A DNA stretch of 64,000 nucleotides from an uncultured delta proteobacterium (GTDB lineage Bacteria > Myxococcota_A > Polyangia > Haliangiales > Haliangiaceae): positions 221,845 to 285,844 of the forward strand of contig CAVXTW010000015.1 in the NCBI GenBank assembly GCA_963764695.1, in the 5' to 3' direction. Below the pieces are notes generated by a model, which had not been told where the DNA came from, ran no database searches, and worked only from the letters and a program-made list of their open reading frames with translations. The translations under genes and the position numbers were made by a program. Below, piece by piece: positions 1 through 64,000 of this stretch; positions within the stretch are counted from its first letter, which is position 1, and the number at the start of each line of letters is the position of its first letter.

Positions 1-1376
<1,376 letters not shown>

Positions 1377-1607
1377 GCACCCCTCGTCCGAGCGACGGAT
1401 TGTAGCCCAGGCGACCTTTCCCGTCACCGTCACCAGAGATGGGACGTTCGACACCGCCCCCAGGTTTCATCGACTCTTGCCGCGGCCGGTCAGATGTGCC
1501 CCGGAGTGCGACAGCATTGCGGCATCTCGATGGATTTCGTCTCGTGATACCGTGGGTCGGATGGGGCCCACGGCTGTTCGGGTCTGGACCGGCGCAGGGG
1601 GGAAGCG

Positions 1608-2588
1608 GTGATGACGCGGTGGCGGCACGGCGTGATTCTGGGGGTCTGCGTGGCGTTGATCCTCGCGCTGGCGGTGGAATCGGCCGAGGCGAGGAGGCGG
1701 CGCCGGGCTCGCCGCTCGCGCCCGCAGCCGGTGGTGCCGGCCCTGACCATCGACGGCCTGCCCAATGTCCGCTCCGGCTCGGCGCTGGCCATCGACATGG
1801 ACACGAACACCATCGTCTACGGCAAGAACCCGGACACGGTGCGGGCCATCGCGTCGACCGGGAAGATCTTCGTGGCCCTGCTCGCGCGGCGGCGCGGCAT
1901 CGACCTGGACGGCGTCACCGAGATCACGATGGACGACGTGCACTACGCGCGCGGCGGCTCGCGCACGCACCTCGATCTGCGCCGCAGCTTCCGCAACCAC
2001 GATCTGCTGCGCGCCATGCTGATCGCGTCGGACAACCGGGCGGTGACGGCGGTGGGCCGCGCTGTCGGGCTGACCCCGGAGCAGCTGGTGCGCGAGATGA
2101 ACGGGCTCGCGCTCGACCTCGGGCTCAAGCGCACCACGTTCGTCGACCCGACCGGGCTCAACGGCAACTGGTCAACGGCGCGCGAGATGGCGCGGGCCCT
2201 GGCCGCCGCGCTGCGCGATCCGGTGCTGGCCGAAATTCTGGCCACGCGATACGCCAGCGTGAGCACGGTCGGCGAGGGCCGCGTGCGCACCATCCACTAC
2301 TCCAACACAAACCGCGTGCTGCACCGCAACGGGATGCGCGTGCTGGGCGGCAAGACCGGCTACACGCGTCCTGCCGGATATTGCCTGGTCACCGGTGTCG
2401 AGTTGAACGGACGTCGTCTAGCGTTCGTGTTCCTCGGCGGCGACGGTGAGCTGACCCGGTTCGCCGATTTCAACAGGGTGGTCGGGTGGATGGGCGGCAG
2501 CGGCGGAGGCGGCGGAGGCGGCGGCAGCGGGCCGGACGTCGCGGTCGGCGCGGCGGCGATGCAAATGAAAGCCGAAGACTCCCGCTGA
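1608..2588 (+). CDS. D-alanyl-D-alanine carboxypeptidase (peptidase S11, PBP5/DacA-like)
   Basis: Signal peptide, then SxxK (ASTGK), SxN (SDN) and KTG (GGKTGYT) active-site motifs, and a Gly-rich C-terminus. Confidence 0.8.
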   Translation: MMTRWRHGVILGVCVALILALAVESAEARRRRRARRSRPQPVVPALTIDGLPNVRSGSALAIDMDTNTIVYGKNPDTVRAIASTGKIFVALLARRRGIDLDGVTEITMDDVHYARGGSRTHLDLRRSFRNHDLLRAMLIASDNRAVTAVGRAVGLTPEQLVREMNGLALDLGLKRTTFVDPTGLNGNWSTAREMARALAAALRDPVLAEILATRYASVSTVGEGRVRTIHYSNTNRVLHRNGMRVLGGKTGYTRPAGYCLVTGVELNGRRLAFVFLGGDGELTRFADFNRVVGWMGGSGGGGGGGGSGPDVAVGAAAMQMKAEDSR

Positions 2589-2733
2589 TGAACCCGGAGC
2601 GTCGGGCGATGATGCGGGTATCCACTGGAGGTACTCATGCAGCCTCGCTTGACGCTCGGTTCGACTCGGATTCTCTCTCTCCCTCGCGCTCGGCCTGGTC
2701 GGGGTCGCGGCGGCGCCGGCCGGCGCCCAGCGC

Positions 2734-3498
2734 ATGCCGGACATGGCCACGCTCGACCGGGGTGACGGCATCTCGCGCATCGGGCTCGATTTCGGGGCCA
2801 CGTTCGTCGATGACTCCGCCGATGACGACGCGGCCATGCGCTTCGACATCTTCGGCCAGTTCGTCAGCTGGCAGGGCTTCGGCATCTACGGGTCGCTGCC
2901 CATCGCCCGCTCGGTGACCGACGGGGACGACACCACCGCGATCGGAAACTTCGATGTCGGCGCTCTGTATGTGATCGAGAGCCCGGCGCTGTCGCTCGTG
3001 TTCCGCGGCGGCGTGGCGCTGCCGACGGCCGACGACGACGCCGACGGATTCATCACCAACTACTTCGCCAGCTGGTCGCGGCTGACCGACGCAGTCCAGG
3101 TGATCCCGAACGTGACGTACATGCGGCTCGGCTTCTCGCCGCTGTTTCACGCCAGCAACCTGTTCGTGCGCGCCGACGTGGGCTTCGACCTGGCCGTGGC
3201 CGAGGAGGACGACAACCTCGGGCTGGCCCCGGATACGCTGTTCCGGCTCAACGTGGGCGGCGGCATCGATTTCGGCTCGGTCGCGCTCATGGCCGAGCTG
3301 GTCAACCTGGCCACCACCGACGACCTCCAGTTCGACGTCGGCGACGAGGAAGAGGACTTCATCCACACCTTCGCGGTGAGCGCGCGCTTCATGGGGACGA
3401 CCATGCAGCCGTACGTCACCTTCGGCATGCCGATCGACACCTACGGGCTGGACACGGTCAACTTCTTCCTCGGCGCGGGGCTGCAAGCGCGGCTGTGA
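2734..3498 (+). CDS. Hypothetical acidic secreted protein, possibly an outer-membrane beta-barrel
   Basis: 254-aa ORF with alternating hydrophobic residues. A signal-peptide-like stretch (LGFSLSLALGLVGVAAAPAGAQR) lies in frame just upstream (2653..2733) but has no canonical start, so the true start is uncertain. Confidence 0.4.
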   Translation: MPDMATLDRGDGISRIGLDFGATFVDDSADDDAAMRFDIFGQFVSWQGFGIYGSLPIARSVTDGDDTTAIGNFDVGALYVIESPALSLVFRGGVALPTADDDADGFITNYFASWSRLTDAVQVIPNVTYMRLGFSPLFHASNLFVRADVGFDLAVAEEDDNLGLAPDTLFRLNVGGGIDFGSVALMAELVNLATTDDLQFDVGDEEEDFIHTFAVSARFMGTTMQPYVTFGMPIDTYGLDTVNFFLGAGLQARL

Positions 3499-3533
3499 TC
3501 GACCGGGCGTGAGCGCGCGGCCGTGATCGGCCC

Positions 3534-5073
3534 ATGGCGGTGCTACAGTGCGCTGCCATGGGCTGGTCGCGTCGCGAGGTGCTGGCCGCGCTGGCCGCGG
3601 CCGGCGCCGCACCCGGATGGAGCGCGCTCTTGAGCGCGTGTGGCGGGGCGCGGCCGGCGCCGGCCGTCGTGCCGCGGGAGCCGGTCGCCGCCGAGACCGT
3701 CGCCGGGCTGCGCGATCAGCTGCGCCAGGTCGCGGCTGACCTGGGCCGGCGCTTCCGCTCCGTCGCGGTGCGGGCCGAGCTGGGGCGGGCGACGCGCGCG
3801 GTGGTCGAGCCGGAGGAGCGCGGCTTCGATCAGCGCGGGCGGTCGAGCCTGGTCCTGGCCGGGTTCGATGGCGCGGGCTGGTTCGAGCAGGCGACGTCGG
3901 ATTCTGTCGCGAGATGGAGTAGCGGCGGCGGCGGCGGCGCTGAGGGCGCGGGCGGTGCGGCGGACCATCGTGCCTCGGGCGGTGGCGCCGGCGGGGGGAG
4001 CAGCGAAGGTCGCGGCTGAGCGAGGTCAAGCTCGGCATCGATCCGCGCGACAAGCCGATCGGCGACTGGCTCGAGCGCGCCGGCGCGTCTGCAAGAGCGG
4101 GCGGCCAAGGTGGGCGGCAGCCGACTGGTGTACCGCGCGACCGCCGTCGAGGTGGACGACAGCGACGTCATGTTTCATCGGCGATGGACGCGACCTGGCC
4201 CAGCGCCTCGTGCGCACGCAGGCGCGGGTGCTGTTTCTGGCCTGGACGGGAGCGATGCTGGCGGCGGAGGAGGCGACCGCATCGGGCGCGCTCGGCCTCG
4301 AGGGCGCCGACATCTCCGGTGGCGAGATCGAGCGCGCCGCCGAGGGCGCCCTGACTCTTCTGACAAGCTCGCAGATGGAGGCCGGCACGCGCGAGCTGCT
4401 GCTCGATCCGTCGGTGGCCGCCCTGCTGATCGGGTGTGGCGTCGCGCGCGGCTTCGAGGGAGACGCGTGGGTGCGCGGCGCGCGCGCGGAGACCATGCAG
4501 GATAGAGCGGGCGCGGCCCAGGCGGTGACCCTGCACGACGATGCGACCGCGGGCCGCGCCTATGGCGGCTACCGGTTCGACGACGAGGGCTTTCCGGCCG
4601 CCCCGCTGGCGCTGATCGAGCGCGGCGTGGTGCGCGGCCCGCTTTGCGACGCGGCCGCGGCGTCGGCGCTGCGCCGTCCTCGCACCGGACACGGTCGGCG
4701 AGTCGGCCCGCTCGATGCGGTCGAGCCGCGCCCCTCGCACCTCGTGCTGGCGCCAGGGACGCGAGCGAGAGACGATCTGATCGCCGCGGTCAACGGACAG
4801 GGCTATCTGATCGAGAGCGGCGTGGACGGCAGCGGCGATCCGGTATCGTGGCGGGCGGCGGTGCGCGCGCGGAGGGCGCGAGAGATCGCGCGCGGCCGCC
4901 TGACCGGGCGCGTGTACGGGCCGGTCGTGGTGGCCGGCGACGTGCCTGCCCTGCTCGGCGCGGTGCGCGGCATCGACAAGGGCGTGCAGGCGTTCGGCTG
5001 GCGCGAGCGGGGCGCGGCCGTTTCGGTGGCGACGCCGTCGGTGCTCACGCGCGGCTGGGTGGGCGTCGAATGA
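3534..5073 (+). CDS. TldD/PmbA-family metallopeptidase with a twin-arginine (Tat) signal; appears disrupted by about 4 frameshifts
   Basis: N-terminus MGWSRREVLAALAAAGAAPGWSALLSAC (RR motif). Protein-like text switches frames at roughly 3900, 4020, 4090 and 4180. The C-terminal half (GGYRFDDEGFPAAPLALIERGVV...) is the conserved TldD/PmbA C-domain, and no HExxxH motif is seen. Confidence 0.6.
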
Positions 5074-5156
5074 CCGAGGTGTTCGGGTGCGCGAAAGCGG
5101 CCGTGTCGGTGGCGACGCCGTCGGTGCTCACGCGCGGCCGGGTGGGCGTCGAATGA
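5012..5156 (+). repeat. Direct near-perfect tandem duplication (~62 bp units, 83-bp period) of the 3' end of the first TldD/PmbA gene, including its stop codon
   Basis: gcggccgtttcggtggcgacgccgtcggtgctcacgcgcggctgggtgggcgtcgaatga at 5012..5073 is repeated at 5095..5156 with 2 mismatches. Confidence 0.8.
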
Positions 5157-5172
5157 TCGATCGGAGGCCGGC

Positions 5173-6540
5173 GTGGCGGTGACGGTCGAGCGGCTGGTGC
5201 GGCTGCTCGACGCCGCGGCCGGCGTCGACGAGTGGATCGCGGTCGAGTCGCGGGTGCGCAGCGTGTCGCGCGCGAGCGGGGCGCGGCCGGTGCGCAGCGA
5301 AGGCGAGGTGGTGTCGCTGAGCGCCGTCATCCTGCGCGACAGCGAGCAGGGTCGCGGCAGCGCGCGGCTGTGGCTCGACGGTGAGGACGCGGACGAGGCG
5401 CGGGCGCAGCGGCTCATCGCCATGGCCTCCGAGCGCGCCGCCCTCACCCTCGGTCCGGCCTGGACGCTGCCGGCGCCGGCCGCACCCGCGCAGGTGACGG
5501 TCGCCGATGCCGAGCTCGAGCGCGATCCGACCGGCGCGGTCGACCGGGCCATGGCGCAGGTCAACGCGGCGCAGGGCCGGCTGGCCGCGATCGGCCGCGC
5601 GCGCATCGAGGTGCAGGTGCACTCGCACGCGGCCGAGACCAGCCGCGGGTTCGCCAGCCAGTACACCGCGACCGCGGCGCTCTACGATCTGGCAGCCAGT
5701 GTGGGTGGCGAGAGCGGGTCGCCGCTCGAGCGCGTGCATGGATGCGTGCGCAGCGCGGCGCGGCTGTCGCTCCACCGGCGCATCGCCGACGCGGCCCGCG
5801 CCGCGTCGCGGCGCAAGGGAGCGCGGCCGCTCCAGCCCGGGCGCTACGATCTGCTGCTGCGGCCGGGCGCGATCGCCGGGCCGGGCGCCGGGCTCGATCG
5901 ATCGGCCGGCGCGGCCGCCTACGGCTGGTTCGCACCGCTGGTGGCCCACGCCGACGCGGAGCGGGTGCGCCTCGGGATCAGCCATCACCGGCCGGGCCAG
6001 CCGGTGTTCGCGGCTGGGGGCGGCGAGGGTGTCAGGCCCGGTGCCGCGCCGCGCGCCGGCGATGCCGATGTGTTCACGCTGGCGAGCGACGGCACCATCG
6101 ACTTCGGCCTGCTGAGCGCGCCGTTCGGCGAGCTGGGCGAGCCGGTGCGCCGCTTCGAGATCGTGCGCGACGGAGTGGCCGCCGGGCTGTCGCTCGATCA
6201 CCGCGAGGCCGCGCTGGCCCACACCACGCCGAACGGCGGCGTGCGCAACCTGGTACTGGACGCGGGCCGGACACCTGCAGCCGGGCTGGCCGCGCCGGGC
6301 CAGCGGCCGCTGCTCGACGTCGCGCATCTTTCCTGGATCGACTGCGACCCGCGCAGCGGCGCGCTGACCGCCGGCATCGGGGCGGCGACCGTGCGCGGCG
6401 CGGCGGTGACGGGCGGCCTGGTGGTCGGCAACGCGTTCGACCTGCTCGGCCGGGCGCGCCTGTCGGCGGAGACCGGCACCCTGGCCTGGTACCGCGGGCC
6501 GATCGCCATCCGCATCGACGGCGTGGACGTCACGGCTTGA
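5173..6540 (+). CDS. TldD/PmbA-family protein (second member of the pair)
   Basis: 455-aa intact ORF starting at a GTG, immediately after the duplicated 3' end of the preceding TldD-like gene. The C-terminal region fits the PmbA/TldD fold (GLVVGNAFDLLGRA...). Confidence 0.7.
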   Translation: MAVTVERLVRLLDAAAGVDEWIAVESRVRSVSRASGARPVRSEGEVVSLSAVILRDSEQGRGSARLWLDGEDADEARAQRLIAMASERAALTLGPAWTLPAPAAPAQVTVADAELERDPTGAVDRAMAQVNAAQGRLAAIGRARIEVQVHSHAAETSRGFASQYTATAALYDLAASVGGESGSPLERVHGCVRSAARLSLHRRIADAARAASRRKGARPLQPGRYDLLLRPGAIAGPGAGLDRSAGAAAYGWFAPLVAHADAERVRLGISHHRPGQPVFAAGGGEGVRPGAAPRAGDADVFTLASDGTIDFGLLSAPFGELGEPVRRFEIVRDGVAAGLSLDHREAALAHTTPNGGVRNLVLDAGRTPAAGLAAPGQRPLLDVAHLSWIDCDPRSGALTAGIGAATVRGAAVTGGLVVGNAFDLLGRARLSAETGTLAWYRGPIAIRIDGVDVTA

Positions 6541-6618
6541 GTCTCGACCGACCGGGCGATCAAGGGTGGCGGCTCGGCGGCCAGGCCAGCGACGCCTCAG
6601 CGGCTCAGCGGCGGCGGC

Positions 6619-7521
6619 TCACCCGGCCACGGCCGCGACCTCGCCGCGTCGAGCCGCGCCCGGCGACACGCCGATGAAGCGCTTGAACGCGCGACTGAAC
6701 GCCGCCTCCGATCGATAGCCGAGCCGGCTCGCCATCTCGCCGACCCCGAACGTCTCCTCGCGCAGCCAGTTCATGGCCACGTGCATGCGCCAGCGGGCCA
6801 GGTAGTGCATGACCGGCTCACCGACCAGCTGCGTGAAGCGCGCCGCGAACGCGGACCGCGACATCCCGACCTCGGCGGCCAGCGTCGACACAGTCCACGG
6901 CCGCGCCGGCTCGCGATGGATGGCCGCGATGGCGCGCCCGATCTGTCGGTCTTGCAGCGCGCCCAGCCATCCGGTCTGCGCGGCCGGGTCCCGCTCGATC
7001 CAGGAGCGAATCGCCTGGATGACCAGGATGTCGGCCAGCCGCGTGATGACCGTCTCGCCGCCGGGCCGCAGCTCCCTTGCCTCGGCCGCCATCAGCCGCA
7101 GCGTGCTCTGCAGCCACTCCGTCTGCGGCGAGCTCGACGCCTGCACGTGGATCATGCGCGGCAACAGCGCGATCAGATGATGCGCCGCCGGATGATCGAA
7201 CCTGACCGCACCGCACACCAGGCTGGTCGGCGCGCCGCCTCCGCCGTGGCGCAGCACCGCGTAGCGATCGCTGACATGCTCGTGCCGCAGATCGTCAACC
7301 CGCGGCGCCGTCACCCCCGGCTCGCTGAGCAGGCGGTGCCCGCGCCCATGCGGCACAAGCGCCAGGTCACCCGGCTCGAGCGCGGCCCGCTCGCCGCCAT
7401 CCACCTCGAGCCAGCAGCGACCGGTGGTCAGGACATGAAAGCTGAGGCACCCCGGCCGCGCCGGCATCGCCAGCCCCCAAGGCGCCGACATCTCCGACCG
7501 GCAATAGAAGGTGCCGGTCAT
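6619..7521 (-). CDS. AraC-family transcriptional regulator with an N-terminal cupin domain
   Basis: Minus ORF. The internal start MTGTFYCRSE at 7521 is favoured over the ORF-track start at 7809, which would overlap the next gene. C-terminal AraC HTH region (...SRAFKRFIGVSPG...). Divergent from the 7738 gene. Confidence 0.8.
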   Translation of the reverse strand: MTGTFYCRSEMSAPWGLAMPARPGCLSFHVLTTGRCWLEVDGGERAALEPGDLALVPHGRGHRLLSEPGVTAPRVDDLRHEHVSDRYAVLRHGGGGAPTSLVCGAVRFDHPAAHHLIALLPRMIHVQASSSPQTEWLQSTLRLMAAEARELRPGGETVITRLADILVIQAIRSWIERDPAAQTGWLGALQDRQIGRAIAAIHREPARPWTVSTLAAEVGMSRSAFAARFTQLVGEPVMHYLARWRMHVAMNWLREETFGVGEMASRLGYRSEAAFSRAFKRFIGVSPGAARRGEVAAVAG

Positions 7522-7737
7522 GCGCAGAAAGTGAAGCGCCTCGCCCAGCGGATCCTCGGTACGCGGCGCCTCCAGCACGCCGCCAGTATCGCGCTGACGC
7601 CCGCTCCTGCGTCCAGCCAGCCTGGACGCCCGAGCAAGAACCCGCGACGCCCGGTCATTGATGCGCCTGCCGACCAGCCCGATAGTGGACGCACTGCGGC
7701 GCAGCTCGCAGGTCGAATCCAAGAAGGAGCAAACACA

Positions 7738-8379
7738 ATGCGAATCGGGATCCTGGGTACCGGCGACGTCGGCAAGGCACTGGCCAACGCCTTCCTGGCA
7801 CTCGGTCACGACGTGAAGATGGGCTCGCGCGAGCCCGCCAACCCGAAGGCCACGGCGTGGGCGACCGAGGCTGGCTCGAAGGCGTCAGCCGGCACCTTCG
7901 CCGACGCCGCCGAGTTCGGCGAGCTGGTCGTCCTGGCCACTCTCGGCGCCGCCGCCGACAGCGTCCTCCGCGCCGCCGGCCCCGACCGCCTGGCCGGCAA
8001 GATCGTCATCGACACCACCAACCCCCTCGACATGTCTGCCGGCTTCCCGAAGCTCTCCGTCGGCCACACCGACTCCGGCGGCGAGCAGGTCCAGCGCCTG
8101 GCTCCCGACGCCCACGTCGTGAAGGCGTTCAACACCGTCGGCAACCCCCTCATGTTCCGCCCCGACCTGCCGGGCGGCCCCCCCGACATGTTCATCTGCG
8201 GCAATGACGACGACGCCAAGAAGAAAGTATCGGCTCTACTGGCCGACTTCGGCTGGGGCGTCGTCGACATCGGCGGCATCGAGGGCTCCCGCCACCTCGA
8301 GCCCATGTGCATCGTCTGGGTCGCCCACGGCTTCCGCTCCGGCTCGTGGAACCACGCCTTCAAGCTCCTGCGCAAGTGA
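7738..8379 (+). CDS. NAD(P)-binding oxidoreductase, NADPH-dependent F420 reductase (NpdG)-like
   Basis: RBS aaggagc 8 nt upstream of the ATG. N-terminal Rossmann motif MRIGILGTGDVGKALA. 213 aa. Confidence 0.75.
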   Translation: MRIGILGTGDVGKALANAFLALGHDVKMGSREPANPKATAWATEAGSKASAGTFADAAEFGELVVLATLGAAADSVLRAAGPDRLAGKIVIDTTNPLDMSAGFPKLSVGHTDSGGEQVQRLAPDAHVVKAFNTVGNPLMFRPDLPGGPPDMFICGNDDDAKKKVSALLADFGWGVVDIGGIEGSRHLEPMCIVWVAHGFRSGSWNHAFKLLRK

Positions 8380-9677
8380 TCGCCCGCCGGCCGATGAAGG
8401 CTACGCGCCGCGGCTCGCGCTCACCTTCGCGACCACGCCATCGCTCGAAGCCCCGCGCATTGCTTCGCGCGAGGACTCGTGCGTGAACATGGCTCCTCGA
8501 GGAGAGAGGTGGCGAGCTGGTCGCATACTCCCGACTGCTCGCTCCATGACCGAGATCCATTGGTGCTTGGCCAGTCGCGCTCTGCGGACTCGACCTCGAA
8601 GCGAAGCTCCTCGCCGAACCAGAATTGACGCGACTGTGTTGGGCCCGCGCCCGCTCTCAAGCCGAGCGAGCTCGATCTAAGTTGGCCAAGGTCGTCTGTT
8701 TCGACGGTAGCGATGGAGCACGCAAAATGACCCGTGGCGTGGCGTTACTCGGAGAATCGCGCCGTCATCATTCGCTCCTCGCTATTGGTCCTCCTTGATG
8801 ATGAAAATCGGTAGAGCATGCTGCGATCATTGTCGCACTCTTGTGCGCCCGTCGTCGTGAGAAGCTCCAGAGTCCCCTTGTCCTGTGCGTCCTCGATGGC
8901 CTTGGTGCTGTCAAGAACGCACGGAAAGTTGTAAGTCGCCAGGTGAGCGGCGCGCTCAGGACGGCCACGACGGTATCTTGGTCCGTGGAAGAAAGGTTCT
9001 GAACCACTCAGCGAGCCGAAGCGTTTCCTCTGGTGAGTCTACTCCCTGGCGGGTTCCGTATTGCGTCAATGATTCCCTGGCCGTGATGATAACGGCAAGC
9101 TTGATCGCCTCAATGAACTCGCGTTGATTCATCGATCGAATAATCCGGGTAGAGTCATTTGTTCAGGTCAATCAGCTCCTGCAATGCATCGGCGGGGGCA
9201 TCCGTGGACTGGCGGAGATTGCGAATCCCTCGCGCGAGCAAGATTCGTGCTGTTCCATTGTACGGTCCCTTCAGGGCGGGGAGCGGCAAGTGCTCTCGAG
9301 TAGGGAGCGCGATGGCCGGACCGCTGCTGCGATCGTAACCAGGCACAACCTGTTTCATTGCATGCCTGCTGGCCCTCGTGATGGTGGGCGAGATCATCGC
9401 CGACCCTGGAAACACGCTGCACTCCTCGAATCGCCCGACAGGTAGGGCACGACGCCGCGGCCAGCGGCAGCGGGCCTGCCGACCGTCCGAGAGCGGCAAG
9501 GTCGAAGAGCGCGGACCCGCCGGCCTCCCGCCATGCGGCCCTGGGCAGCGAAGTAGAGCGTGCCGACGAACCGGAAGAGAGCCTGCGAGGCTGTCGGCGG
9601 TGTGAGCAGCGGCTACTGTACCGTTCAGGCATTCGACCAGGCAGCCGCTCCGGCAGGGACACGTGCGGACCAACCAG
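8380..9677. other. Lower-GC (~55-58%), ORF-poor region immediately 3' of the RHS toxin tip; candidate immunity gene(s) or orphan toxin remnants
   Basis: GC visibly drops relative to the ~70% flanks. Only short, weak ORFs (e.g. minus 9155..9400 ending ...ILLARGIRNLRQSTDAPADALQELIDLNK, minus 8421..8660). Position matches where Rhs immunity genes normally sit. Confidence 0.4.
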
Positions 9678-10097
9678 CTACCGGCCCGGACTCGATAGTC
9701 TCTCTGGCGATCTGACGCATCCAAGCCCGGAGTGGCTCACGAGTTCATTGGGCATACACGCCGGACAAGCGGGATATCCCGAGGAGATGCCGCTAGAGTG
9801 GCCAACAGCAGCGGACCCTGACCCCATCGCCCATGGCTGCGCTCCACCCCTGACCCAGTTGAGACGATATCGGTGGGATTGTTGTCGTCCGAGCTCGGGG
9901 TGCCGGACGACCCGCCGTCCCAAGCAAGTCTCTGCATGATGCTCCCGACGGCGTTGCGAGGCCACGCTACCTACGTCCGGGCAGCCAGCGCAGACGGCGC
10001 GCAACGTGAAGTCGGTCATCGAGCCGAGCAACCCGCCGCCGCCGCCGTCCCCGCTGGTCACGTTCGAGATGAAATCGACGATGTCATCCCAGATGGA
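9678..10097 (-). other. C-terminal toxin (hypervariable) domain of the RHS protein, downstream of the DPxG autoproteolysis motif
   Basis: ~140 aa after IDPSGF (SIWDDIVDFISNVTSGDGGGGG...). GC falls across this segment. No recognisable toxin family by eye. Confidence 0.5.
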
Positions 10098-13000
10098 AAA
10101 TCCGCTCGGGTCGATGAAGGTGGTCGGGTTGTTCCAGGCGTAGCTGTAGCGGTTGTGGCTCTGGCTGAAGAGTGGGGCCTGGACGAAGGGATCGGGCGTG
10201 AGGAAGTGGCGGGCCTTCGGGTCGTAGATGCGGCCTTTCATGTTGATCAGGCCGATCTCGTCGTCGTGCTCGTGGCCGGTGTAGCCCTCGTGCGGGCCGC
10301 CGTGGAGGTCGTCGTCGTAGGGCGTATACGTCGGCTTGATGCGGCGACCCCAGGGGTCGTAGAAGAGCTCCGCGAGGAAGCCTGAGATTGCCCGGCCGGC
10401 CCGGTTGGTGACGAGGGTGGTCGAGCCCTGAAGGTCGATGTGCAGGTATGAGACCGGCGTGTTGGTGATCTGCCCGTCGGGGGCCTGGATTCGATTGACC
10501 TGAGCGACGATGCGTCCCTCGGCCACGATGTTGTGTAGATTCTCGGCCTCTCCGCCGGCCGCGGCCCGGATGCGGCGTTCGAACAGACCACCCACGTACA
10601 GCGTCGATTGGTTGTCGTCGCGCTTGAGCACTCGCGTGCCGTGCGCGTCGTAGGCATAGAAGGTCAGCCATGGGCCACCTTCGCCGATGCCGCCGGTCAA
10701 CAGCGTCGGCAGGCCCCAGCTGTTGTACTCGATGGTGCGGTTGGGGCCGCTTGTCTGTCGCCCCGCGGCGTCGTAGCCGTACGAGATCGTGTTACGCCGG
10801 GTCATGGCGTGCGGAGGCGCGTTCTCGCCGTACCCGTACGTGGCGTTCTGGTTGGTGGGCGCGCCTGTCACCACCTCGCTCTCGAGCTTGCCGACGACGT
10901 CGTAGTCATACGATGCCGTGAGCTGGGCCGTTCCGTTGCTGGCGCTCCACCGCTTCAGGCGATCGAGCTCGTCATACGCGTACGTATCGGTGCGCCCGTG
11001 AAACAGGTCAGATCGGCTGATGACGTTGCGATTGAGGTCGTAGTCGTAGGCGAGCTGGCCGAGGCGACCGATGGTGCCGGGGCCCATGACGTCGCGCGTG
11101 CGCAGGAGCCCGACCTCGTCGTATTCATTCGTGGTGACGACGCCGTTGCCGTACCGCTCGCTGGTCAGCTGACCGGCGACGTTGCGGTCCTCCGCGGTCC
11201 AGTAGGGCTGGTCGGTACCCGCATCCCTGATCTGAAAGAGGTAGCCCTGCGCGTTGTAGGCATGGGCGATGGTCAGGCGGCCAGCGCCCGCGGGCGCGCC
11301 GGGAAGAACCGGATAGGTGATGGTCGACGGGCGCCCGATGTCGTCGTAGCCATAGTCGATGTCGTACGATGTGCCTTCGATGTTCCATCGCGTCGAGGAC
11401 GGCCGCCCGATCGGATCGTAGTCGTAGGCAATGGTGACCCCATCGGGGCTCGTGGAGCTGGCCGGCTTGCCGATGCCATTGGTGCGGGTGTCCCAGTTGT
11501 GAATGGCCAGGCCGTCGGGTGAGTTGACCTGCTCGATGCGACCCAGGGCGTCGAACTGGTACTCGGTGACGGCGTCGTTTCCATCAATCTCCTCGGTCGG
11601 CTCGCCGAAGGCGTTGTAGCTCGAGATCGTGGTGCCGGCGCTCGGGTCCACGAGCACCGTACGACGCCCGAGCTTGTCGTACTCCAGCGCCTGGCCGGTT
11701 CCGTCGGGCGCAATCACGTCGCTCACGAGAGCGAACGGGTCGTACTTGAACCGGGTGACGAGCCACGCTGTTGACTCCGGGTCGTCTTCGTGGCGCGAAT
11801 CGATGAGCCCGTCCGCTCTCTCGAGGACATAGCTGTGGTTGCCCTCGGCATCGTGCGTGTGGCTCTCGAGCCCGATGTACTCGTGGCTCACGGTCGCTTC
11901 GTCTGGCGCCGTGCTCGCGAGAAGCCGATCGAGGCCATCGTGGACGTAGGTCGTGTTCTGGATCGGGCCCTCCGAACCTGTCGCGAACGGTCGCGACACA
12001 GAGCGGATGCGCCCGAGGCGATCGTATGCGGTGCGAACCGTGCTGAAGCCGCTGATGAAGGCCGGAATGGTTTGATCGACCGGTCGGCCGAGCTCGTCCA
12101 TCACGACGGTCCTTGCCGCGAGGACTCCGCCGGATCCATCCGGCACCGTCAGGACATGGATGAGCGGGCCGAACGTCGCGTATCGCTCGAACCCGCCATC
12201 GGCATGGTTGACCTCGCGCAAGCGGCCGAAGCGGTCGTACTTCATGGTGGCCGGGACGATGCCGTTGGCGTCGGTGGTGTCGAGAACGACTCCGAGGCCG
12301 GTGTGGACGGTCACCGAGGTCGTCTGATCGAGCGCGTTGGTGATGGTCGCCGGGTAGAGGCCGAGGCTGTCGTAGGTGAGACTGGTCGTGCGAGTCTCCT
12401 GATCCTCCCCCTCCGCATTGGCGACGGTGACGGACGATACGTTGCCGAAGCCGTCGTACGCGTAGCTGGTGGTGAGGAGAAACTCGGCATCACCCGGCTC
12501 GACGATGACATCCTTGATGTTGCCGTTGTCGTGCGTGTCGAAGCCGACCTGTCGGGTCTGGCACTTGTTCTCGGGACGCGTGCACGACGTCGAGGTGCGC
12601 GTCCGCGGCAATGCCAGGAGCCAGTTCTCGAAGTCCTGCTCGTAGGTCATGGTTTCGACCTGGTCCGAGCCCGGCGCCGCCGTGGTGACCTGCTTCGGGC
12701 TCTGGAACTCGTCGTACAGCAACGACGTGGTCTGCGAATGGAGCGCGGTCCACGCCCCGCTCGGGCCCACCTTCTCGCGGTCCGAGACGGACACGCTGTC
12801 GAGCTGCGTGAACCACGTGCCGGGCTGCGTGCCGAGTTGAAACTTGAGCGCCCGCGCCGTCGTTCGCTCGTAGAACACCGGCGAGCCCTCGCGCGAACCC
12901 GACGTGACGGTGTACGTGATCTGGCGCGGCTGGCCCGCGAAGGGATAGACGTACGTCGTGAACCCGTTGCCGTCCGGGTAGTGCTGGGCGGTGTGATTGT

Positions 13001-15668
13001 CGAACTGCACGACGGTGAGGGCATCGCCCCGCTCCACGTCGCGGATGTCGTGCTGTTCGAACCCCAGCCACCCGCGTCCGCGCAGGTCGGCCCGCGCCCC
13101 CCAGTAGCGGTGCGTGAACTGGCGCCACGGCGACTTTGGATCCACGCCGTTGGCCAGCCAGTGGGAGGACACGATGCTGCCGCCCCGGTGCGGACACGTG
13201 AGCGGATAGGAGCAGTTGACGAGGGCTCGGCCGTGCACGGACGCGTTCGCCAGGGTCGTGTACTCGACCTCGGCGCGTACCCCGATGCCGGCTACCTTGA
13301 CGCGATAGAGCTTGTCCGGGATGTCGCCGACCCGCTTGTGCAGTCGAAGGAAGCTGGTCGTCGTGTCCGGGGTGTCCGACCAGACCTGGGCGATGTCCAT
13401 GAGACCGTCGCCGTTGAAGTCCAGCGGCTGGATACCGGAATACGGAAGCACCCAGCTCGCGTTCGTGGCGATGTTCATGCCGCGTCGATCCCAGGCCCGG
13501 CCGGTCCATGTGTAGAGCTGGATGCCACGTGCGTGATCGCCCGTGTTCTCGGGTGTCCCCGCGTGGATGAGCAGGATGTCGTCGGCGCCATCGCCGGTGA
13601 AGTCGACGACGCGCACGCGGAGGTTGTCGTCCGCCACCGGGGGGCAGTCGTCGATCTCGTCATTGGGGGGACTCGGGGGGACCGTCCAGCAGCCTCGAGA
13701 AGCCAGTCCCGCTCCCCAGCTGCACCTTCAACCCCGTGCACGGGTACACGGCGTCTTCGACACCGTCGCCGTTGATGTCCGCGAAGTGAAGGTTGCGGCG
13801 GTCCAGGTTCTCCGGCTCGCGAAGGAAAGGCAGATTGAACTCGAATGACCCACTCGTCCATCTCACCGTCGTCGTTCATCTTGATGGCCCCGTACCCGGG
13901 GTCGGACGGGGTCCACAGGAGCAGCCGGGGATTCGCGCCGGTGGCCGCGACGCTGCGAAACTGGTGGTCGAAGCGGGGCGATGTCGTCCCAGGTTTCGAG
14001 CGGTCCGTGCCAGTTGATTCCATCCACGTAAGGGCCGAATCCGGTCGGCAGATTCAGGCGGTACGTCCACTGCAGCCGGTTGTCTGGCTCCTGGCCGGCA
14101 GCGCGCACGATGCGCGGTCCGACGTAGTCGGGCAGACCATTGCCGTCGAGATCGACGAAGTATCCGGCCCACAGTCCACCGAGCCGACCGGACTCTCGCA
14201 TTCTCGTGAATATCTGAATGTCGGTGAAGACCTGCTCGTAGGTCGATCCGGTCGATCGATACAGCGAGAACTGCGTGATGTCGTCGAGCACCGGAACCTC
14301 GACCATGAGATCGAGCCGTCCGTCTCGATCGAAGTCGATGGGCCGCACCCTGGGCTCCTCGTCTGGACCGAGGCTCGGAATGCCCGCGTCCCGCGGGTCG
14401 CCGAATCCGTCGCCGGTACTGAAGCGCAGCTTCCAGTCGTTCTCCATGTCTCGATAGATGAGATCGTCGAGGCCGTCGCCGTTGATGTCGCCAGGAATGT
14501 AGTAGCGACCGTGGCGGGCCGCCTGCGCCACGTCGGTGACGTCGGTGTCGATGCGCTCGTAGGTGGCGGAGGTGCCGGTGGGTCCAGTCGAACTCCAGCG
14601 CGTTCAGGCAGACGGGCGGTTCACCGTCCGCCGGATCCCCGCCGTCGCATTCGGTGACGCTGCGAAGCTGACTGCGACCGGTCATGCCGCCGTTCACGTA
14701 GCGCAGCGTGTACTCGCGCAACACCCCCGCTCCATCGCTGATCCGGATCGTGCTGAGGCGACGCTCCCACGCCATGTGAATGCTTCCGGGCTCGTCGGTT
14801 CCGGGATGGAAGCTGTCGACCTTGTCGGTCCTGTCTTCGTATCCGAACTCGATCGTGCGATCGGGCCCGTAGGTGATCCGCTCCGGCACCATGTCCACGG
14901 CCCACTGGCCGTCATCGCTCTCCACTGTCGAATACTCGACAGACGATGGCATTTCCGTTGCGGTCTTCGACACTGGTCAGCGCCCACGCGGCGGTCAGCC
15001 GATCGATCGTGGGTTCGAAATGCGGATCTTCATCATCGAATCGCGAGGCATGGAGCCCGTATGCCTTGACCGGATCGTAGGTCATGATCCGGCCGTCCTT
15101 GGTCCAGACCTTGAACTGGCGCGGCGGCCGTTCCGGTCCGTCCGAGCTGTAGGCTCGGACGCGCGCGAAGGTCTCGCGCTCGGTGCGGTAGTCCTGCTCC
15201 TCGCTCCACTCCAGGTCGGTCGGCCGGAGGCGTTCCCCGTCCAGGCAGTAGGCGTTCGTGCGGAGGAAGTCGGGGTTCTTGCTTCCGCCGTCCTGGGCCC
15301 ACGTGCGCGCGCATGGCGCGATGGACGACAGGCCGGCCGAGAGCGACCAGCCGACACCGACGAGGCCGTTGCCGCCCTGGGAGTTGTAATGAAGGGCGAG
15401 CCCGGGCTCGAGGCCGCCGCGACCGTCCGGCACCCATAGCGGGAGGTGGTACTCCGCCGCGCCGTTGTGATTCACCGTGAGCGTGCCCTCGGTCCAGCCG
15501 GAGCTTGGCTGCGTGTCGACGATGCCGCCCGGCGGCGGCGCGAGAGCGCGCCGCGGCGGAGTCGCCCGCTCCAGTGGAGCCTTCGCTGTCGTGGAGCGAG
15601 GACGCGCTCTCGTCCGACAGGCACGCGGCCACCAGCGCGAGGCCAAAGACGGCCACTCGGCTCGTCAT
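9678..15668 (-). CDS. Large SpvB/FG-GAP/RHS-repeat polymorphic toxin lipoprotein (Tc-toxin BC-fusion-like), ~2000 aa; N-terminal third carries about 5 frameshifts
   Basis: Start ATG at 15668 with lipoprotein signal MTSRVAVFGLALVAACLS. SpvB/TcC N-terminal signature (GAAEYHLPLWVPDGRGGLEPGLALHYNSQGGNGLVGVGWSLS) at ~15500..14950, a TcdB-mid-N-like stretch at 14950..14580, and FG-GAP repeats (DINGDGLDD, IDFDRDGRLD, VDLDGNGLPD) at 14560..13660. The intact 1319-aa ORF 9678..13637 holds many YD/RHS repeats and the RHS core end NNPTTFIDPSGF at ~10115..10098. Frame changes at ~15560, ~14950, ~14580 (a ccc homopolymer), ~13866 and ~13650. Confidence 0.85.
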
Positions 15669-16057
15669 CCTTCGGCTGGCAGCCTGCGCGGTGCGCCGCA
15701 TCCGGCGGCAGCGGAATGCACTGGATCTCTGGCTACGTCTCATCATCTTCTTCCCCCGGCAGCGGATTGGGCGAACTGCAGGCAGACGACCGCCGTGCGG
15801 CCGAATCGGGCCGTCGTGTCGATCGCGCACGAAGGTGGCCTGGCGCGAACGCCGAGCGCGTGCGCGATCTGGGTCGCGGCGAGCGGCTCGATCAGCAGCT
15901 GAGCGGGGTCGCCCTCAGACGGTTGGTGGCGGTGCGGACGGGCCGCGACGCTTCGCTACGGCGATGCAGTCTCCTGGTGGTGGTCGTTCGCATCGCAGCG
16001 AGTCACTCGCATCGCGATGCTTCACCACTCCTGCCACAAGAAAACGCGCCTGAGAAG

Positions 16058-16074
16058 TGCCGCAAATTGCGGCA
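16058..16074 (-). terminator. Short GC-rich palindrome (gccgcaa-a-ttgcggc) ~35 nt after the stop of the C39-like gene; weak terminator candidate
   Basis: 7-bp arms with a 1-nt loop. Only a weak T-rich stretch follows on the minus strand. Confidence 0.25.
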
Positions 16075-16108
16075 GGGGGAGTGCCACCTACCCGGGGGAG
16101 AGTCTTGA

Positions 16109-16759
16109 TCAGGGCGCGGACGCGGTGGCGCCCGGCGCCGTCTCTGACCGGCGCGGCGATTTCTCGGACGGGCCGAGCACGACGAGCGCGGGGCGACCGG
16201 CCGGATCCCACTCGGCGGCCAGGTCGCGCCACTGGCGGATGCCGAAGCCGCCGGCCGGATCGATGGTCGCGACCTCGCGGCGGGTCGGGTGGAAGCCGAC
16301 CACGACCTCGAAGTGGCTGAGGCGGCGGCTGCCGCGCGCGCGCAGGAGGCCGACAACGACGGGGCGGCCGCGCTCGAGCTCGTGCACGAGCGTCGTGCGG
16401 TCGGCGCGGATGGCGAACGCGGTGAGTCCGCGCGAGCGGGCCAGGTCGCGCAGGGCGCCGAGCTTGGCGCCGCGGCCGCCGCTGCGGGCCTCGGCGACCA
16501 CGGTCGCGTCACGGAGGGCGATCGGGCGGCCCCAGAAGCGGGCCACCATGGCCAGCGCGGCCGGGCCGCAGTCGCGGGCGGCCTGCTGCCGGATCGGTGT
16601 CACCGGGCCGGCGGCGATCCAGCCGCTGTCGCGCGAGATGGTGGATGGCTCGACCGGACGGGCCGACGACGGAAAGCTTCTGACGCATCCGGTCAGGGCG
16701 GCCGCCAGCGCGAGCGCGCCCCACGCCGCGGCGTGCGTGGGGCGCAGCGAGCGACTCAT
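16109..16759 (-). CDS. Lipoprotein with a peptidase C39-like (papain-fold cysteine peptidase) domain
   Basis: Signal + lipobox (ALAAALTGC). Motif RQQAARDCGPAALAMVARFWG resembles the Q...C-G-x-A-x-L catalytic region of C39 peptidases. Sits immediately upstream, on the same strand, of the RHS toxin gene. Confidence 0.6.
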   Translation of the reverse strand: MSRSLRPTHAAAWGALALAAALTGCVRSFPSSARPVEPSTISRDSGWIAAGPVTPIRQQAARDCGPAALAMVARFWGRPIALRDATVVAEARSGGRGAKLGALRDLARSRGLTAFAIRADRTTLVHELERGRPVVVGLLRARGSRRLSHFEVVVGFHPTRREVATIDPAGGFGIRQWRDLAAEWDPAGRPALVVLGPSEKSPRRSETAPGATASAP

Positions 16760-17049
16760 CAGAGGAGAACGACCAGCAGAACGACGCCGAGGACGATGGC
16801 GGTGGTCGATCCGATGATGACGAAGGTCGCGCCACCCTCGAAGTCGGCCGCCTTGGGCTGCGTGCGCTCGGCGGCGGCGTAGCGGGCGGTGTCAGCCGCG
16901 CGGTCCGGCTGCGCGTCCGTCCGGGCGGGCTGGGTCTCGGTTGCACTTGCGCGCGGCACCACCGGCGGGGCGGCCAGCGCGGTCGGAACGCCGGCGCCCG
17001 CGGCCAGGCACAGACTGAGAAGAGTCGCGGTCACGATTCGCTTGCTCAT
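16759..17049 (-). CDS. Small Ala/Pro-rich secreted protein with an N-terminal signal peptide and a C-terminal hydrophobic anchor
   Basis: MSKRIVTATLLSLCLAAGAG ... FVIIGSTTAIVLGVVLLVVLL*. Its stop overlaps the start of the C39-like gene (TGATG). Confidence 0.4.
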   Translation of the reverse strand: MSKRIVTATLLSLCLAAGAGVPTALAAPPVVPRASATETQPARTDAQPDRAADTARYAAAERTQPKAADFEGGATFVIIGSTTAIVLGVVLLVVLL

Positions 17050-17352
17050 GATGGGTGACATCGCAATCGGCATGCCAGCGCATCGCCGCTCCGCGATTGA
17101 TCTCCGCCCGGATGGCGCTGTGGCGGCCGGCCGCACTGTGGCGGCAAGGCTCGTCGGTTTGACAGGTGCCAGCTCATTGCGCAAACTGGATTCACAGCGC
17201 GAGCTGCCACGCGCAACCCTCTCCGGCCAGCCCATGCCTGGCTCTCAAGGGGGCAAAGGGTAGAGCCATCTTCTCGGCAGTCGAGTCGTCTCCTTCCCTC
17301 GCGACGCGGGGATGCATGGGCTCCAGTCCGCGACGCGGGAGAGGAAGAGAAG

Positions 17353-18042
17353 ATGACCGCGAAACGTGATCTGAAGAAGCGAATCCGCGCGCGCGCCTCC
17401 CGCACCGGCGAGCGCTACAGCGCAGCCCGCCAGCAAGTCCTGGGCGGCCGCGGCAGCGGCGGCGGTGGCGGCAAGGTGCCCTTCATCGAGCTGCGCGATC
17501 TGTCGGGCGAGGCGGCCGCCCTCGGCATGCGCTGCCCCGTCCACATCTTCCCCGAGCTGGCCCGCCGCATCGACTGCACGGCTCTGCTCGTCCAGATCCG
17601 CGACGCGCTGCGCGCGACCGAGGGCGACTTCCGGACCGAGCTCCTGCGATCGGTCATCCTGCGCGGCGAGCTGCCGGACCTCCCGCACCGCCTCGCGGAC
17701 GATCTCCTGCGCGAGGCGCACCTGCGCGACGCCGTCCAGCACGTCAGAGTGCTCGCCAGCCGCAGCGATCCGATGACCGCGCCCCGGGCGATCCCGATCT
17801 CCTTCATCGAGAACGAGACCTTCATCGCCCGCGCCCGCGCCGGCATCGGCGGCCTCAGCGAGAGCGGCCGCCTGCTCGCCCTTCACACCGCAGGCAGCGC
17901 CGGCCCCCAGATGGTCATCTGCCAGATCTGGCACTCGCCCATCCCGCAGCGGACCGCGCGCACCCACGCGCTCATCCTGCTGCGGCCCGACGACTTCTTC
18001 GTCAGTCTCGACGAGGCGACGCAGGGCGTCACTCGACGGTGA
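17353..18042 (+). CDS. Hypothetical protein (229 aa) with a basic N-terminus followed by a Gly run
   Basis: Purine-rich RBS (gggagaggaagagaag) before the ATG. Composition is protein-like, whereas the overlapping minus ORF 17245..18078 looks antisense (A/G/D/R-rich). Confidence 0.5.
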   Translation: MTAKRDLKKRIRARASRTGERYSAARQQVLGGRGSGGGGGKVPFIELRDLSGEAAALGMRCPVHIFPELARRIDCTALLVQIRDALRATEGDFRTELLRSVILRGELPDLPHRLADDLLREAHLRDAVQHVRVLASRSDPMTAPRAIPISFIENETFIARARAGIGGLSESGRLLALHTAGSAGPQMVICQIWHSPIPQRTARTHALILLRPDDFFVSLDEATQGVTRR

Positions 18043-18646
18043 CCATGAAGTCGACCTGCGCATCGGTCGAGCCTGCAACGGAGCCGAAGCCGCCGTCGCT
18101 GACCTGCTGGGCGAGATCGTCGACCTTGACCGGTTCGTCGTTCACCGGCGGGAGGTGGCGCAAGGTGACGGTCAGCTCTCCGCTGCCGGCCGCGGCGACG
18201 ACGGTGTTCTCGAGGCCAACCGGTAGTCCGTTGGCGTCCTCGTCGTCGTACGAGTGCGCCAGGGCCGCCTCTGGCTGTGCGCTGGCCGGCCCGTCGACCG
18301 CGGTCCCCGTGTAGAAGATCTGATGCTCGTCGGACTCGTCGGCGACCTCCTCGGTGATGTCCTCGGGCGGATCCTCGAGCCGGTTCTCGAATGTCACGGT
18401 CATGGCGTAGGTGACACCGTCGGCCAGGATGATCGGATCGACCGTCGGGGCCTCGCCGCCGTCGCCGTCCGGGTCGTTGAAGGCCGCCGTCACAGCGTCG
18501 CCGCCGCCGTCGGGCGCGAAGTCGAGCGTGACGGTGGTGATGACCTCGTTCTCGTTGCCGCCGTCCCCTCCGTCGCCGCCATCGTCGTCTCCGCCGCAGG
18601 CGGCCAGGAACAGCGTGGAAGTCAGGATCATGATGCTCGTGCGCAT
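18029..18646 (-). CDS. Acidic Asp/Gly-rich lipoprotein, co-directional with and downstream of the TonB-dependent receptor
   Basis: ATG at 18646. MRTSIMILTSTLFLAACGG lipobox, then a DDDGGDGGDGG linker. 205 aa. Confidence 0.6.
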   Translation of the reverse strand: MRTSIMILTSTLFLAACGGDDDGGDGGDGGNENEVITTVTLDFAPDGGGDAVTAAFNDPDGDGGEAPTVDPIILADGVTYAMTVTFENRLEDPPEDITEEVADESDEHQIFYTGTAVDGPASAQPEAALAHSYDDEDANGLPVGLENTVVAAAGSGELTVTLRHLPPVNDEPVKVDDLAQQVSDGGFGSVAGSTDAQVDFMVTVE

Positions 18647-18669
18647 GTGTGTGTTCCTTTCGATGCTGG

Positions 18670-21184
18670 TCATTGAGGACTTGCAAACTCGACGGTGAGA
18701 CGGGCCAGCAGCTGCCAGCCCGTCTGGTCGGCGAAGTAGCGCAGAAGGCTCGTGTAGTCGCGGTAGCGCGCATCGAGCAGGTTCGAGCCCTGCAGCGCGA
18801 TCTTGATCGTCTGCTCGCCGACGCTCATCTCGGTGCCCAGCTCGGCGCCGAGCAGGAAGTAGGGGTCGGGGGGCGGCGCGAAGTCGGCGGCCAGGTCGAA
18901 GCGCCGCTGACGCGCCACGAACGTGCCGGACACCGTGGCGAACGACGGGCCCAGTCCGCCGAGCGAGGCGAGCCGATAGGTCATCGATCCGCGAACGCGG
19001 TCCGGCGGGACGAACACGAGATATGAGTCGTCGCTGACGTTCCGTGCGCGCACCATCGACAGCTGCGCGCCCAGCTCGAGGAACGGAAGCGGTGCTACCG
19101 AGACGCCGCCGTCGGCACCGTAGAACACGGCGTCGACCGGCCGGGTCACGAAGCGCGGGAAGGTTCCCCGGATCAGCACGTCGAAGATCGGCTCGCCGTT
19201 CTCGTCGATCGCCGGCGCCAGGTAGATGTAGTCGTCGATGAAGTTTGCGTAGGCGGAGGCCTCGGCGGTGACCCGCTCTCCCTGGTACGTGGTCGTGGCC
19301 GACGCCGAGTAGGTGGTCTCGGGTCCGAGGTCCGGCTTGCCGAGGCCGAGCACCGGAAAGGTCGGCGATGTTCCGTTGAGGTACTGCTCGTCGGGGTTGG
19401 GCGGACGCGACGCGGTCGACAGGTCGAGCTTGACCGACCACGCGGTCGTGAGCTGCCGGAGCCCGCCCACCGAGACCGAGACGGTGTGGAAGGTCGACGC
19501 GCAGTTCGACCGGATCCATCTCGGAGGTGCCGCAGGCGTCCTCGGCGAGCTGCCCGCTGCGCACCAGCCGCAAGAAGTCGCGCCGGACGATCGAGGCGGT
19601 GCGGCCGAGCGCGTCGTAGCGCAGACCGGCCTCCAGCTCGAACTCGTGCCCGACGAGGCGCTCGATCACGAAGGCGCCTCCGCCCCACGACCTGTGCTCC
19701 GGGACCAGCGGAAGACCGGCATACGCGTGCACCTGAGCGACGCCGACCAGGCCGACCGATCCCGCGAGGTGGAGGTGGTCGGTGAGGTGGACCGGCCGGT
19801 GCTCGAGCGCCACGTCGACGTCGTGCGTGAACAACCGGAAGTCGAACTGCGGGCCGGTCGTCGCGTCGCGGACCACGTCGTACTCGCGCCGGTGGTCCTG
19901 CTGGAAGGCGTAGCTCGCCGTGACCGTCCCGACACCGTCCCGGCGATGCCGTGCGCGGGCGATCGCCCGATCATGCGCCACGGCCTGGAATGGCCGCTCG
20001 ATGGCGAACTCGGAGTCGTACAGCTCGGCGCCGATCGGCGTCCGACGGTCGAGCTGCGAGTAGAAGTCGTCGCTCGACTCGATCCGGAGACAGGTGCAGA
20101 CGCCGAGGCGTGCCTGGTAGTGCGAGGCGGAGATCGTGTACGCGTCGTCGCCGGACCGATAGCCGGCCGTCGCGCCGAGGTTCCACTCGTGGACCCCCGT
20201 GTTGTCGAGCGGGTAGTCGGGCGTGCCCGGAGCCGCGAGGTGCTTGAGGCTACCCTCGATGCGGCCGGCCGCGCCGGGCAAGCCGGCCAGGGCCGCCTGC
20301 AGCCGGCCGGCCAGGGCACCGCCGAGCCCGTTGGACAGGCCGATCACGTGGGCCTGGCCCGCCACGCCCGGCCTGCGCGGCAGCTCGGGCGGATTGACCA
20401 GCACCGCGCCTCCGATCGCGTCCGGTCCATGACGCACGCCCGAGGCGCCGCGCACCACGGTGATCTCGTCGGCGGAGAACGGATCGATCTCCGGTGCGTG
20501 GTCGAGGCCCCAGTCCTGCGCGCGGTGGCGGACCGAATCGACGAGCAGGAGCAGCCGGCGCCCGTACTGGCCGCGAACGATCGGCTTGGCCACACCGCTG
20601 GCCGAGCGCAGCTGGCTCACGCCGGGGACATCGGCGAGCGTGTCGGAGAGCGATCGCCCGCGCGTTCGCTCCAGCGCCTCGCCGGACAGGACGGCGGTCG
20701 ACCGCATGTCCACGGGCTCGGGAGCCTCGCCCTCGATGACGATGACTTCTCCCGCCGCGGCGCGCAGCGCGAGCTCGACCGAGGCGGCCCTGGCGAGCGC
20801 GACGGTCGCGCGGGCGGGGGCGTAGTCGTCTCGCTGGACCTGCACGCTGGTCGGTCCGGGGCACAGTCCGGCGACCGTGAAGCGGCCGGCTTCGTCGGTC
20901 ATCCCCACGGCGCGCGCGTTGACCGTCACGACCGCGCCGATCACCGGCTCGTGAGTGACCGCGTCGACCACGTGACCGTCGAGCGTGCTTGCGCATGGCG
21001 CACTCTTGCCGGGTCCGACCGGCTGGGCCGACGCGGCGCCGGCGAGAGCACCGGAAATGGCGACGAGCGCCGCGCTGATGTGGGCAAGACGGTCCAAAGG
21101 AGTCCTCCATGGATCCGCCCGCGCGGCCGCGCTCGCCGTCCTCGATTCAGGGACGACCGGCGCGACCCGCCGCTGGCGGATCAT
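18670..21184 (-). CDS. TonB-dependent outer-membrane receptor (one apparent frameshift near 19460-19500)
   Basis: Signal peptide, carboxypeptidase-regulatory-like N-domain, plug domain (..GVAKPIVRGQYGRRLLLLVDSV..DEITVVRGASGVRHGPDAIGGAVLV). The barrel continues in a second frame (ORF 18670..19470, ...LLARLTVEF). Confidence 0.8.
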
Positions 21185-21327
21185 CGCGTCAGGCGATGAG
21201 TCCTTCGGGCGAGCTCACGCGAGGTCGACGAGACGACCCGGACGAGCGCCGAAGGAGGCAACGTCCCGCGGTCCCCGCTGCGCACCGCTCCGAGACATGG
21301 AGCCGGCGGCGTGGATCCGGGACGCGC

Positions 21328-21729
21328 TCAGGCGGCGGCGGGCGGGGAGTTCTTCGGCGCTGCCGCGAGAAGCTCGATGGGGCGGACGTCGATCGATTCG
21401 AGCGCGATCGCGTCCGCGTGCACCGCGCAGGCCACGACGGAGCAGTCGCGATGTGCGGTCAGCGAGGCATCGGCACGGCAGAGGTGCGAGAAGGGACACT
21501 CGGCGTGAGCCGCGTCGTCGCGCGACTCTCCCCGGGTGACCTGGTCGCTCTCCGTACGAGACTGCTCGCCATGAGCCGCAGCGTCGCTCTCCTCGAAGGT
21601 GCCGTGCTCGAGGCAGTAGCGATGCTGGCTCTCGAGCGCGTGCACCGCACCGGCGACGGGTGCGACGATCCAGAACAGCGCCAGAAGCGCCGCCGGGATT
21701 CGCGCCACGCCACGTGGGTACGCGGGCAT
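21328..21729 (-). CDS. Small secreted Cys/His-rich protein, possibly metal-binding (DUF2946-like?)
   Basis: ATG at 21729. MPAYPRGVARIPAALLALFWIVAPVAGAVHA signal, then five Cys and multiple His (HRYCLEHG, AECPFSHLC, RDCSVVACAVH). Directly upstream of the TonB receptor on the same strand. Confidence 0.45.
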   Translation of the reverse strand: MPAYPRGVARIPAALLALFWIVAPVAGAVHALESQHRYCLEHGTFEESDAAAHGEQSRTESDQVTRGESRDDAAHAECPFSHLCRADASLTAHRDCSVVACAVHADAIALESIDVRPIELLAAAPKNSPPAAA

Positions 21730-21805
21730 AGAGACCAACTAGCGGTACACGCCGTCCGAACCGCTGTCAAGCCAGGGCCAGGACACCGTCACCATGTCTC
21801 GCTGA

Positions 21806-22291
21806 TCACTCGATGTCGAGGATCTCGAGCTCGCGTCGCCGGCCGGCCAGCCGCAGCTCGACCACGTCGCCGGGCTGCTTGCCGACAAGCGCCACGCCCA
21901 GGGGCGATCGCGGTGTCACGACCTGGACCGTGCCGTCGCCGAGGGTCTCGCCGCCGCCGTGCGATGCGACGAAGTAGGTCAGGCGGCGTCCGTCGTCGTC
22001 GACCGCGACCAGCGCTCCGAGCGCGACCGGCTGGTCGTCGGTGAACGGGCGCAGCGCCAGGGCCCGCACCGCGGCGACGGCGACCTCGAGGTCGGCGATG
22101 CGGGCGGAGTGGCCGCGGGCGAGATAGGACTGCTCGAGGCCGCGGGTGTCCTTGTCGTTCTCGGCGCGCGCCTGCTCGTGGGTGGCGCCCTCGATCGCCG
22201 ACTGGTGGGCGTTCCGGGCGGCGTCGAGCTGCGATGCGAGCCGGGCGACGAGCTCGGCCTGGAGATCGCGTTTTCGGTCGAGCGACGACAT
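21806..22291 (-). CDS. greA: GreA/GreB-family transcription elongation factor
   Basis: N-terminal coiled-coil and a C-terminal FKBP-like domain (TPRSPLGVALVGKQPGDVVEL...ELEILDIE), 161 aa. Confidence 0.8.
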   Translation of the reverse strand: MSSLDRKRDLQAELVARLASQLDAARNAHQSAIEGATHEQARAENDKDTRGLEQSYLARGHSARIADLEVAVAAVRALALRPFTDDQPVALGALVAVDDDGRRLTYFVASHGGGETLGDGTVQVVTPRSPLGVALVGKQPGDVVELRLAGRRRELEILDIE

Positions 22292-22320
22292 GAGCGGAGC
22301 GTACCCCCTTGCTCGTCAGA

Positions 22321-24013
22321 TCAGCCCGGTCGTCCTCGGCCAGGGAGCGTCGCGGCGATCTGCCGGGCCACTCGCACGCCGTCGAGCGCGGCCGACACGA
22401 TCCCGCCGGCGTACCCGGCGCCCTCACCGGTCGGGTAGAGACCGGGCATCGAGATGCTCTCGAGCGACGCGGCGTCGCGGGTCACGCGCACCGGTGAGCT
22501 GGTCCGCGATTCGGTCGCGATCAGCACGGCCTCGTCGGTGAGATAGCCGCGCAGGGTGTTGCCAAACGCCTTGATCCCGGCGCGCAGTTCGACCGGCGAG
22601 CGGCAGGCCCGACGACTCCAGCACGTCGGTGATGTCGCCGGCGGTCAGCCCGGGCAGGTAGCTCGACTCCGGCACCGTCGTCGATCCGCGCTTCTCGAGG
22701 AAGTCGGTCACCCGCGTCGCCGGCGCGCGCAGCGCTCCGCCCCCGGCGGCGAACGCGGCCACCTCGATGTGGCGCTGCAGCGCGATACCGCCGAGCGCGC
22801 CGCCGCGATCGGCGACCTCGGTGGCGCCATCGACATCGCCGACCTCGACGCTGACGACGATGCCCGAGTTCGCGAACTTCGAATCGCGCCGCGACAGACT
22901 CATCCCGTTGACCACGAGGCCGCCCGGTTCGGTCGAGGCCGGCACCACCCATCCGCCCGGACACATGCAGAAGGAGAAGACGCCGCGCCCACCGACCTGC
23001 TCGGCGAGCCGGTACGCCGCCGCGGGCAGCGCCGCGTGCCCGGCCGCGCGCCCGTACTGGATCTGGTTGATGAGCGGCTGCGGATGCTCGATGCGCACGC
23101 CGAGCGCGAACGCCTTGGGCTCGAGCGCGATGCCGCGCGCGGCCAGCATGGCGACGACGTCGCGGGCCGAGTGGCCGGTGGCCAGCACCACCGCGTCGCC
23201 GGTGACGGACGAGCCGTCGGCCAGGACGACCCCGGCCGCGCGACCGCCGTCGACGACGAGATCGACAACCCGCGCCCCGAACCGGACCTCGACCCCGACC
23301 GACTCCAGCCGGGCCCGCATCGCGCTCACCACCACCGGCAGCTTGTTCGACCCGATGTGCGGCCGCCCCTCGACCAGGATGGCGTCCGGCGCCCCGTGCA
23401 GCGCGAGCACCTCGATCACGTCGCGGACATCGCCTCGCTTGTGAGCCCGCGTGTAGAGCTTCCCGTCCGAGTACGTGCCCGCCCCGCCCTCGCCGAAACA
23501 GTAGTTGCTGTCTGCGTCCACCTCGCCGCGCTTGTTGAGGCCGGCCAGGTCGTGCCGCCGCGGCTGCACCGGCTTGCCGCGGTCGACGACGATCGACGCG
23601 ATTCCCTCGCGCGCCAGCTGATAGGCGCAGAACAGCCCCGCCGGCCCATCCCCGACCACCACGACTCGGGGCCCGCGCACATCGACCTCGCGCGGATGCG
23701 GAAGCCCGAGCTCGGGCGACTCCCCGGCCGCGCCGACGGTCAGGTGGAACCGCACGCGCCCCCGACGCGCATCGAGCACGCGCTTGCGCACCTCGAGCGC
23801 CGGCAGGTCGGCCGGCGCCACGGCGATCTTCCGCGCCACCGCCGCGCGGATGGCCACGTCGTCGGTCGCCTCGTCGAGTCCGACCTCGACCTCGATATCG
23901 CGCTCCGGGTCGATCCTCACGATGGCCTCTGGGCCGCCTGGACCAGGAGGCAAAGCTCGATGACCGGGACCGGGAGGAGGAGTAACAACCAGCGCACGCC
24001 GGTACCCTGCCAT
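22321..24013 (-). CDS. FAD-dependent oxidoreductase (NAD(FAD)-utilising dehydrogenase, COG2509-like); one frameshift near 22590
   Basis: GxGxxG dinucleotide motif (VVVGDGPAGLFCAYQLA). The conserved C-terminus (...GYLTDEAVLIATESRTSSPVRV...GLYPTGEGAGYAGGIVSAALDG) continues in the frame of ORF 22321..22527. Confidence 0.75.
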
Positions 24014-24242
24014 ACACGCGAGCGCGGCGCTCAGACGCGGCGGCGATTCGCCCCGCCTGGCCGCAGTATGGCCCTTGCGCGGCAGTACTGAACCGGCATG
24101 CTCATGCCGGGCGTCGTGCGTCGTGGCGCCAGTGGGCTGGAGCTGTCTTCCGTGCTCGGGCCTGCCTGGCCGCCCTTGCGCGCGGAACGCCGCTGGCCTG
24201 CCCTCCTGCTCAGGCGCCGTGGTTCAACACCCGGAGGCTACC

Positions 24243-26012
24243 TTGAGAAGAATCGCGTTGATCGCCCTGTGCTTGAGTGTCGGGCACTCCACCTCGGCCT
24301 GCAGCCTCTCGGATCCAGCCCCCGACTGGACAGACGCGGATCCGGACGTGGGATCGGTCGCGAGCGCCGTGGCAGCGGGTGACTGGTCGTTCCCCGGGGA
24401 GTTCGAGAGCCACCAGGCGATGTGGATGCTCTGGCCCACGTACGAGAACAAGGCGGGGTTTCCGTCGACCATCCCGATGAGCCACATGATCCGCGCCATG
24501 AGTGGACACGTCCACGTGAACCTCGCGGTCCAGGATGCCGACGATGAGGCGGCAGCCTCTGACTTCCTGGCCGACGCGGGCGTGCCGCTGGGGCACGTCC
24601 ACTTCTTCCACATCGAGCACGGCGACATCTGGGCCCGCGACACGGGGCCGCAGTTCACTCGAAGCGCGAAGGGTCGGCTGCGCATCAACGACTGGAACTT
24701 CAACATGTGGGGGCACGAGGAGCCGGACAGCGAGCTCAGCACCTTCGACGAGCCGTTCGACCGCACCGTCGCGTCGCTCATCGACGTGCGCACGCTCGAC
24801 GCGCAGGCGGGACCGGTCACGGGCGTGCGCCTGATCCATGAGGGAGGGAGCGCGACGCACAACGGCCACGGCACCATGATCGCCGTCGAGTCGGTCGTCA
24901 TCCAGCGGAACCTGGGGCCGGGCCGGTTCTGCGACGGGCAGGCGCCGGTGACCGACTACAGCGAGCCCAACACCTACGCTCCGCACCCGGGCTGGCCGGC
25001 CTGCCAGGCTCTGGTCGAGGATGAGTATCGAAGGATGCTGGGGGTCAAGAAGCTCATCTGGATCCCGACCGGCGTCATCGAGGACAACGGGACATACCGC
25101 GGCCCGGTCGGGACACATATCCACGTCCCGGACCAGGCGGGTGTCGAGATCCCCCACGCCGGTGTCTACACGGCCTTCACCACCAACGGGCACCCGGACG
25201 AGTACCTCCGATTCGTGGCCCCCGACAAGGTCGTGCTGGCACAGCAGACCGTGTCGGACGACCCCGTGACGACGCCCGCCGGGGAGATGATCCGCTGGCT
25301 GGAGCAGCAGAACCACGAGCGGCTCGAGCGCGTGTACGACATCGTGTCGCGGGCGACCACCGAATCCGGCGAGCCGATCGAGATCGCGCGCATCCCGACG
25401 CCCGAGTTCACGCTGGAGGCCTTCCAGCCCGGCGACGGCATCCACGACTACTACGCGAGCTACGATCGCTGGGAAGACGGCTCGACCACGCCCGAGGCCA
25501 TGCTGGTGGTCTGGCCGTCCAGCTACGTGAACTACGTGCCGACGAACGACCTCGTCCTCAGCGCGAGATACTGGAAGCCGGGTCGCTCTCGCTCGATCAA
25601 GGAGAAGGACGACGACGCAGCGGCCACCTTGAGGTCACTCTTTCCCGGCCGCGAGGTGGTGCAGATCGCCATCGAGAACGTCAACCGAGGAGGCGGCGGG
25701 ATGAACTGCATCACGCAGCAGCAGCCGGCCAGCGCCAGGTTCGCCGAGGCGTGCGGCTGGGCCAAGGTCATGGTCGACACTCAGACCGCCACCCTGTACG
25801 CCGGCCCGAGAGGCGGGCGCGCGCTCGGCAGCGTCCCGCGTCTCACCGGGTCCGGGCGTGACGTGTACCTCGAGCGCCTGGACGCGACGCGCAAGCGGGT
25901 CAAGGTCCGGGTCAAGGGCCGGTGCAGCGTCGACGGTCGCGTCGGATGGGTTGACCGGGGCGACATCGAGAGCGCGGGCGAGAAGTGCCCGTCCGTCTAC
26001 TCGGCGAACTGA
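24243..26012 (+). CDS. Agmatine deiminase / Porphyromonas-type peptidyl-arginine deiminase family lipoprotein with a C-terminal SH3b-like extension
   Basis: ggagg RBS, then a TTG start (LRRIALIALCLSVG lipobox). PAD_porph-like core (..GDIWARDTGP.., ..HIHVPD.., ..GGGMNCITQQ..). An extra ~140-aa basic C-terminal domain (RVKVRVKGRCSVDGRVGWVDRGDIE). Confidence 0.7.
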   Translation: MRRIALIALCLSVGHSTSACSLSDPAPDWTDADPDVGSVASAVAAGDWSFPGEFESHQAMWMLWPTYENKAGFPSTIPMSHMIRAMSGHVHVNLAVQDADDEAAASDFLADAGVPLGHVHFFHIEHGDIWARDTGPQFTRSAKGRLRINDWNFNMWGHEEPDSELSTFDEPFDRTVASLIDVRTLDAQAGPVTGVRLIHEGGSATHNGHGTMIAVESVVIQRNLGPGRFCDGQAPVTDYSEPNTYAPHPGWPACQALVEDEYRRMLGVKKLIWIPTGVIEDNGTYRGPVGTHIHVPDQAGVEIPHAGVYTAFTTNGHPDEYLRFVAPDKVVLAQQTVSDDPVTTPAGEMIRWLEQQNHERLERVYDIVSRATTESGEPIEIARIPTPEFTLEAFQPGDGIHDYYASYDRWEDGSTTPEAMLVVWPSSYVNYVPTNDLVLSARYWKPGRSRSIKEKDDDAAATLRSLFPGREVVQIAIENVNRGGGGMNCITQQQPASARFAEACGWAKVMVDTQTATLYAGPRGGRALGSVPRLTGSGRDVYLERLDATRKRVKVRVKGRCSVDGRVGWVDRGDIESAGEKCPSVYSAN

Positions 26013-26073
26013 AGGTACGGCGGGCGGTCCGCCGCGCGAGCGGACGGCGCGGTGGTCCGCTACCCTGTGGCCC

Positions 26074-26796
26074 ATGCTCGCGCTCATCCTCGACCGCACC
26101 CATGCATGCCTCCTCGATCAGGGCCGCATTCCCGACGTCGCGCTCGACGGCGGGCGGGCGCTGCCTGCGGTCGAGGCTCATCTCGCGGCGCTCGGCATCA
26201 CGGTGCCGGCGGCGGCCGGGTCGCGCCCGCGCGGCGACGGGCGCGGTCGAGACTTCGTCTTCGTGACCGATCGGTTCGCCGCGCCGGCGGGGATGGAGTG
26301 GCGGCCGCTGCGCCAGACCGGTGACGATGTCTGGGGCCTCTACGTGCACTGCATGCTCGGCGGGTGGGAGCCGCCGGTCCGCGCCGTCAACGTCTGGTCC
26401 TTCGGCAACGAGCCGGAGATGGCCAGCCGTCTGGCCCACCTCGTGACATGCGGCGAGAAGCGCGTCACCGTCGGCTGGATCGCCGCATCCGAGCGGTCCG
26501 GCACCCCGCTCGCATACGAGGGCGGCGTGAGCGTGGTGACCGACGGGTTTGGCTATCCGCTGCTGGTCCTGCGCAGCGCTGCCGTGCGCGAGCAACCCTT
26601 CGGCGACATCGACGCGGAGACCGCCGCCGCCGAAGGGGAAGGCGACCTCTCCTACGAGGACTGGCGCGAAGCTCACGTGGCCTACTTCGAGGGCGAGGCC
26701 CGCACCCTCGGGCTCTCGTTCGACGACCGCGTCCTCATCTCCGTGGAGCGCTTCGAGGTCCTCCACATCGTCGGACGCGCCGACGTCATCCGCTGA
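26074..26796 (+). CDS. ASCH-domain protein
   Basis: Internal ATG at 26074 (MLALILDRTHACLL...). The C-terminal half resembles ASCH/YqfB (..GEKRVTVGW.., ..AEGEGDLSYEDWREAHVAYF..). Confidence 0.55.
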   Translation: MLALILDRTHACLLDQGRIPDVALDGGRALPAVEAHLAALGITVPAAAGSRPRGDGRGRDFVFVTDRFAAPAGMEWRPLRQTGDDVWGLYVHCMLGGWEPPVRAVNVWSFGNEPEMASRLAHLVTCGEKRVTVGWIAASERSGTPLAYEGGVSVVTDGFGYPLLVLRSAAVREQPFGDIDAETAAAEGEGDLSYEDWREAHVAYFEGEARTLGLSFDDRVLISVERFEVLHIVGRADVIR

Positions 26797-28042
26797 TCCG
26801 CCGCTGCGCCGCGGCAGGGGCCCTGGCGTGGCGCAGGGCCACCACCACGGCGATCGCCAGCAGCAGTGTCGCGATCAGGAAGGGGACGCCGGGGAGGTGG
26901 ATGGGGTTGCGCGGGTCGACGAAGTAGCCGAACGAGGCGGCGAAGATCGTCGGACCGATGATCCCCGCCATCGACACCAGGCTGGTCAGGGCGCCCTGGA
27001 TGCGGCCCTGCACGTCGGCGCCCACCTGGAGGGTGATCAATGCCTGTGTGGCGGGCGCGGCCATCGCCCACAGCGCGCTGATCGGCAGGCCGACCAGGAA
27101 GATCCAGCCCTGGCTCGCCAGCCCGTAGATCGCGAAGCCGATGGCGCCACCGATGAGGCCGAGCAAGAGCGCGCGACGCTCGCCGAATCGCTTCACCGCG
27201 CGGCCGACCAGTCCGACGTTGACAAGGACGCTGAGGACGCCGACCACGGCGAGCACGTAGCCGACCTCCTTCTGACCCCAGCCGAAGCGATGGTCGGCGA
27301 ACAGGACGAACACGCTGGGATAGACGTAGAAGGCCACGTTGGCGAGAAAGACGACGGCGGCCAGGCCGAGCACCTGCGGGTAGCGCCGCAGCAGCTTGAT
27401 CGAGCCGAGCGGATTGGCGTGGGACCAGTCGAAGCGCGGGCTGCGGTGGCCCGGCGCGAGCGATTCGGGCAGCACGAACAGGCCGTAGATGAAGTTCAGA
27501 AGGGCCAGGCCGGCGGCGAACCAGAACGGCAGCCGCAGGTCGATGTCGCCCAGGATGCCACCGGCGAGCGGGCCGATGATGAAGCCGAGGCCGAACGCCG
27601 CGCCGAGCATGCCGTAGCTCCTGGCCCGCTCCGACGGCTCGGTGATGTCAGCGACGTAGGCGTTGGCGATGGTGAGGCTGGCCGAGGTGACCGCCGAGAT
27701 CACGCGGCCCACGAAGAGCCACACGAGAGTCGGCGCCACCGCCATGAACACGAAGTCGAGCGCCAGCCCCAGGCACGAGATCAGGATCACGGGGCGGCGG
27801 CCGAACCGGTCCGACAGGGCACCCTGAACGGGCGAGGTGACGAACTGGATCAGCGCGAACACCGTGCCGAACGCGCCGATCCAGTAGGCCGCCGTCGAGG
27901 TGGTTCCGCCGGACAGCTGCTCGACCAGGTGCGGCAGGCCCGGAATGATCACGCCGAACGCCAGCAGGTCGATCAGGACCGTGAAGAAGATGAAGACGAG
28001 CGCGGCGCGGCGCGACGCGGACGGAAGAGAGAGGTCGGTCAT
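26786..28042 (-). CDS. MFS transporter (DHA1/Tet-like, 12 TM)
   Basis: ATG at 28042 (MTDLSLPSASRRAALVFIFF...). MFS signature GALSDRFGRRPV and multiple hydrophobic helices. Confidence 0.85.
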   Translation of the reverse strand: MTDLSLPSASRRAALVFIFFTVLIDLLAFGVIIPGLPHLVEQLSGGTTSTAAYWIGAFGTVFALIQFVTSPVQGALSDRFGRRPVILISCLGLALDFVFMAVAPTLVWLFVGRVISAVTSASLTIANAYVADITEPSERARSYGMLGAAFGLGFIIGPLAGGILGDIDLRLPFWFAAGLALLNFIYGLFVLPESLAPGHRSPRFDWSHANPLGSIKLLRRYPQVLGLAAVVFLANVAFYVYPSVFVLFADHRFGWGQKEVGYVLAVVGVLSVLVNVGLVGRAVKRFGERRALLLGLIGGAIGFAIYGLASQGWIFLVGLPISALWAMAAPATQALITLQVGADVQGRIQGALTSLVSMAGIIGPTIFAASFGYFVDPRNPIHLPGVPFLIATLLLAIAVVVALRHARAPAAAQRRISG

Positions 28043-28238
28043 CGAGTGGCCGCCGGCAGACGCGATACGCACTCTACCTGCACTCCACCGGTCGCACGAC
28101 GATCGCGCTTGCTCCCGGATCACTGCAGCGCTGCAGAGAAGCGCGCGCTACTGAAGTCGTTGCAGCTGAACCCGGGAGTGCGCCGCGCTCGGATCGATCA
28201 GCGGGAACGACGTGGTGCTGATCGCGCGACTCGTCCTT

Positions 28239-28790
28239 TCACGCACCGCGCCAGGCCTGCGGTTCGAATGCCGCCTCGAGAGCTGGCCTGGTGATGTTCC
28301 CGGCGTAGTTCGCCATCACCGAGACGGCGAGCCCGGCGAGTACCTCGAGCGCCTGCTCGGGGGTGAAGCCCGCCTCGGTGAAGCGGCGCAGCTCCTGGTC
28401 GTCGAGGTGCCCGCGCTTCTCGATGAACGCCCTGGTCAGCGCCGACAGCGCGGCCAGCCCGGGGTCGCCGGGCAGCCGGCCCTCGCGGATCGCGCGCACG
28501 TCGTCGGCGGCCACGCCCTCGCGCAGCGCCGCTGTCGAGTGAAACGCGACGGCCCAGGCACTTCGATTGGTCACCGCGTTGGTCAGCAGCAGAGCCTGGC
28601 GCTGGCCGCCGGTGAAGGTTCCGCCGAGAAAGTTGACCAGCGCGCCGACGAAGCCGTTCACCAGGGTCGGCGATGCGGCCATCGTCGCCGCCAGGTTCGG
28701 GATCATTCCGAAGTTCTTCTGCAGCCGCTGCAGCGCGTCCCTGGCCTTCTCCGGCGCCGACTCGAGAGTGTGAATTCGATAAGTGTGCAC
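28239..28790 (-). CDS. Carboxymuconolactone decarboxylase (CMD/AhpD-like) family protein
   Basis: ggagg RBS, then a GTG at 28790 (VHTYRIHTLESAPEKARDAL...). CMD-family fold-like sequence, 183 aa. Confidence 0.7.
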   Translation of the reverse strand: MHTYRIHTLESAPEKARDALQRLQKNFGMIPNLAATMAASPTLVNGFVGALVNFLGGTFTGGQRQALLLTNAVTNRSAWAVAFHSTAALREGVAADDVRAIREGRLPGDPGLAALSALTRAFIEKRGHLDDQELRRFTEAGFTPEQALEVLAGLAVSVMANYAGNITRPALEAAFEPQAWRGA

Positions 28791-28903
28791 AGTCGTCCTC
28801 CGCCTTGATGAGAGCGCGCACCGTCGCGCGCCCATCATCCATAGCGAGGCCTGGTGCACGCCTCAATTCCCCCGGAGGTAAGCGTCCGTGTGCCGCGGGT
28901 CGA

Positions 28904-29647
28904 TCACTCCAGAACGACGACGTCGCCGACCGCGACGCGGCCGGGCTGGACCGTGGTGCCGTACACGCCGAGGCAGGTGTCGCGCTCGCGTCCGATGGCG
29001 CGCAGGATGGCCGGGTCGCGCTCGGTCGTCGTCGGATCGACGTTGACCATGACGCAGCGCTGGTCGCGCTTGTCAACGCGCATGCGGAGCTCGCCGACGC
29101 GCAGGACCGACCCGACCCACGCGTCTTCCGGGAACTGGGCATCGCCGGTCGGCTCCACGACGACGTTTGGCCGGAAGCGAAGCAGGTCGAGCTCGGCGCC
29201 GACCATCGCGCCGAGGCCGGCGATCGTCCGGGTCGTGATGAGAGACAGCGGCATGGTGTCGAAGACCCCGCGGTCCTGCTTGATGACGCGCACGCCGTCG
29301 CCGAGTCGCGCGGCCAGCGCCGGATCGAGGACGTCGAGGACATCGCCGGACGGCGTGCGCACCGCGACAGGCGACGCGTCCGGTCGGTCCGGCTCGACGA
29401 AGGACGGCCGGTGCAGGCCCATGTCCGGGCGCTCGCGGATGGTCAGCCACGGAAAGCCGCTCCGCTCCAGGCCGCCGCGGATGAAGGCCCAGCGGCGGTC
29501 GCCGGCCAGGCCGTTCCACGACACCTCGACCTCCTCGAGCGGCTCGGCGGCCATCGACTTCACCGGATAGCGCAGGAGCGCTGCGACGCGGCCGAGCTCG
29601 ACACCGGACACGGGCCGCGGTTGCGACCCTCGACTGAAGGGACTCAT
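28904..29647 (-). CDS. MOSC-domain protein (MOSC N-terminal beta-barrel + MOSC)
   Basis: aggagg RBS, then the ATG at 29647 (MSPFSRGSQP...). ..LRYPVKSMAAEPL.., RFRPNVVVE, conserved Cys in CVMVNVDP. Confidence 0.75.
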   Translation of the reverse strand: MSPFSRGSQPRPVSGVELGRVAALLRYPVKSMAAEPLEEVEVSWNGLAGDRRWAFIRGGLERSGFPWLTIRERPDMGLHRPSFVEPDRPDASPVAVRTPSGDVLDVLDPALAARLGDGVRVIKQDRGVFDTMPLSLITTRTIAGLGAMVGAELDLLRFRPNVVVEPTGDAQFPEDAWVGSVLRVGELRMRVDKRDQRCVMVNVDPTTTERDPAILRAIGRERDTCLGVYGTTVQPGRVAVGDVVVLE

Positions 29648-29838
29648 GGGGATGCCTCCTCGATGGAAGGCGCCCTTGACCCGGATGCCGAGCTCGAGCG
29701 TGGCGGACCAGGTCCGTTGCAGCGCCCCTCGAGTCGGTTGCGCCAGGACGGCGCAGGGGATGCTTTTCGAAACAAGCGAGCCCACGAAGCGTCGGCGAGA
29801 ACGCCGCGCCTGTCAACTGCACGCGACGTGCGCGCCCG

Positions 29839-31068
29839 ATGCATCATCCAATGGCGATGCGTGAACCGGCGCTGGACGTGGCGGTCATCGGGTGCGGGAC
29901 CGCGGGCGCCGCGGCCGCGCTGTTTCTGGCCCGTGCCGGCCACCGCGTGTCGGTGTTCGAGCGCGTGCCGGAGCCGGGGCCGGTCGGCGCCGGCATCCTG
30001 ATCCAGCCGACCGGCCAGGCGGTGCTGGCCCGCCTCGGCCTGCTCGACCAGGTGCGCGACCGCGCCGCGCCGGTGGCTCGCCTGCTGAGCGTGCGCCGCT
30101 CGGGACGCGCGGTGGTCAACCTCTCCTACGACGAGCTGCGCGGTCGCGCGGCGATCGGGCTGGGCACTCACCGCGGCCTCCTGTTCCAGGTCCTGTTCGA
30201 CGCCATCGCCGCCGAGCCGGGCATCGCGCTGCGTGTCGGCTGCGACGTGGAAGCGGTCCACCGAGCAGTGGGCGGCCGGCGCGCGCTCGCCGGCGCGAAC
30301 GGCGAGGCGCTCGGCGACTTCGATCTTGTCGTCGTGGCAGGCGGCGCTGACTCCGGCCGCCTCACCGCCGAGCTGGACGCGCGCGTGTCGCGCTACCCGT
30401 GGGGCGCGCTCTGGTTCGTGGCCCGCGATCCGGAGGGCGCCTTCGCCGGCTGTCTCCACCAGGTGGTCGACGGCGCGCGCCGCATGGTCGGCCTCCTGCC
30501 GACCGGCCTCGCGCCCGGCTCCGACCATCCGGTGGTGAGCCTGTTCTGGAGCGTGCGCGTGGACCGGGTGGCTGCCCTGCGCGAGGGCGGGCTGGCCCTC
30601 TGGCGCGACGAGGTCCTGGCGCTCGAGCCGCGCGCCGAGCCGGTCGTGCAGCAGCTCGGCGACATGGACCAGCTCCTGCTCGCGCGCTACTTCGACGTGC
30701 GCATGCGCCGCTGGCACGCCGAGGGCCTGGCCGCGCTGGGCGACGCGGCGCACGCGACCAGCCCGCAGCTGGGCCAGGGCGCCAACCTCGCCCTGTGGGA
30801 CGCGATGGTGCTGGCCGAGTCGATCGCCGGCGCCGGGCTCGCCGGCGGCCTCGCCGCCTACAGCCGCGCGCGCCGCGCCCACCTGCGCTACTACCAGCTC
30901 GCCACCCGCTGGCTCACACCGCTCTTCCAGTCCGACTCGCGCGTGGGCGGCTGGCTGCGCGACCGGTTCCTGCCCCTGGCCAACCGCTTCGGCCCCACCC
31001 GCCGGCTCATGCTCGAGACGATGGCCGGCGTGCGCCGCGGCTTTCTGCGCCGCTCCCTGACCGCGTAG
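29839..31068 (+). CDS. FAD-dependent monooxygenase (UbiH/salicylate-hydroxylase-like)
   Basis: GxGxxG (VAVIGCGTAGAAAALFLARAG) and the DG fingerprint GDAAHATSPQLGQGANLALWDA. Confidence 0.85.
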   Translation: MHHPMAMREPALDVAVIGCGTAGAAAALFLARAGHRVSVFERVPEPGPVGAGILIQPTGQAVLARLGLLDQVRDRAAPVARLLSVRRSGRAVVNLSYDELRGRAAIGLGTHRGLLFQVLFDAIAAEPGIALRVGCDVEAVHRAVGGRRALAGANGEALGDFDLVVVAGGADSGRLTAELDARVSRYPWGALWFVARDPEGAFAGCLHQVVDGARRMVGLLPTGLAPGSDHPVVSLFWSVRVDRVAALREGGLALWRDEVLALEPRAEPVVQQLGDMDQLLLARYFDVRMRRWHAEGLAALGDAAHATSPQLGQGANLALWDAMVLAESIAGAGLAGGLAAYSRARRAHLRYYQLATRWLTPLFQSDSRVGGWLRDRFLPLANRFGPTRRLMLETMAGVRRGFLRRSLTA

Positions 31069-31127
31069 TCGGGGGCCCGCGCGGGCCAGCTTGCGCTATC
31101 TTCGGGGCTGGTCGAGGACTCCTGCCC

Positions 31128-31699
31128 ATGGCGCGCATCGTTGCGGAGCTCGAGGCGACAATCGAGGTGCTCCTGGATCAGGGCCGGGCGCACGACGCGA
31201 TGACCGCCGCGGTGCGCGGATACGGTCCTGCCGTGCTCGGCTTCCTGGTGTCGTCGCTCAAGGACAAGGACACCGCGAAGGACGTCTTCTCGCAGGCGTG
31301 CGAGAACCTTTGGCGCAACATCGCCGGCTTCCGCCGCGAGTGCGCGTTCGGGACCTGGTTCTACGTCCTGGCCTGGAACGCGGCCAAGAACCAGCTCAAC
31401 GAGGCGCACCGGCGCCGCGTGCGGCGACTGCAGACCAGCGAGATCTCGCAGCTGGTCGCGCCGATCAGATCGACCGGCGTGAGCCACCTGCGGGGCGAGG
31501 CGGCGCGGCTGCGCGACAGCTTGACGCCGGAGGAGCGAACGCTCTTGATCCTGCGCATCGATCGCGCCATGCCGTGGGGCGACGTGGCGCGCGTGATGGA
31601 GGTTGACGAGCCGGTGCTGCGCAAGCGCTACGAGCGGATCCGCCGCAAGCTCAAGCGAGGCGCCGAGGCCGGCGGGCTGATCAAGCCGCAGGGGATCCG

Positions 31700-31703
<4 letters not shown>
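31128..31703 (+). CDS. ECF-type RNA polymerase sigma-70 factor (STK-associated group, ECF43-like)
   Basis: Region 2 (..[22 protein letters not shown]..) and region 4 HTH (..[26 protein letters not shown]..). 4-bp GTGA overlap with the downstream kinase. Confidence 0.85.
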
Positions 31704-33262
<1,559 letters not shown>

Positions 33263-33871
33263 TCACCGGTCGGCGGTGCGCACCGGGGCGACCGCGCGCA
33301 CCGCATCGACCGCGCAGCGATAGGTGTCGACCTGCACGACGCCCTTGAAGGCATCCGAGACGTCGGTGATGCGTCCCATGAACCACTTCCCGGTCCTCGC
33401 CTTGTCCTTTGTCGGCGGCGCCTGATAGACGTTGCCCTGGGAGCTGTCGTTGAAGCAGAGGACCAGCTCGCCGAGCTCGAGGTCGTCCGGCCCGGCGGGG
33501 CGGGTCCGCCAGTAGTGCTGGGTCCACACCTCGCGCGAGTCGTCGAGCTGGAAGAACAGGGCCTGCGCCTTCGTGTCCGGGCCCGGGGGCTGCTTCATCT
33601 TGGACAGGTGCACGTAGATCCAGCTCTGCTGCCAGGGCACCTCGCTGATGAAGTAGTCGTCCGCCTGCATCCAGTGGCGATCCTCGCCCGAGGCGTGAGC
33701 GGGACCGACCGGTGCGCCGCCCTCGTCCACCTCGGCCATCTCTTCGGGCGCGGCCAGCACCGGGCCCCGGGCACGAGCGCCGGCCGCGAACTGTCCTGAA
33801 CAGCCGGTGGCCAGATAGACGTGGAGGATCGGGAGGGTGAGCGTCGAGAGCGTCACGAGCGAGCGATTCAT
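33263..33871 (-). CDS. Lipoprotein made almost entirely of a paralogue of the kinase's extracytoplasmic domain
   Basis: ATG at 33871. MNRSLVTLSTLTLPILHVYLATGC lipobox. The DRHWMQADDYFISEVPW..FFQLDDSREVWTQHYW..CFNDS..VYQAPPTKDKARTGKWFMGRITDVSDA.. region is ~55-60% identical to the kinase C-terminus. Convergent with the kinase gene with 0-bp spacing. Confidence 0.65.
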   Translation of the reverse strand: MNRSLVTLSTLTLPILHVYLATGCSGQFAAGARARGPVLAAPEEMAEVDEGGAPVGPAHASGEDRHWMQADDYFISEVPWQQSWIYVHLSKMKQPPGPDTKAQALFFQLDDSREVWTQHYWRTRPAGPDDLELGELVLCFNDSSQGNVYQAPPTKDKARTGKWFMGRITDVSDAFKGVVQVDTYRCAVDAVRAVAPVRTADR

Positions 33872-33959
33872 TGGGTTCCTTGCGGCGACGGCCGTGCGGG
33901 ATAGACAGGACAGCCGCACGAATGTGACCGCCGACCGAAAAGAAACCCGGAGGAGTCGC

Positions 33960-35225
33960 TCAGGCGCCCGGCTGGCCCGGTAGCGTCACCTCCATGATGG
34001 CGCCGCCGTCGTCGCCGACCGTCCCGAGCACGAACATGCGCCCGTCGTGGATCGCCACGTACCCCCAGCGGACGCCGTGGGCCGGGAGCTGCCACACGTC
34101 GACGATCTCGCCGGTCTCCTCGTCGATCCGGGCCAGCGCGGGCGACAGCACCGACACCACGGTCCACAGGTCCGAGCCGTCGTAGGCCAGAGAGCCGGTC
34201 GCCAGCTCCTCGGGCAGCGCGATGGTCTCGAGCAGCGCGTTCGGCTCCACGCCGGTGTCGACCCGGAGCAGGAAATCGCCCGCCGGATCCGGGTCGCGAG
34301 CGGCGATCCAGGCGATGTCGGCGTCCAGGTCGACCGCCATGCTGATCACCTGCATCAGGTTGCCGAGCGTGGTTGTGTTGATGGATTCGGTCGAGCCGGC
34401 CGCAGAAGTGAGCATCGCCTCCTCGTCACCTCCGCAGCCACAGGTTGCCCAGAAGGATCCCGCCTGCCAGGCGCGGATGAAGGGCGGGTAGAAGGCGTCC
34501 GGCGGCGTGATGAGCTCGCCGGTCTCGGCGTTAACCGCGCGCAGCGGGTACGCGACGGGATCCGGAAACTCGTCGGACACGTAGAACAGCGTGCTGCCGT
34601 CGAACTCCAGCTCGGAGTAGCTCGTCGGCTCGGGCAGGTCCTCGTGCAGGCTCAGCTCCTCGACCATCTGGCAGGACGGCATCGGCAGCGCTTCGGTCGG
34701 CCGCGACAGGAACAGGAACTGCCCGTCGCCGTCGAACAGAGTGAGGGTCTCGCCGTCGCGCTCGCTGATGGTGAAGACCTGCCCGACCGGATAGCCGGCC
34801 GGCGCGAAGTTGAGCACCAGCGAATCGTCGTGGAGCAGCGCGGTGACCGGGGTGCAGGTGACGAAGTCGTCGCTCGGGCCGCCAAAGACGGTCAGGCCGG
34901 TTCCGTCTGCGTCGAGCCTGAGCGCCACGCTGCGGATGGTCGGGCCGGCAAGCGGCAGGATGTGGCCGCCGGTCACGACCCAGTCGCCGAGGAGGCCATC
35001 CGGCTGCGCGTCCCCGGCGCCCGCATCGGGTGCACCGTCGTCTCCGTCGTCTCCGTCGTCTCCGCTGTCACCGCCGTCGTCGTCATCGGCGCCCGCGCCA
35101 TCACCGCCGTCGCCGACCCCGCCACACCCGGGCCCGAAGACGGCGCAGGCGACCAGGAGCGCCGCGACGCCGCGGGTGAGTAGTCGATCGAGATCGAAGC
35201 AAGGGACAGGTGCTGGTGTGAGCAT
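33960..35225 (-). CDS. Hypothetical lipoprotein with a long Asp/Gly-rich acidic linker
   Basis: ATG at 35225 (MLTPAPVPCFDLDRLLTRGVAALLVACAVFG, LVAC lipobox). Linker DDDDGGDSGDDGDDGDDG, then a ~330-aa domain. Confidence 0.5.
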   Translation of the reverse strand: MLTPAPVPCFDLDRLLTRGVAALLVACAVFGPGCGGVGDGGDGAGADDDDGGDSGDDGDDGDDGAPDAGAGDAQPDGLLGDWVVTGGHILPLAGPTIRSVALRLDADGTGLTVFGGPSDDFVTCTPVTALLHDDSLVLNFAPAGYPVGQVFTISERDGETLTLFDGDGQFLFLSRPTEALPMPSCQMVEELSLHEDLPEPTSYSELEFDGSTLFYVSDEFPDPVAYPLRAVNAETGELITPPDAFYPPFIRAWQAGSFWATCGCGGDEEAMLTSAAGSTESINTTTLGNLMQVISMAVDLDADIAWIAARDPDPAGDFLLRVDTGVEPNALLETIALPEELATGSLAYDGSDLWTVVSVLSPALARIDEETGEIVDVWQLPAHGVRWGYVAIHDGRMFVLGTVGDDGGAIMEVTLPGQPGA

Positions 35226-35356
35226 CGGCGCTGGAAATGCACGGCCGGTGCCACCGCGGGTGCTTCGCTCGCTCGACCACTTGCCTCGCTGCCTTCGCCG
35301 CGTCGCCGGTTGTGCGCGCAGGTTGCGCGCGCAATCTGCCCTCGGGCGGATCGACC

Positions 35357-38300
35357 TCAGCGCAGGGCGTATGCGTCGAGGATGGTCTGCTCGACGGTGC
35401 CGCCGGTCTCTGCCTCGGCACGGGCGCGCAGCGAGACGGTGCCCGTCTCGTCCGGATGTTCGACGAGCGCCACAGCGCAATCGCCGAAGCGGAGCACGGT
35501 GACCTCTTGCCAGGTCTCGCCGCGATCGTGGGAGGCTTCCACGGTCAGCTCGGGTCAGGGGCGAGACGGGCGCTCCGGCCTGGCGCTCGATCGAGAGCGG
35601 GATGACGATGGGGCGCCCGGCCGGGGCCCGGCCGTACTCGTCCACCCGGGGCGCGAACCCCACGGTCATGAGCGGCGGCAGGACCGGGTCGGGTCCGGCG
35701 GCGTGCTCCGAGTCGAAGGTCCACGCGACCTGCACGTCGGTCGAACAGCCTCGAATCGGCCGCCGTGCGACTCGACCTCGAGCCGGTAGCGCCCGGGATC
35801 GACGGGCACCTCGAAGGTGGCGACCAGGAAGACGTCGCTCTCGCCGATGAGCACGCCGTCGCGATGCAGGCGAACCTCGTTTGTGGCCCTGAAGGAGCCG
35901 CCGGCGCGGCCGTTCGTGTCGCTGTAGAGACTCTCGAGAGAGACACGGAGCTCGTCGCCGGTGCGCACGATGACGCCCGGATGGCCCAGCGGGGGGCGCA
36001 GTCCCGGTCCGGCCACCGCGGCGTCCCAGCGCGCGCGGTAGCGGCCGCCGGCCCGGTAGGTGGTCGGGGGGAGCACGATCCGGAACGTCTCGACCTGGTC
36101 GTCGACCGCCTCCCACATCGAGGTCGCCCAGGTGAGGTTCTCGGTGCTGTAGTACTCGGTGCGGGTCATCGGGAGCCGGAACTCCGATGTCGGCCCCTGT
36201 GAGGGCGGAGCCTTGATGCCTGTCGCGAGACCGTTCGGGAACAGGGACGCCCGCGACGTGGATGCCTGTCCGCCGTACTCGGCGTGGACCGTGGCCAGGT
36301 CGCGGTGCTCGAGATGGCGCACGAACCCGGTCGGGAATCGGCCCGGGTCCGGAAAGAACTGGAGGTAGTAGTCGTACGGGCTGTCGGAGAAGAGCTGCGG
36401 GGCGCCCGGCGCGTGTGGCTCGGTCCACTGGCTGACGATGCCGGACACGAGCTCGGATTCCGGCGCCGGCGCGCCGAGGTGAGCGGTGTAGATCGCCACG
36501 AATCCGGGCTCCTCGTCGCCGGTGCCGAAGTACGTGTACTGGCCGCTCCAGCGGAAGTCCTCGGTGCGGTGATCGTAGGTGACGACCTCCAGGTGCCGGC
36601 GGGCGGTCGGACGGGGCACGCGGACGTCAACCGGCTGCGCGCTCCGTGCGTCGAGAGACACGGCGACAGGCTGGTTCACGTCGAGCACCGGCTGCACGAA
36701 GATCGCGCCGACCTCCTGCCCGGCGGCCTCGAAGACGACCAGCGACTCGAGGTTGTAGCGTCCGACCGGCACACGGGTCAACGTCGCGCCGACGGCGCCG
36801 CCCAGATCCTCGACCGCCTCCCCCTCGAGATTGACCAGGAAGGTGAAGCCGAGGGCCGGGTTCCCGTCGCGGTCGAGGTAGGTGAGGTTTACGTCGTAGC
36901 TCTCCACCTCCTTGTCGATCGCCAGCGGCGTGCGCACGACCTGCTCGCCGGCCGTCGCGACCAGGGCGCCCGCATAGAGGCCGTCCGGTCCAGATACGCG
37001 CGTGTCGACGGTGAGGGTCGCCTGCGCCGCTCCGCCCGCCGGGACGGTGAGCGCGGCCGGTTCGACCGCGAACATGCCGGGCGGTGGCGCGGCAGGGCCG
37101 CTGGCCTCGATCGCGAGCTCCAGGGTCAGCGGAGCGGTGCCGCTGTTGTGGTAGGTCACCGTGCGGACGGCAGGTTCGTCGTCGTCGTGCGGCCACGGCG
37201 CGCGGCCGAGGCTGATGCTGGCCGGCGCGGCGAACACCGACTGGTCGATGGCGCGAGCCAGATCCACGCGGCCGGCTCCCTCATCGAGCACGCCGGCGCC
37301 CGGGCCCGGTCGGGCCGAGCCCATCAGCGCGGCCTTGAGCTCGGCCGCGCGCCACTCCGGGTGCTGCTGGGCGAGGAGCGCGGCCGCGCCGGTCACGTGC
37401 GGGGCCGCCATCGAGGTGCCGGACACCCGGGCGTAGAAGTCGTCGACCGGATCCTCGTCGCCGACGTCGGTTCCGACCGCGCGCGCCGCCTCGATGTCAA
37501 CGCCGGGCGCGGTGATGTCGGGCTTGATGGCGCCGTCGCCGATGCGCGGGCCGCGGCACGAGAACTCGGCCAGCTCGTCCTCGACGTCGACCGCGCCGAC
37601 CGAGAGCGCGGCGTCTGCCGTGCTCGGCGAGCCGACCTGAAGCTCATCGGGGCCGCCGCAGCCCCCCTCGTTGCCGGCCGAGGCGACGAACAGCGTGCCG
37701 TGCTCGGCGGTGAGCGCGTTGATCGCCTGCTCGAGCGGATCCACGTCCGGCGTGTCCGCGCTGCCGAAGCTGAGGTTGACGATGGCGGCGCCACTCGCGG
37801 CCGCCCACTCCAGGCCCTCCAGGATCGCCGAGTCGGAGCAGCTGCCCAGTCTGCATACCCTGCCGATCAGCAGCTCGGCGTCCGGCGCGATGCCGCGATG
37901 GACGCCGCCGTCGGCCGCGCCGCTGCCGGCCGCGATCGACGCGACGTGGGTGCCGTGTCCGAAGTCATCGGCCGGGCTTGGATCGCCTTCGATGAAGCTG
38001 CGCGCCTCGACGATGCGGCCGGCGAAGTCGGGATGTGCGGCGTCGATGCCGGTATCGAGCACGGCGATGGTCACGCCGAGCCCGGTGTAGCCGGCCTCCC
38101 ACGCGGCCGGCGCGCCGATCTGGGGCGCGCTGCGATGAAGGACGAGCTTGCGCTTGCCGTCGAGCCACACCTTGTCGCCCCCGGTCGCAAGGCGCGCCTG
38201 CCCGGCGAGCGCGGTCCAGGCGGCGGCCGCGATGTGCTTGGGGACGCGCATCGCCGCGCCGCGCAGGCTGGGCAGCTGGCGGACCATGCGCGCGCCGCCG

Positions 38301-38794
38301 GCGACCAGAGCCGTGCCGCTGCGCGCCATGCCGGTGCGGCGGCGGGTGCGATCGGCGGCCCGGTCGGTGACGATGACCGGCAGGTCCGTGCGGTGCGCAT
38401 CGTCGTACTCGAGCTCGAGAAGCCCGGTGACGTCGAACAGCCGGCGATCGAGAGCGCCGGCCGCGATCAGACGGGCCGCGTCGTCCGGCACGACGTACTG
38501 GTGGCCGCGGATCACGTGGCCGCGAAAGCCGATCCCGCGGCGGCCGGGACCGGGATCGATCGTGTACCTGCCGTCGGTGTGGACGAGCACGCGGTCTCCG
38601 GTCAGGAGCGTGACTGTCCTCGGCGCGCCGGACCTATCGATCCCATCGGTCGCCGCGCGGTCCATTGCGTCGTCCGGTGCAGCCTGATCGCCGTCGCCCG
38701 GACGGCTGTCAACGTCGCGTGCGTCGCCGCAGGCGAGCAGCGCGCTCATCGAGACAGGTAAGAAGAGGCAGAGCAATACAGACGCTCGATTCAT
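35357..38794 (-). CDS. Subtilisin-like serine protease (peptidase S8) lipoprotein with a C-terminal BNR/Asp-box-containing region; two apparent frameshifts in the 3' end (~35760 and ~35560)
   Basis: ggagg RBS + ATG near 38794 (MNRASVLLCLFLPVSMSALLACG). Catalytic triad motifs VAVLDTGID, HGTHVASIAAG, GTSMAAPHVTGAAALL. After the stop at 35666 the protein-like text continues in other frames and ends ..SHDRGETWQ.. (Asp-box) at 35357. Confidence 0.85.
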
Positions 38795-38984
38795 TCGTTG
38801 TCCTCCAAGGAAGCCAGTCAGCAGATCGAGCTGGTAGGACGGGCCGCGACGCGGGAGTCGGACACGAGACTCTGGCCGCGCTCGCGTGCGTGATCTCCGC
38901 CGCATCGCGGTCCCATGGTCGTGACTCTCTGTGGCTCGAGGTGCCGAACGTTGAGAGGATCGGCGCGCGAAAGACAGGCGTACT

Positions 38985-41286
38985 GTGGTCCTCGTGACCT
39001 CGAACCCGCCGCTCGCACGAACCGGCGCTGCCGCTCTCGCCGGCGCGCTCCTTTTCTGCATGGCCGGGGCTGCCCTCGCGCAGCCGAAGACGAGACGCCA
39101 CGTCAACTCGCTATCAGGAGTCGAGTGGGCGTGGAGCGGGATGCTGTCCCGGCGTTCCACGGCCGCGCCGGTATCGATCGCCCGCGCGTTCGCCGCCTCC
39201 GTGCTTCCCGCCGGCGTGCGGGCGAGCGACCTGGCGACGGTGCGCACGGCGGCCCTGCCCCGCGGCGGATCGATCGTGGTCCTCCAGCAGCGCGCCCGGA
39301 CGCCTTCGGGTCGTCGGCGGTCAGGTCGCGGTCCGCATCGACGCCGCGGGCCGCGTGCGCTGGGCCGCGTCGCGGGCGCGCGCCCTGCCCTCGGGTCTGG
39401 CGCTGGTCCCGTCTCTCACCCAGGACCAGGCAGCAGCCGTGGCCGGCTGGGTCCCGGGCCGAAGGCCGGGTGCGCCTCGCTTCGAGCTGGTGGTGCACGC
39501 CCCGGCGTCGAGCGAACCGCGCCTGGCTTACCAGGTGACCCTGCCGTTCGACCCGGCGCTCATCGAGGTCCGCCGCGTCTTCGTCAACGCGCACACCGGC
39601 CGCGTGATCGCGCGCGACAACCTCGTCCGCGAGGTCGGGCAGGCGCGCGCCTTCGGGATCAATCCGGTGAAGACACCGGCGACGGAGATCGTCCAGCTGG
39701 CCGGGCTCGACGACGGCGCCACCACGCTGACCGGACCGGACGCCGTCGCGGATGGATGCATCGACGACGCCACGTGCGTCAACGTCGGCGGGTTCTTCGT
39801 CCACGGCTGCGCGCCCGAGCAGACGGCGCTCGCCGACCAGAACGGTGACTTCCTCGCGTACGACTTCGCGTCGGACACCGACCCGGAGGACTCGTTCTCC
39901 GAGGTCCAGATCTTCCACCACACGGCCGTGGCCTTGGCCCGCGCACGCGAGCTGGGCGGCTTCGACGGTCTCGACCAGCCGCTCCACCTGATCGCGAACC
40001 ACCGCCAGCCCGACTTCGATGACTTCGACTGCGACGGGCCGATCTACCTGGGCAACGGGGAGCTTCAGCCGTTCGACAACGCCTTCTTCAACCCCTCCGG
40101 CCAGGGCGGCGACGGCGTGCCGGCGATGGTCTTCGGCCAGGGCAGCGTGAACGACTTCAGCTACGACGGCGACGTCGTCTACCACGAATTCGGACACGCC
40201 GTCATGAACCAGTTCGCCCCGGAGCTCGGATTCGGCGGGCCGGATCAGTACGGCGTGGATTCCACTCCGCACGGCCTGCACGAGGGCTACGCCGATCTGA
40301 TGACCATGTTCGTCACCGGCGATCCGGAGATCGCGGAGTACGCATCGATCAACTTCGGCGTGGAGATCCTGCGCAACATCGACAACGACCTCACCTGTCC
40401 CGCGGGGCTGGTCGGCGCGGGACACCTCGACTCCGAGGTGATGAGCGGCGCGATCTGGGCGGCCCGCGAGGCGCTACCGGAGGCGGACCGGACCATCTTC
40501 GACGAGTCGGTGTTCGCGGCGCAGCGCGCCTTCGGCGCCTCCGAGCGCTTCGGCAGCGCCGCCCAGCTGACGGTCATGGAGGTGGAGGCAGCCCTCGGCT
40601 CCGGCGCTGCGGAGACGGTCGCCGCGGTCTTCACCGCGCGCGGCTTCGACGATTGCGCGACCCGGGTCGCCGACGCCGCGGTCCCGCATCGCCTGCTCCA
40701 GCTGGGCGGCGGTTTCAGCACCGAGACCTCGCCACATGCGTCGATCGTGCAGTGGCGGCTGGTTCTCGACGAGACCGCCGGCGCCATCCAGGTCAACATC
40801 GCCGAGGTGATCGATCTGTTCTTCGGGAAGGTCATCGTCAACGCCGATCTGGAGGTCATCGTCAAGCCGGGCAGCGCGCCGATCCTGTGGACCGACGGCA
40901 CGGCAGAGGAGGAGCGGACCGCCGACCACACCCTCTCCGCCCCGTTCGTGTTCAGCGAGGACGCGCGGAGCGTGGTCTCGGCTCGAGCCGTCGTCGACGG
41001 TCCGTTCGAGCCCGGCGAGTACCACCTGCAGCTGATCGGCCGCGAGCTCGGCATCGAGGCGCGCAACACCACGATCAGCGCGGTCCCGCTCCCGGGCACC
41101 CCCGACGCCGGACCATCCGAGCCCGACGCCGCCCCCGATCCAGGCGATGACGACGGAGCCGGCGCCGACGGCGGAGACATCGACGACGGCGGCTGCGGCT
41201 GCCACTCCTCGCGACCGGATGGCACCGCCGCCAGTGTGCTGCTGCTCCTCGCCGCCCTCTGGCTGGGATCACGCCGGCGCCGGTGA
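38985..41286 (+). CDS. Secreted Zn metalloprotease (M4/M36 thermolysin/fungalysin-like) with a MYXO-CTERM-type C-terminal sorting tag; one frameshift near 39300-39350
   Basis: GTG start + signal peptide (ARTGAAALAGALLFCMAGAALAQP). HExxH (VVYHEFGHAV) plus a downstream EGYADL third-ligand-like motif. C-terminus DDGGCGCHSSRPDGTAASVLLLLAALWLGSRRRR. Confidence 0.8.
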
Positions 41287-41347
41287 CGTGGACTGGCCCG
41301 GGGAGACACTGTTCGAGTCGCATCCGACGCGGGTGTATAACGTCGGC

Positions 41348-41857
41348 ATGAGCGACGCGCGCGATGCGGTGGCCGAGGCACTGGCGCTGAACAGGCGGCT
41401 GGCCGCGACCTTGCTGGTGAAGAAGCAGGAGCTCGAGGCCCAGCTGGCGGCCGGGGCGACGACCGAGCGCGCCGCGGTCGTCGCTGCCGAGCTGGCGGAC
41501 GTGGAGGCGCAGTACCGCAGCGCGCTCGCCGAGATCAACGAGCTGCGCAAGCTGGGCGATCAGGCGCTGGTCAACGAGGCGCGCGCGGTGGCGGCCGATG
41601 CGCTGCCGGGCGATCCGGTGGCCACGAGCTACGAGGACCGGGCGCTGGCCGCGGCGCGCGAGCACATCCTCGAGCTGGACGCGCAGGCCGGGCTCGGCGC
41701 CGAGGCGCCAGCGCGACCGGCGCCGGCGACCGCGGTGAAGAGCCGCGAGGAGGCCGAACGCGAGGCGCGCGCGGAGTTCGAGGCGCTGCGTGCGCGGCGG
41801 ACAGCCGAGCCGGCGCCGGAGCCCGGCCCGAAGCCGCGGCCCAAGAAGACGCTCTGA
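41348..41857 (+). CDS. Hypothetical coiled-coil protein (Ala/Glu-rich)
   Basis: 169-aa ORF from an ATG at 41348. Heptad-like E/A/L-rich sequence. No strong RBS. Confidence 0.4.
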   Translation: MSDARDAVAEALALNRRLAATLLVKKQELEAQLAAGATTERAAVVAAELADVEAQYRSALAEINELRKLGDQALVNEARAVAADALPGDPVATSYEDRALAAAREHILELDAQAGLGAEAPARPAPATAVKSREEAEREARAEFEALRARRTAEPAPEPGPKPRPKKTL

Positions 41858-41903
41858 TCTCCGCGTCGACGGTCGGGACGCGACGCGCGACCGCGGCCCG
41901 CCG

Positions 41904-42596
41904 CTACAGCAGGCGCTCGTCGGCCAGGACGCGGCGGATCTCGAGGTAGAGCTCGTAGGGGTACGTCCGGGCCAGGAGCACCGGTGCCTCGCGGCCGAGC
42001 GCGGCCGTCATTCGCGACAGCTCGCCCTCGATGCGCCAGAGGCGGGCGAGCGCGCCCAGGTACTCGCCTCGGCCGCGCGCGATCTCGGTGCGGATGCGGG
42101 CGTCGTTGACCAGGACGAACCACAGGGCGGCGCGGTCTCCGCCGGCCGGCGCTGCGCCCTTCGCCGCAGTCGTCTCGTCACTGGCGCCGCCCGGTCCGGC
42201 CGGGGGAGCCGGAGGAGGCGGCGGAGGCGGAGTCCAGGCGGGCCTCAGCTCGAGGTGGTAGGCGCTGGGCGAGTACTGGATGAGCGCGCCGGTGGCGGCG
42301 TCGGTCAGCCAGAAGCACCCGCTGGTCAGGTTGAAGATGGCGACCCCGTTGAGCGACTTCTGCAGCAGGAATCGGGCCGGCTCCAGGCCAGGCCCCCGCA
42401 TGGTGATCACGTGGGTGGCGAAGGTGTCGCGATCGAAGCTCCAGGTGAGCGGCGTGACGCCGACCGGAGCTCCGTCCACCAGCACCTCGGCGCGCGCCGG
42501 GTTGGAGCTGAAGACGACGTTCTGGCGGCTGCTGCTGAAGAGGGTGGCGCAACCGCTGCCGGCCACGAGCAGGAGGAGGAGCGCGCACGGCCTCAT
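41904..42596 (-). CDS. PEGA-domain lipoprotein
   Basis: MRPCALLLLLVAGSGC lipobox. PEGA-like motif SNPARAEVLVDGAPVGVTPL. Poly-Pro linker. Confidence 0.6.
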   Translation of the reverse strand: MRPCALLLLLVAGSGCATLFSSSRQNVVFSSNPARAEVLVDGAPVGVTPLTWSFDRDTFATHVITMRGPGLEPARFLLQKSLNGVAIFNLTSGCFWLTDAATGALIQYSPSAYHLELRPAWTPPPPPPPAPPAGPGGASDETTAAKGAAPAGGDRAALWFVLVNDARIRTEIARGRGEYLGALARLWRIEGELSRMTAALGREAPVLLARTYPYELYLEIRRVLADERLL

Positions 42597-42674
42597 CGCA
42601 CGACTCTGCCAGAAGCGGCCGCCCGATGGGCAGGATTCTGGCCTCAGCCGCTTCGCCTGGTCACTGCGCTCCCG

Positions 42675-44063
42675 TCACGTCGCGACCGCGACGCTGGCCG
42701 CGGTGGTGGCGAGCAACTCGTCGAGGAACGCCGACGCCCTGTCGGGCGTGCCGGCGAAACCGGATCCGCCGACCGTGATCGCGCCGTGGTTGCCGTCGTC
42801 GACGATCGTGATGACGCACCCGCCGATCGGGTCGGCGTCGGTGGCGAGGCGTGATGGCGATGACACCGCGCACAGCGCCGGGATCGGCGTGTCCATCGCG
42901 ATGCGCGACAGCAGCGCGCGGCCGCCGATCACGGCGGCGACGTTCTCGAACCAGTGCGGGCGCCTGGCGCTGATGCTCCTGCGCTTCCACGACACCGGCG
43001 CCGGAAGGGCGCGCGCGGCGGCCAGCAGGCGGGAGACCAGGCCGTTCGCGGCCGCCTCGCGCGCGAACACGTCGCGGACGCGCGCCTCGAACGCGGAGAA
43101 CGGCTCGGGCACGCCATCGGTGAAGCGCACGCTCGTGGTCGCCGAGACGATGCGGCGGCGGAGGCGCATCGGGTCGTCCATGCGGCCGCGCGCGACCGGA
43201 ACCTGGATGGTCGGCGAGAACCTGGCGTCGCGCCGGCCGGCGTGGCGATGCAGGATGCGTCCGAGCTCGTACGCGAGCGGGATCACGCGCGGCGTCGGCC
43301 GGGGTAGCTCGCGCCAGGTCACCGCGAGCGGCACCGCGCCGGCAACCGAGGCGAGCCGGGGCAGCGCGATGTGGCCGTTCGCCGGGGTAGCTGGCGTCCT
43401 GGCAGCGCCATCGACGAGTGAGGCGATCCGCGACGCGAGGCTGGCGTGGCCATAGCCGTCGATGATCAGGTGACAGGTCGAGACCACGGCGAGTTCCCCG
43501 GCGCGGCCCAGCCCGAGCCACGGACCGCCTCGCTCGGTCCACGCGCGGCGATGGCCATGGCGCGCGGTCTCGATCGGCTCGTCACCGAGCGACACGCACA
43601 CGAACGGCGTCGCGCCACGCCAGGGCGGCGGCTCCGCGCCGCGAAGCACGGCGGCGAGCAGCGTGGCGAGCGACGGATCGTCCAGCGGCGCGGTGAGGCA
43701 CCGGTCGCCGACCGCGAACGCCGCGACGTCGAGCAGGCTGGGGCGCGGGTCGGCGCCGCTCGAATGAGCGATCGTGACCGCAAGCGGCTGATCCGGGAGA
43801 GTGCCGTCGAGCTCGCGGAGCGCGGTGCGCGCGGCCCTCGCGCGGCGGATCGCGTCGACCACTGGATCCCGCGGGCGGGTCGCGCGATACCCCATGAACG
43901 TATCGGCATCCGGCTCGGCATCGCATGCCAGGTAGATCTCGGGCGTCGCCCGGGTCTCGGCGAGCGCGACGCCGCCGGCCAGCAGCCACCACCGCCGATC
44001 GATCTCCGCGATCGCGGCCAGCTCACGCTGGAGCTCGGCGGTCCGGCGCGCCCATCCTCTCAC
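42675..44063 (-). CDS. Putative acyltransferase of the condensation-domain / WS-DGAT superfamily (degenerate HHxxxDG)
   Basis: 462-aa ORF with TCHLIIDGYG, resembling the HHxxxDG active-site motif of WS/DGAT and PapA5-type enzymes. Size fits WS/DGAT (~460 aa). Confidence 0.45.
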   Translation of the reverse strand: MRGWARRTAELQRELAAIAEIDRRWWLLAGGVALAETRATPEIYLACDAEPDADTFMGYRATRPRDPVVDAIRRARAARTALRELDGTLPDQPLAVTIAHSSGADPRPSLLDVAAFAVGDRCLTAPLDDPSLATLLAAVLRGAEPPPWRGATPFVCVSLGDEPIETARHGHRRAWTERGGPWLGLGRAGELAVVSTCHLIIDGYGHASLASRIASLVDGAARTPATPANGHIALPRLASVAGAVPLAVTWRELPRPTPRVIPLAYELGRILHRHAGRRDARFSPTIQVPVARGRMDDPMRLRRRIVSATTSVRFTDGVPEPFSAFEARVRDVFAREAAANGLVSRLLAAARALPAPVSWKRRSISARRPHWFENVAAVIGGRALLSRIAMDTPIPALCAVSSPSRLATDADPIGGCVITIVDDGNHGAITVGGSGFAGTPDRASAFLDELLATTAASVAVAT

Positions 44064-44136
44064 GAGACCTCCTCGTTCCCGGGAGCCTACCCGAAGCCGG
44101 AGCCCACCGGTCGAGCAAGAGCGCGCGGCATCCGGA

Positions 44137-45252
44137 TCACGGCCTGCGCTTCGCCGCCAGACGCCAGCCGTCTCGCGTGCGAGCAGAGGTCGTCACCTGT
44201 ACGGCCGCGGACAGGCTGTCGCTGAACCCCTTCTTCCTGTCAACGTCGCGCCCCGGGAGCTCGGAGCCGTAATAGAAGCGCTGGAGTAGCCAGACGATGA
44301 ACGACGGCCGGTACATGAACAGGTCGGCGACAAGCGACATCTGCGCCTCGTTGTCCCAGAACACGCGCTTCGGTGCCCCCTCGCTGCGCCGCAGCTTCAG
44401 CACGTCGGTCGACACCGGACACCGCGTGATGCACGCCCGGCACATGTGGTCGCGCCGCGGGCCGAAGAAGTCGCCCGAGATCAGGCGATCGCACGATTCG
44501 GTCCGCGTGATCACGTAGTCGTCGAAGGCACCGACGGGGCACGCCTCGACGCACAGGTTGCACGTGGTGCAGTCCGGCAGCTTCCACTGGTCACCGAGCG
44601 GCGTCGGATCGTAGCGATCGACGGGGGCGTTCAGGAAGATGACATTCAGCTTGCAGTTGAAACCGAAGCGCCGCGAGAAGAACAGCGCGTTCTTGCCGAT
44701 CGTGCCGAGACCCGCGGCGGTCGCGACCTCCTTCAGCAGCACCGGGATGCTCGCCTGCGAGTCGGCGAACGCGACCCCCTCTCCGTACCGCTGGTTGGCG
44801 TGGCCGGCGACATCGGCAGCCATGCTCTCGACGAAGTAGTCGGCCGCAACGTCGCTGAACAGCACCAGCACGATCACCGACGGGCTCGGGATCGAGCGAT
44901 GAGTCATCCGCAGCTTGCCGTGCATGTGCAGGCTGCGGCGCTCGAGCGGTCCATCGCCGAAGCGCTTGCGGAGCTCGCCGCTCTCGAGCACCACCGCATC
45001 GAACGGAACACCGGGAGGCGCCGCATCGCGCAGCCACCCGTCGACGAGATCGCGCTCGATGACGACATCCTCGCGCCGCGCCCGTGTCGGGTCGCCGAAC
45101 AGCCTCGCCCGCGCCTCCTCGTACGCCGGCCGCGCCCACGGCGTCGCGGCGGCCCGGATCGCCCGCCAGTTCGCCTGCCAGCCGAGATCGCTGGCGTGCC
45201 ACCTCGCATGACGGACCCACCGCGGCACGTGTTTCCGGAGCTTGTCGAGCAT
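44137..45252 (-). CDS. 4Fe-4S dicluster protein, epoxyqueuosine reductase (QueG)-like
   Basis: ATG at 45252 (MLDKLRKHV...). Two ferredoxin motifs CTTCNLCVEACP and CRACITRCP. The rest of the long 689-aa ORF is antisense-looking. Confidence 0.5.
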   Translation of the reverse strand: MLDKLRKHVPRWVRHARWHASDLGWQANWRAIRAAATPWARPAYEEARARLFGDPTRARREDVVIERDLVDGWLRDAAPPGVPFDAVVLESGELRKRFGDGPLERRSLHMHGKLRMTHRSIPSPSVIVLVLFSDVAADYFVESMAADVAGHANQRYGEGVAFADSQASIPVLLKEVATAAGLGTIGKNALFFSRRFGFNCKLNVIFLNAPVDRYDPTPLGDQWKLPDCTTCNLCVEACPVGAFDDYVITRTESCDRLISGDFFGPRRDHMCRACITRCPVSTDVLKLRRSEGAPKRVFWDNEAQMSLVADLFMYRPSFIVWLLQRFYYGSELPGRDVDRKKGFSDSLSAAVQVTTSARTRDGWRLAAKRRP

Positions 45253-45320
45253 GGCAGCTCGACCGTAGCACCGACGTGCGCGGTTGGCCGGTGGCATCGG
45301 CCAGCCGTGCACCCGGCGGG

Positions 45321-46370
45321 TCACTCGAGCGCGGCGGAGAAGCGGCCGTCGGTGAAGTCGTTGCAGTTGAAGCCGGGGCTGTTCGCGTAGCAGACCTGTC
45401 CCTGGAAGGTGCCCCAGATCGCGCGGTCGTTGCGCCCGGCAATGGTGACCGTTCCGCCGTCGCCTGCCCGGCTGGTGTAGAGCGTGAACTCGAAGGGACG
45501 GGACAGGTCCATGCGCGGCACGGGGTCGCCGAAGGCGTGCTCGCCCGGCTCGAGCGAGGTCAGGAGCAGGTCGACTCCGTAGCCGTCGCTGTCGGGGCCC
45601 GGGGCGACCTTGAAGGCGAGGTTGTACCGGCCCTCGAAGGTGGTGACACGCGCGCGCTGACGGCCCTCGAAGGGGCCGGAGCCATCGAGGTGCCACACCG
45701 CGCTCATCCGCGTGGCCGAGGAGAGGGCCGGATAGTCGGCCGGCACGCCGTAGTCGATGGTCGGGTCCGCCGGGGCGACACCGGTGGCCAGGTCCACGAC
45801 GTCCAGCTCGCCGCCGTAGAGCCGGAAGCAGTTCGCTCCCGGCGTGTCGCGGAGGCAGTACTGCCCCTCGAACGAGCCGCGCAGCCGACCTGGCTCGTCG
45901 GCCTCGAGGACGAGCGTGCCGTAGCCGCCCGGCGTTCGCGTCTCGTAGGCACCGGACCCGGCCTCGATGACCTCGAGGTAGCCGTCGGTGCCGCTGAGAT
46001 CGTAGCGACCCGGCGCGATCGACGGGAGATGGAAGGTCAGCGTGGTGCCATCGGCTTCGAAGCGGATGTAGATGAGCTCGATGTCCGGGTCGAACAGCGC
46101 GCCGGTGCTGGTCTCGCTCTCGCGGACCGGTAGCTCGCTGACGTCGGCGACGACCGGGTTGGGAATGTGCTCGTAGCCGCTGGTGTCGACCGCCCAGCTC
46201 GCCCACCCGCGGTCCTGGCTGCCGCCGCCTCCGCCGCCTCCGCCGCCTCCGCCGTCACCGTCATCCCCGGAGCCGTCATCGAAGCCGCCGCCGGACTCGC
46301 CGCCGCACGCGGCGCCGACGGCGCAGATCACAGCCAGCAGGAGATGACGCGGATGGAGGAGGTGGCCCAT
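45321..46370 (-). CDS. Hypothetical lipoprotein with a poly-Gly/Asp linker and two internally duplicated Cys-pair domains
   Basis: ATG at 46370 (MGHLLHPRHLLLAVICAVGAAC). GGGGGGGGGGG linker. Repeated modules GRLRGSFEGQYCLRDTPGANCF and AIWGTFQGQVCYANSPGFNCNDF. Confidence 0.55.
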   Translation of the reverse strand: MGHLLHPRHLLLAVICAVGAACGGESGGGFDDGSGDDGDGGGGGGGGGGGSQDRGWASWAVDTSGYEHIPNPVVADVSELPVRESETSTGALFDPDIELIYIRFEADGTTLTFHLPSIAPGRYDLSGTDGYLEVIEAGSGAYETRTPGGYGTLVLEADEPGRLRGSFEGQYCLRDTPGANCFRLYGGELDVVDLATGVAPADPTIDYGVPADYPALSSATRMSAVWHLDGSGPFEGRQRARVTTFEGRYNLAFKVAPGPDSDGYGVDLLLTSLEPGEHAFGDPVPRMDLSRPFEFTLYTSRAGDGGTVTIAGRNDRAIWGTFQGQVCYANSPGFNCNDFTDGRFSAALE

Positions 46371-46514
46371 GGGCCTCTCGCATTGCGCGTCTCGTGCCAC
46401 TGGTCGGCGGGCCGCGATCCGTTGAAGAGACAGGCGCGACGGGCACGTGGGCCGGCCCGCGTCCCAGTGGCGGCCCATGGGACAGGGCGGAGACACAGCC
46501 GGTCTCGATGCCCC

Positions 46515-46955
46515 TTATCTGGGGACGCAGACGGCGATGATCCGCGCGAAGTACGTGGCTCGCCATTCGCGGCGCCCGGGGACCTGGTGGATCTCCCGCG
46601 ACGTGATCTCCACCGTGAACCTGACGCGCCCGCTCTGGTGCGCGGTCAGAGCTGGAAAGTCAGCCACGTTCGCCAGCTCCAGGCGACTCGCGTGGTGGTG
46701 CGGCATCGCGATGTGATCGGCGGGCCGCCAGTCGCCTCCGTCGGAGACCATGTCCACCCAGCGGGTCGCCGGCACCTCCACATCGACGTACGACTTCAGC
46801 TGCGCCAGGGCCGATTCCTCGCATGGAGACACGCTGCCCGGCCGATCGGCGGCGGACGTTTCCCGACCCTGAGGAGCCTCCTCCGGCGCCTTGTCTCTCG
46901 GCACGCAGCTCATCGTACAGCTCGCGGCGATGGCCGCAACGATGCCGATCCTCAC
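46515..46955 (-). CDS. Small hypothetical lipoprotein
   Basis: MRIGIVAAIAASC lipobox. 146 aa. Confidence 0.45.
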   Translation of the reverse strand: MRIGIVAAIAASCTMSCVPRDKAPEEAPQGRETSAADRPGSVSPCEESALAQLKSYVDVEVPATRWVDMVSDGGDWRPADHIAMPHHHASRLELANVADFPALTAHQSGRVRFTVEITSREIHQVPGRREWRATYFARIIAVCVPR

Positions 46956-46989
46956 TCGAGGACAGAAATAGCACGCCTGCTGTCTCCGA

Positions 46990-49900
46990 TCAGCGCCGGC
47001 GGCGGACCGTGACCACCACGGTGTCCGGGGCGCTTGGCAGGCCGAGCGAGTCGGTCACCACCAGCCTGAAGTTGAACTGCCGATCGGACGGCACGATCGG
47101 CGCGATGAAGAACGGCGTGGCCGTGTTCGGCAGGAACAGGATGACCCCCGCGGGCGCCGTCCACGCGAAGCGCAGCGAGTCGCCGTCCGGATCGCTCCCC
47201 GAGCCGCGCAGGAACACGATGTCGCCCGTCCGCACCGTGATGTCGGCTCCCGCATTCGCGACAGGCGGGCGGTTCACATTCGTGACGCTGACATCGACCG
47301 TCGCCGGCGGGCTGGCCAGCCCGCCGGGATCGCGCACCACCAGGGTGAAGCGCAGGACCCGGCCGGAGCGACCGACCTCGGGCGCGATGAACGTCGGCCG
47401 CGCCGCGGTCGGGCTGCTCAGCGTGATCCCGGCCGGCGCGGCCCACGCGTAGGTCAGCGCGTCCCCGTCCGGATCGCTGCTGCCGGTCCCGTCGAGCGTC
47501 GCCGTTGTCCGCTCTCCCACGGTCTGCGGCGGGCCGGCGCTGGCCACCGGCGGGCGGTTCACGGCGGCGTTGGTGACGGTCACCGCCACCGTGGCCGGGC
47601 TCGACGCGCTCACCGCATCGCGAACGACCAGCGAGAAGGTGAGGGTCGCGCCGGCGGGGCCCACCTCCGGCGCGGTGAAGGTCGGCTGCGCGGCGGTCGC
47701 GCTCGACAGCGCGATGCCGGCCGGTGCGGTCCACTCGTACGTGAGCGGCAGGTCGCCGTCCGGATCGCTGCTGGCCGTCCCGTCGAGGGTCACGACGGTC
47801 CGCTCGACGACGGTCTGCGGCGGGCCGGCGTTCGCGACCGGCGGGCGATTCACGTTGCGCACGTGGATCACCGTCGTCGCGGCCGGGCTGGTCGCCAGCC
47901 CGTCGGACACGACCAGCCTGAAGGCGACATCGATCCCGGTGACAACGGCCTCCGGCGCGACGAACGTGGGCCGGGCCGCGGTCGCGCTGGACAGCGTGAC
48001 CGGAGGCCCGGCGATCTGCGTCCACTGATAGGTCAGCGAATCGTCCGGGTCCGGATCCACCGACCCGGTCCCGTCGACGGTCACCGTGCTGCCCTCGTCC
48101 ACGGTCTGCGCCGGGCCGGCGGAGGCCACCGGCGGGCGGTTGACGTTGACCACGGTCACCGTCGTGAGCGCCGCGGCGCTGTCGGACGAGCCGTCGCTCA
48201 CCACGAGCTGAAACACCAGCTGCGACGAGCCCGGGTCGCGCAACACCGGCGGCGCGAAGAAGCGCGGACCGACCGCGGCAGGGTCGTCGAGCGTGACCGC
48301 GGGGCCGGAGACCTGCGACCATCGATAGGTCAGCGGCTCGCCGTCCGGGTCGATGCTGGCGGAGGCGTCGAGGAACACGGTCATCGGCGGGAAGGCTGGC
48401 CCCGGGCCGAGCTCCGGCACCGTCTGGTCGGCGCCCGCGTTCGCGACCGGCGGGGCGTTGCAGGTCGCCGACTGCGGGACGAGCCCGGGGAACGGCGGCG
48501 CGAGCAGCCCGCTGACCTGAATGTCGTCAATCTCCCAGCCCGGCGACGAGACCCCCGGATCGGACGCGACCCGGAAGCGGATCCGCACGACCCTTCCGCC
48601 GGCGCTGGTGCCGAGGTTGACCGACGCCGCCCGCATGGACGGATAGCCGGCGCTGGTGCCGGTGAAGGCCGGGCGCCCGGCGAGCGGGTTGCCGGCTGCG
48701 AGAAGGCCGGTGTAGGCCACGCCGCTGCCGGGAAGCGCGGAGACGTCGGTCCAGGTGGCGCCGTCGTCGGTCGAACACCTCGATGACGCCACCGTCGAAG
48801 TTGAGGTTGTTGACCGCGTCGCGCTCGAGGGAGTGGCGATGCAGGAACGAGAGCACGAGCGCCTGGCCGGGTGCGACCGCGAGCCGCGGCGAGGACAGCT
48901 CCGCCGTCGCTGCCACGCTGGCCGAGCGGCACTGGTAGGCGTGGCCGCCGGGCGAGGTGGAGACCTTTGTCCACAGCGCGTCGGGCGGCGACGAGGGGAG
49001 CGACGAGGTCTGGCCCCACACGGTCGAACAGCTCGGCGTTGTCGACGTTCGACTGGCCGGGCAGCTCGTCGGCGTTGCCGGCGAACTGGTAGGTGACCGG
49101 CGCGGCCTCGCCGGCGCCCGCGTCCGGCGTTGCCACGGCGATGGAGATCGTTGTGTCGGCGGCGAGCCCGCTGGCGGCCACGCGGACCGTCGCCTCCGCG
49201 GTGGCGGCGCGCGCCGTGGCCGGGAAGGTGATCGCGTCGCCGTCGGGGAAGACGATGCCGGGTGTTGTCGAGCTGACCGTCGCGCTCAGGGCCGGAGCGT
49301 CCGCGTTGCCGACATTGCGGAAGGCCACGCGCAGGGTGCCGGTCTCGCCGTCGTCGAGGATGCCGTCAGCGGCGCACACCGCGGTGTCGTCGTCGAGCAG
49401 GCGCGCGCCGGTCTGTTGCACGGCCGGGCCGAACGCGAAGCTCTCCACGACCGGCGTGTTCGTGTTCTCGCCGCGCGGCGGCGCGATGGCGTTGACGCCG
49501 GCGCCGCGCCTCGCGAACGCCGCCCCGCACACCTGGTAGTCGGCCGGGTCGCCCAGCAGGGCGGTGAGCAGAAGCGCGTCGCGCGCCTCGAGCAGGGTCG
49601 GGTTGGCGGGCGTCACCTTGTAGGCGGCGACGACGTAGTCGCGCATGCGGTCGCGCGCCTGGGCGAAGGTCAGCCGCGGGGCGGGGCCGACCGTGTCGCG
49701 CAGGAGGCCCGCGTAGCACTCCCACAGCATCGTGGCCCACACGGTGCCGGTGGCGTGCACCTGCGAGTTGACGCCGATGAAGTTTGGCGGCGGGCTGGCG
49801 GGGAGCGGATTGACGTCGGAGATGTGCCTGAACGTCATCGGGTTCTTCGTCATGTCCGTCGAGTACGGATAGCGGCGGATGCCGAAGTAGTACGAGTTCG

Positions 49901-52041
49901 GGTCGCTGCTGGTCGCGTACGCGCCCATCGCGTACGTCCCCTGCCAGCTGTCGTTGAGAGGACTGGCGGTGTCCTCCTCGCGCGCCGTGACGAGCAGGGC
50001 GTGGAAGTCGGCCCAGCCCTCGCCGAGTCCGCGCGCCATGTTGTTCTGCAGGCCGGCCGCGTCGAAGATGAGGCGGTTGGAGATGTAGTGGCCCCACTCG
50101 TGGGCGACGACCTGGTTGTCGATGTCGCCGTCGAGCAGCTTCACGCGCCGCACCAGCTGTCCGGTCACCGCCGGGCCGGCAGCGAGCGCGCCGCGGAAAC
50201 GGTCGCCGTCGGCCAGGTTGAGCGAGACGGCCCCGAATCGTGATCGGGACGGTGGGGGTGCCGCCCATGGCCGGCGGGATGGTCGGGTTCGCCGAGGCGG
50301 CGACGTTGGCGATGATGACACCGGCGCCGCCGGCGGCCTGGACCTGCTGCGCCTTGCCGGCGAAGCCGTTGCACGCCGCCGGCCCGCCGCGGTCGACGAG
50401 GACGATCTTGCCGGCGTAGTCCCCGACCAGCGGGGCGCAGGCGTCCACCGGGCTGGCCCGCGCGATGTCGGCGGACAGCTCGAAGTTGAGCGGCCCGAAC
50501 ACCGCGGTGCCGACACTGGTGAAGTCGCCGGCAAGCTCGGGCGGCGCGGCGACGGTGACCCGGAGCTCGATCGGCTTGGTCCACAGGTACATCTGCATGC
50601 GCGGGCGTCCGCCGTCGGCCGGCGTCGACATGTTCGCGTTGTTGAAGCCACCCGAGTCCTGGGCCTCGGCGCGCAGCACGTCCCCCTCCACGCCGCCGCG
50701 GCCGAAGTTGGACAGCTGCGCGTTGCCGGCCGCCTCGGTGAAGCCGGCCGCGTAGTACCAGTCGTGAAACCAGTTGTTGTCGTAGAAGAGCTGCGTGACC
50801 GCGGCGAGGCGCTGCACCGCGTTCTCGTCGGCGCCCAGCTCGGTGTCGAAGGTGTAGTCGAAGACGCCGGGCGCCGAGGCGACGCCGCGGAGATCCGCCG
50901 TACCAGCCAGGAACCCGTCGGGCGCAGCGAGGTCGAGGTAGGCGTCCACGTTGTTGCCGAGCGTCTCGGTCGCTCCGACCGGCAGCCATGGATCGTCGAC
51001 CCCGACCGCGGTGAGGCTCGAGAGCGTCACCAGCTGGGCCGGGACGAAGAGCGGCTGGAACCCGTCGGCCAGACCGGTCGGGTGCGGCGTGACAGCGGTC
51101 CCGTGCGGCCCGTCCCACGGGGTGAACAGGCCGCTGGCGTCGGCGTATGCGCGATACGTGACCGGATTGTCGTACGCGGTCAGGTCGTTGCGCCACAGCA
51201 CGCGGCCATCTCCCGCGTCGATCACGTAGGCCACGTGGCGCGCGCGGTGCGCCGCGTCGTCGCCGAGGTCGGCCTCGACGTAGTAGGCCGGCACCAGCGA
51301 GTCCGGCGCAATGCGAAAGAAGATCGGCTTCGCGCGAGTCGGCGCGGCGTCGGCGGCGGCCGCGACGCGGGTGGCTGCTGCCGGACGCAGGCGAGCGGCC
51401 TGGTATCCGCCGGCGGCAGGCGCGGCTGCTTCGAAATCGGAAGCAGCGATGGCCGCGCCGGCCAGGTCGCTCATGGCCGCCGTGATGGCGGCGGCGGAGC
51501 CCGACGCGAACGCGTCGCGCGCGCGGCGGCCGGGCTGCTTGGCGGCCGCGGGGAGGTCGCCGGTGACGAACCCGGTCAGCGCCACGGCGTCGAGATTGCG
51601 ATCCATGGCCACCGACAGCTGCTCGCCGAACACCTCGACGCCGTCGACCCGCCGGCCGAAGCGCGCGATGATCGCGCCGCGTCCTGTGTCGTGCAGCTCG
51701 CGCAGGTCGAGGGCGCCGGCCTGCTCCGGCGCGAGGCGGTAGTAGCGGGCGAAGCTGACCACGTGCGCGCGCGCCGCCTCGGCAGGACTGGCGACGCCGG
51801 CCGCGATGCGCGGACGCGCGGGCGCATCGGCCCACAGGAAGGTCGGCGCCCTCGCGATCGCGTCGGTGTGGGCGACGCGGCCGGTGGCTGGCGGCGATGA
51901 AGGTGCTGCGGTCGGTGTCGAGCCGGACACGACCGGACCCGATGGCCCCTGCCCCGACGGCGACGGCGGATCGTCCCGATCGCCCGCGCACGCCGCCAGC
52001 GCACCCATTCCCAACGCGACCAGCACGAGCCTCTTCGTCAT
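46990..52041 (-). CDS. Very large secreted M36 (fungalysin-like) metalloprotease lipoprotein with a PA domain and five C-terminal PKD-like repeats; about 3 frameshifts
   Basis: ATG at 52041 (MTKRLVLVALGMGALAACAG lipobox). FTP/PA-like N-region, real to ~50260. The catalytic HEWGHYISNRL ... GEGWADF lies in a second frame (ORF 48381..50651). An Asp-box STDDGATWTDV then 5 tandem ~95-aa repeats (NVNRPPVANAGP.QTV.E...LDGTGSSDPDGD.LTY.WT.P.G) run in ORF 46990..48792. Frame changes at ~50250, ~49030 and ~48800. Confidence 0.8.
46993..48440 (-). repeat. Five tandem PKD/K319L-like Ig-fold repeat units (protein-coding repeats, ~285 bp each)
   Basis: Repeated NVNRPPVA(N/S)AGP..QTV...LDGT(G/A)SSDPDGD..LTY(E/A)W pattern within the protease C-terminus. 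Confidence 0.7.
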
Positions 52042-52193
52042 CCACCACCCCCTTCACCCATCCTCGGAGGCGGCACACTAGCACGCGCTGAAGACGATTC
52101 TTCTCGTCTTTGGGGCGCACGCGGCCAATGCGTGCGTTGGCGTACGGTCCATGGAGACGCGGGACAGCCGTGGTTCACCGGTAGACTCGGGCG

Positions 52194-52865
52194 ATGGACG
52201 ACGATCCGGTCAAGCGCGAGGAGGTGGAGCGCGGCCTTCGCCTGCTCAACCACCTGGTCAGCACGATGCGCGACGAGCTTCTACAAGTCAGCGCGCAGGT
52301 GGTCGCGCTCACCCGCGAGCTCGAGGAGCGCGGCGCGATCCGGGAGGAGTCGATGCTCGAGACGCTGCCCGACCAGGTGCGGGCGGCGAGGGTGGCGGAC
52401 GAGGCCGCCGCGCCGCTGCGCATCGAGCTGTCGGATCACCGGCGCGACAAGTACACCGTCGCGATCCCGCCCGTGCCGTGCGCGGAGCTGTTGCCGATCT
52501 GCAAGGCGCGCTGCTGCACGCTTCCGTTTCGCCTGTCGACCCAGGACCTCGATGGCGGCCACGTGCGCTGGGACTACGGCCGGCCCTACTGGAATCTACG
52601 CCGGCCGGACGGCTACTGCGTCCACAACGATGCCGACGGGCACGGCTGCGGCGTGTACGTGGAGCGCCCTGCGCCCTGCCGCGCGTTCGACTGCCGCGGC
52701 GACGATCGGATCTGGCTGGACTACGACAAGCGCATCCCGGCGCCGATCGACGCCGGTGCCGATGTTCCGCACCGGTCACCGGAAGAGCCGCGCGAAATCG
52801 AGAATCGCGCCGCCCTGCGCCACATCGTGATGGACATCGAGGGCGTGTCCTTGCGCAGGGAGTAG
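52194..52865 (+). CDS. YkgJ/UPF0153-family cysteine-cluster (putative Fe-S or Zn-binding) protein
   Basis: CAELLPICKARCC and YCVHNDADGHGCGVYVERPAPCRAFDCRGD Cys clusters. Divergent from the M36 protease gene. Confidence 0.55.
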   Translation: MDDDPVKREEVERGLRLLNHLVSTMRDELLQVSAQVVALTRELEERGAIREESMLETLPDQVRAARVADEAAAPLRIELSDHRRDKYTVAIPPVPCAELLPICKARCCTLPFRLSTQDLDGGHVRWDYGRPYWNLRRPDGYCVHNDADGHGCGVYVERPAPCRAFDCRGDDRIWLDYDKRIPAPIDAGADVPHRSPEEPREIENRAALRHIVMDIEGVSLRRE

Positions 52866-52884
52866 CCGGCGCGCGCTCCGGCGT

Positions 52885-54978
<2,094 letters not shown>

Positions 54979-55106
54979 GTCCCCGTTCTACCAGCCGCGC
55001 CGCGTGCGCGGGAAGAGATGGGAACGGGAGCGACACCAGACAGGAGCCTCTGGTGCACACCATTGCCATTGCCCGGGTCGCGCCCGGCGTGCGATGCGTA
55101 AGCGAC

Positions 55107-55889
55107 ATGAGACGTTTTGCCACCATTGCCACGTCGTTCCTGATCCTCCTCGCCCCGCTCGCCGCCGCCGCAGACCCGGTCAACTCCTGCCTCCCCGCGA
55201 GCGCGCCGGTCCTCATCAGCGAGGGCAGCACGTCGCGGCTCCACGTCTACGACGCGACGGTCGATGCGACGACGTTCGCCGAGGCGCGCATCGACACGCC
55301 GGCCTACGCCGCTTTCATCGCGTTTCTCGAGGAGGTCAATACCACCGCCGATGTCGATGTGTTCGATCAGCGCGCCCTGCTCGAGCGACAGCGCGACGTG
55401 TTCGTGAAGTATCTCGGCCCCGAGGCCGGCATCGACCACCAGCGCCTGCTCGACGGCGTCATCGGTCAGCTCGGCGAGGTGACCTGCGTCCAGTCGATCC
55501 TGTTCGATCTGCAGAACGAGCGCTGGCCGCTGTCGGACGGCCCCGTCGAGATGGGCGCCCTGCTGCTCCAGCGCGAGGTCGCCGGCGTCGTGGAGCTTCG
55601 CGCCTACGTCAAGACCCAGGCCCAGGCCGACTTCGTGGGCCTGTCGATGGCCGAGCTCATGCCCCTGGTCGAGGCCGACGTCGCCGACGGGTGGCAGCTC
55701 CTCTCTCACATGCACAGCCACCCGCTCTCCCCCGACGGCCAGTACGACATCGCCGGCACCTGCCTGCCCAGCGATCCGGACATCCAGACCTACCGCCGCC
55801 TGCGCGACGAGCTCGGACTTCAGGAGGCCTGGATCACCAACGGCATCGACTCCGCCCGCTACGGGGCCGCCGAGTTCGAAGATCTGTAG
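55107..55889 (+). CDS. Hypothetical secreted protein
   Basis: ATG at 55107. Signal peptide MRRFATIATSFLILLAPLAAAADP. 260 aa, no recognisable family. Confidence 0.5.
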   Translation: MRRFATIATSFLILLAPLAAAADPVNSCLPASAPVLISEGSTSRLHVYDATVDATTFAEARIDTPAYAAFIAFLEEVNTTADVDVFDQRALLERQRDVFVKYLGPEAGIDHQRLLDGVIGQLGEVTCVQSILFDLQNERWPLSDGPVEMGALLLQREVAGVVELRAYVKTQAQADFVGLSMAELMPLVEADVADGWQLLSHMHSHPLSPDGQYDIAGTCLPSDPDIQTYRRLRDELGLQEAWITNGIDSARYGAAEFEDL

Positions 55890-55947
55890 GGGGCAATCGG
55901 GTTGGTAGCCGGTGGCCGCCGCGCCGGCCGGAGGTCAGACTCAGGCG

Positions 55948-57333
55948 ATGGTCGAATCCGATGCCTTCGTCTTCTTCGGCGCCACGGGAGACCTGGCCTT
56001 CAAGAAGATCTTTCCGGCCCTGCAGGCGCTGGTCCGGCGCGGCGAGCTCGACAAGCCGATCATCGGCCTGGCCCGCGCGGGATGGAACCTGGACCAGCTG
56101 CGCCAGCGCGCCCATGACAGCCTCGCGGCGCACGGCGCTGTCGACGAGGACGCCTTCGCGAAGCTGGTCTCCCGGCTGCGCTACATCGACGGCGACTACA
56201 ACGATCCGGAGGTCTACCTCCGCCTGAAGCAGGAGCTGGGCCGCGCCGCATGCCCGCTCCACTATCTGGCGATCCCACCGAGCATGTTCGCGACGGTGGT
56301 GCGGGGGCTGGCCGGCGCGGGCTGCGCGCAGGGGGCGCGGGTCGTGGTCGAGAAGCCGTTCGGCCGCGATCTCGCCTCGGCGCGGGAGCTCAACGCCGTC
56401 CTGCACTCGGTCTTCCCGGAGCCGGCCGTGTTCCGCATCGATCATTTCCTCGGCAAGGAGCCGGTGCAGAACCTGATCTACTTCCGCTTCGCCAACTCGT
56501 TCCTCGAGCCGATCTGGAACCGCAACCACGTCGACAGCGTGCAGATCACCATGGCGGAGAGCTTCGGCGTGCAGGGCCGCGGCGCCTTCTACGACGAGGT
56601 CGGCACCATTCGCGACGTCGTGCAGAACCACCTGCTTCAGGTGATGGTGCTGCTGGCCATGGAGGCGCCGATCGGCCGCGGCCCGGAGGCGATGCGCGCG
56701 GAGAAGCTGCGCCTCCTGCGCGCGATGCGACCGCTCGACCCGGCCCGCGTGGTGCGAGGTCAGTTCCGCGGCTATCGCGAGGAGCCGGGCGTGGCTCCCG
56801 ATTCGCGGGTCGAGACCTTCGCCGCGCTAGGGCTGGAGATCGATACCTGGCGCTGGGCGGGCGTGCCCTTCTACATCCGCGCCGGGAAGTGCTTGCCGCT
56901 CACCGCCACGCAGGTGGTTGTGGATCTCAAGCCGCCGCCGCTGGCGATCTTCGACCTCATCGAGCCGCCGCAGTCGAACTACTTCCGCTTCCGCCTGGGC
57001 CCCGAGGTCGCCATCTCCGCGGCGGCGCGGGTCAAGCGCCCCGGCGACGAGATGGTGGGCGAGGGCGTCGAGCTGATCGCGCACCGCGTGCTCTGCGCCG
57101 ACGACACGCCCTACGAGCGGCTGCTGGGCGACGCGCTGCGCGGCGACGCGTCCCTGTTCATCAGCGACGAGAGCGTGGAGGCGGCCTGGCGCGTGGTCGA
57201 GCCGATCCTCGGCAGCACCGCGCCCCCCGCCGAGTACGAGCCGGGAACGTGGGGGCCGGCGGCGGCCCGCAAGGTCGTCGCCAGCGACGAGGGCTGGCAC
57301 GATCCGAAGGCCGAGACGATCGAGGCCCGCTGA
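55948..57333 (+). CDS. zwf: Glucose-6-phosphate 1-dehydrogenase
   Basis: [12 protein letters not shown]-binding motif, RIDHFLGKE active-site motif, NHLLQ. Start at ATG 55948 (the ORF track begins at 55912). Confidence 0.9.
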
Positions 57334-57544
57334 GAAGCTTCCACCGCGGACGACAGGCGGAACGGGAGCGTGCAGCGTCTTCGCCGTTCACCCCTCAGGG
57401 GTGCCGGCATCCAGCGCCATGCGGGAGCAGCCGGGTCCCGTGTCGGCGTCGAGCCCCGTCGATCTGAGCGCTTGCCCGGGTGCGTGAACCCGTCCAAGCT
57501 CACCCGGGGCGTGTGGTTCGGCGTCGGGTTCGGGCGGGTCGAGC

Positions 57545-64000: not shown

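Follow-up and report, generated by a model that had tools for sequence, protein, structure and literature searches.

The locus lies close to the left edge of the window, the 64,000-nucleotide stretch of DNA analyzed here, and is built around two adjacent plus-strand genes, gene 1 (3558–5073) and gene 2 (5173–6540). The window's left edge cuts a minus-strand gene for a Ser/Thr protein kinase (15–1376; residues 1–458 of about 611, located by tblastn), which is 92% identical to the kinase of the related locus L001 by tblastn; Pfam Pkinase is recorded in the syntenic loci. The kinase gene is transcribed divergently from a plus-strand gene for an S11 D-Ala-D-Ala carboxy/endopeptidase (1608–2588; PF00768, E = 4.6e-42), which opens a conserved plus-strand module. 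The S11 protein has an N-terminal signal peptide, its SxxK, SxN and KTG motifs are intact in translation (STGK, SDN, KTG), and it scores 148 bits against the NCBIfam DD-endopeptidase model PRK11669, under that model's cut-off. The plus-strand gene at 2637–3498 encodes a hypothetical secreted protein (286 aa in relatives) present only in closer Kofleriaceae relatives; in the window a +1 insertion at 2660 breaks its N-terminus, and the protein had no match in Pfam, NCBIfam or a PDB sequence search. Downstream of gene 2, a minus-strand gene for an AraC-family regulator with a Cupin_6 domain (6619–7593) is likewise conserved in closer relatives. The order kinase, S11, gene 1, gene 2 was found in 26 loci, reaching 31% gene 1 identity, and the two-gene module belongs to Kofleriaceae/Haliangium-type Myxococcota. 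A conserved TACAGT upstream of gene 1 was rejected as a promoter −10 element, its L008 counterpart, TAGAAT, lying only 2 nt before the ATG.

TldD/E is known as a cytoplasmic heterodimeric metalloprotease. The first-pass annotation had described genes 1 and 2 as an adjacent TldD/PmbA pair, and this was borne out: PF19289, the PmbA_TldD C-terminal domain, matches both, gene 1 being TldD-like and gene 2 PmbA/TldE-like. The family model proposed for checking them, PF01523, matched neither protein. Gene 1 cannot be read in one frame within the window, and alternative upstream starts are present at 3534 (ATG) and 3540 (GTG); the intact ortholog in L001 is 505 aa long. The terminator/promoter scan also recorded a weak hairpin within gene 1, at 4207–4228. 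PF19289 matches gene 1 with E = 1.9e-30, and phmmer aligns the L001 ortholog with E. coli TldD (5nj5_A) at 6.5e-15. The AF2 model of gene 1 (pLDDT 89.3) has 5nj5_A as its top Foldseek match (E = 1.6e-36, TM 0.74–0.80), and the FDDEG and G-x-G-R-R motifs are kept. The score against the NCBIfam TldD equivalog NF008006 is 52 bits, compared with a cut-off of 513. Gene 1 is thus a TldD-like member of the TldD/PmbA fold family. Among the matches listed in the genome scan, which did not include the window's own species, the best came from a Kofleriaceae MAG (64% identity).

Gene 2 is intact in the window and encodes 455 aa. Its match to PF19289 is weaker (E = 3.9e-7, 29.9 bits, cut-off 22) and no NCBIfam model matched it. 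A profile of the gene 2 family finds PmbA 3qtd (1.3e-8) and 5nj5_B (7.6e-6) in the PDB. With the AF2 model (pLDDT 91.8), the best Foldseek matches are TldE/PmbA chains (TM 0.69–0.78), compared with TM 0.63–0.69 for TldD chains. No signal peptide is present in gene 2, the N-terminus forming a helix of the fold. The two genes adjoin in all syntenic loci, and their products probably form a heterodimer.

Relative to the 505-aa L001 ortholog, gene 1 contains exactly four +1 insertions (3902, 4019, 4080 and 4176), in agreement with the earlier estimate of about four frame changes, and two in-frame 3-nt deletions. The insertion at 3902, which changes GGATCTG to GGATTCTG, is common to L005, a strain 98.45% identical to the window; the three at about 4019, 4080 and 4176 are window-specific. 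Programmed frameshifting at 3902 was considered and rejected, as the sequence shows neither a slippery heptamer nor any known +1 site. When metagenomes were scanned for the 3902 site with the pattern CGACGTCGGATN{0,1}CTGTCGCG, 38 stretches were returned, among which no close relative of the window was found; 37 were unrelated, and the remaining one, L103 (84% nucleotide identity), carries the uninterrupted allele together with a single-copy gene 1/gene 2 junction.

Gene 1 may possibly be a genuine recent pseudogene here and, through the 3902 insertion, in the L005 strain, the lineage being in the process of losing the module; we consider this somewhat unlikely. The insertions interrupt a gene that is intact in orthologs, and one of them occurs in two independent assemblies 1.5% apart, which is unlike random error. 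Two unusual A-ending codons adjoin it. The three window-specific insertions fall within 160 nt, a clustering not expected at the window-wide rate of about one candidate per 4 kb. Derived substitutions are in local excess at 3985–4824 in both strains, and the nonsynonymous share of changed codons is higher in gene 1 (20 of 47) than in neighboring genes (6 of 37). However, a comparison of the window with L005 gives gene 1 an omega of 0.31, far below the value near 1 of a gene free of constraint. Synonymous divergence between the same strains is 0.069 in gene 1 and 0.004 in the S11 gene; an excess of about 18-fold is beyond what relaxed selection produces and points to recombination. Roughly a dozen further candidate frame switches occur in unrelated genes elsewhere in the window, and one was confirmed, an M36 peptidase domain lying in two frames near 50236; the break at 2660 in the gene preceding gene 1 is a further case. 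L004 and L005, drawn from ENA assemblies whose records are named ‘contig_N’, contain frameshifts as well, and gene 2 is uninterrupted. In a frameshift-rich window, with gene 1 under purifying selection, sequencing error is the likelier source. We believe that the breaks most likely stem from consensus errors in an assembly rich in frameshifts, or at the most from decay that is very recent. They are ordinary, and serve mainly as a caution about assembly quality.

The TldD active site can be compared residue by residue. In E. coli TldD, H262, H267 and Cys454 are metal ligands and E263 is the catalytic Glu (PMC5810440). At the position of the HExxxH zinc-binding motif, gene 1 has the codons for G-C-G-V-A-R (4432–4449, plus strand; phmmer, MAFFT, 87 loci compared), and at the third metal ligand position, Cys454 of E. 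coli TldD, it has a Phe codon (4993–4995, plus strand; phmmer and MAFFT). Using phmmer, HEAVGH of E. coli TldD aligns with GRGVAR of the L001 ortholog and C454 with F, so that H262, E263, H267 and C454 correspond to G, C/R, R and F in gene 1. None of the 34 clade proteins has HExxxH; the MAFFT alignment also includes four canonical TldDs, which retain HEACGH and CGK. The Cys454 column varies within the clade and holds neither Cys nor Asp in the members where it aligns. Among the 87 loci compared, about 35, nearly all labeled Myxococcota, lack HExxxH; the 52 from other phyla retain HE[SAC]FGHGVE.D. With clustering at 50% identity, the motif is also lacking in about 95 of the 150 best-ranking representatives. 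Judged by these alignments, gene 1 and its whole clade have lost the TldD metal ligands and the catalytic Glu.

The earlier description of the pair as a protease therefore does not hold in its catalytic sense, since the HExxxH and Cys ligand that define catalytic TldD are absent from gene 1 and its clade. The gene 1 product is probably non-proteolytic, and the pipeline labels ‘metallopeptidase TldD-related’ and ‘predicted Zn-dependent protease’ are probably wrong as regards activity. A still-active exported peptidase with a non-canonical catalytic site appears unlikely. The conserved fold with its FDDEG and G-x-G-R-R motifs would be in keeping with one, as would purifying selection on both genes (omega 0.11–0.36); moreover, five Tat-bearing TldD homologs with intact HESFGH (P0143, P0146, P0157, P0168 and P0180) make exported active TldDs plausible in nature. 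However, no conserved His or Cys was found in the mature part of either the gene 1 or the gene 2 family, and the residues replacing the ligands differ among relatives (G/R/H/D/V), as expected where catalytic constraint is gone. In E. coli, the H262A substitution abolishes TldD activity, and TldE, which is without TldD's catalytic residues, is inactive (PMC5810440). The purifying selection and the many invariant Arg, Asp and Glu residues specific to the clade leave room for catalytic or binding chemistry of an unrecognized kind.

The N-terminus of gene 1 reads WSRREVL, a Tat-type signal (SRREVL) followed by the hydrophobic stretch AALAAAGAA and a lipobox L-S-A-C (3558–3641, plus strand; Cys codon 3639–3641). 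The twin-arginine signal reported at the start of the gene is therefore present, and it is conserved: the RR motif occurs in 33 of 34 clade members, and so does the aligned Cys (Cys28). In the genome scan the RR motif was also seen in related, mostly Myxococcota loci and was absent from the N-termini of the HExxxH-bearing loci of other phyla. No NCBIfam model, Tat-signal or other, matched the N-terminal region of gene 1 (E ≤ 0.1), and the call rests on the motif and its conservation. The gene 1 product is thus predicted to be exported by the Tat system and would be lipidated at the lipobox Cys. With a conserved RR motif in gene 1 and no signal in gene 2, export of the two proteins as a folded pair, as put forward in the first-pass annotation, is a reasonable suggestion.

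The 3′ end of gene 1 is duplicated. An ungapped search finds a 64-nt repeat (5014–5077 and 5097–5160) with 61 of 64 positions identical (95%) and a spacing of 83; the positions given earlier, 5012–5073 and 5095–5156, need this correction. When the window is read alongside its relatives, the full unit is a head-to-tail tandem of about 89 nt. Copy 1 (4988–5076, plus strand) holds the authentic final 27 codons of gene 1, its TGA (5071–5073) and 3 nt more. Copy 2 (5077–5159, plus strand) is non-coding and decaying, with three substitutions in the 64-nt core and, close to the 5′ end, a net loss of 6 nt, because of which the ungapped search shows only 64 nt. In L003 the second copy is full-length and the spacing is 89. 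AGG is present at both breakpoints (4988–4990 and 5077–5079), and copy 2 begins directly after 5076. The claim of a tandem duplication of the gene 1 end, stop codon included, and of slippage type, thus stands with a larger unit.

Chance is excluded, because the same duplication is found in four other independent assemblies (L001/L002, L003 and L005). Conservation among related genomes extends to these close relatives only; L004, L006, L008 and L103 have a single copy, and the duplication-free relatives share at most 88% nucleotide identity with the window (L103, 84%). L003, L005 and L001 each have their own indels in copy 2, and such lineage-specific decay is that of a neutral scar. As proposed earlier, the duplication pushes the start of gene 2 downstream, the gap between the genes, about 16 nt without it, being 99 nt. 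The further suggestion that it could alter translational coupling is not borne out: gene 2 keeps its start, M-A-V-T-V-E being unchanged relative to relatives, and its own GGAGG Shine-Dalgarno (5163–5167, plus strand; read from the sequence, 5 nt before the GTG). The same GGAGG/start arrangement is found in L004 and L103, both without the duplication, and gaps in duplication-free relatives range from 14–16 nt (L103, L004) to about 105–110 nt (L006).

It is very improbable that the duplicated segment is functional, whether through a 28-codon ORF that serves as a translational relay or yields a peptide, as a regulatory RNA, or as a maintained recombination hotspot. The duplication does create such an ORF (5070–5156, plus strand), its ATG overlapping the stop of gene 1 and its end being the duplicated TGA; in four lineages a bridging ORF begins at the gene 1 stop and reaches almost to, or into, the start of gene 2, and L001/L002 carry a second, independent 88-nt duplication at the same junction. 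However, the 28-codon peptide is not conserved in relatives, the bridging ORF peptides are unrelated and shifted in frame by indels, and at 75% GC chance is expected to yield open frames some 27 codons long. Rfam gave no match over 3300–6800 (E ≤ 1), the terminator/promoter scan found nothing at the gene 1/gene 2 junction, the junction RNA fold has a non-significant z-score of −1.9, and relatives at 84–88% nucleotide identity lack the duplication. Its only effect is a longer intergenic gap, and we regard it as a neutral, decaying scar. The duplication itself is ordinary, and reading biology into junction repeats calls for caution.

The reading first envisaged from the family resemblance to the TldD/E that processes microcin B17 (PMC5810440), in which an exported TldD/E protease acts on a RiPP-like peptide to mature or degrade it, is hardly credible: the catalytic motif is missing, the conserved module holds no precursor-peptide gene and has no space for one between its conserved genes, and the conserved neighbors, the S11 DD-peptidase and the Ser/Thr kinase, are envelope and signaling genes, not RiPP enzymes.

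Taken together, we favor, at a rough probability of 0.55, a reading in which the locus encodes an exported, dead TldD/E-like shell, the duplication is a neutral scar and the frame breaks are mostly assembly error. The products of genes 1 and 2 would fold in the cytoplasm and associate there as a hollow heterodimer resembling TldD/E. The pair would then be exported through the Tat system by means of the gene 1 signal, the gene 2 product hitch-hiking, and the complex would become lipid-anchored, facing the periplasm. There it could serve as a non-proteolytic peptide-binding or regulatory shell whose role may be tied to the S11 DD-peptidase encoded upstream and the divergently encoded Ser/Thr kinase. 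The link of the pair to the envelope and peptidoglycan is suggested by synteny. That the lipid-anchored shell binds peptides (stem peptides of peptidoglycan or envelope proteins, for instance) and takes part in cell-wall remodeling or sensing with the S11 protein and the kinase is a speculative extension that we put forward as a doubtful one. The duplication of about 89 nt would trace to the common ancestor of a shallow sub-clade, where slippage took place at the AGG microhomology.

The locus reveals a large, diversified clade whose TldD catalytic subunit has, by alignment, lost every metal ligand. If the favored reading is correct, the TldD/E cage would here exist in an exported, pseudo-enzyme form, and the pair would be a candidate case of Tat hitch-hiking among Myxococcota; a part in cell-wall remodeling or sensing, if true, would be a new role for the TldD/PmbA fold. 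No relevant paper emerged from a literature search on TldD that is Tat-exported, periplasmic, myxobacterial or inactive.

Compared with E. coli TldD/TldE (PmbA; PDB 5NJ5), which processes microcin B17 and CcdA41, the present pair likewise consists of two paralogous subunits of the same fold. FDDEG and GxGRR are common to both systems, and in both the partner subunit is without a metal site. In contrast, H262, E263, H267 and C454 are lost from the present TldD-like subunit; the E. coli enzyme resides in the cytoplasm, whereas gene 1 has a Tat signal with a lipobox. The sequences share only about 20% identity, gene 1 reaches about a tenth of the NCBIfam equivalog cut-off, and the present genes adjoin each other and lie beside a DD-peptidase gene. 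The TldE/PmbA homodimers of P. aeruginosa (3QTD), T. maritima (TM0727, 1VL4), B. thetaiotaomicron (BT3649, 1VPB) and T. kodakarensis (6J6A) have the same fold without a recognizable catalytic site; the earlier TldE structures showed a hollow core, no recognizable catalytic site and no known activity (PMC5810440). The present pair differs in combining a TldD-derived with a PmbA-derived subunit and in the export signal of its first subunit, signal status having been compared for the present pair only.

The degenerate LytM factors EnvC and NlpD, enzyme homologs without catalytic activity, regulate cell-wall hydrolases. A predicted envelope location, an enzyme fold, a lost active site and a gene beside a peptidoglycan hydrolase would make the present pair comparable; the fold of EnvC and NlpD is unrelated to TldD/PmbA, and the likeness is one of functional analogy for a pair known from its genes. 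The nearest homologs outside the clade are the TldDs of Chloroflexota, Bacillota, Thermotogota and Planctomycetia (L015, L020–L087; 25–36% identity), which have a PmbA-like gene directly downstream, as in the present locus. They differ in that they keep HE[SAC]FGHGVE.D and are without the N-terminal RR and the S11/kinase neighborhood. In the genome scan, loss of the metal site coincides with a gained twin-arginine/lipoprotein signal and a fixed S11/kinase neighborhood.

The region 3534-6540 holds two genes on the same strand. Following gene 1 (3558-5073, forward strand) takes three reading frames, and gene 2 is an unbroken ORF of 455 codons (5173-6540, forward strand). Pfam assigned the PmbA/TldD C-terminal domain, PF19289, to gene 1 (E=1.9e-30) and to gene 2 (E=3.9e-7; 29.9 bits versus a cut-off of 22), which confirms the TldD/PmbA membership proposed for both genes in the first-pass annotation; PF01523, named there as the family model, matched neither gene in Pfam. 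An intact ortholog of gene 1 matched E. coli TldD in a phmmer search (6.5e-15), and the AlphaFold model of the ortholog (pLDDT 89.3) was nearest to TldD chains (5nj5_A, E=1.6e-36; TM 0.74-0.80). The gene 2 family profile matched PmbA/TldE structures (3qtd, 1.3e-8; 5nj5_B, 7.6e-6), and the gene 2 model (pLDDT 91.8) gave TM values of 0.69-0.78 to TldE/PmbA chains compared with 0.63-0.69 to TldD chains. The pair is therefore one TldD-like and one TldE-like protein. Scoring with the NCBIfam TldD equivalog model, whose cut-off is 513, gave 52 bits.

In TldD the metal ligands are H262 and H267 of the HExxxH motif together with C454, and E263 is the general base; the H262A protein is inactive, as is TldE, which is without these residues (PMC5810440). 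At the four TldD positions, the ortholog on the metagenomic contig L001 has G, R, R and F when aligned to E. coli TldD. The corresponding window codons at 4432-4449 read G-C-G-V-A-R, and 4993-4995 encodes Phe. Both HExxxH and the Cys were missing from all 34 aligned proteins of the clade to which gene 1 belongs, while the four canonical TldDs aligned with them retain HEACGH and CGK. Among 87 homologous loci compared, about 35, nearly all labelled Myxococcota, lacked the motif and carried varying replacements; the other 52, from Chloroflexota, Bacillota, Thermotogota and Planctomycetia, kept HE[SAC]FGHGVE.D. An exhaustive profile search gave 644 representatives at E<=1e-30; among the top 150 (clustered at 50% identity), ~95 are without HExxxH. 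One homolog, P0079, comes from Haliangium ochraceum. No His or Cys is conserved in the mature protein of either the gene 1 or the gene 2 family. The earlier reading of the pair as a protease is not supported, the catalytic site being gone in the window and in all 34 clade proteins. Source annotations name such proteins 'metallopeptidase TldD-related' or 'predicted Zn-dependent protease'. A literature search on Tat-exported, periplasmic, myxobacterial and inactive TldD found nothing on exported, catalytically dead TldD/E-like proteins.

A twin-arginine motif (S/T/N-R-R-E/D-V/L-L) was present in 33 of the 34 clade members, and 33 of 34 also have a Cys ~22 residues past it. The same combination occurs in related, mostly Myxococcota loci; genome-scan loci that carry HExxxH have neither element. 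At least 53 of the ~95 HExxxH-less proteins among the best 150 representatives have a clear motif; many of the remainder are truncated or carry RRDW or RRQW variants that lie outside the search pattern. Gene 2 begins with a helix that belongs to the fold rather than with a signal. The representative search also returned five proteins (P0143, P0146, P0157, P0168 and P0180) that have twin arginines near the N-terminus (SRRRFL or a similar motif) as well as an intact HESFGH; judging by these motifs, exported, active TldD-like proteases presumably exist as well. Directly upstream of the MGWSRRE start of gene 1 lies a ~23-nt element, GGTGCTACAGTGCGCNGCCATGG (3538-3560), which hardly varies between the window, L001 and four other related contigs (L004, L005, L103 and L006), in which other intergenic sequence is not conserved. 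This element reflects either translation from GTG 3540 (M-L-Q-C-A-A-M-G-W...) or regulation.

Gene 2 has metagenomic relatives at 95%, 90% and 83% identity on contigs syntenic with the window. The shared order is a Ser/Thr kinase gene (15-1376 in the window, reverse strand), an S11 DD-peptidase gene (1608-2588, forward strand), a 286-aa hypothetical, gene 1, gene 2, an AraC/Cupin_6 regulator (reverse strand) and an F420-type oxidoreductase. SxxK, SxN and KTG motifs are all intact in the S11 protein, which also carries a signal peptide. The arrangement of kinase, S11, gene 1 and gene 2 recurs in at least 26 loci, with gene 1 identity as low as 31%. Nucleotide identity to the window was 98.45% for L005, 90.8% for L001 and 88.1% for L004, and the closest named relatives among the matches listed were Kofleriaceae MAGs. 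One locus with this otherwise myxococcotal arrangement of kinase, S11 and dead TldD, including an NRREVL...LGCG signal, comes from a MAG labelled Solirubrobacteraceae (L019), and is probably a mis-binned contig. A Peptidase_C39 gene of the bacteriocin-processing type and a 95-aa ORF (12825-13810, reverse strand), both missing from the window, are found downstream of the F420 oxidoreductase gene in the Kofleriaceae MAG contig L006. At 2660, a window-only +1 insertion (CTCGGTCGAC to CTCGGTTCGAC) leaves the 286-aa protein, a conserved secreted hypothetical, without its start and signal peptide.

Gene 1 runs unbroken for 505 codons in L001 and L002, which come from two JGI samples. Compared with L001, the window gene has +1 insertions at 3902, 4019, 4080 and 4176 and two in-frame 3-nt deletions, in agreement with the roughly four frame changes reported earlier. 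We put the probability that these breaks are assembly errors at about 0.6. The whole window appears rich in frameshifts, a pattern typical of unpolished long-read assemblies: a codon-position HMM placed about a dozen further same-strand frame switches away from stop codons (13666-15527, 19490, 22593, 48769-50236, 57554 and 62740-63803). One was confirmed near 50236, where the peptidase domain of an M36 (fungalysin) metallopeptidase gene (48381-52041, reverse strand) is divided between two frames. One ORF covers profile positions 42-170 and a second covers 174-368, with PKD and cadherin-like domains following in a third (46990-48792); the gene also has an inserted PA domain. An RHS/YD-repeat toxin gene (8377-15650, reverse strand), whose N-terminal parts are FG-GAP and SpvB-like, is fragmented above 13.6 kb. 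Its 3' tip and downstream region (8377-9972) match no family and have a lower GC content (0.60), which would fit a variable toxin tip and an immunity gene.

That gene 1 is instead a genuine recent pseudogene is a less likely alternative to assembly error. In its favour, the 3902 insertion is common to the window and L005, three of the insertions lie within 160 nt, and the nonsynonymous share is higher in gene 1 than in its neighbours. The insertions other than 3902 are window-only. The ENA assemblies L004 and L005, whose records are named 'contig_N', each have frame breaks of their own. Scanning metagenomes for the 3902 allele turned up no relative close enough. Purifying selection still acts on gene 1: omega (Nei-Gojobori) was 0.31 between the window and L005 and 0.21-0.24 in deeper comparisons. 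Differences between the window and L005 are concentrated in 3985-4824 and 5000-5300. Their dS varies 18-fold along 1400-8400 (S11, 0.004; gene 1, 0.069; AraC, 0.048) and derived changes are split equally between the two strains, which indicates a recombination mosaic rather than decay. The frameshift-rich window, the purifying selection and the frame breaks in related assemblies argue against an old pseudogene.

At the end of gene 1 we found a direct repeat (5014-5077 and 5097-5160) with 61 of 64 positions identical and a spacing of 83. The duplication seen in the first-pass annotation is thus real, and is not an artefact of the window assembly because four independent assemblies of relatives carry it. 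Side-by-side comparison of junctions gave a true unit of ~89 nt, head-to-tail. The final 27 codons of gene 1 and its TGA (5071-5073) fall in copy 1 (~4988-5076, forward strand), together with 3 nt past the stop; copy 2 extends over ~5077-5159 (forward strand). AGG occurs at both breakpoints, a microhomology as expected from slippage or unequal exchange. The second copy in L003 is full-length, at a spacing of 89, and carries its own 2-nt deletion, unlike that of the window and L005, in which ~6 nt near the 5' end are gone (with further indels in L005); the deletion in L001 and L002 is larger. Copy 2 is decaying without constraint. Conservation holds within a shallow sub-clade (L001/L002, L003 and L005) and ends there: the junction is single-copy in L004, L103 (84% nucleotide identity), L006 and L008, so the duplication arose once, within this sub-clade of ≥~90% nucleotide identity. 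The same junction in L001 (5874-6049) and L002 was duplicated in tandem a second time, independently; these 88-nt copies, 93% identical, contain the gene 1 stop, the Shine-Dalgarno sequence and the opening ~50 nt of gene 2. This junction seems duplication-prone. An effect on translational coupling, as suggested earlier, is unlikely because the start of gene 2 is unchanged (M-A-V-T-V-E) and is preceded by a GGAGG of its own at 5163-5167, and the gap in duplication-less relatives ranges from 14-16 nt (L103, L004) to ~105-110 nt (L006). A 28-codon ORF (5070-5156) spans the gap, and the equivalent ORFs of relatives encode unrelated peptides. Neither an Rfam match nor a terminator turned up at the junction, and its RNA fold is not unusually stable. 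The duplication and frame changes stressed earlier are ordinary features.

The two products would probably pair in the cytoplasm as a TldD/E-like hollow heterodimer. Tat could then export the folded heterodimer via the gene 1 signal, with the gene 2 product hitch-hiking, and the pair may be lipid-anchored in the periplasm. Peptide cleavage appears unlikely because the metal ligands are missing. Clade-specific invariant arginines of the gene 1 family include R189, R216, R433, R440 and R442; with the conserved cleft, they suggest candidate binding of an anionic or peptide ligand. On the basis of synteny, with a DD-peptidase and a Ser/Thr kinase as constant neighbours, we propose with low confidence an envelope or peptidoglycan-related role. 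The pair is best described as a new, probably exported and catalytically dead TldD/E-like variant. In its fold and its organisation as two subunits it resembles E. coli TldD/E, but gene 1 falls outside catalytic TldD by the defining tests of membership.

Follow-up and report, generated by a model that had tools for sequence, protein, structure and literature searches.

An Rhs polymorphic toxin gene with an exchangeable toxin/immunity cassette and a predicted nuclease tip in an uncultured soil myxobacterium

The window analyzed here is a 64-kb stretch of DNA from an uncultured soil myxobacterium whose nearest named relatives are Kofleriaceae MAGs. The features listed below, from upstream to downstream, all lie on the minus strand (evidence in brackets).

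16759..17073, minus strand: small secreted protein with a C-terminal membrane anchor, ~96-104 aa (ORF list, translation)
16109..16759, minus strand: C39-like cysteine-peptidase lipoprotein, 216 aa (profile matches, lipobox)
9155..15668, minus strand: Rhs polymorphic toxin gene, ~2,137 aa once stitched (frameshift-aware alignment, homologues)
15621..15668, minus strand: signal peptide with lipobox, MTSRVAVFGLALVAAC (translation; N-termini of homologues)
14945..15469, minus strand: SpvB domain (PF03534)
13392..14489, minus strand: FG-GAP / VCBS beta-propeller region (FG-GAP_3, FG-GAP)
13035..13460, minus strand: TcdB_toxin_midN region (PF12256)
10362..13034, minus strand: RHS/YD-repeat shell (RHS_repeat, YD_repeat_2x)
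10101..10361, minus strand: Rhs-associated core ending in NNPTTFIDPSGF (TIGR03696; left recombination boundary)
9456..10097, minus strand: pre-toxin linker (tblastn; frameshift-aware alignment to the P0003 tip and P0125)
9158..9455, minus strand: predicted C-terminal nuclease toxin domain, Tox-SHH-like and TseN-like
9132 to ~8750, minus strand: predicted cognate immunity gene, ~120 aa, MNQREFIEAIKLAV... (homology to L003/L012/L013 genes)
8500..8579, minus strand: 3'-end remnant of an L002-type immunity gene, ...LAKHQWI / RSWSEQ... (right recombination boundary)

Stitched from 15668 (the start possibly lies as far as 15749) to about 9155, the toxin translation runs over ~2,137 aa across ~16 frame breaks without an internal stop, and is ~50% identical to the intact P0003 and P0004 (2,167-2,201 aa). 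Unbroken full-length homologues each consist of one protein of 2.0-2.2 kaa and share the lipobox, which is kept as ...AACLSD/E in the N-termini of P0003, P0004, P0007-P0010 and P0012. The domains named in the initial annotation, i.e. SpvB, FG-GAP, TcdB_toxin_midN, RHS/YD and the Rhs core down to IDPSGF, were all recovered by Pfam and NCBIfam, and these matches support a polymorphic Rhs toxin of TcB/TcC-like build (SpvB, beta-propeller, RHS). SpvB (PF03534) was matched both on the raw ORF (E=7.6e-11) and on the stitched protein (aa 66-241, E=1.5e-9). The N-terminal module also matches two beta-propeller families (PF13517 and PF01839), with FG-GAP/FG-GAP_3 matches at ~14489-14301 and ~13604-13392 (FG-GAP_3 E=2.9e-12 and E=9e-16 in two scans; FG-GAP E=3e-5). 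TcdB_toxin_midN (PF12256) reached E=6.1e-6 and 26.1 bits, for a cutoff of 24.8, only when the segment 12801-13637 was scanned alone, and no match was reported with the full stitched protein; P0003 matches this model at the homologous place. The RHS repeats (PF05593, E=2.9e-26; YD_repeat_2x / TIGR01643, E=5.6e-19) are followed by the Rhs core (TIGR03696, E=2.8e-17, 63 bits for a cutoff of 32.5), which covers aa 1761-1847 of the stitched protein and ends in ...IDPSGF; from its sequence, this C-terminal motif is a predicted autoproteolysis site.

The tip had been described as ~140 aa long (9678-10097) and of no family. Only ~50 aa of this segment are in frame, the rest being mostly out-of-frame translation: the reading frame is lost after ~9950 and the real tip extends to ~9155 through ~10 more frame switches. 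These lie at about 9950, 9846, 9733, 9626, 9571, 9534 and 9478 in the linker, which resembles the linkers of P0003, P0004 and P0125 (SSDDNNPTD, ...FVGTLYFAAQGRW...), and at about 9440, 9420 and 9368 in the nuclease domain. There, LNK is followed by a premature stop that results from an apparent substitution at that codon and not from an indel; the toxin stop (9157-9155) stands ~8-10 codons earlier than in the family. In a frameshift-aware alignment the stitched sequence is 68.5% identical to P0125, keeps the catalytic residues and contains only one stop. Far from being without a family, the domain belongs to a widespread one of Rhs-tip nucleases (73 clusters, mostly Rhs C-termini), whose near-invariant HH, Q and EH residues are present in the window as ...GDDLAHHH...Q and ...REH...

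Pfam and NCBIfam gave no family for the raw "tip" ORF, the stitched tip, the P0109 tip or the L002 tip. There is a weak resemblance to Tox-SHH (PF15652), an HNH/EndoVII-fold nuclease toxin which appears to share with this family an xHH motif, a later conserved H and the Rhs C-terminal location. Weak matches to it were obtained for 10 of the 29 toxin-family members (best E only 6e-4), whereas the window and the P0109 tip gave none at E<=0.1; the motif is D-I-H-H...Q...E-H in the family and DLAHHH...REH in the window, the first residue being I or A instead of the S or G of [SG]HH. The best match to a model of the closest intact homologue of the tip was the fold of TseN, a proven DNase inactivated by H254A (PMC12574953). 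Nevertheless, the TseN-TsiN pair of Acidovorax citrulli (PDB 9J9W; PMC12574953) differs in several respects: identity is only 18%, with no sequence-level match; TseN is a VgrG/PAAR-dependent T6SS effector whereas the toxin here is an Rhs tip; and TsiN has an alpha/beta structure with a sheet of seven strands. Searching PDB sequences with the toxin-family profile returned nothing meaningful, the single match being a His-tag artefact. The tip is most likely a DNase of the HNH/EndoVII (SHH-like) kind with a TseN fold, and probably metal-dependent. A widespread Rhs-tip toxin family and a ~120-aa immunity family, neither of which has its own Pfam model, would now be linked to this recently solved fold.

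Downstream of the core the GC content falls, as had been noted: the whole window averages 70.8% and the segment 8579-10107 only 62%, the lowest value (55.7%) being reached at 8800-9199. Immunity or orphan cassettes were expected in this stretch and no confident ORF had been found. It does hold the toxin domain and an immunity homologue, and the loss of ORFs is an effect of frameshifts. The immunity gene begins 23 nt past the toxin stop and carries ~4 frameshifts (9089, 9013, 8999 and 8949). Its homologues come immediately after this toxin domain in L003 (the P0109 locus), L012 (Volucribacter) and L013 (Erwinia), with pairwise matches of E=3e-11 and 4e-8. Because homologous genes directly follow this toxin domain in three unrelated loci, we predict that the ~120-aa gene is the cognate immunity gene of the nuclease tip; no Pfam or NCBIfam family was found for any immunity candidate. 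In Gammaproteobacteria this pair of toxin and immunity genes follows Rhs shells that are unrelated. As to the expected cassettes, one predicted cognate immunity gene is present but orphan cassettes are not: neither further Rhs copies nor orphan tips nor orphan immunity genes were found in the 64-kb window.

Comparison with two relatives delimits the variable segment. L002, a strain 99% identical in DNA, is 99.1% identical to the window over 24970-10107 and 98.5% over 8579-1; between 10107 and 8579 nothing can be aligned except a 70-nt island in the linker. Homology ends exactly at the DPSGF codons (10107) and returns at 8579, which corresponds to position 16276 of L002, inside the ORF 15812-16354 that is its immunity gene. 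With L001, from a species ~85% identical, homology is lost at 10108 and regained at 8418. The tips of the window, L001 and L002 all differ, and in L002 this place is taken by another toxin and immunity pair. What lies between the DPSGF codons and the interior of the old immunity gene is thus an exchangeable toxin/immunity cassette, in agreement with the variable cassette initially proposed; the low-GC segment is not ordinary sequence conserved in relatives, both of which lose homology there. The two 99%-identical strains neatly illustrate how a tip is replaced in nature together with its immunity gene, with one breakpoint at the DPSGF codons and the other within the displaced immunity gene.

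The gene is of the TcdB/TcaC-type class of Zhang et al. 2012 (PMC3482391), already reported in delta-proteobacteria, with which it shares a signal peptide, SpvB, an integrin-like beta-propeller, RHS repeats, a variable toxin and a downstream immunity gene. Nothing essential differs; the signal of this protein includes a lipobox, and Pfam has no dedicated model for its toxin family or its immunity family. By analogy with the solved TcB-TcC and Rhs cocoons, the RHS repeats would close as a shell around the C-terminal toxin and the SpvB/propeller part would cap it; the core protease would cleave at DPSGF, freeing the toxin inside the shell, while the lipid anchor would tether the complex to the cell envelope. 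Transfer of the toxin to a neighbouring cell would follow, through a route not readable from the 64-kb window, and in the producer the ~120-aa protein would neutralise the toxin.

The frameshifts suspected in 13600-15700 are real in this sequence, as frame-breaking indels at 15549, 14943, 14577, 13973, 13855 and 13672. As the toxin gene has about 16 frame breaks and the immunity gene another 4, we have to consider that the N-terminal part, the tip and the immunity gene form a recently inactivated, decaying pseudogene left after cassette turnover. The premature stop, the disappearance of the GC3 coding signal below ~9950 and the damage in relatives (an IS21 gene overlaps the L001 tip, and the N-terminal parts of the L001 and L002 Rhs genes are broken too) go in this direction. 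So does the nature of the indels: most lie outside homopolymers, which counts against an artefact, and one is a 10-of-12-nt tandem duplication resembling a real mutation. However, the broken N-terminal part has a dN/dS of 0.25 when compared with L001 and of 0.16 even with the 99%-identical L002 (P=2.5e-5 against neutrality), and the breaks of the window are absent from both relatives, which have their own in the same region. Frames are likewise broken in unrelated genes of the window (M36 peptidase, TonB receptor, FAD oxidoreductase, AAA ATPase), and 8391-8575 shows 9 indels but only ~3 substitutions relative to L002. The similarity to P0125, with its catalytic residues and single stop, likewise argues against decay. 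The L001 contig belongs to a Microflora Danica MAG, and these MAGs are Nanopore-only Flye assemblies with a single Medaka polish (PMC12313526); we infer that the window's own contig also comes from long reads. On balance decay appears unlikely, and the ~20 breaks are most likely consensus indel errors of long-read metagenome assembly, so that the organism itself probably has intact genes. We thus consider it probable that the locus comprises one polymorphic Rhs toxin gene with its own immunity gene, an exchangeable tip/immunity cassette and frame breaks that are mostly artefactual. A toxin gene with a DNA-cutting tip and an immunity gene is most likely an ordinary Rhs competition locus, whose odd look is due to the ~20 frame breaks, described as single-base ones.

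The distribution of the indels fits neither explanation well. The 3.6-kb shell has none, compared with 6 over the 2 kb of the N-terminal part and ~14 over the 1.3 kb of the cassette (Fisher P=0.003); the RHS/YD-repeat segment 10362-13034 is free of indels relative to both L001 and L002. Such a spread is not expected from uniform sequencing error, which counts against an artefact, but neutral decay leaves the indel-free shell unexplained as well. No enrichment of methylation or sequence motifs was found near the indel sites. A GC3/codon-usage Viterbi gene tracker flags frame changes, while being too noisy for a window-wide count of frameshifts without homology support. The clustering may be biological, i.e. 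real breaks in an N-terminal module and a cassette that decay while the RHS shell is kept, for example because it serves as a scaffold for recombination or is maintained by gene conversion; separately, outer-membrane exchange might deliver lipobox-bearing, TcA-less SpvB-Rhs toxins of Myxococcota. We regard these two proposals, taken jointly, as improbable. If true, real and clustered breaks would show the turnover of Rhs cassettes under way in a natural population of myxobacteria. With breaks of artefactual origin the locus calls for caution, since indels in long-read metagenome assemblies can hide Rhs tips and immunity genes from ORF-based annotation: a tip that looks family-less, or a low-GC tail that looks devoid of ORFs, may simply be read out of frame.

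The partners of the toxin raise two further alternatives. The domain set (SpvB, TcdB_toxin_midN, FG-GAP propeller, RHS shell) is that of TcB/TcC, and the gene could encode a fusion of the B and C subunits of a Tc (ABC) complex directed against eukaryotes, with the TcA injector encoded elsewhere. With the cocoon of Photorhabdus and Yersinia (TcdB2-TccC3, YenB-YenC) it shares, besides these domains, an Rhs core with a DPxG motif, as well as a tip predicted to be encapsulated and to be cut off by the protein itself; it differs by being a single fused polypeptide, putatively lipid-anchored through its lipobox, and by a predicted nuclease tip with an immunity gene in place of a eukaryote-directed ADP-ribosyltransferase or similar. 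The split genes of L001 and L002 were rejected as a true TcB/TcC two-gene arrangement: the split points are strain-specific, the splits in the window, L001 and L002 being frameshifts at different places, and intact homologues consist of one ORF each. Pfam scans of most larger ORFs across the 64 kb (those in 1-5 kb and 41-43 kb excepted) revealed neither a TcA-type, VRP1 or other injector gene nor a T6SS or T5SS gene, and no injector was called in L001-L007. Nor is there a TcA-like or other very large gene in the window or in the flanks of the homologue loci (3-8 kb upstream and 0.5-8 kb downstream, up to contig ends). A dedicated immunity gene, moreover, is typical of toxins able to hit the producer or its kin, and the same pair is carried by the Rhs tips of many bacteria; the lipobox of the protein also speaks against this reading. 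The initial proposal of a Tc-toxin BC subunit therefore finds no support, and we judge it highly improbable.

The C39-like lipoprotein and the small anchored protein had also been proposed as accessory processing or secretion factors. The C39-like character of the lipoprotein is confirmed by Peptidase_C39 (PF03412, E=6.7e-10, 39.4 bits for a cutoff of 22) and Peptidase_C39_2 (PF13529, E=1.3e-9, 39.2 bits for 24), besides Peptidase_C70 (E=5e-6); it has a lipobox (...LTGC), the motif QQAARDCGPAALAMV and the catalytic Cys motif QQAARDCGPAAL. Membership in the NCBIfam C39_PA2778_fam was rejected (44 bits, far under the 150-bit cutoff). Both genes lie directly upstream of the toxin gene on the same strand, a position kept in L001 and L002, and a distant Polyangia MAG (L011) has an Rhs-like gene less than 3 kb from a C39 homologue. 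In two Kofleriaceae MAGs (L009 and L010), however, a C39 homologue 64-69% identical is accompanied by the small gene, while Rhs genes are absent over a distance of 10 kb. No C39 gene neighbours the Rhs homologues at L003, L005, L006 and L007, and in the window ~440 nt lie between the end of the C39 gene and the start of the toxin gene. According to current understanding, Rhs proteins are moreover processed by their own core protease. A role of the pair dedicated to the toxin is thus very doubtful, each occurring without the other. The small gene starts at 17049 or 17073, and its product has no Pfam or NCBIfam family. Its stop overlaps the ATG of the C39 gene by 1 nt, as previously noted, and its protein is 100% identical to that of the L002 gene at 7899-8213.

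The Rhs locus comprises four consecutive minus-strand genes between ~17.1 kb and 8.7 kb of the window. It was compared with a syntenic relative locus (L001, ~85% identical in DNA) and with a strain 99% identical that carries another tip and immunity cassette (L002).

Features of the locus (window coordinates)
17073 or 17049 to 16759, minus strand: small ORF with a signal peptide and a C-terminal hydrophobic anchor (ORF list, translation)
16759 to 16109, minus strand: C39-like lipoprotein, 216 aa (Pfam)
From 15668, minus strand: Rhs toxin gene, lipobox signal MTSRVAVFGLALVAAC (translation)
13660-13685, minus strand: tandem repeat GACGGTCCCCCC (comparison with L001 and L002)
9455-9158, minus strand: C-terminal toxin domain, last ~100 aa (frame-corrected alignment)
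9132 (ATG) to ~8750, minus strand: predicted immunity gene, protein starting MNQREFIEAIKLAV... (frameshift-aware alignment, ~4 switches)

Each domain that the initial annotation had proposed for the Rhs gene was matched by Pfam and NCBIfam: SpvB, FG-GAP and FG-GAP_3, TcdB_toxin_midN (26.1 bits for a cutoff of 24.8, seen only with the segment scanned alone), RHS/YD repeats and Rhs_assc_core (63 bits for a cutoff of 32.5), with its C-terminal end NNPTTFIDPSGF at 10098. The intact homologues share the lipobox (...AACLSD/E) and are each one continuous protein of 2,000-2,200 aa; all the pieces in the window, once joined, give 2,137 aa free of internal stops. A signal peptide and an SpvB-propeller-RHS build characterize the “TcdB/TcaC-type” class of polymorphic toxins, already catalogued, delta-proteobacteria included (PMC3482391); the window protein, which would be lipid-anchored, has this same build. 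The Rhs locus is an ordinary member of an already described class, and the initial annotation is largely right, its main interpretation being retained.

The two upstream genes are also as first described: the lipoprotein matches Peptidase_C39, C39_2 and C70 (E=7e-10 to 5e-6, Pfam), its ATG overlaps by one base the stop of the small ORF, and ~440 nt separate it from the Rhs gene. Their suggested role as accessory factors finds no support. Two Kofleriaceae MAGs carry the pair (64-69% identity) and lack any Rhs gene within 10 kb of it, and no C39 neighbour is present at the loci of four Rhs homologues (P0003, P0012, P0018 and P0109); only in one distant Polyangia MAG does an Rhs-like gene lie near a C39 homologue. 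Because the pair occurs without Rhs and Rhs loci occur without C39, their side-by-side position in L001, L002 and the window is lineage-specific.

Frameshifts had been suspected within 13600-15700. Compared with L001, L002 and P0003 (an intact protein ~50% identical), the N-terminal third of the Rhs gene carries six frame-breaking indels (15549, 14943, 14577, 13973, 13855 and 13672), and the 3.6-kb RHS shell none. At the tandem repeat, GACGGTCCCCCC occurs once in L001 and twice, in frame (GPPDGPP), in L002; of the second copy, 10 of 12 nt are present in the window, hence a frameshift. The annotated ORF loses the frame ~50 aa past IDPSGF. The tip first read as ~140 hypervariable residues is mostly out-of-frame translation, because frameshift-aware alignment to the tip of P0003 and to P0125 (an intact homologue sharing the toxin domain) follows the protein through ~10 further switches (9950, 9846, 9733, 9626, 9571, 9534, 9478, 9440, 9420 and 9368) to its stop at 9157-9155.

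After frame correction the toxin domain is 68.5% identical to that of P0125. No Pfam model matches the tip of the window or that of P0109. The domain nevertheless has a family, contrary to the first impression: it belongs to one of 73 sequence clusters, mostly Rhs C-termini or fragments from Vibrio, Yersinia, Photorhabdus, Erwinia, Dickeya, Aeromonas, Volucribacter, Bacillus and metagenomes. Their near-invariant residues (D-x-L-D-I-H-H...Q...P-x-x-E-H...R...L-R...T-N-A-P...L-N-K) are mostly retained in the window, where the stop falls ~8-10 codons early. Tox-SHH (HNH/EndoVII superfamily) is matched weakly by 10 of 29 members (best E=6e-4). From these motifs and from the modelled fold of the closest intact homologue, which best matched TseN, a T6SS DNase of Acidovorax citrulli, we infer that the toxin would be a DNase.

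The downstream DNA, where no confident ORF had been found, contains a frame-broken ORF starting 23 nt past the toxin stop. It has homologues, 116-121 aa long, immediately behind this toxin domain at three unrelated loci: that of the Rhs gene P0109 from a metagenome (L003), one in Volucribacter amazonae (L012) and one in Erwinia pyrifoliae (L013). Pairwise E values are 3e-11 and 4e-8 against the window and 1e-25 to 5e-34 at best among the three intact proteins. By homology and position it is the predicted cognate immunity gene. No Pfam or NCBIfam model matched its product. It is of modest interest that the toxin and immunity families, neither with a Pfam model of its own, can be linked to the fold of TseN. 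The reported G+C drop is real (62% in the variable segment, 70.8% in the whole window), with its minimum over the immunity gene. The orphan cassettes expected there were not found: the 64-kb window holds no second Rhs copy, orphan tip or orphan immunity gene. The apparent oddities (family-less tip, ORF-less low-GC tail, possible accessory genes) vanish when examined.

L002 is 99.1% identical to the window over 24970-10107 and 98.5% over 8579-1; between 10107 and 8579 the sole alignable piece is a 70-nt island, the SSDDNNPTD linker. Homology with L001 breaks at 10108 and 8418. This loss at 10107/10108 and recovery at 8579/8418 favours the variable toxin/immunity cassette first proposed over ordinary intergenic DNA conserved in relatives. 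The DPSGF codon block forms the left breakpoint. The right one lies 78 nt ahead of the stop of a 180-aa ORF directly after the L002 Rhs stop (L002 15812-16354, plus strand), likely the immunity gene for its different toxin (ending ...WSWKSRPTFGHTFTRHGQG...); the window therefore keeps a remnant of that ORF (...LAKHQWI/RSWSEQ...) behind its own immunity gene. Neither the L002 toxin nor the 180-aa ORF matched a Pfam family. L001 and L002 have a pre-toxin linker in common, followed by different toxins. The change is a textbook displacement of Rhs tip and immunity, of modest interest as a strain-level swap with precise breakpoints. IS21-family genes (IstB, with or without the rve transposase) lie in or just after Rhs tips in L001 (14425-19235), where one overlaps the 3' end of the Rhs ORF, and at another homologue locus, L006 (16806-19123). 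Divergence from L002 peaks a second time at 3500-5500, over PmbA/TldD-like genes (14-22 mismatches per 500 nt vs 0-3 in the flanks, several indels).

The frame breaks are probably a sequencing artefact. Frame-split genes also occur outside the Rhs locus (~50.2 kb, ~19.5 kb, 22588 and ~59.8 kb):

Frame-split genes elsewhere in the window
46993-52053 (within), minus strand: M36 fungalysin-type metallopeptidase with PA domain, split near 50240 (profile positions 42-170 and 174-368 in different frames, Pfam)
18672-21184, minus strand: TonB-dependent receptor, switch near 19495 (CarboxypepD_reg and Plug in one frame, beta-barrel in another)
22427-24013, minus strand: FAD-dependent oxidoreductase, frame change at 22588 (1-nt insertion vs L002, where it is intact, 532 aa)
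58904-59806 / 59841-61487, plus strand: WHD+AAA ATPase (Pvc15/Afp15-like), frameshift-split, PVC/Afp-type region

The window and L002 show no indel difference at the TonB receptor break, which appears common to both and could reflect either a real change or a systematic error. A PKD/K319L-like/cadherin-like repeat ORF (46993-49365, minus strand) comes after the M36 peptidase. Real, recent decay is an unlikely alternative in view of these other broken genes and of the N-terminal indels, of which L001 and L002 each have their own set, none common with the window. The dN/dS of this region is 0.25 vs L001 (dS 0.48) and 0.16 vs L002 (15 synonymous changes for 8 non-synonymous, P=2.5e-5 against neutrality); selection still acted on its reading frame in the very recent past. 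At 8391-8575, nine 1-nt indels for ~3 substitutions vs L002 reverse the usual evolutionary ratio and also argue against decay.

Against an artefact stand the location of most indels outside homopolymers, the 10-of-12-nt tandem duplication, one apparent nonsense change and a very uneven indel density (per kb, ~10 in the cassette and ~3 in the N-terminal part, with none in the shell; Fisher P=0.003). The clean shell fits neither uniform error nor neutral decay. No sequence motif explaining the clustering was found near the indel sites; a plausible cause would be a mixed population in which few reads support the strain-specific cassette. The clustering, still unaccounted for, is of modest interest. 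As to the favoured artefact, the L001 contig comes from a Microflora Danica MAG, MFD03602.bin.2.3, and the ENA accession of L002 is adjacent. The long-read MAGs of that project were assembled with Flye from Nanopore data only and went through one Medaka round (PMC12313526); the window contig would have the same kind of sequencing origin as L001.

Pfam scans covered most larger ORFs of the 64 kb, from ~5 to ~41 kb and from ~43 kb on; none of these was a gene for TcA, VgrG/PAAR or two-partner secretion. The scanned ORFs are metabolic enzymes, peptidases, kinases and a TonB receptor, plus two genes of contractile-injection type at the far end, ~45 kb from the Rhs locus. This PVC/Afp-type region (57545-64000, plus strand) includes, besides the split ATPase:

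57545-58540, plus strand: sigma-54 activator
61016-62425, plus strand: Pvc16_N and CarboxypepD_reg ORF, behind the WHD+AAA ATPase

Further frame changes follow the Pvc16_N ORF up to the window end.

Follow-up and report, generated by a model that had tools for sequence, protein, structure and literature searches.

Replaceable C-terminal tips with downstream immunity genes characterise the RHS/YD-repeat polymorphic toxins (Zhang et al. 2012, PMC3482391), as exemplified by the rhs loci of Enterobacteria, and the exchange of tips between strains, a drop in GC content past the core end and the adjacency of immunity genes are all well known. Tc-toxin TcB–TcC cocoon proteins bring together SpvB, an FG-GAP propeller and an RHS shell with a hypervariable C-terminal toxin.

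Amongst the payloads of polymorphic toxins, Tox-SHH (PF15652) is a domain of the HNH/EndoVII fold that possesses an [SG]HH motif and a further histidine (PMC3482391), with examples including Agrobacterium tumefaciens V2c–V3c, Pseudomonas putida Tke4 and P. plecoglossicida Txe4 (PMC3482391, PMC10902643). In Agrobacterium V2c, residues H383, H384 and H408 have been targeted by mutagenesis; DNase-linked phenotypes are reportedly attributable to the SHH motif, and V3c, encoded downstream, neutralises these phenotypes (PMC10902643).

The locus described herein, located within a 64-kb stretch of DNA (the window), is one more RHS toxin/immunity cassette, and thus an ordinary kind of element. Its natural unit is a strain-variable cassette at positions 8580–10106, with which a dip in GC content coincides. 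Every RHS polymorphic-toxin feature that was looked for is found at this locus, with the exception of an uninterrupted frame. Our preferred explanation, that 8580–10106 is an exchangeable C-terminal RHS polymorphic-toxin module in which the indels are more likely consensus errors, is held as a whole with about even confidence.

The RHS carrier gene and its core end

The left boundary of the RHS locus is formed by a gene for an NADP oxidoreductase (F420_oxidored; 7738–8379, plus strand; Pfam PF03807, E-value 2.9e-18), which converges upon it. The RHS carrier gene itself occupies 10107–14973 of the minus strand and contains FG-GAP repeats and seven stretches of RHS/YD repeats (PF05593, E-value 1.5e-26). 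Its core is an ORF at 9678–13637 (minus strand), whilst six small indels separate the N-terminal pieces, which extend up to 14973, where a sister strain has an intact 1931-aa ORF; P0001 and P0003, the public gene calls, are likewise fragmentary. An SpvB domain lies 5′ of the core (14915–15664), and the sister RHS gene also returns a match to the TEN_YD-shell. The conserved end of the core, of the PxxxxDPxGL type, is present as NNPTTFIDPSGF, with DPSGF at 10112–10098 on the minus strand and a recombination breakpoint within it at 10107. Many members of the toxin family described below also match the RHS core end.

As with the rhs loci of Enterobacteria, this locus has YD repeats and a core-end motif, directly after which homology is abruptly lost and GC drops, and its tip and immunity unit differs between close strains. 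It departs from them in that the window harbours no displaced orphan-tip array, only short remnants (8380–8781), and in that its frames are broken by many tiny indels rather than by truncation. The combination of SpvB, FG-GAP repeats and a TEN_YD shell is also that of Tc-toxin TcB–TcC proteins. Unlike those proteins, no TcA-like partner is seen within the window and the payload appears to be an antibacterial domain of nuclease type, accompanied by an immunity gene, rather than an insecticidal domain of the ADP-ribosyltransferase type.

A strain-variable cassette of low GC content

An identical copy of the 213-aa oxidoreductase protein is encoded by L001, an ENA metagenome contig of 764 kb (the sister contig), which aligns to the window at 98.5 % identity over positions 1–8579 and at 98.8 % over 10107–18498. 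Between these flanks L001 carries an unrelated segment of 1.4 kb, compared with 1.5 kb in the window. Homology halts at 10107, within the DPSGF codons, and resumes at 8579, such that the tip is variable between relatives that are otherwise ~99 % identical. Further stretches of the sister contig (L018 and L019) show 99.5–99.9 % identity to the window (11.8–57.3 kb), and on both sides of the cassette identity lies between 95 and 99.9 %. Given this near-identity outside of a differing cassette, the two assemblies represent two close strains with a cassette swap at the RHS tip. This bears out the suggestion, made in an earlier note on this DNA, that the region is a horizontally exchanged toxin-tip/immunity module, as do the toxin and the immunity gene identified by homology. 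The sister RHS gene is a single ORF of 1931 aa that ends in its own, different tip and is followed by a 180-aa ORF; neither this tip nor the 180-aa ORF returned a Pfam match. The sister cassette is likewise GC-poor (0.53–0.61).

In sliding windows of 200 bp, GC content falls to 0.535–0.62 across ~8600–9400, against a window mean of 0.708, and a scan of all 800-bp segments places the lowest of the entire 64 kb at a start of 8601 (GC 0.5825), ~3.9 standard deviations below the mean of such segments (mean 0.707, sd 0.032). The discontinuity that had been proposed is thus real, but its size and limits require correction. The span 8380–9750, put at ~55–58 % GC, has an overall content of 62.2 %, with 53–58 % confined to ~8700–9300, which corresponds to the immunity gene (0.559 over 8788–9132) and the 3′ end of the toxin domain. 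Beyond this, GC is 0.606 at 8580–8787 and rebounds to 0.67–0.725 across 9400–9700 (200-bp windows). Similarly, a background of ~70 % holds for the window as a whole, yet the adjoining RHS core has a GC content of just 65.8 %, and hence the dip stands out less from its direct surroundings than a comparison with 70 % implies. The low-GC stretch does overlap the 3′ toxin tip of the RHS gene, although the tip starts at 10097, ~350 bp beyond the right-hand edge formerly drawn.

The region was also described as containing only degenerate small ORFs, and this agrees with what is found: between the oxidoreductase stop (8379) and the RHS ORF stop (9678) no ORF exceeds 189 aa, all are fragments, and protein-like pieces switch frame repeatedly. 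Scans for promoters, terminators and repeats over 8200–10300 were uninformative. The lack of any intact ORF, together with the lack of Pfam matches for the raw and stitched fragments of the region, is what would be expected if the dip were a non-coding stretch separating the convergent genes, whether an ordinary spacer richer in AT or an unrelated island, with protein-like fragments arising by chance. That explanation is scarcely credible given two collinear protein homologies over 850 bp, with E-values down to 2.8e-23, and a gene order and overlap conserved as in 13 other loci.

Immediately past the core end lies the tip linker, or pre-toxin region (9629–10097, minus strand), in which frameshift-aware alignment reveals at least two frame changes. 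A patch within it at 9848–9917 (…SSDDNNPTDIVSTGSG) is common to the otherwise different tip of the sister (82 % identity, blastn) and sits in another frame than the RHS core (tblastn). The GC3 signal also shifts frame within the linker. From the core end through to the toxin stop (10097–9129), this assembly contains no uninterrupted frame, but at least nine frame changes and one TGA.

The toxin domain

The toxin domain, of ~165 aa with seven frameshifts, occupies 9129–9628 of the minus strand and was delineated by homology to a 167-aa protein (P0004) and 327 homologues. It comprises a Gly/Ala-rich pre-domain (9628 to ~9440), a predicted nuclease core of His-Me/HNH type, related to Tox-SHH (~9440–9132), and a stop at 9131–9129. 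The search query, a 71-residue stretch that ends at 9158, was run against 1.84 billion cluster representatives and matched 327 proteins at E-value ≤ 1e-3 and 154 at E-value ≤ 1e-10 (best 2.8e-23). These range from 77 to 3689 aa, and nearly all of the matches end ~9 residues short of the C-terminus; the long carriers contain RHS repeats, DUF6531 or a pretoxin HINT domain (PT-HINT). P0004 is the closest relative, and in frameshift-aware alignment its full length matches 9628–9132 with 114 of 167 residues identical (68 %), the frame changing near 9568, 9531, 9475, 9440, 9420, 9365 and 9144. After the last of these changes, LYPGLFDR* terminates at the position typical of the family (9131–9129). 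No relative closer than 72 % was found, and hence no intact, near-identical copy for direct scoring of the indels. A three-frame concatenated query of the tip, which was noisy, returned only the window's own RHS ORF.

The in-frame TGA lies at 9155–9157 (minus strand), nine codons short of where members of the family typically end (LNK*LYPG...), and P0004 has a serine at this position. The possibility that this TGA is itself an artefact of frame, arising from an A lost in AAAA (giving LNKMTLPGLFDR), was considered and rejected, as the LYPG sequence in the TGA frame is a better fit to the closest homologue.

The homologies also settle the identity of the peptide MKQVVPGYDRSSGPAIALPTREH..., for which a small, frameshift-obscured immunity protein had been suggested. 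This peptide forms the catalytic, C-terminal half of the toxin domain and is matched by the 327 representatives, on RHS, PT-HINT and other carriers. The position of this MKQVVPGYD… fragment, 3′ of the annotated RHS stop at 9678, would be compatible with a frameshift-obscured immunity protein in an orphan toxin-tip/immunity array. It aligns, however, with the C-terminal ~70 residues of 327 toxins, among them RHS proteins of 2000–3700 aa, and it holds the invariant catalytic-type histidine; the actual immunity family is another protein, whose gene lies in the neighbouring frame at 9132–8782, and the window contains a single toxin and a single immunity copy. The orphan-array reading is therefore very unlikely, and the peptide is toxin.

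The consensus of the toxin family reads …YEVG…RS.VGD.LDIHH.GQ.HP..Q..PGY…TAPAIALP..EH..IP…G.Y.GTARDLLA.DIRNLR..TNAPNSSL..LI.LNK.MYP..F.K, and the window copy retains 22 of the 24 columns conserved at ≥ 90 %, close to the family median of 23. Three consecutive histidine codons are read at 9378–9386 (minus strand), the second and third of which align with the HH pair of the family (H29 and H30 in alignments A2 and A3). Conservation of this pair is ≥ 90 % for H29 and 100 % for H30, with the motif being AHHH in the window and [ILV]HH in the family. A second conserved histidine, of the kind that serves as an HNH metal ligand, occurs 29 residues past the pair within PTREH (9292–9290, minus strand), and is invariant in alignment A2 (H59). 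By analogy with H383 and H384 of Agrobacterium V2c (PMC10902643), H29 and H30 are the predicted metal-binding and catalytic residues; the distal H59 would be analogous to V2c H408.

Comparison with Tox-SHH reveals several features in common: a domain placed at the very C-terminal end of its polymorphic toxin carriers (RHS, PT-HINT), an xHH motif followed ~25–30 residues on by a conserved histidine, a small immunity gene immediately 3′, and a profile similarity that is weak but repeated, with 10 of 37 family members matching PF15652 at E-value < 1 (best 3.9e-6). On the other side, the signature of this clade is [ILV]HH (HHH in the window) instead of [SG]HH, and the Pfam threshold is not reached by most members, the window copy among them; P0154, for example, scores 20.3 bits against a cut-off of 22.7. 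The clade also has a long conserved C-terminal extension (…RDLLARDIRNLRxxTNAPNSSLxELIxLNKxMYPxxFxK), its immunity family is not, by sequence, SUKH, Imm11, Imm24, Imm30 or Imm55, and the carrier in the window is of the SpvB and FG-GAP type rather than PAAR/VgrG. Given its [ILV]HH signature and sub-threshold profile scores, the clade is best regarded as related to the Tox-SHH His-Me/HNH nucleases, albeit divergently, and as lying outside the curated definition; DNA cutting is its probable function. The window toxin would accordingly act like a Tox-SHH nuclease whilst lacking the literal [SG]HH signature and a score above the profile threshold. Against this identity count the absence of a Pfam match for the window toxin, raw or frame-corrected, the HHH sequence in place of [SG]HH, an AlphaFold2 model of low confidence (pLDDT 36.6, built from only four sequences), and a PDB profile search that found no solved sequence relative. 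A search of NCBIfam with the toxin likewise produced no match.

The immunity gene

Directly 3′ of the toxin, on the minus strand at 8782–9132, lies the cognate immunity gene of ~116 codons, with an ATG at 9132–9130, a TAG at 8784–8782 and ~7 frameshifts of 1–2 nt. Its assignment draws on the neighbourhoods of related toxins. A scan with a narrow toxin alignment identified four genomic loci, from Phycisphaeraceae, Bradyrhizobium, Syntrophobacteraceae and Akkermansiaceae, and twelve metagenomic loci. When only those reaching far enough past the toxin stop are counted (14 loci), an ORF of 117–124 aa belonging to one family is found directly 3′ of the toxin in 13, which span four phyla as well as metagenomes. 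In 11–12 of the 13 the start codon overlaps the toxin stop by 4 nt, as ATGA. The geometry in the window is the same, as the toxin ends …CGA TGA and the ATG of the next gene, at 9132, forms an ATGA overlap.

The window gene is collinear with this family from M1 through to FIIKEDQ and its TAG, and is identical to the Bradyrhizobium copy (L003) at 62 of 121 positions. It retains 8 of 10 invariant columns and 14 of the 20 conserved at ≥ 90 %; each of the 13 relatives keeps at least 18 of these 20, placing the window copy below all of them. A Pfam search of the 13 immunity proteins (E-value ≤ 1) yielded none of Imm-SUKH, Imm11, Imm24, Imm30 or Imm55, NCBIfam gave no immunity match, a hand-stitched immunity query matched nothing, and PDB profile searches returned only spurious matches to designed repeats. 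Imm24 is described as mostly helical with a C-terminal beta-hairpin and a PxG motif (PMC3482391); the resemblance of this motif to an invariant P-x-G in the present family may be taken as a lead only. Within the 64-kb window the toxin and immunity profiles each match in one place only, and so the orphan array that had been envisaged is not seen.

With these elements in place, a mode of action can be proposed. Following the core end DPSGF, the minus strand carries in order the linker, the ~165-aa toxin domain (9628–9129) and the immunity gene (9132–8782). The toxin is presumed to be a His-Me-finger (HNH/EndoVII) DNase, whose HH pair (9383–9378) and the histidine 29 residues further on (9292–9290) would hold a metal and activate water. 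The RHS shell probably encloses the tip, which would be freed by a self-cleaving core end, and in the producer the small immunity protein would bind and block the toxin. On this explanation recombination at the core end brought in the module, which accounts both for its low GC content and for the presence of a different module in a near-identical strain.

What extends beyond this locus is the clade to which its toxin belongs. The large and mostly unmodelled [ILV]HH clade, now linked to Tox-SHH, comprises at least 327 clusters at 50 % identity, with members in the Planctomycetota, Alphaproteobacteria, Desulfobacterota and Verrucomicrobiota as well as this organism. Its partner is a conserved immunity family of ~118 aa, for which Pfam, NCBIfam and PDB offer no counterpart, and the two represent a clean candidate toxin/immunity pair.

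Origin of the frame breaks

In total, the toxin and immunity genes are interrupted by ~16 indels of 1–2 nt, plus the single in-frame TGA. The earlier note considered the cassette to be potentially decayed, and it is possible that the frame breaks are instead assembly errors. Between consensus errors and true decay we lean somewhat towards the former, with a smaller but sizeable share of our confidence given to decay and a minor one to a mixture of both. Any such errors would most plausibly stem from polishing, during long-read metagenome assembly, across a segment in which co-occurring strains differ in their cassette.

Several observations favour errors. Within the two genes, insertions are approximately as frequent as deletions, all events are of 1–2 nt with no larger deletions, and the starts, stops and ATGA overlap all fall at family-typical places, with perfect collinearity in both genes and the conserved residues of the toxin kept (22 of 24 columns). 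The natural ratio of indels to substitutions is roughly 1:10. In the alignable flank (8392–8575) there are seven indels against ~5–7 substitutions, a ratio of at least one, whilst the adjacent 3.5 kb of RHS core, which lies between two indel-rich zones, has no indels and 48 substitutions. Synonymous and nonsynonymous changes number 15:12 in the frameshifted RHS N-terminus and 27:21 in the intact core; this equality indicates no relaxed constraint, the broken N-terminus bearing the same signature of purifying selection as the core. Elsewhere in the same assembly, a single extra A or T is found at GTCGAC- or CGATCG-type sites at 2660, 22588, 48774, 49027 and 50236, and three of these insertions disrupt an M36 peptidase gene, for which the sister has one uninterrupted ORF of 1682 aa. 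A split TonB-receptor gene was also considered as evidence of window-specific error, and was set aside: its break is common to the sister assembly, and the GC3 frame plot used in that argument is blind to strand versus antisense.

The foremost alternative keeps the identity of the cassette but holds it to be truly pseudogenised, the RHS gene being dead and its unselected tip and immunity gene having gained real indels and a nonsense mutation. This is a serious, if less probable, explanation. Outside of the RHS locus only six indels separate the two assemblies in ~29 kb, whereas indel density in the cassette is ~1.2 %, roughly 50–100 times that background, and so a special local cause is needed. 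The cassette indels do not occur at the GTCGAC-type motif known from errors elsewhere in the assembly, the TGA at 9155–9157 is a substitution, and none of the relatives of the immunity copy has lost as many conserved residues (14 of 20 columns kept, against a minimum of 18). In addition, the RHS N-terminus is broken too, with fragmentary public gene calls, and the variable cassette of the sister was assembled with an intact RHS frame. Decay must nevertheless be reconciled with the excess of indels over substitutions in the flank, the indel-free core, the lack of deletions larger than 2 nt inside the toxin and immunity genes, their perfect collinearity, the retained toxin residues and the constraint still apparent in the RHS N-terminus, and for this reason consensus error remains the preferred reading.

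A third explanation takes the ~16 indels as a real burst of 1–2-nt events that struck just the RHS tip and N-terminus and the immunity gene. Although improbable, it would, if true, imply that some process generates indels locally and thereby silences a toxin cassette, with neither the substitutions, the large deletions nor the relaxed dN/dS of ordinary decay. Repeated error-prone repair of breaks at the locus is one example of such a process, which would differ from the usual route of displacement or truncation.

For genome scans there is a general caution in this, as degenerate ORFs within a strain-variable, low-GC segment of a long-read metagenome do not, in the absence of reads, equate to decay. 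Ordinary genes on this contig are likewise disrupted by one-base insertions linked to sequence motifs.

Remnants shared with the sister cassette

At its left end the cassette gives way to sequence held in common with the sister strain. Positions 8580–8781 (no strand assigned) form a diverged spacer or remnant 3′ of the immunity gene, in which the sole short match to the sister is a patch at 8652–8675 (92 % identity to L001 10893–10915). The adjoining flank at 8380–8579, again with no strand assigned, is without an intact ORF and corresponds to the 3′ end of the sister 180-aa ORF together with a spacer; its alignment to L001 10563–10839 is of 95 % identity, with seven indel events and ~5–7 substitutions in 200 bp. 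A minus-strand fragment at 8421–8660, earlier singled out for homology searches, lies in this remnant, which is common, with indels, to the 3′ end of that 180-aa ORF, and is not a gene in its own right.

Collinear patches link the window and sister cassettes at 9848–9917 (in the linker, 82 %), 8873–8928 (80 %), 8791–8816 (92 %) and 8652–8675 (92 %). The middle of the sister 180-aa ORF also resembles the C-terminal third of the window-type immunity family, and the same ORF holds DNA for …IFIIKE, albeit out of frame. From these shared patches and the immunity-like 180-aa ORF, it seems that the sister cassette overlies the remains of an older module of the window type.

Architecture and divergence of the RHS locus

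With its FG-GAP repeats and YD shell, and with both an SpvB-domain segment (14915-15664, minus strand) and a C39/C70-type cysteine peptidase (16112-16891, minus strand) lying upstream of the RHS gene, the window carrier resembles a fused TcB/TcC-type cocoon more than it does a PAAR/VgrG-linked T6SS effector. A TcA-like gene was not observed in the window. The N-terminal third of the gene (13673-14971) is broken by six small indels (-2, +1, +1, +1, +1 and -1) relative to the sister, a metagenome contig from a close strain, and public gene calls for the split gene consist of fragments of 222 and 1319 aa. Substitutions in this third display the same ratio of synonymous to nonsynonymous changes as those in the intact core.

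Divergence from the sister amounts to 1.5-4 % across ~3500-16500 of the window, compared with about 0.1-0.2 % between 16.5 and 57 kb. The TldD/PmbA genes and the entire RHS locus seem to lie within a ~13-kb recombination tract, the most extreme portion of which is the RHS tip cassette, comprising linker, toxin domain and immunity gene. The alternative tip of the sister (L001 11319-12248, L001 being one stretch of that contig; sequence …RPTFGHTFTRHGQG…STAYPIP) and its 180-aa downstream ORF (L001 10761-11303) have no match in Pfam or NCBIfam. This ORF looks to be a chimera, in which a novel N-terminus has been fused to the remains of an immunity gene of the window's type.

Single-base insertions and split genes

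At 2660, 22588, 48774, 49027 and 50236, and also at 13973 and 8524, the window harbours a single extra A or T that is absent from the sister contig. These sites are of the GTCGAC or CGATCG type, with GTCGAC becoming GTCGAAC or GTTCGAC, and only a minority of the ~63 GTCGAC sites carry an extra base. The insertions look like a motif-linked basecalling error, possibly one connected to methylation. Three of them break the M36 peptidase/PKD gene (46993-52053, minus strand), which in the sister is one ORF of 1682 aa. The Plug and barrel parts of a TonB-dependent receptor are separate in both the window (18670-21098, minus strand; with a GTTCGAC at 19504, where the barrel part starts) and the sister (L018 11195-13623, a further stretch of the contig). 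Either the two have a real frameshift in common, or both assemblies suffered an identical systematic error.

Strain-specific right end

Homology to the sister contig ends at 57334, immediately past the G6PD gene, and 57335-64000 is therefore a second strain-specific segment. It contains a sigma-54 activator (57545-58543), a WHD+AAA ATPase with the WHD divided between two ORFs (58904-59809 and 59841-61490) and a Pvc16_N protein (61226-62425), and may be the beginning of a contractile-injection (PVC-like) cluster.

Follow-up and report, generated by a model that had tools for sequence, protein, structure and literature searches.

Genes for three exported proteases of described types in a 17-kb stretch of a myxobacterial genome

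Within the window (the whole 64,000-nucleotide stretch of DNA that was analyzed), genes for three large secreted or surface-anchored proteases of known types lie inside 17 kb of a myxobacterial genome, which raises the question of whether they form a dedicated system or are independent genes that have come to lie together. Peptidases are very numerous in myxobacterial genomes. Our preferred reading, to which we give a probability of roughly 0.78, is that these are three independent exported proteases of described types rather than a dedicated system, that their co-location reflects a local change of gene order, and that the frameshifts that interrupt them are assembly errors. Homologs of the locus proteins support placing the uncultured source organism in the Myxococcota, class Polyangia, in agreement with the phylum proposed by an earlier sequence-only reading. 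The gene edges also agreed exactly with that reading: position 35357 marks the S8 stop codon, the middle protease gene runs from a GTG at 38985 to a stop at 41286, and the M36 gene opens with an ATG at 52041. According to GC3 frame plots and a simple Viterbi model of reading frames, the S8 and M36 genes lie on the minus strand, and the middle gene is read from the plus strand. The sequence-only reading had given no strands and had overlooked frameshifts in all three protease genes.

Table 1. Coordinates of the features at the protease locus
Feature	Position	Strand	Details and basis
S8 subtilase lipoprotein gene	35357..38794	-	1144 aa after removing three extra bases; GC3/Viterbi, translations
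Asp-box-like motif SHDRGETW, S8 C-terminal domain	35510..35533	-	homolog alignment
S8 catalytic domain, residues 240-499	37298..38077	-	Pfam PF00082, 2e-63
Intergenic region, 190 bp	38795..38984		between divergent S8 and middle protease genes; from gene boundaries
Thermolysin-fold (M4/M36-like) zinc metalloprotease	38985..41286	+	about 766 aa after removing one extra C
MYXO-CTERM sorting tag GGCGCHSSRPDGTAASVLLLLAALWLGSRRRR	41188..41283	+	TIGR03901
189-aa Ala/Glu-rich protein	41288..41857	+	called gene on ERZ25039516:contig_1386
230-aa putative lipoprotein, PEGA-like N-terminal stretch	41904..42596	-	identical protein on ERZ25039516:contig_1386
462-aa protein, predicted acyltransferase/condensation fold	42675..44063	-	AlphaFold2 and Foldseek; family of 146 cluster representatives
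371-aa 4Fe-4S protein, distantly QueG/reductive dehalogenase-like	44137..45252	-	weak Fer4 family matches; length from ERZ25039516:contig_1386
349-aa Gly-rich lipoprotein, internal duplication	45321..46370	-	local alignment
132-aa protein	46515..46913	-	called gene on ERZ25039516:contig_1386
M36 fungalysin-family lipoprotein gene	46990..52041	-	1682 aa after removing three extra bases
Five tandem PKD-like (K319L-like) repeats, 92-106 aa each	46993..48453	-	PF22352 2.7e-54, PF18911 3.8e-27
M36 catalytic domain	49488..50973	-	Pfam M36 2.8e-79; split by PA insert ~50175..50445
Extra bases, S8 gene	35552, 35744, 35754		
Extra base, middle protease gene	39295		
Extra bases, M36 gene	50236, 49027, 48774		

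In the window each of the three protease ORFs is interrupted, and the longest pieces that keep a real frame measure 1193, 643, and 891/756/600 aa. Seven single-base insertions break them, three in the S8 gene, one in the middle gene, and three in the M36 gene. An ENA contig, ERZ25039516:contig_1386, is 99.83% identical to the window over 21699..57334 and lacks all seven extra bases; its called protease genes are intact (1144, 714, and 1682 aa). Over these 35.6 kb the two copies differ by eight indels, every one an extra base in the window, and the eighth (22588) falls in a non-protease gene. GTYRAC hexamers, which make up ~1% of the sequence, hold 32 of the 59 differences between the copies. 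Because over half of the differences thus lie at GTCGAC-type sites, long-read assembly errors are the probable source, and the seven frameshifts are probably single-base insertion errors.

We also weighed whether the frameshifts are real, so that in the strain behind the window all three genes would be pseudogenes that lost their function only recently, for instance because selection on exoenzymes that serve as public goods was relaxed. The protease genes hold seven of the eight indels while occupying ~30% of the shared sequence (binomial p about 0.001; p about 0.005 when scaled by GTYRAC site counts). In addition, past 57334 the ENA contig no longer matches the window at all, so the two are not one assembly and could represent two strains. 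However, all of the indels are +1 insertions, and five of the eight lie at TCGA-containing sites, the same type that bears most of the substitutions, a pattern typical of systematic errors in basecalling. It would be extraordinary for a gene to gain three separate frameshifts at ~0.1% overall divergence, the insertions in the S8 and M36 genes each total +3 and restore the frame, and the coding signal is undisturbed outside the indels (GC3 0.85-0.97). Broken frames also occur in other genes of the window, including an RHS-type gene elsewhere with the same pattern. Inactivation is thus unlikely, and the proteins are described below with the extra bases removed.

The S8 protein begins with MNRASVLL and carries a lipobox region (SALLACG, 38726..38746), whose LLAC bears out its description as a lipoprotein. 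The Peptidase_S8 domain scored 214.9 bits in Pfam, and its best PDB match, the Thermococcus subtilisin-like protease 3afg (2.7e-65), is the closest solved structure and spans the catalytic domain only. The Asp (VLDTGID, 38042..38062), His (HGTHVAS, 37937..37957), and Ser (GTSMAAPH, 37397..37420) motifs are all present, and D247, H280, N375, and S461 (the triad and the oxyanion Asn) were invariant across 118 S8 sequences, so that the D-H-S triad is intact and in catalytic context and the proposed S8 assignment stands. The Asp-box noted earlier, which lies in the C-terminal domain, also stood as an Asp-box-like motif: within S-x-D-x-G-x-T-W, 117 of the 118 homologs kept the S, D, G, and W, and 112 had T or S at the T position, and no Pfam BNR match was found at this motif. 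The large (~1,100 aa) S8 peptidases of Kofleriaceae and of Micromonospora/Phytohabitans share the full-length architecture (45-53% identity over at least 95% of the length), the invariant triad, and the conserved C-terminal Asp-box-like motif, whereas the lipoprotein signal is a feature of the protein described here. We infer that this protein is exported by Sec and then lipidated at the Cys of LLAC, and that it would act as a subtilase tethered to the membrane or the cell surface, with a beta-rich C-terminal extension of roughly 650 aa.

The middle protease consists of a signal peptide (38985..39086), an FTP/PepSY-type propeptide, a catalytic part with HEFGH (40183..40197) and HEGYADL (40279..40299), and a C-terminal beta-sandwich followed by a disordered acidic linker before the tag. 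Its N-terminus agrees with two homologs. The propeptide matched PDB profiles of the thermolysin, MCP-02, and LasB propeptides (4.5e-14 to 1e-11), and in the alignment of the family H401, E402, H405, E434, and D438 were invariant, as were HEFGH and HEGYAD. The AlphaFold2 model (pLDDT 83.8) matched the M36 protease Mep (4k90_A, 3.3e-9) as well as aureolysin and LasB (TM 0.72-0.74, normalized to target length) in Foldseek, and the invariant motifs and predicted fold together uphold the M4/M36-like label given previously. Like M4 proteases (aureolysin, pseudolysin/LasB, and vibriolysin MCP-02) and M36 (Aspergillus Mep), this protein has an FTP/PepSY-type propeptide, and it shares with these thermolysin-clan enzymes HExxH with a downstream Glu in E-G-x-A-D and, by prediction, the two-lobed thermolysin fold. 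It differs in falling below the Pfam gathering scores (M4, 19.9 versus 22.4; M36, 18.4 versus 23.3), in structural alignments of only 14-17% identity, and in its C-terminal beta-sandwich, acidic linker, and MYXO-CTERM anchor. Among GTDB species representatives, the 436 confirmed stretches of this family all came from Myxococcota records. The protein would be exported via the cleavable signal peptide, with the propeptide aiding folding before its removal, and H401, H405, and E434 are the putative zinc ligands.

Against a cut-off of 20 bits, TIGR03901 gave 22.9 bits for the whole middle protease and 28.5 bits for its tail by itself, which confirms the MYXO-CTERM tag suspected at this C-terminus. 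In the 714-aa AlphaFold2 model the tail contains a predicted helix at 696-713. It is the sole MYXO-CTERM-like tail in the window, and no myxosortase gene was found in the window. How MrtX and type II secretion process MYXO-CTERM proteins has been described (PMC11980579). As in the MrtX system of Myxococcus xanthus, whose tested substrate is TraA, the tail is tripartite (GCGC, a hydrophobic helix, and RRRR at the very end of the protein), it lies behind a disordered acidic linker, and the protein has an N-terminal signal peptide. In contrast to MrtX/TraA, the putative substrate here is a protease from a Polyangia-class organism, and no gene for the sorting enzyme lies in the window. The tail would be lipidated on its Cys, cut by a myxosortase of the MrtX/MrtC type, and handed to the type II secretion system, and the protease may thereby reach the cell surface.

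The M36 protein scored 267.4 bits for Peptidase_M36 and 45.7 bits (7.2e-12) for a PA domain in Pfam. HEWGH (50088..50102) and GEGWADF (50004..50024) aligned with HEYTH and GEGWSDF of Aspergillus Mep (4k90_A, 1.3e-38) in two blocks that flank the PA insert, placing HEWGH in catalytic context. The K319L-like PKD family (PF22352) matched over five stretches (181.6 bits), and the five repeats, when aligned with each other, were 47-74% identical pairwise. The proposed M36, PA, and five-PKD architecture was therefore recovered in full, together with a lipobox (LAAC, within GALAACAG at 51982..52005) consistent with the claimed lipoprotein.

The same protein scored 1744.7 bits, above the cut-off of 1500, against NF038112 (NCBIfam), the myxosortase-dependent M36 family metallopeptidases found, for example, in Archangium, Corallococcus, and Hyalangium. 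It has the same order of parts (pro-region, M36 catalytic domain with PA insert, middle domain, and tandem PKD-like repeats) and, likewise, HExxH and the Glu ligand in context. However, profile positions 52-1441 of 1604 were matched and 1442-1604 were not; the MYXO-CTERM tag is absent, the C-terminus (...VVVTVRRRR) having neither a motif with Cys nor a transmembrane helix, and an N-terminal lipobox is present instead. The closest homologs (58-67% identity) likewise lack the tag and have a lipobox, and among the top 120 M36 matches a lipobox was found in 27 of 34 untagged but 14 of 86 tagged proteins. The membership of this protein in a family named for MYXO-CTERM dependence, and its lack of the tag, had been missed earlier. 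The M36 protease is thus predicted to be an N-terminally lipidated fungalysin with a PA domain set into the catalytic domain, in which the lipobox may replace the tag borne by most of the family and the PKD-like repeats may serve as a stalk or binding module. Its functional reference is the M36 protease MepA of M. xanthus, which is enriched in outer-membrane vesicles and whose disruption lowers extracellular protease activity (PMC4158809).

Six further genes lie between the proteases. The 189-aa protein, whose candidate GTG start is 2 nt past the middle protease stop, had no Pfam or NCBIfam match. PEGA scored 19.0 bits on the 230-aa protein, below the Pfam threshold of 20.8, so that the PEGA claim stands only as a sub-threshold PEGA-like stretch. 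The 462-aa protein carries a conserved motif (STCHLIIDGYGHA, 43443..43481), and H198, D202, G203, G205, and H206 are conserved in its family. Its AlphaFold2 model (pLDDT 94.4) matched carnitine acetyltransferase (3.4e-11), NRPS condensation domains (about 1e-9), and PapA5 (2.2e-8) in Foldseek, and no sequence-level match, WS/DGAT included, was found in Pfam, NCBIfam, or PDB. The earlier WS/DGAT-like label is consequently apt at the superfamily level but not by sequence: the protein has the predicted fold and the H-x3-D-G motif of CoA-dependent acyltransferases (carnitine/choline acyltransferases, NRPS condensation domains, PapA5, and WS/DGAT), whereas its own family is a small orphan family. 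The 371-aa protein scored 37 bits against TIGR00276 (QueG; cut-off 200). The N- and C-terminal parts of the 349-aa protein align with each other (z = 8.4 against shuffles); no family match was found for it in Pfam or NCBIfam, nor for the 132-aa protein in Pfam.

The locus could alternatively be a functional island of co-regulated surface and secreted proteases with accessory lipoproteins for predation or saprophytic feeding, including an operon of the M36 gene and five downstream genes. Consistent with this, ~10.8 of the 16.7 kb is protease-coding, the M36 gene shares its minus-strand orientation with the five genes that follow it, 20-150 nt separating one from the next, the S8 and middle protease genes are close divergent neighbors, and lipoprotein-like signals occur on at least three intervening products. 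However, the genes of the locus showed no promoter or terminator pattern in common, and a consensus scan of the region between the divergent genes yielded no sigma-70-like promoter. The intervening genes include cytoplasmic-type enzymes, namely the 4Fe-4S enzyme and the acyltransferase-fold protein without an export signal, and the locus is flanked by genes of an ordinary chromosomal kind (Ser/Thr kinase, ECF sigma factor, FadB-like enzyme, and G6PD). Among 80 middle-protease loci in Polyangia, with flanks of up to 10 kb per side (less on short contigs), an M36 gene was nearby in none and a weak S8 match in one. The neighbors also differ at the homologs of the middle (71% identity), M36 (67%), and S8 (85%) proteases, and the three-protease grouping was absent from every relative examined, including those at 67-85% identity. 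Such an island is therefore very unlikely; of the dense exoprotease arsenal described earlier, the three proteases within 17 kb remain, but not a conserved unit. Under the preferred reading of three independent proteases, the co-location would have arisen by local gene-order change rather than as a conserved operon, and the enzymes would probably together contribute to extracellular protein digestion. The middle and M36 proteases have only a 98-aa active-site stretch in common (31% identity) and so are not recent duplicates.

The window has a G+C content of ~71%, and its raw ORF lists consist mostly of shadow ORFs. The real genes were located by third-position GC phase and a simple seven-state frame model (Viterbi), and their layout is given in the table below. 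The coordinates of the sequence-only reading were exact gene ends: 35357 is the stop of the subtilase (S8) gene, the gene encoding the middle protease, an M4/M36-like zinc enzyme, has its start at 38985 and its stop at 41286, and 52041 is the start of the M36 gene. On GC3 phase, the 825-aa plus-strand ORF at 36284..38761 is a shadow of the S8 gene on the opposite strand, and it was rejected. Both flanks of the 35-52 kb region consist of ordinary chromosomal genes. A scan of 35000..52500 returned no sigma-70-like sites and fewer terminator-like matches than the shuffle expectation, and it was uninformative on operon structure.

Coordinates of the protease genes, the genes between them, and other genes of the window
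Feature	Position	Strand	Span by GC phase and frame model	Remarks
Ser/Thr protein kinase	3..1466	minus
RHS/Tc-toxin-like large gene	9681..15664	minus		RHS_repeat 2.9e-26, FG-GAP, SpvB 7.6e-11
TonB-dependent-receptor-like protein	18032..21214	minus		CarboxypepD_reg + Plug
FAD-dependent enzyme	22427..24223
PAD_porph deiminase	23964..26009	plus		1.5e-57
Ser/Thr protein kinase	31700..33262	plus
S8 protease	35357..38794	minus	35.4-38.8 kb
Middle protease	38985..41286	plus	39.0-41.3 kb
189-aa protein, no family	41288..41857	plus	short gene, end 41.86 kb	start 2 nt past middle-protease stop
Six co-directional genes		minus	52.04 down to 41.90 kb
Lipoprotein, PEGA-like stretch	41904..42596	minus		PF08308 19.0 vs 20.8 bits
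462-aa orphan-family protein	42675..44063	minus		CoA-acyltransferase/condensation fold by model
4Fe-4S protein, distantly QueG-like	44137..45252	minus
Gly-rich lipoprotein, internal duplication	45321..46370	minus
Protein without family	46515..46913	minus
M36 protease	46990..52041	minus
AAA ATPase with winged-helix domain, then Pvc16_N protein with CarboxypepD_reg domain	59760..64000	plus		Pvc16_N 1.5e-24

None of the three protease genes reads through as one open frame in the window. Jumps of coding phase that no stop or start signal accompanies were seen near 35555 and 35745 in the S8 gene, near 39295 in the middle-protease gene, and near 50236, 49025, and 48775 in the M36 gene. An exact-protein look-up of the 41904..42596 lipoprotein led to a 764-kb metagenome contig (ERZ25039516:contig_1386, here the ENA contig), and two further look-ups widened the comparison. 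The two sequences were colinear and 99.8% identical over 21699..57334, with 59 differences across 35.6 kb, of which eight were indels. All eight indels were extra bases in the window, seven of them in protease genes (35552, 35744, 35754, 39295, 48774, 49027, and 50236) and one at 22588. The ENA contig had the genes called intact, with products of 1144 aa (S8), 714 aa (middle protease, with a downstream start called), and 1682 aa (M36).

GTYRAC hexamers (GTCGAC, GTTGAC, and GTCAAC), which make up ~1% of the sequence, held 32 of the 59 differences, and TCGA-containing sites held five of the eight insertions; examples of the differences lie at 36628-36629, 37006, 37588, 44410, and 49043. Several more were observed at CGATCG sites. 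This pattern looks like systematic long-read basecalling error at a methylated site, and it suggests a methylated GTCGAC (SalI-type) site behind the errors in one or both assemblies. Because the pattern fits basecalling error, the frameshifts of the window were treated as assembly errors, and proteins were repaired by removing the single extra bases. That the frameshifts are real is improbable, and a small residual chance was allowed for because the protease genes hold more than their share of the indels: seven of eight fell within ~30% of the length compared (binomial p ~0.001), an excess for which no explanation was found and which GTYRAC density alone does not account for (27/72 sites within protease genes). 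With the frameshifts treated as assembly errors, data quality is the practical lesson, since motif-associated single-base insertions break the three protease genes and others in the window, and automated annotation of the assembly would label such genes pseudogenes or fragments.

The repaired middle protease is ~766 aa long. Its start at 38985 and its signal peptide were backed by the N-termini of 71-73% identical homologs, and the signal peptide in this frame was common to the protein and two of its homologs (P0003 and P0004). Pfam matched the active site only, with both M4 (19.9 vs 22.4 bits) and M36 (18.4 vs 23.3 bits) below the gathering score. A word-indexed search yielded few homologs (35). 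Scanning the GTDB species representatives with a pattern gave 436 confirmed relatives, of which 80 were kept; every one of these 80 belongs to a Myxococcota record (Haliangium, Polyangiaceae, Labilithrix, Minicystis, Sorangium, and Byssovorax), and the best is ~40% identical. YDGDVVYHEFGH and HEGYAD were invariant in the alignment, as were H401, E402, H405, E434, and D438, and the tail of Cys motif, helix, and Arg cluster was nearly universal.

The family profile matched the propeptides of thermolysin, vibriolysin MCP-02, pro-elastase, and Aspergillus Mep (4.5e-14 to 4e-4) and, weakly, the catalytic domain of aureolysin; at E <= 0.01, 20 of 29 family members matched Pfam FTP and 18 of 29 matched M36. 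The AlphaFold2 model (pLDDT 83.8) was matched by Foldseek to M36 and M4 structures with E-values of 3e-9 to 6e-7. Mep, an M36 enzyme, was matched at 3.3e-9, and target-normalised TM values of 0.72-0.74 were obtained for aureolysin and LasB, which are M4 enzymes. The invariant active-site residues, the propeptide matches, and the fold matches bear out the earlier M4/M36-like assignment, and the protein is predicted from alignment and model to have a thermolysin fold, an HExxH + Glu site, and an FTP-type propeptide.

The middle protease had also been proposed to carry a MYXO-CTERM tag, and the tag passed the cut-off of TIGR03901 (20 bits) with both the whole protein (22.9 bits) and the last 64 aa (28.5 bits). 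TIGR03382 also matched the tail (21.7 vs 15.85). The C-terminus reads GGCGC...SVLLLLAALWLG SRRRR-stop, comprising the Cys motif, the helix, and the Arg cluster, and the terminal helix was predicted in the model. In a six-frame scan of the whole window, the middle protease alone was positive, and no myxosortase (MrtX/MrtC) was seen among the window genes scanned. In the published model, the Cys of the tag is lipidated, the protein is cleaved by the myxosortase MrtX, and surface display proceeds via the type II secretion system (PMC11980579). By this model, the middle protease would be lipidated at its Cys, cut by MrtX, and displayed on the surface via type II secretion.

The repaired M36 protein (1682 aa) matched PF02128 at 267.4 vs 23.3 bits (2.8e-79), with a PA domain inserted. 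Its HEWGH and GEGWADF motifs aligned with HEYTH and GEGWSDF of the solved Aspergillus Mep (4k90_A) in two blocks flanking the PA insert, so that the catalytic context of the motif was confirmed by alignment. PF22352 (K319L-like PKD) scored 181.6 bits over five stretches, and together with the M36 and PA matches this agrees with the proposed fungalysin-like architecture of a PA domain and five PKD-like repeats. The five repeats were 47-74% identical to each other and PF18911 (PKD_4) was above its cut-off at 94.6 bits, but classic PF00801 remained below (21.3 vs 23.5). A recent duplication linking the two metalloproteases was ruled out, the identity being 31% over just 98 aa at the active site.

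NF038112, the curated model for myxosortase-dependent M36 family metallopeptidases, matched the repaired M36 protein at 1744.7 against a cut-off of 1500. The match was limited to profile positions 52-1441 of 1604, and positions 1442-1604 were unmatched. The C-terminus of the protein (...VVVTVRRRR) is untagged, with no Cys motif or helix of a MYXO-CTERM tag in any frame, and its N-terminal region has the lipobox LAAC. Among the top 120 M36 homologs, a MYXO-CTERM-like tail was present in 86 and absent in 34; the closest homologs (58-67% identity) all lacked it. An N-terminal lipobox was found in 27 of the 34 untagged homologs compared with 14 of the 86 tagged ones. Because the untagged homologs mostly bear a lipobox and the tagged ones mostly do not, this M36 clade appears, from these sequence comparisons, to have swapped its C-terminal MYXO-CTERM anchor for an N-terminal lipobox. 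The best functional analogy for the M36 protease is MepA of Myxococcus xanthus, an M36 enzyme that shows enrichment in outer-membrane vesicles and accounts for part of the extracellular proteolysis (PMC4158809).

The joint reading that the middle protease represents a distinct, Myxococcota-restricted family of the thermolysin clan and that one M36 clade replaced MYXO-CTERM by a lipobox is tentative, and we give it a probability of about 35%. Its first part is based on at least 436 loci among species representatives, on curated models that were all sub-threshold, and on a MYXO-CTERM anchor that is routine in the family. If this reading is true, the middle protease might deserve a peptidase family to itself, placed between M4 and M36, and the anchor replacement would be evidence from nature that either lipid-anchoring route can serve to display one and the same enzyme on the surface. 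The curated name "myxosortase-dependent" fails for the lipobox-bearing M36 clade. The biology is ordinary: an S8 family, the curated M36 family, and a family of thermolysin fold each gain a member, and one of these proteins bears a MYXO-CTERM tag of the standard kind. Mild novelty lies in the thermolysin-clan family, which is unmodelled, and in the lipobox/MYXO-CTERM swap within the M36 family. Beyond annotation the significance is small, with three large exoproteases added to the hydrolase repertoire of an uncultured Polyangia lineage.

The S8 protein matched PF00082 over residues 240-499 (214.9 bits vs a gathering score of 21.8, 2e-63). When it was aligned with 117 homologs, D247 (DTG), H280 (HGTH), N375, and S461 (GTSMAxP) were invariant in the 118 sequences. 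The triad order Asp-His-Ser and the oxyanion Asn aligned with solved subtilases, of which the Thermococcus subtilisin-like protease 3afg was nearest (2.7e-65). The catalytic context held up accordingly, and the product is assigned by alignment to the peptidase S8 (subtilase) family. Its N-terminus, MNRASVLLCLFLPVSMSALLAC|G, has a lipobox by direct sequence reading, in agreement with the earlier lipoprotein call. The motif proposed as an Asp-box is a single, strongly conserved C-terminal S-x-D-x-G-x-T/S-W copy, kept in 117 of 118 sequences; Pfam BNR did not match the protein. Proteins of this full-length architecture are common, with examples of 48-53% identity in Kofleriaceae MAGs and others of 45-47% identity, over 95% of the length, in many genomes of Micromonospora and Phytohabitans.

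Two of the genes between the proteases had been called PEGA and WS/DGAT-like. The first has a PEGA-like stretch, but the PF08308 match spans 28 residues only and is below the gathering score. The second, the 462-aa protein, had no match in Pfam or NCBIfam even at E <= 10, nor did 48 members of its family, and PDB sequence searches with the single protein and with the 48-member profile gave no match. The family is small (146 cluster representatives) and conserves STCHLxVDGYGHA (H-x3-D-G-x-G-H); CHLIIDG is conserved, with H198, D202, and G203. A confident model of the protein (pLDDT 94.4) matched carnitine/choline acyltransferases, NRPS condensation domains, and PapA5. Placed by structure prediction alone, the protein is predicted to belong to the CoA-acyltransferase superfamily; the motif and fold do not discriminate WS/DGAT from carnitine acyltransferases, condensation domains, or PapA5. 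The WS/DGAT-like call thus stands for the superfamily but not for the family.

The relatives of the three proteases had different neighbours. At 80 loci around middle-protease homologs, no M36 gene was found within 10 kb, none of the intervening genes of the window was present, and a weak S8 match occurred at one locus. The 71%-identical middle-protease homolog is next to genes for an ECF sigma factor, a metallo-beta-lactamase-fold protein, and CarboxypepD_reg proteins, and the 67%-identical M36 homolog adjoins aminotransferase and aldehyde dehydrogenase genes. The 85%-identical S8 homolog kept the FAD-binding/MOSC/CMD block (28-31 kb in the window) on one side and had an FG-GAP protein in place of the middle protease on the other. 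No conserved synteny was found at the 80 loci or on the contigs of the closest middle-protease, M36, and S8 homologs; the genes therefore came together recently, in a lineage-specific arrangement. Since peptidases are numerous in myxobacterial genomes, three proteases within 17 kb are not demonstrably beyond chance. Most of the individual protein readings made from sequence were right, a notable outcome with the frameshifts hidden from view. The dense exoprotease arsenal is not a conserved unit, and the proteases do not form a conserved system.

Further observations concern the rest of the window. The indel at 22588, the sole one of the 35.6 kb outside the protease genes, is an extra T in the FAD-dependent enzyme gene and coincides with a frame change of the Viterbi path. 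The coding signal of the RHS/Tc-toxin-like gene is interrupted by no fewer than five frame changes, and this gene also looks indel-broken. The window and the ENA contig share nothing past 57334/57335, the end of the G6PD gene; beyond it, a sigma-54 activator follows in the window, and small ORFs and an ECF sigma factor follow in the ENA contig. Either the strains differ by a rearrangement at this point or one of the assemblies contains a misjoin. The TonB-dependent-receptor-like protein, the PAD_porph deiminase, and the Ser/Thr kinases form a context typical of myxobacteria. Frame changes were also observed within 59760..64000, a stretch that resembles the beginning of a gene set for a contractile injection system (PVC/eCIS-like).
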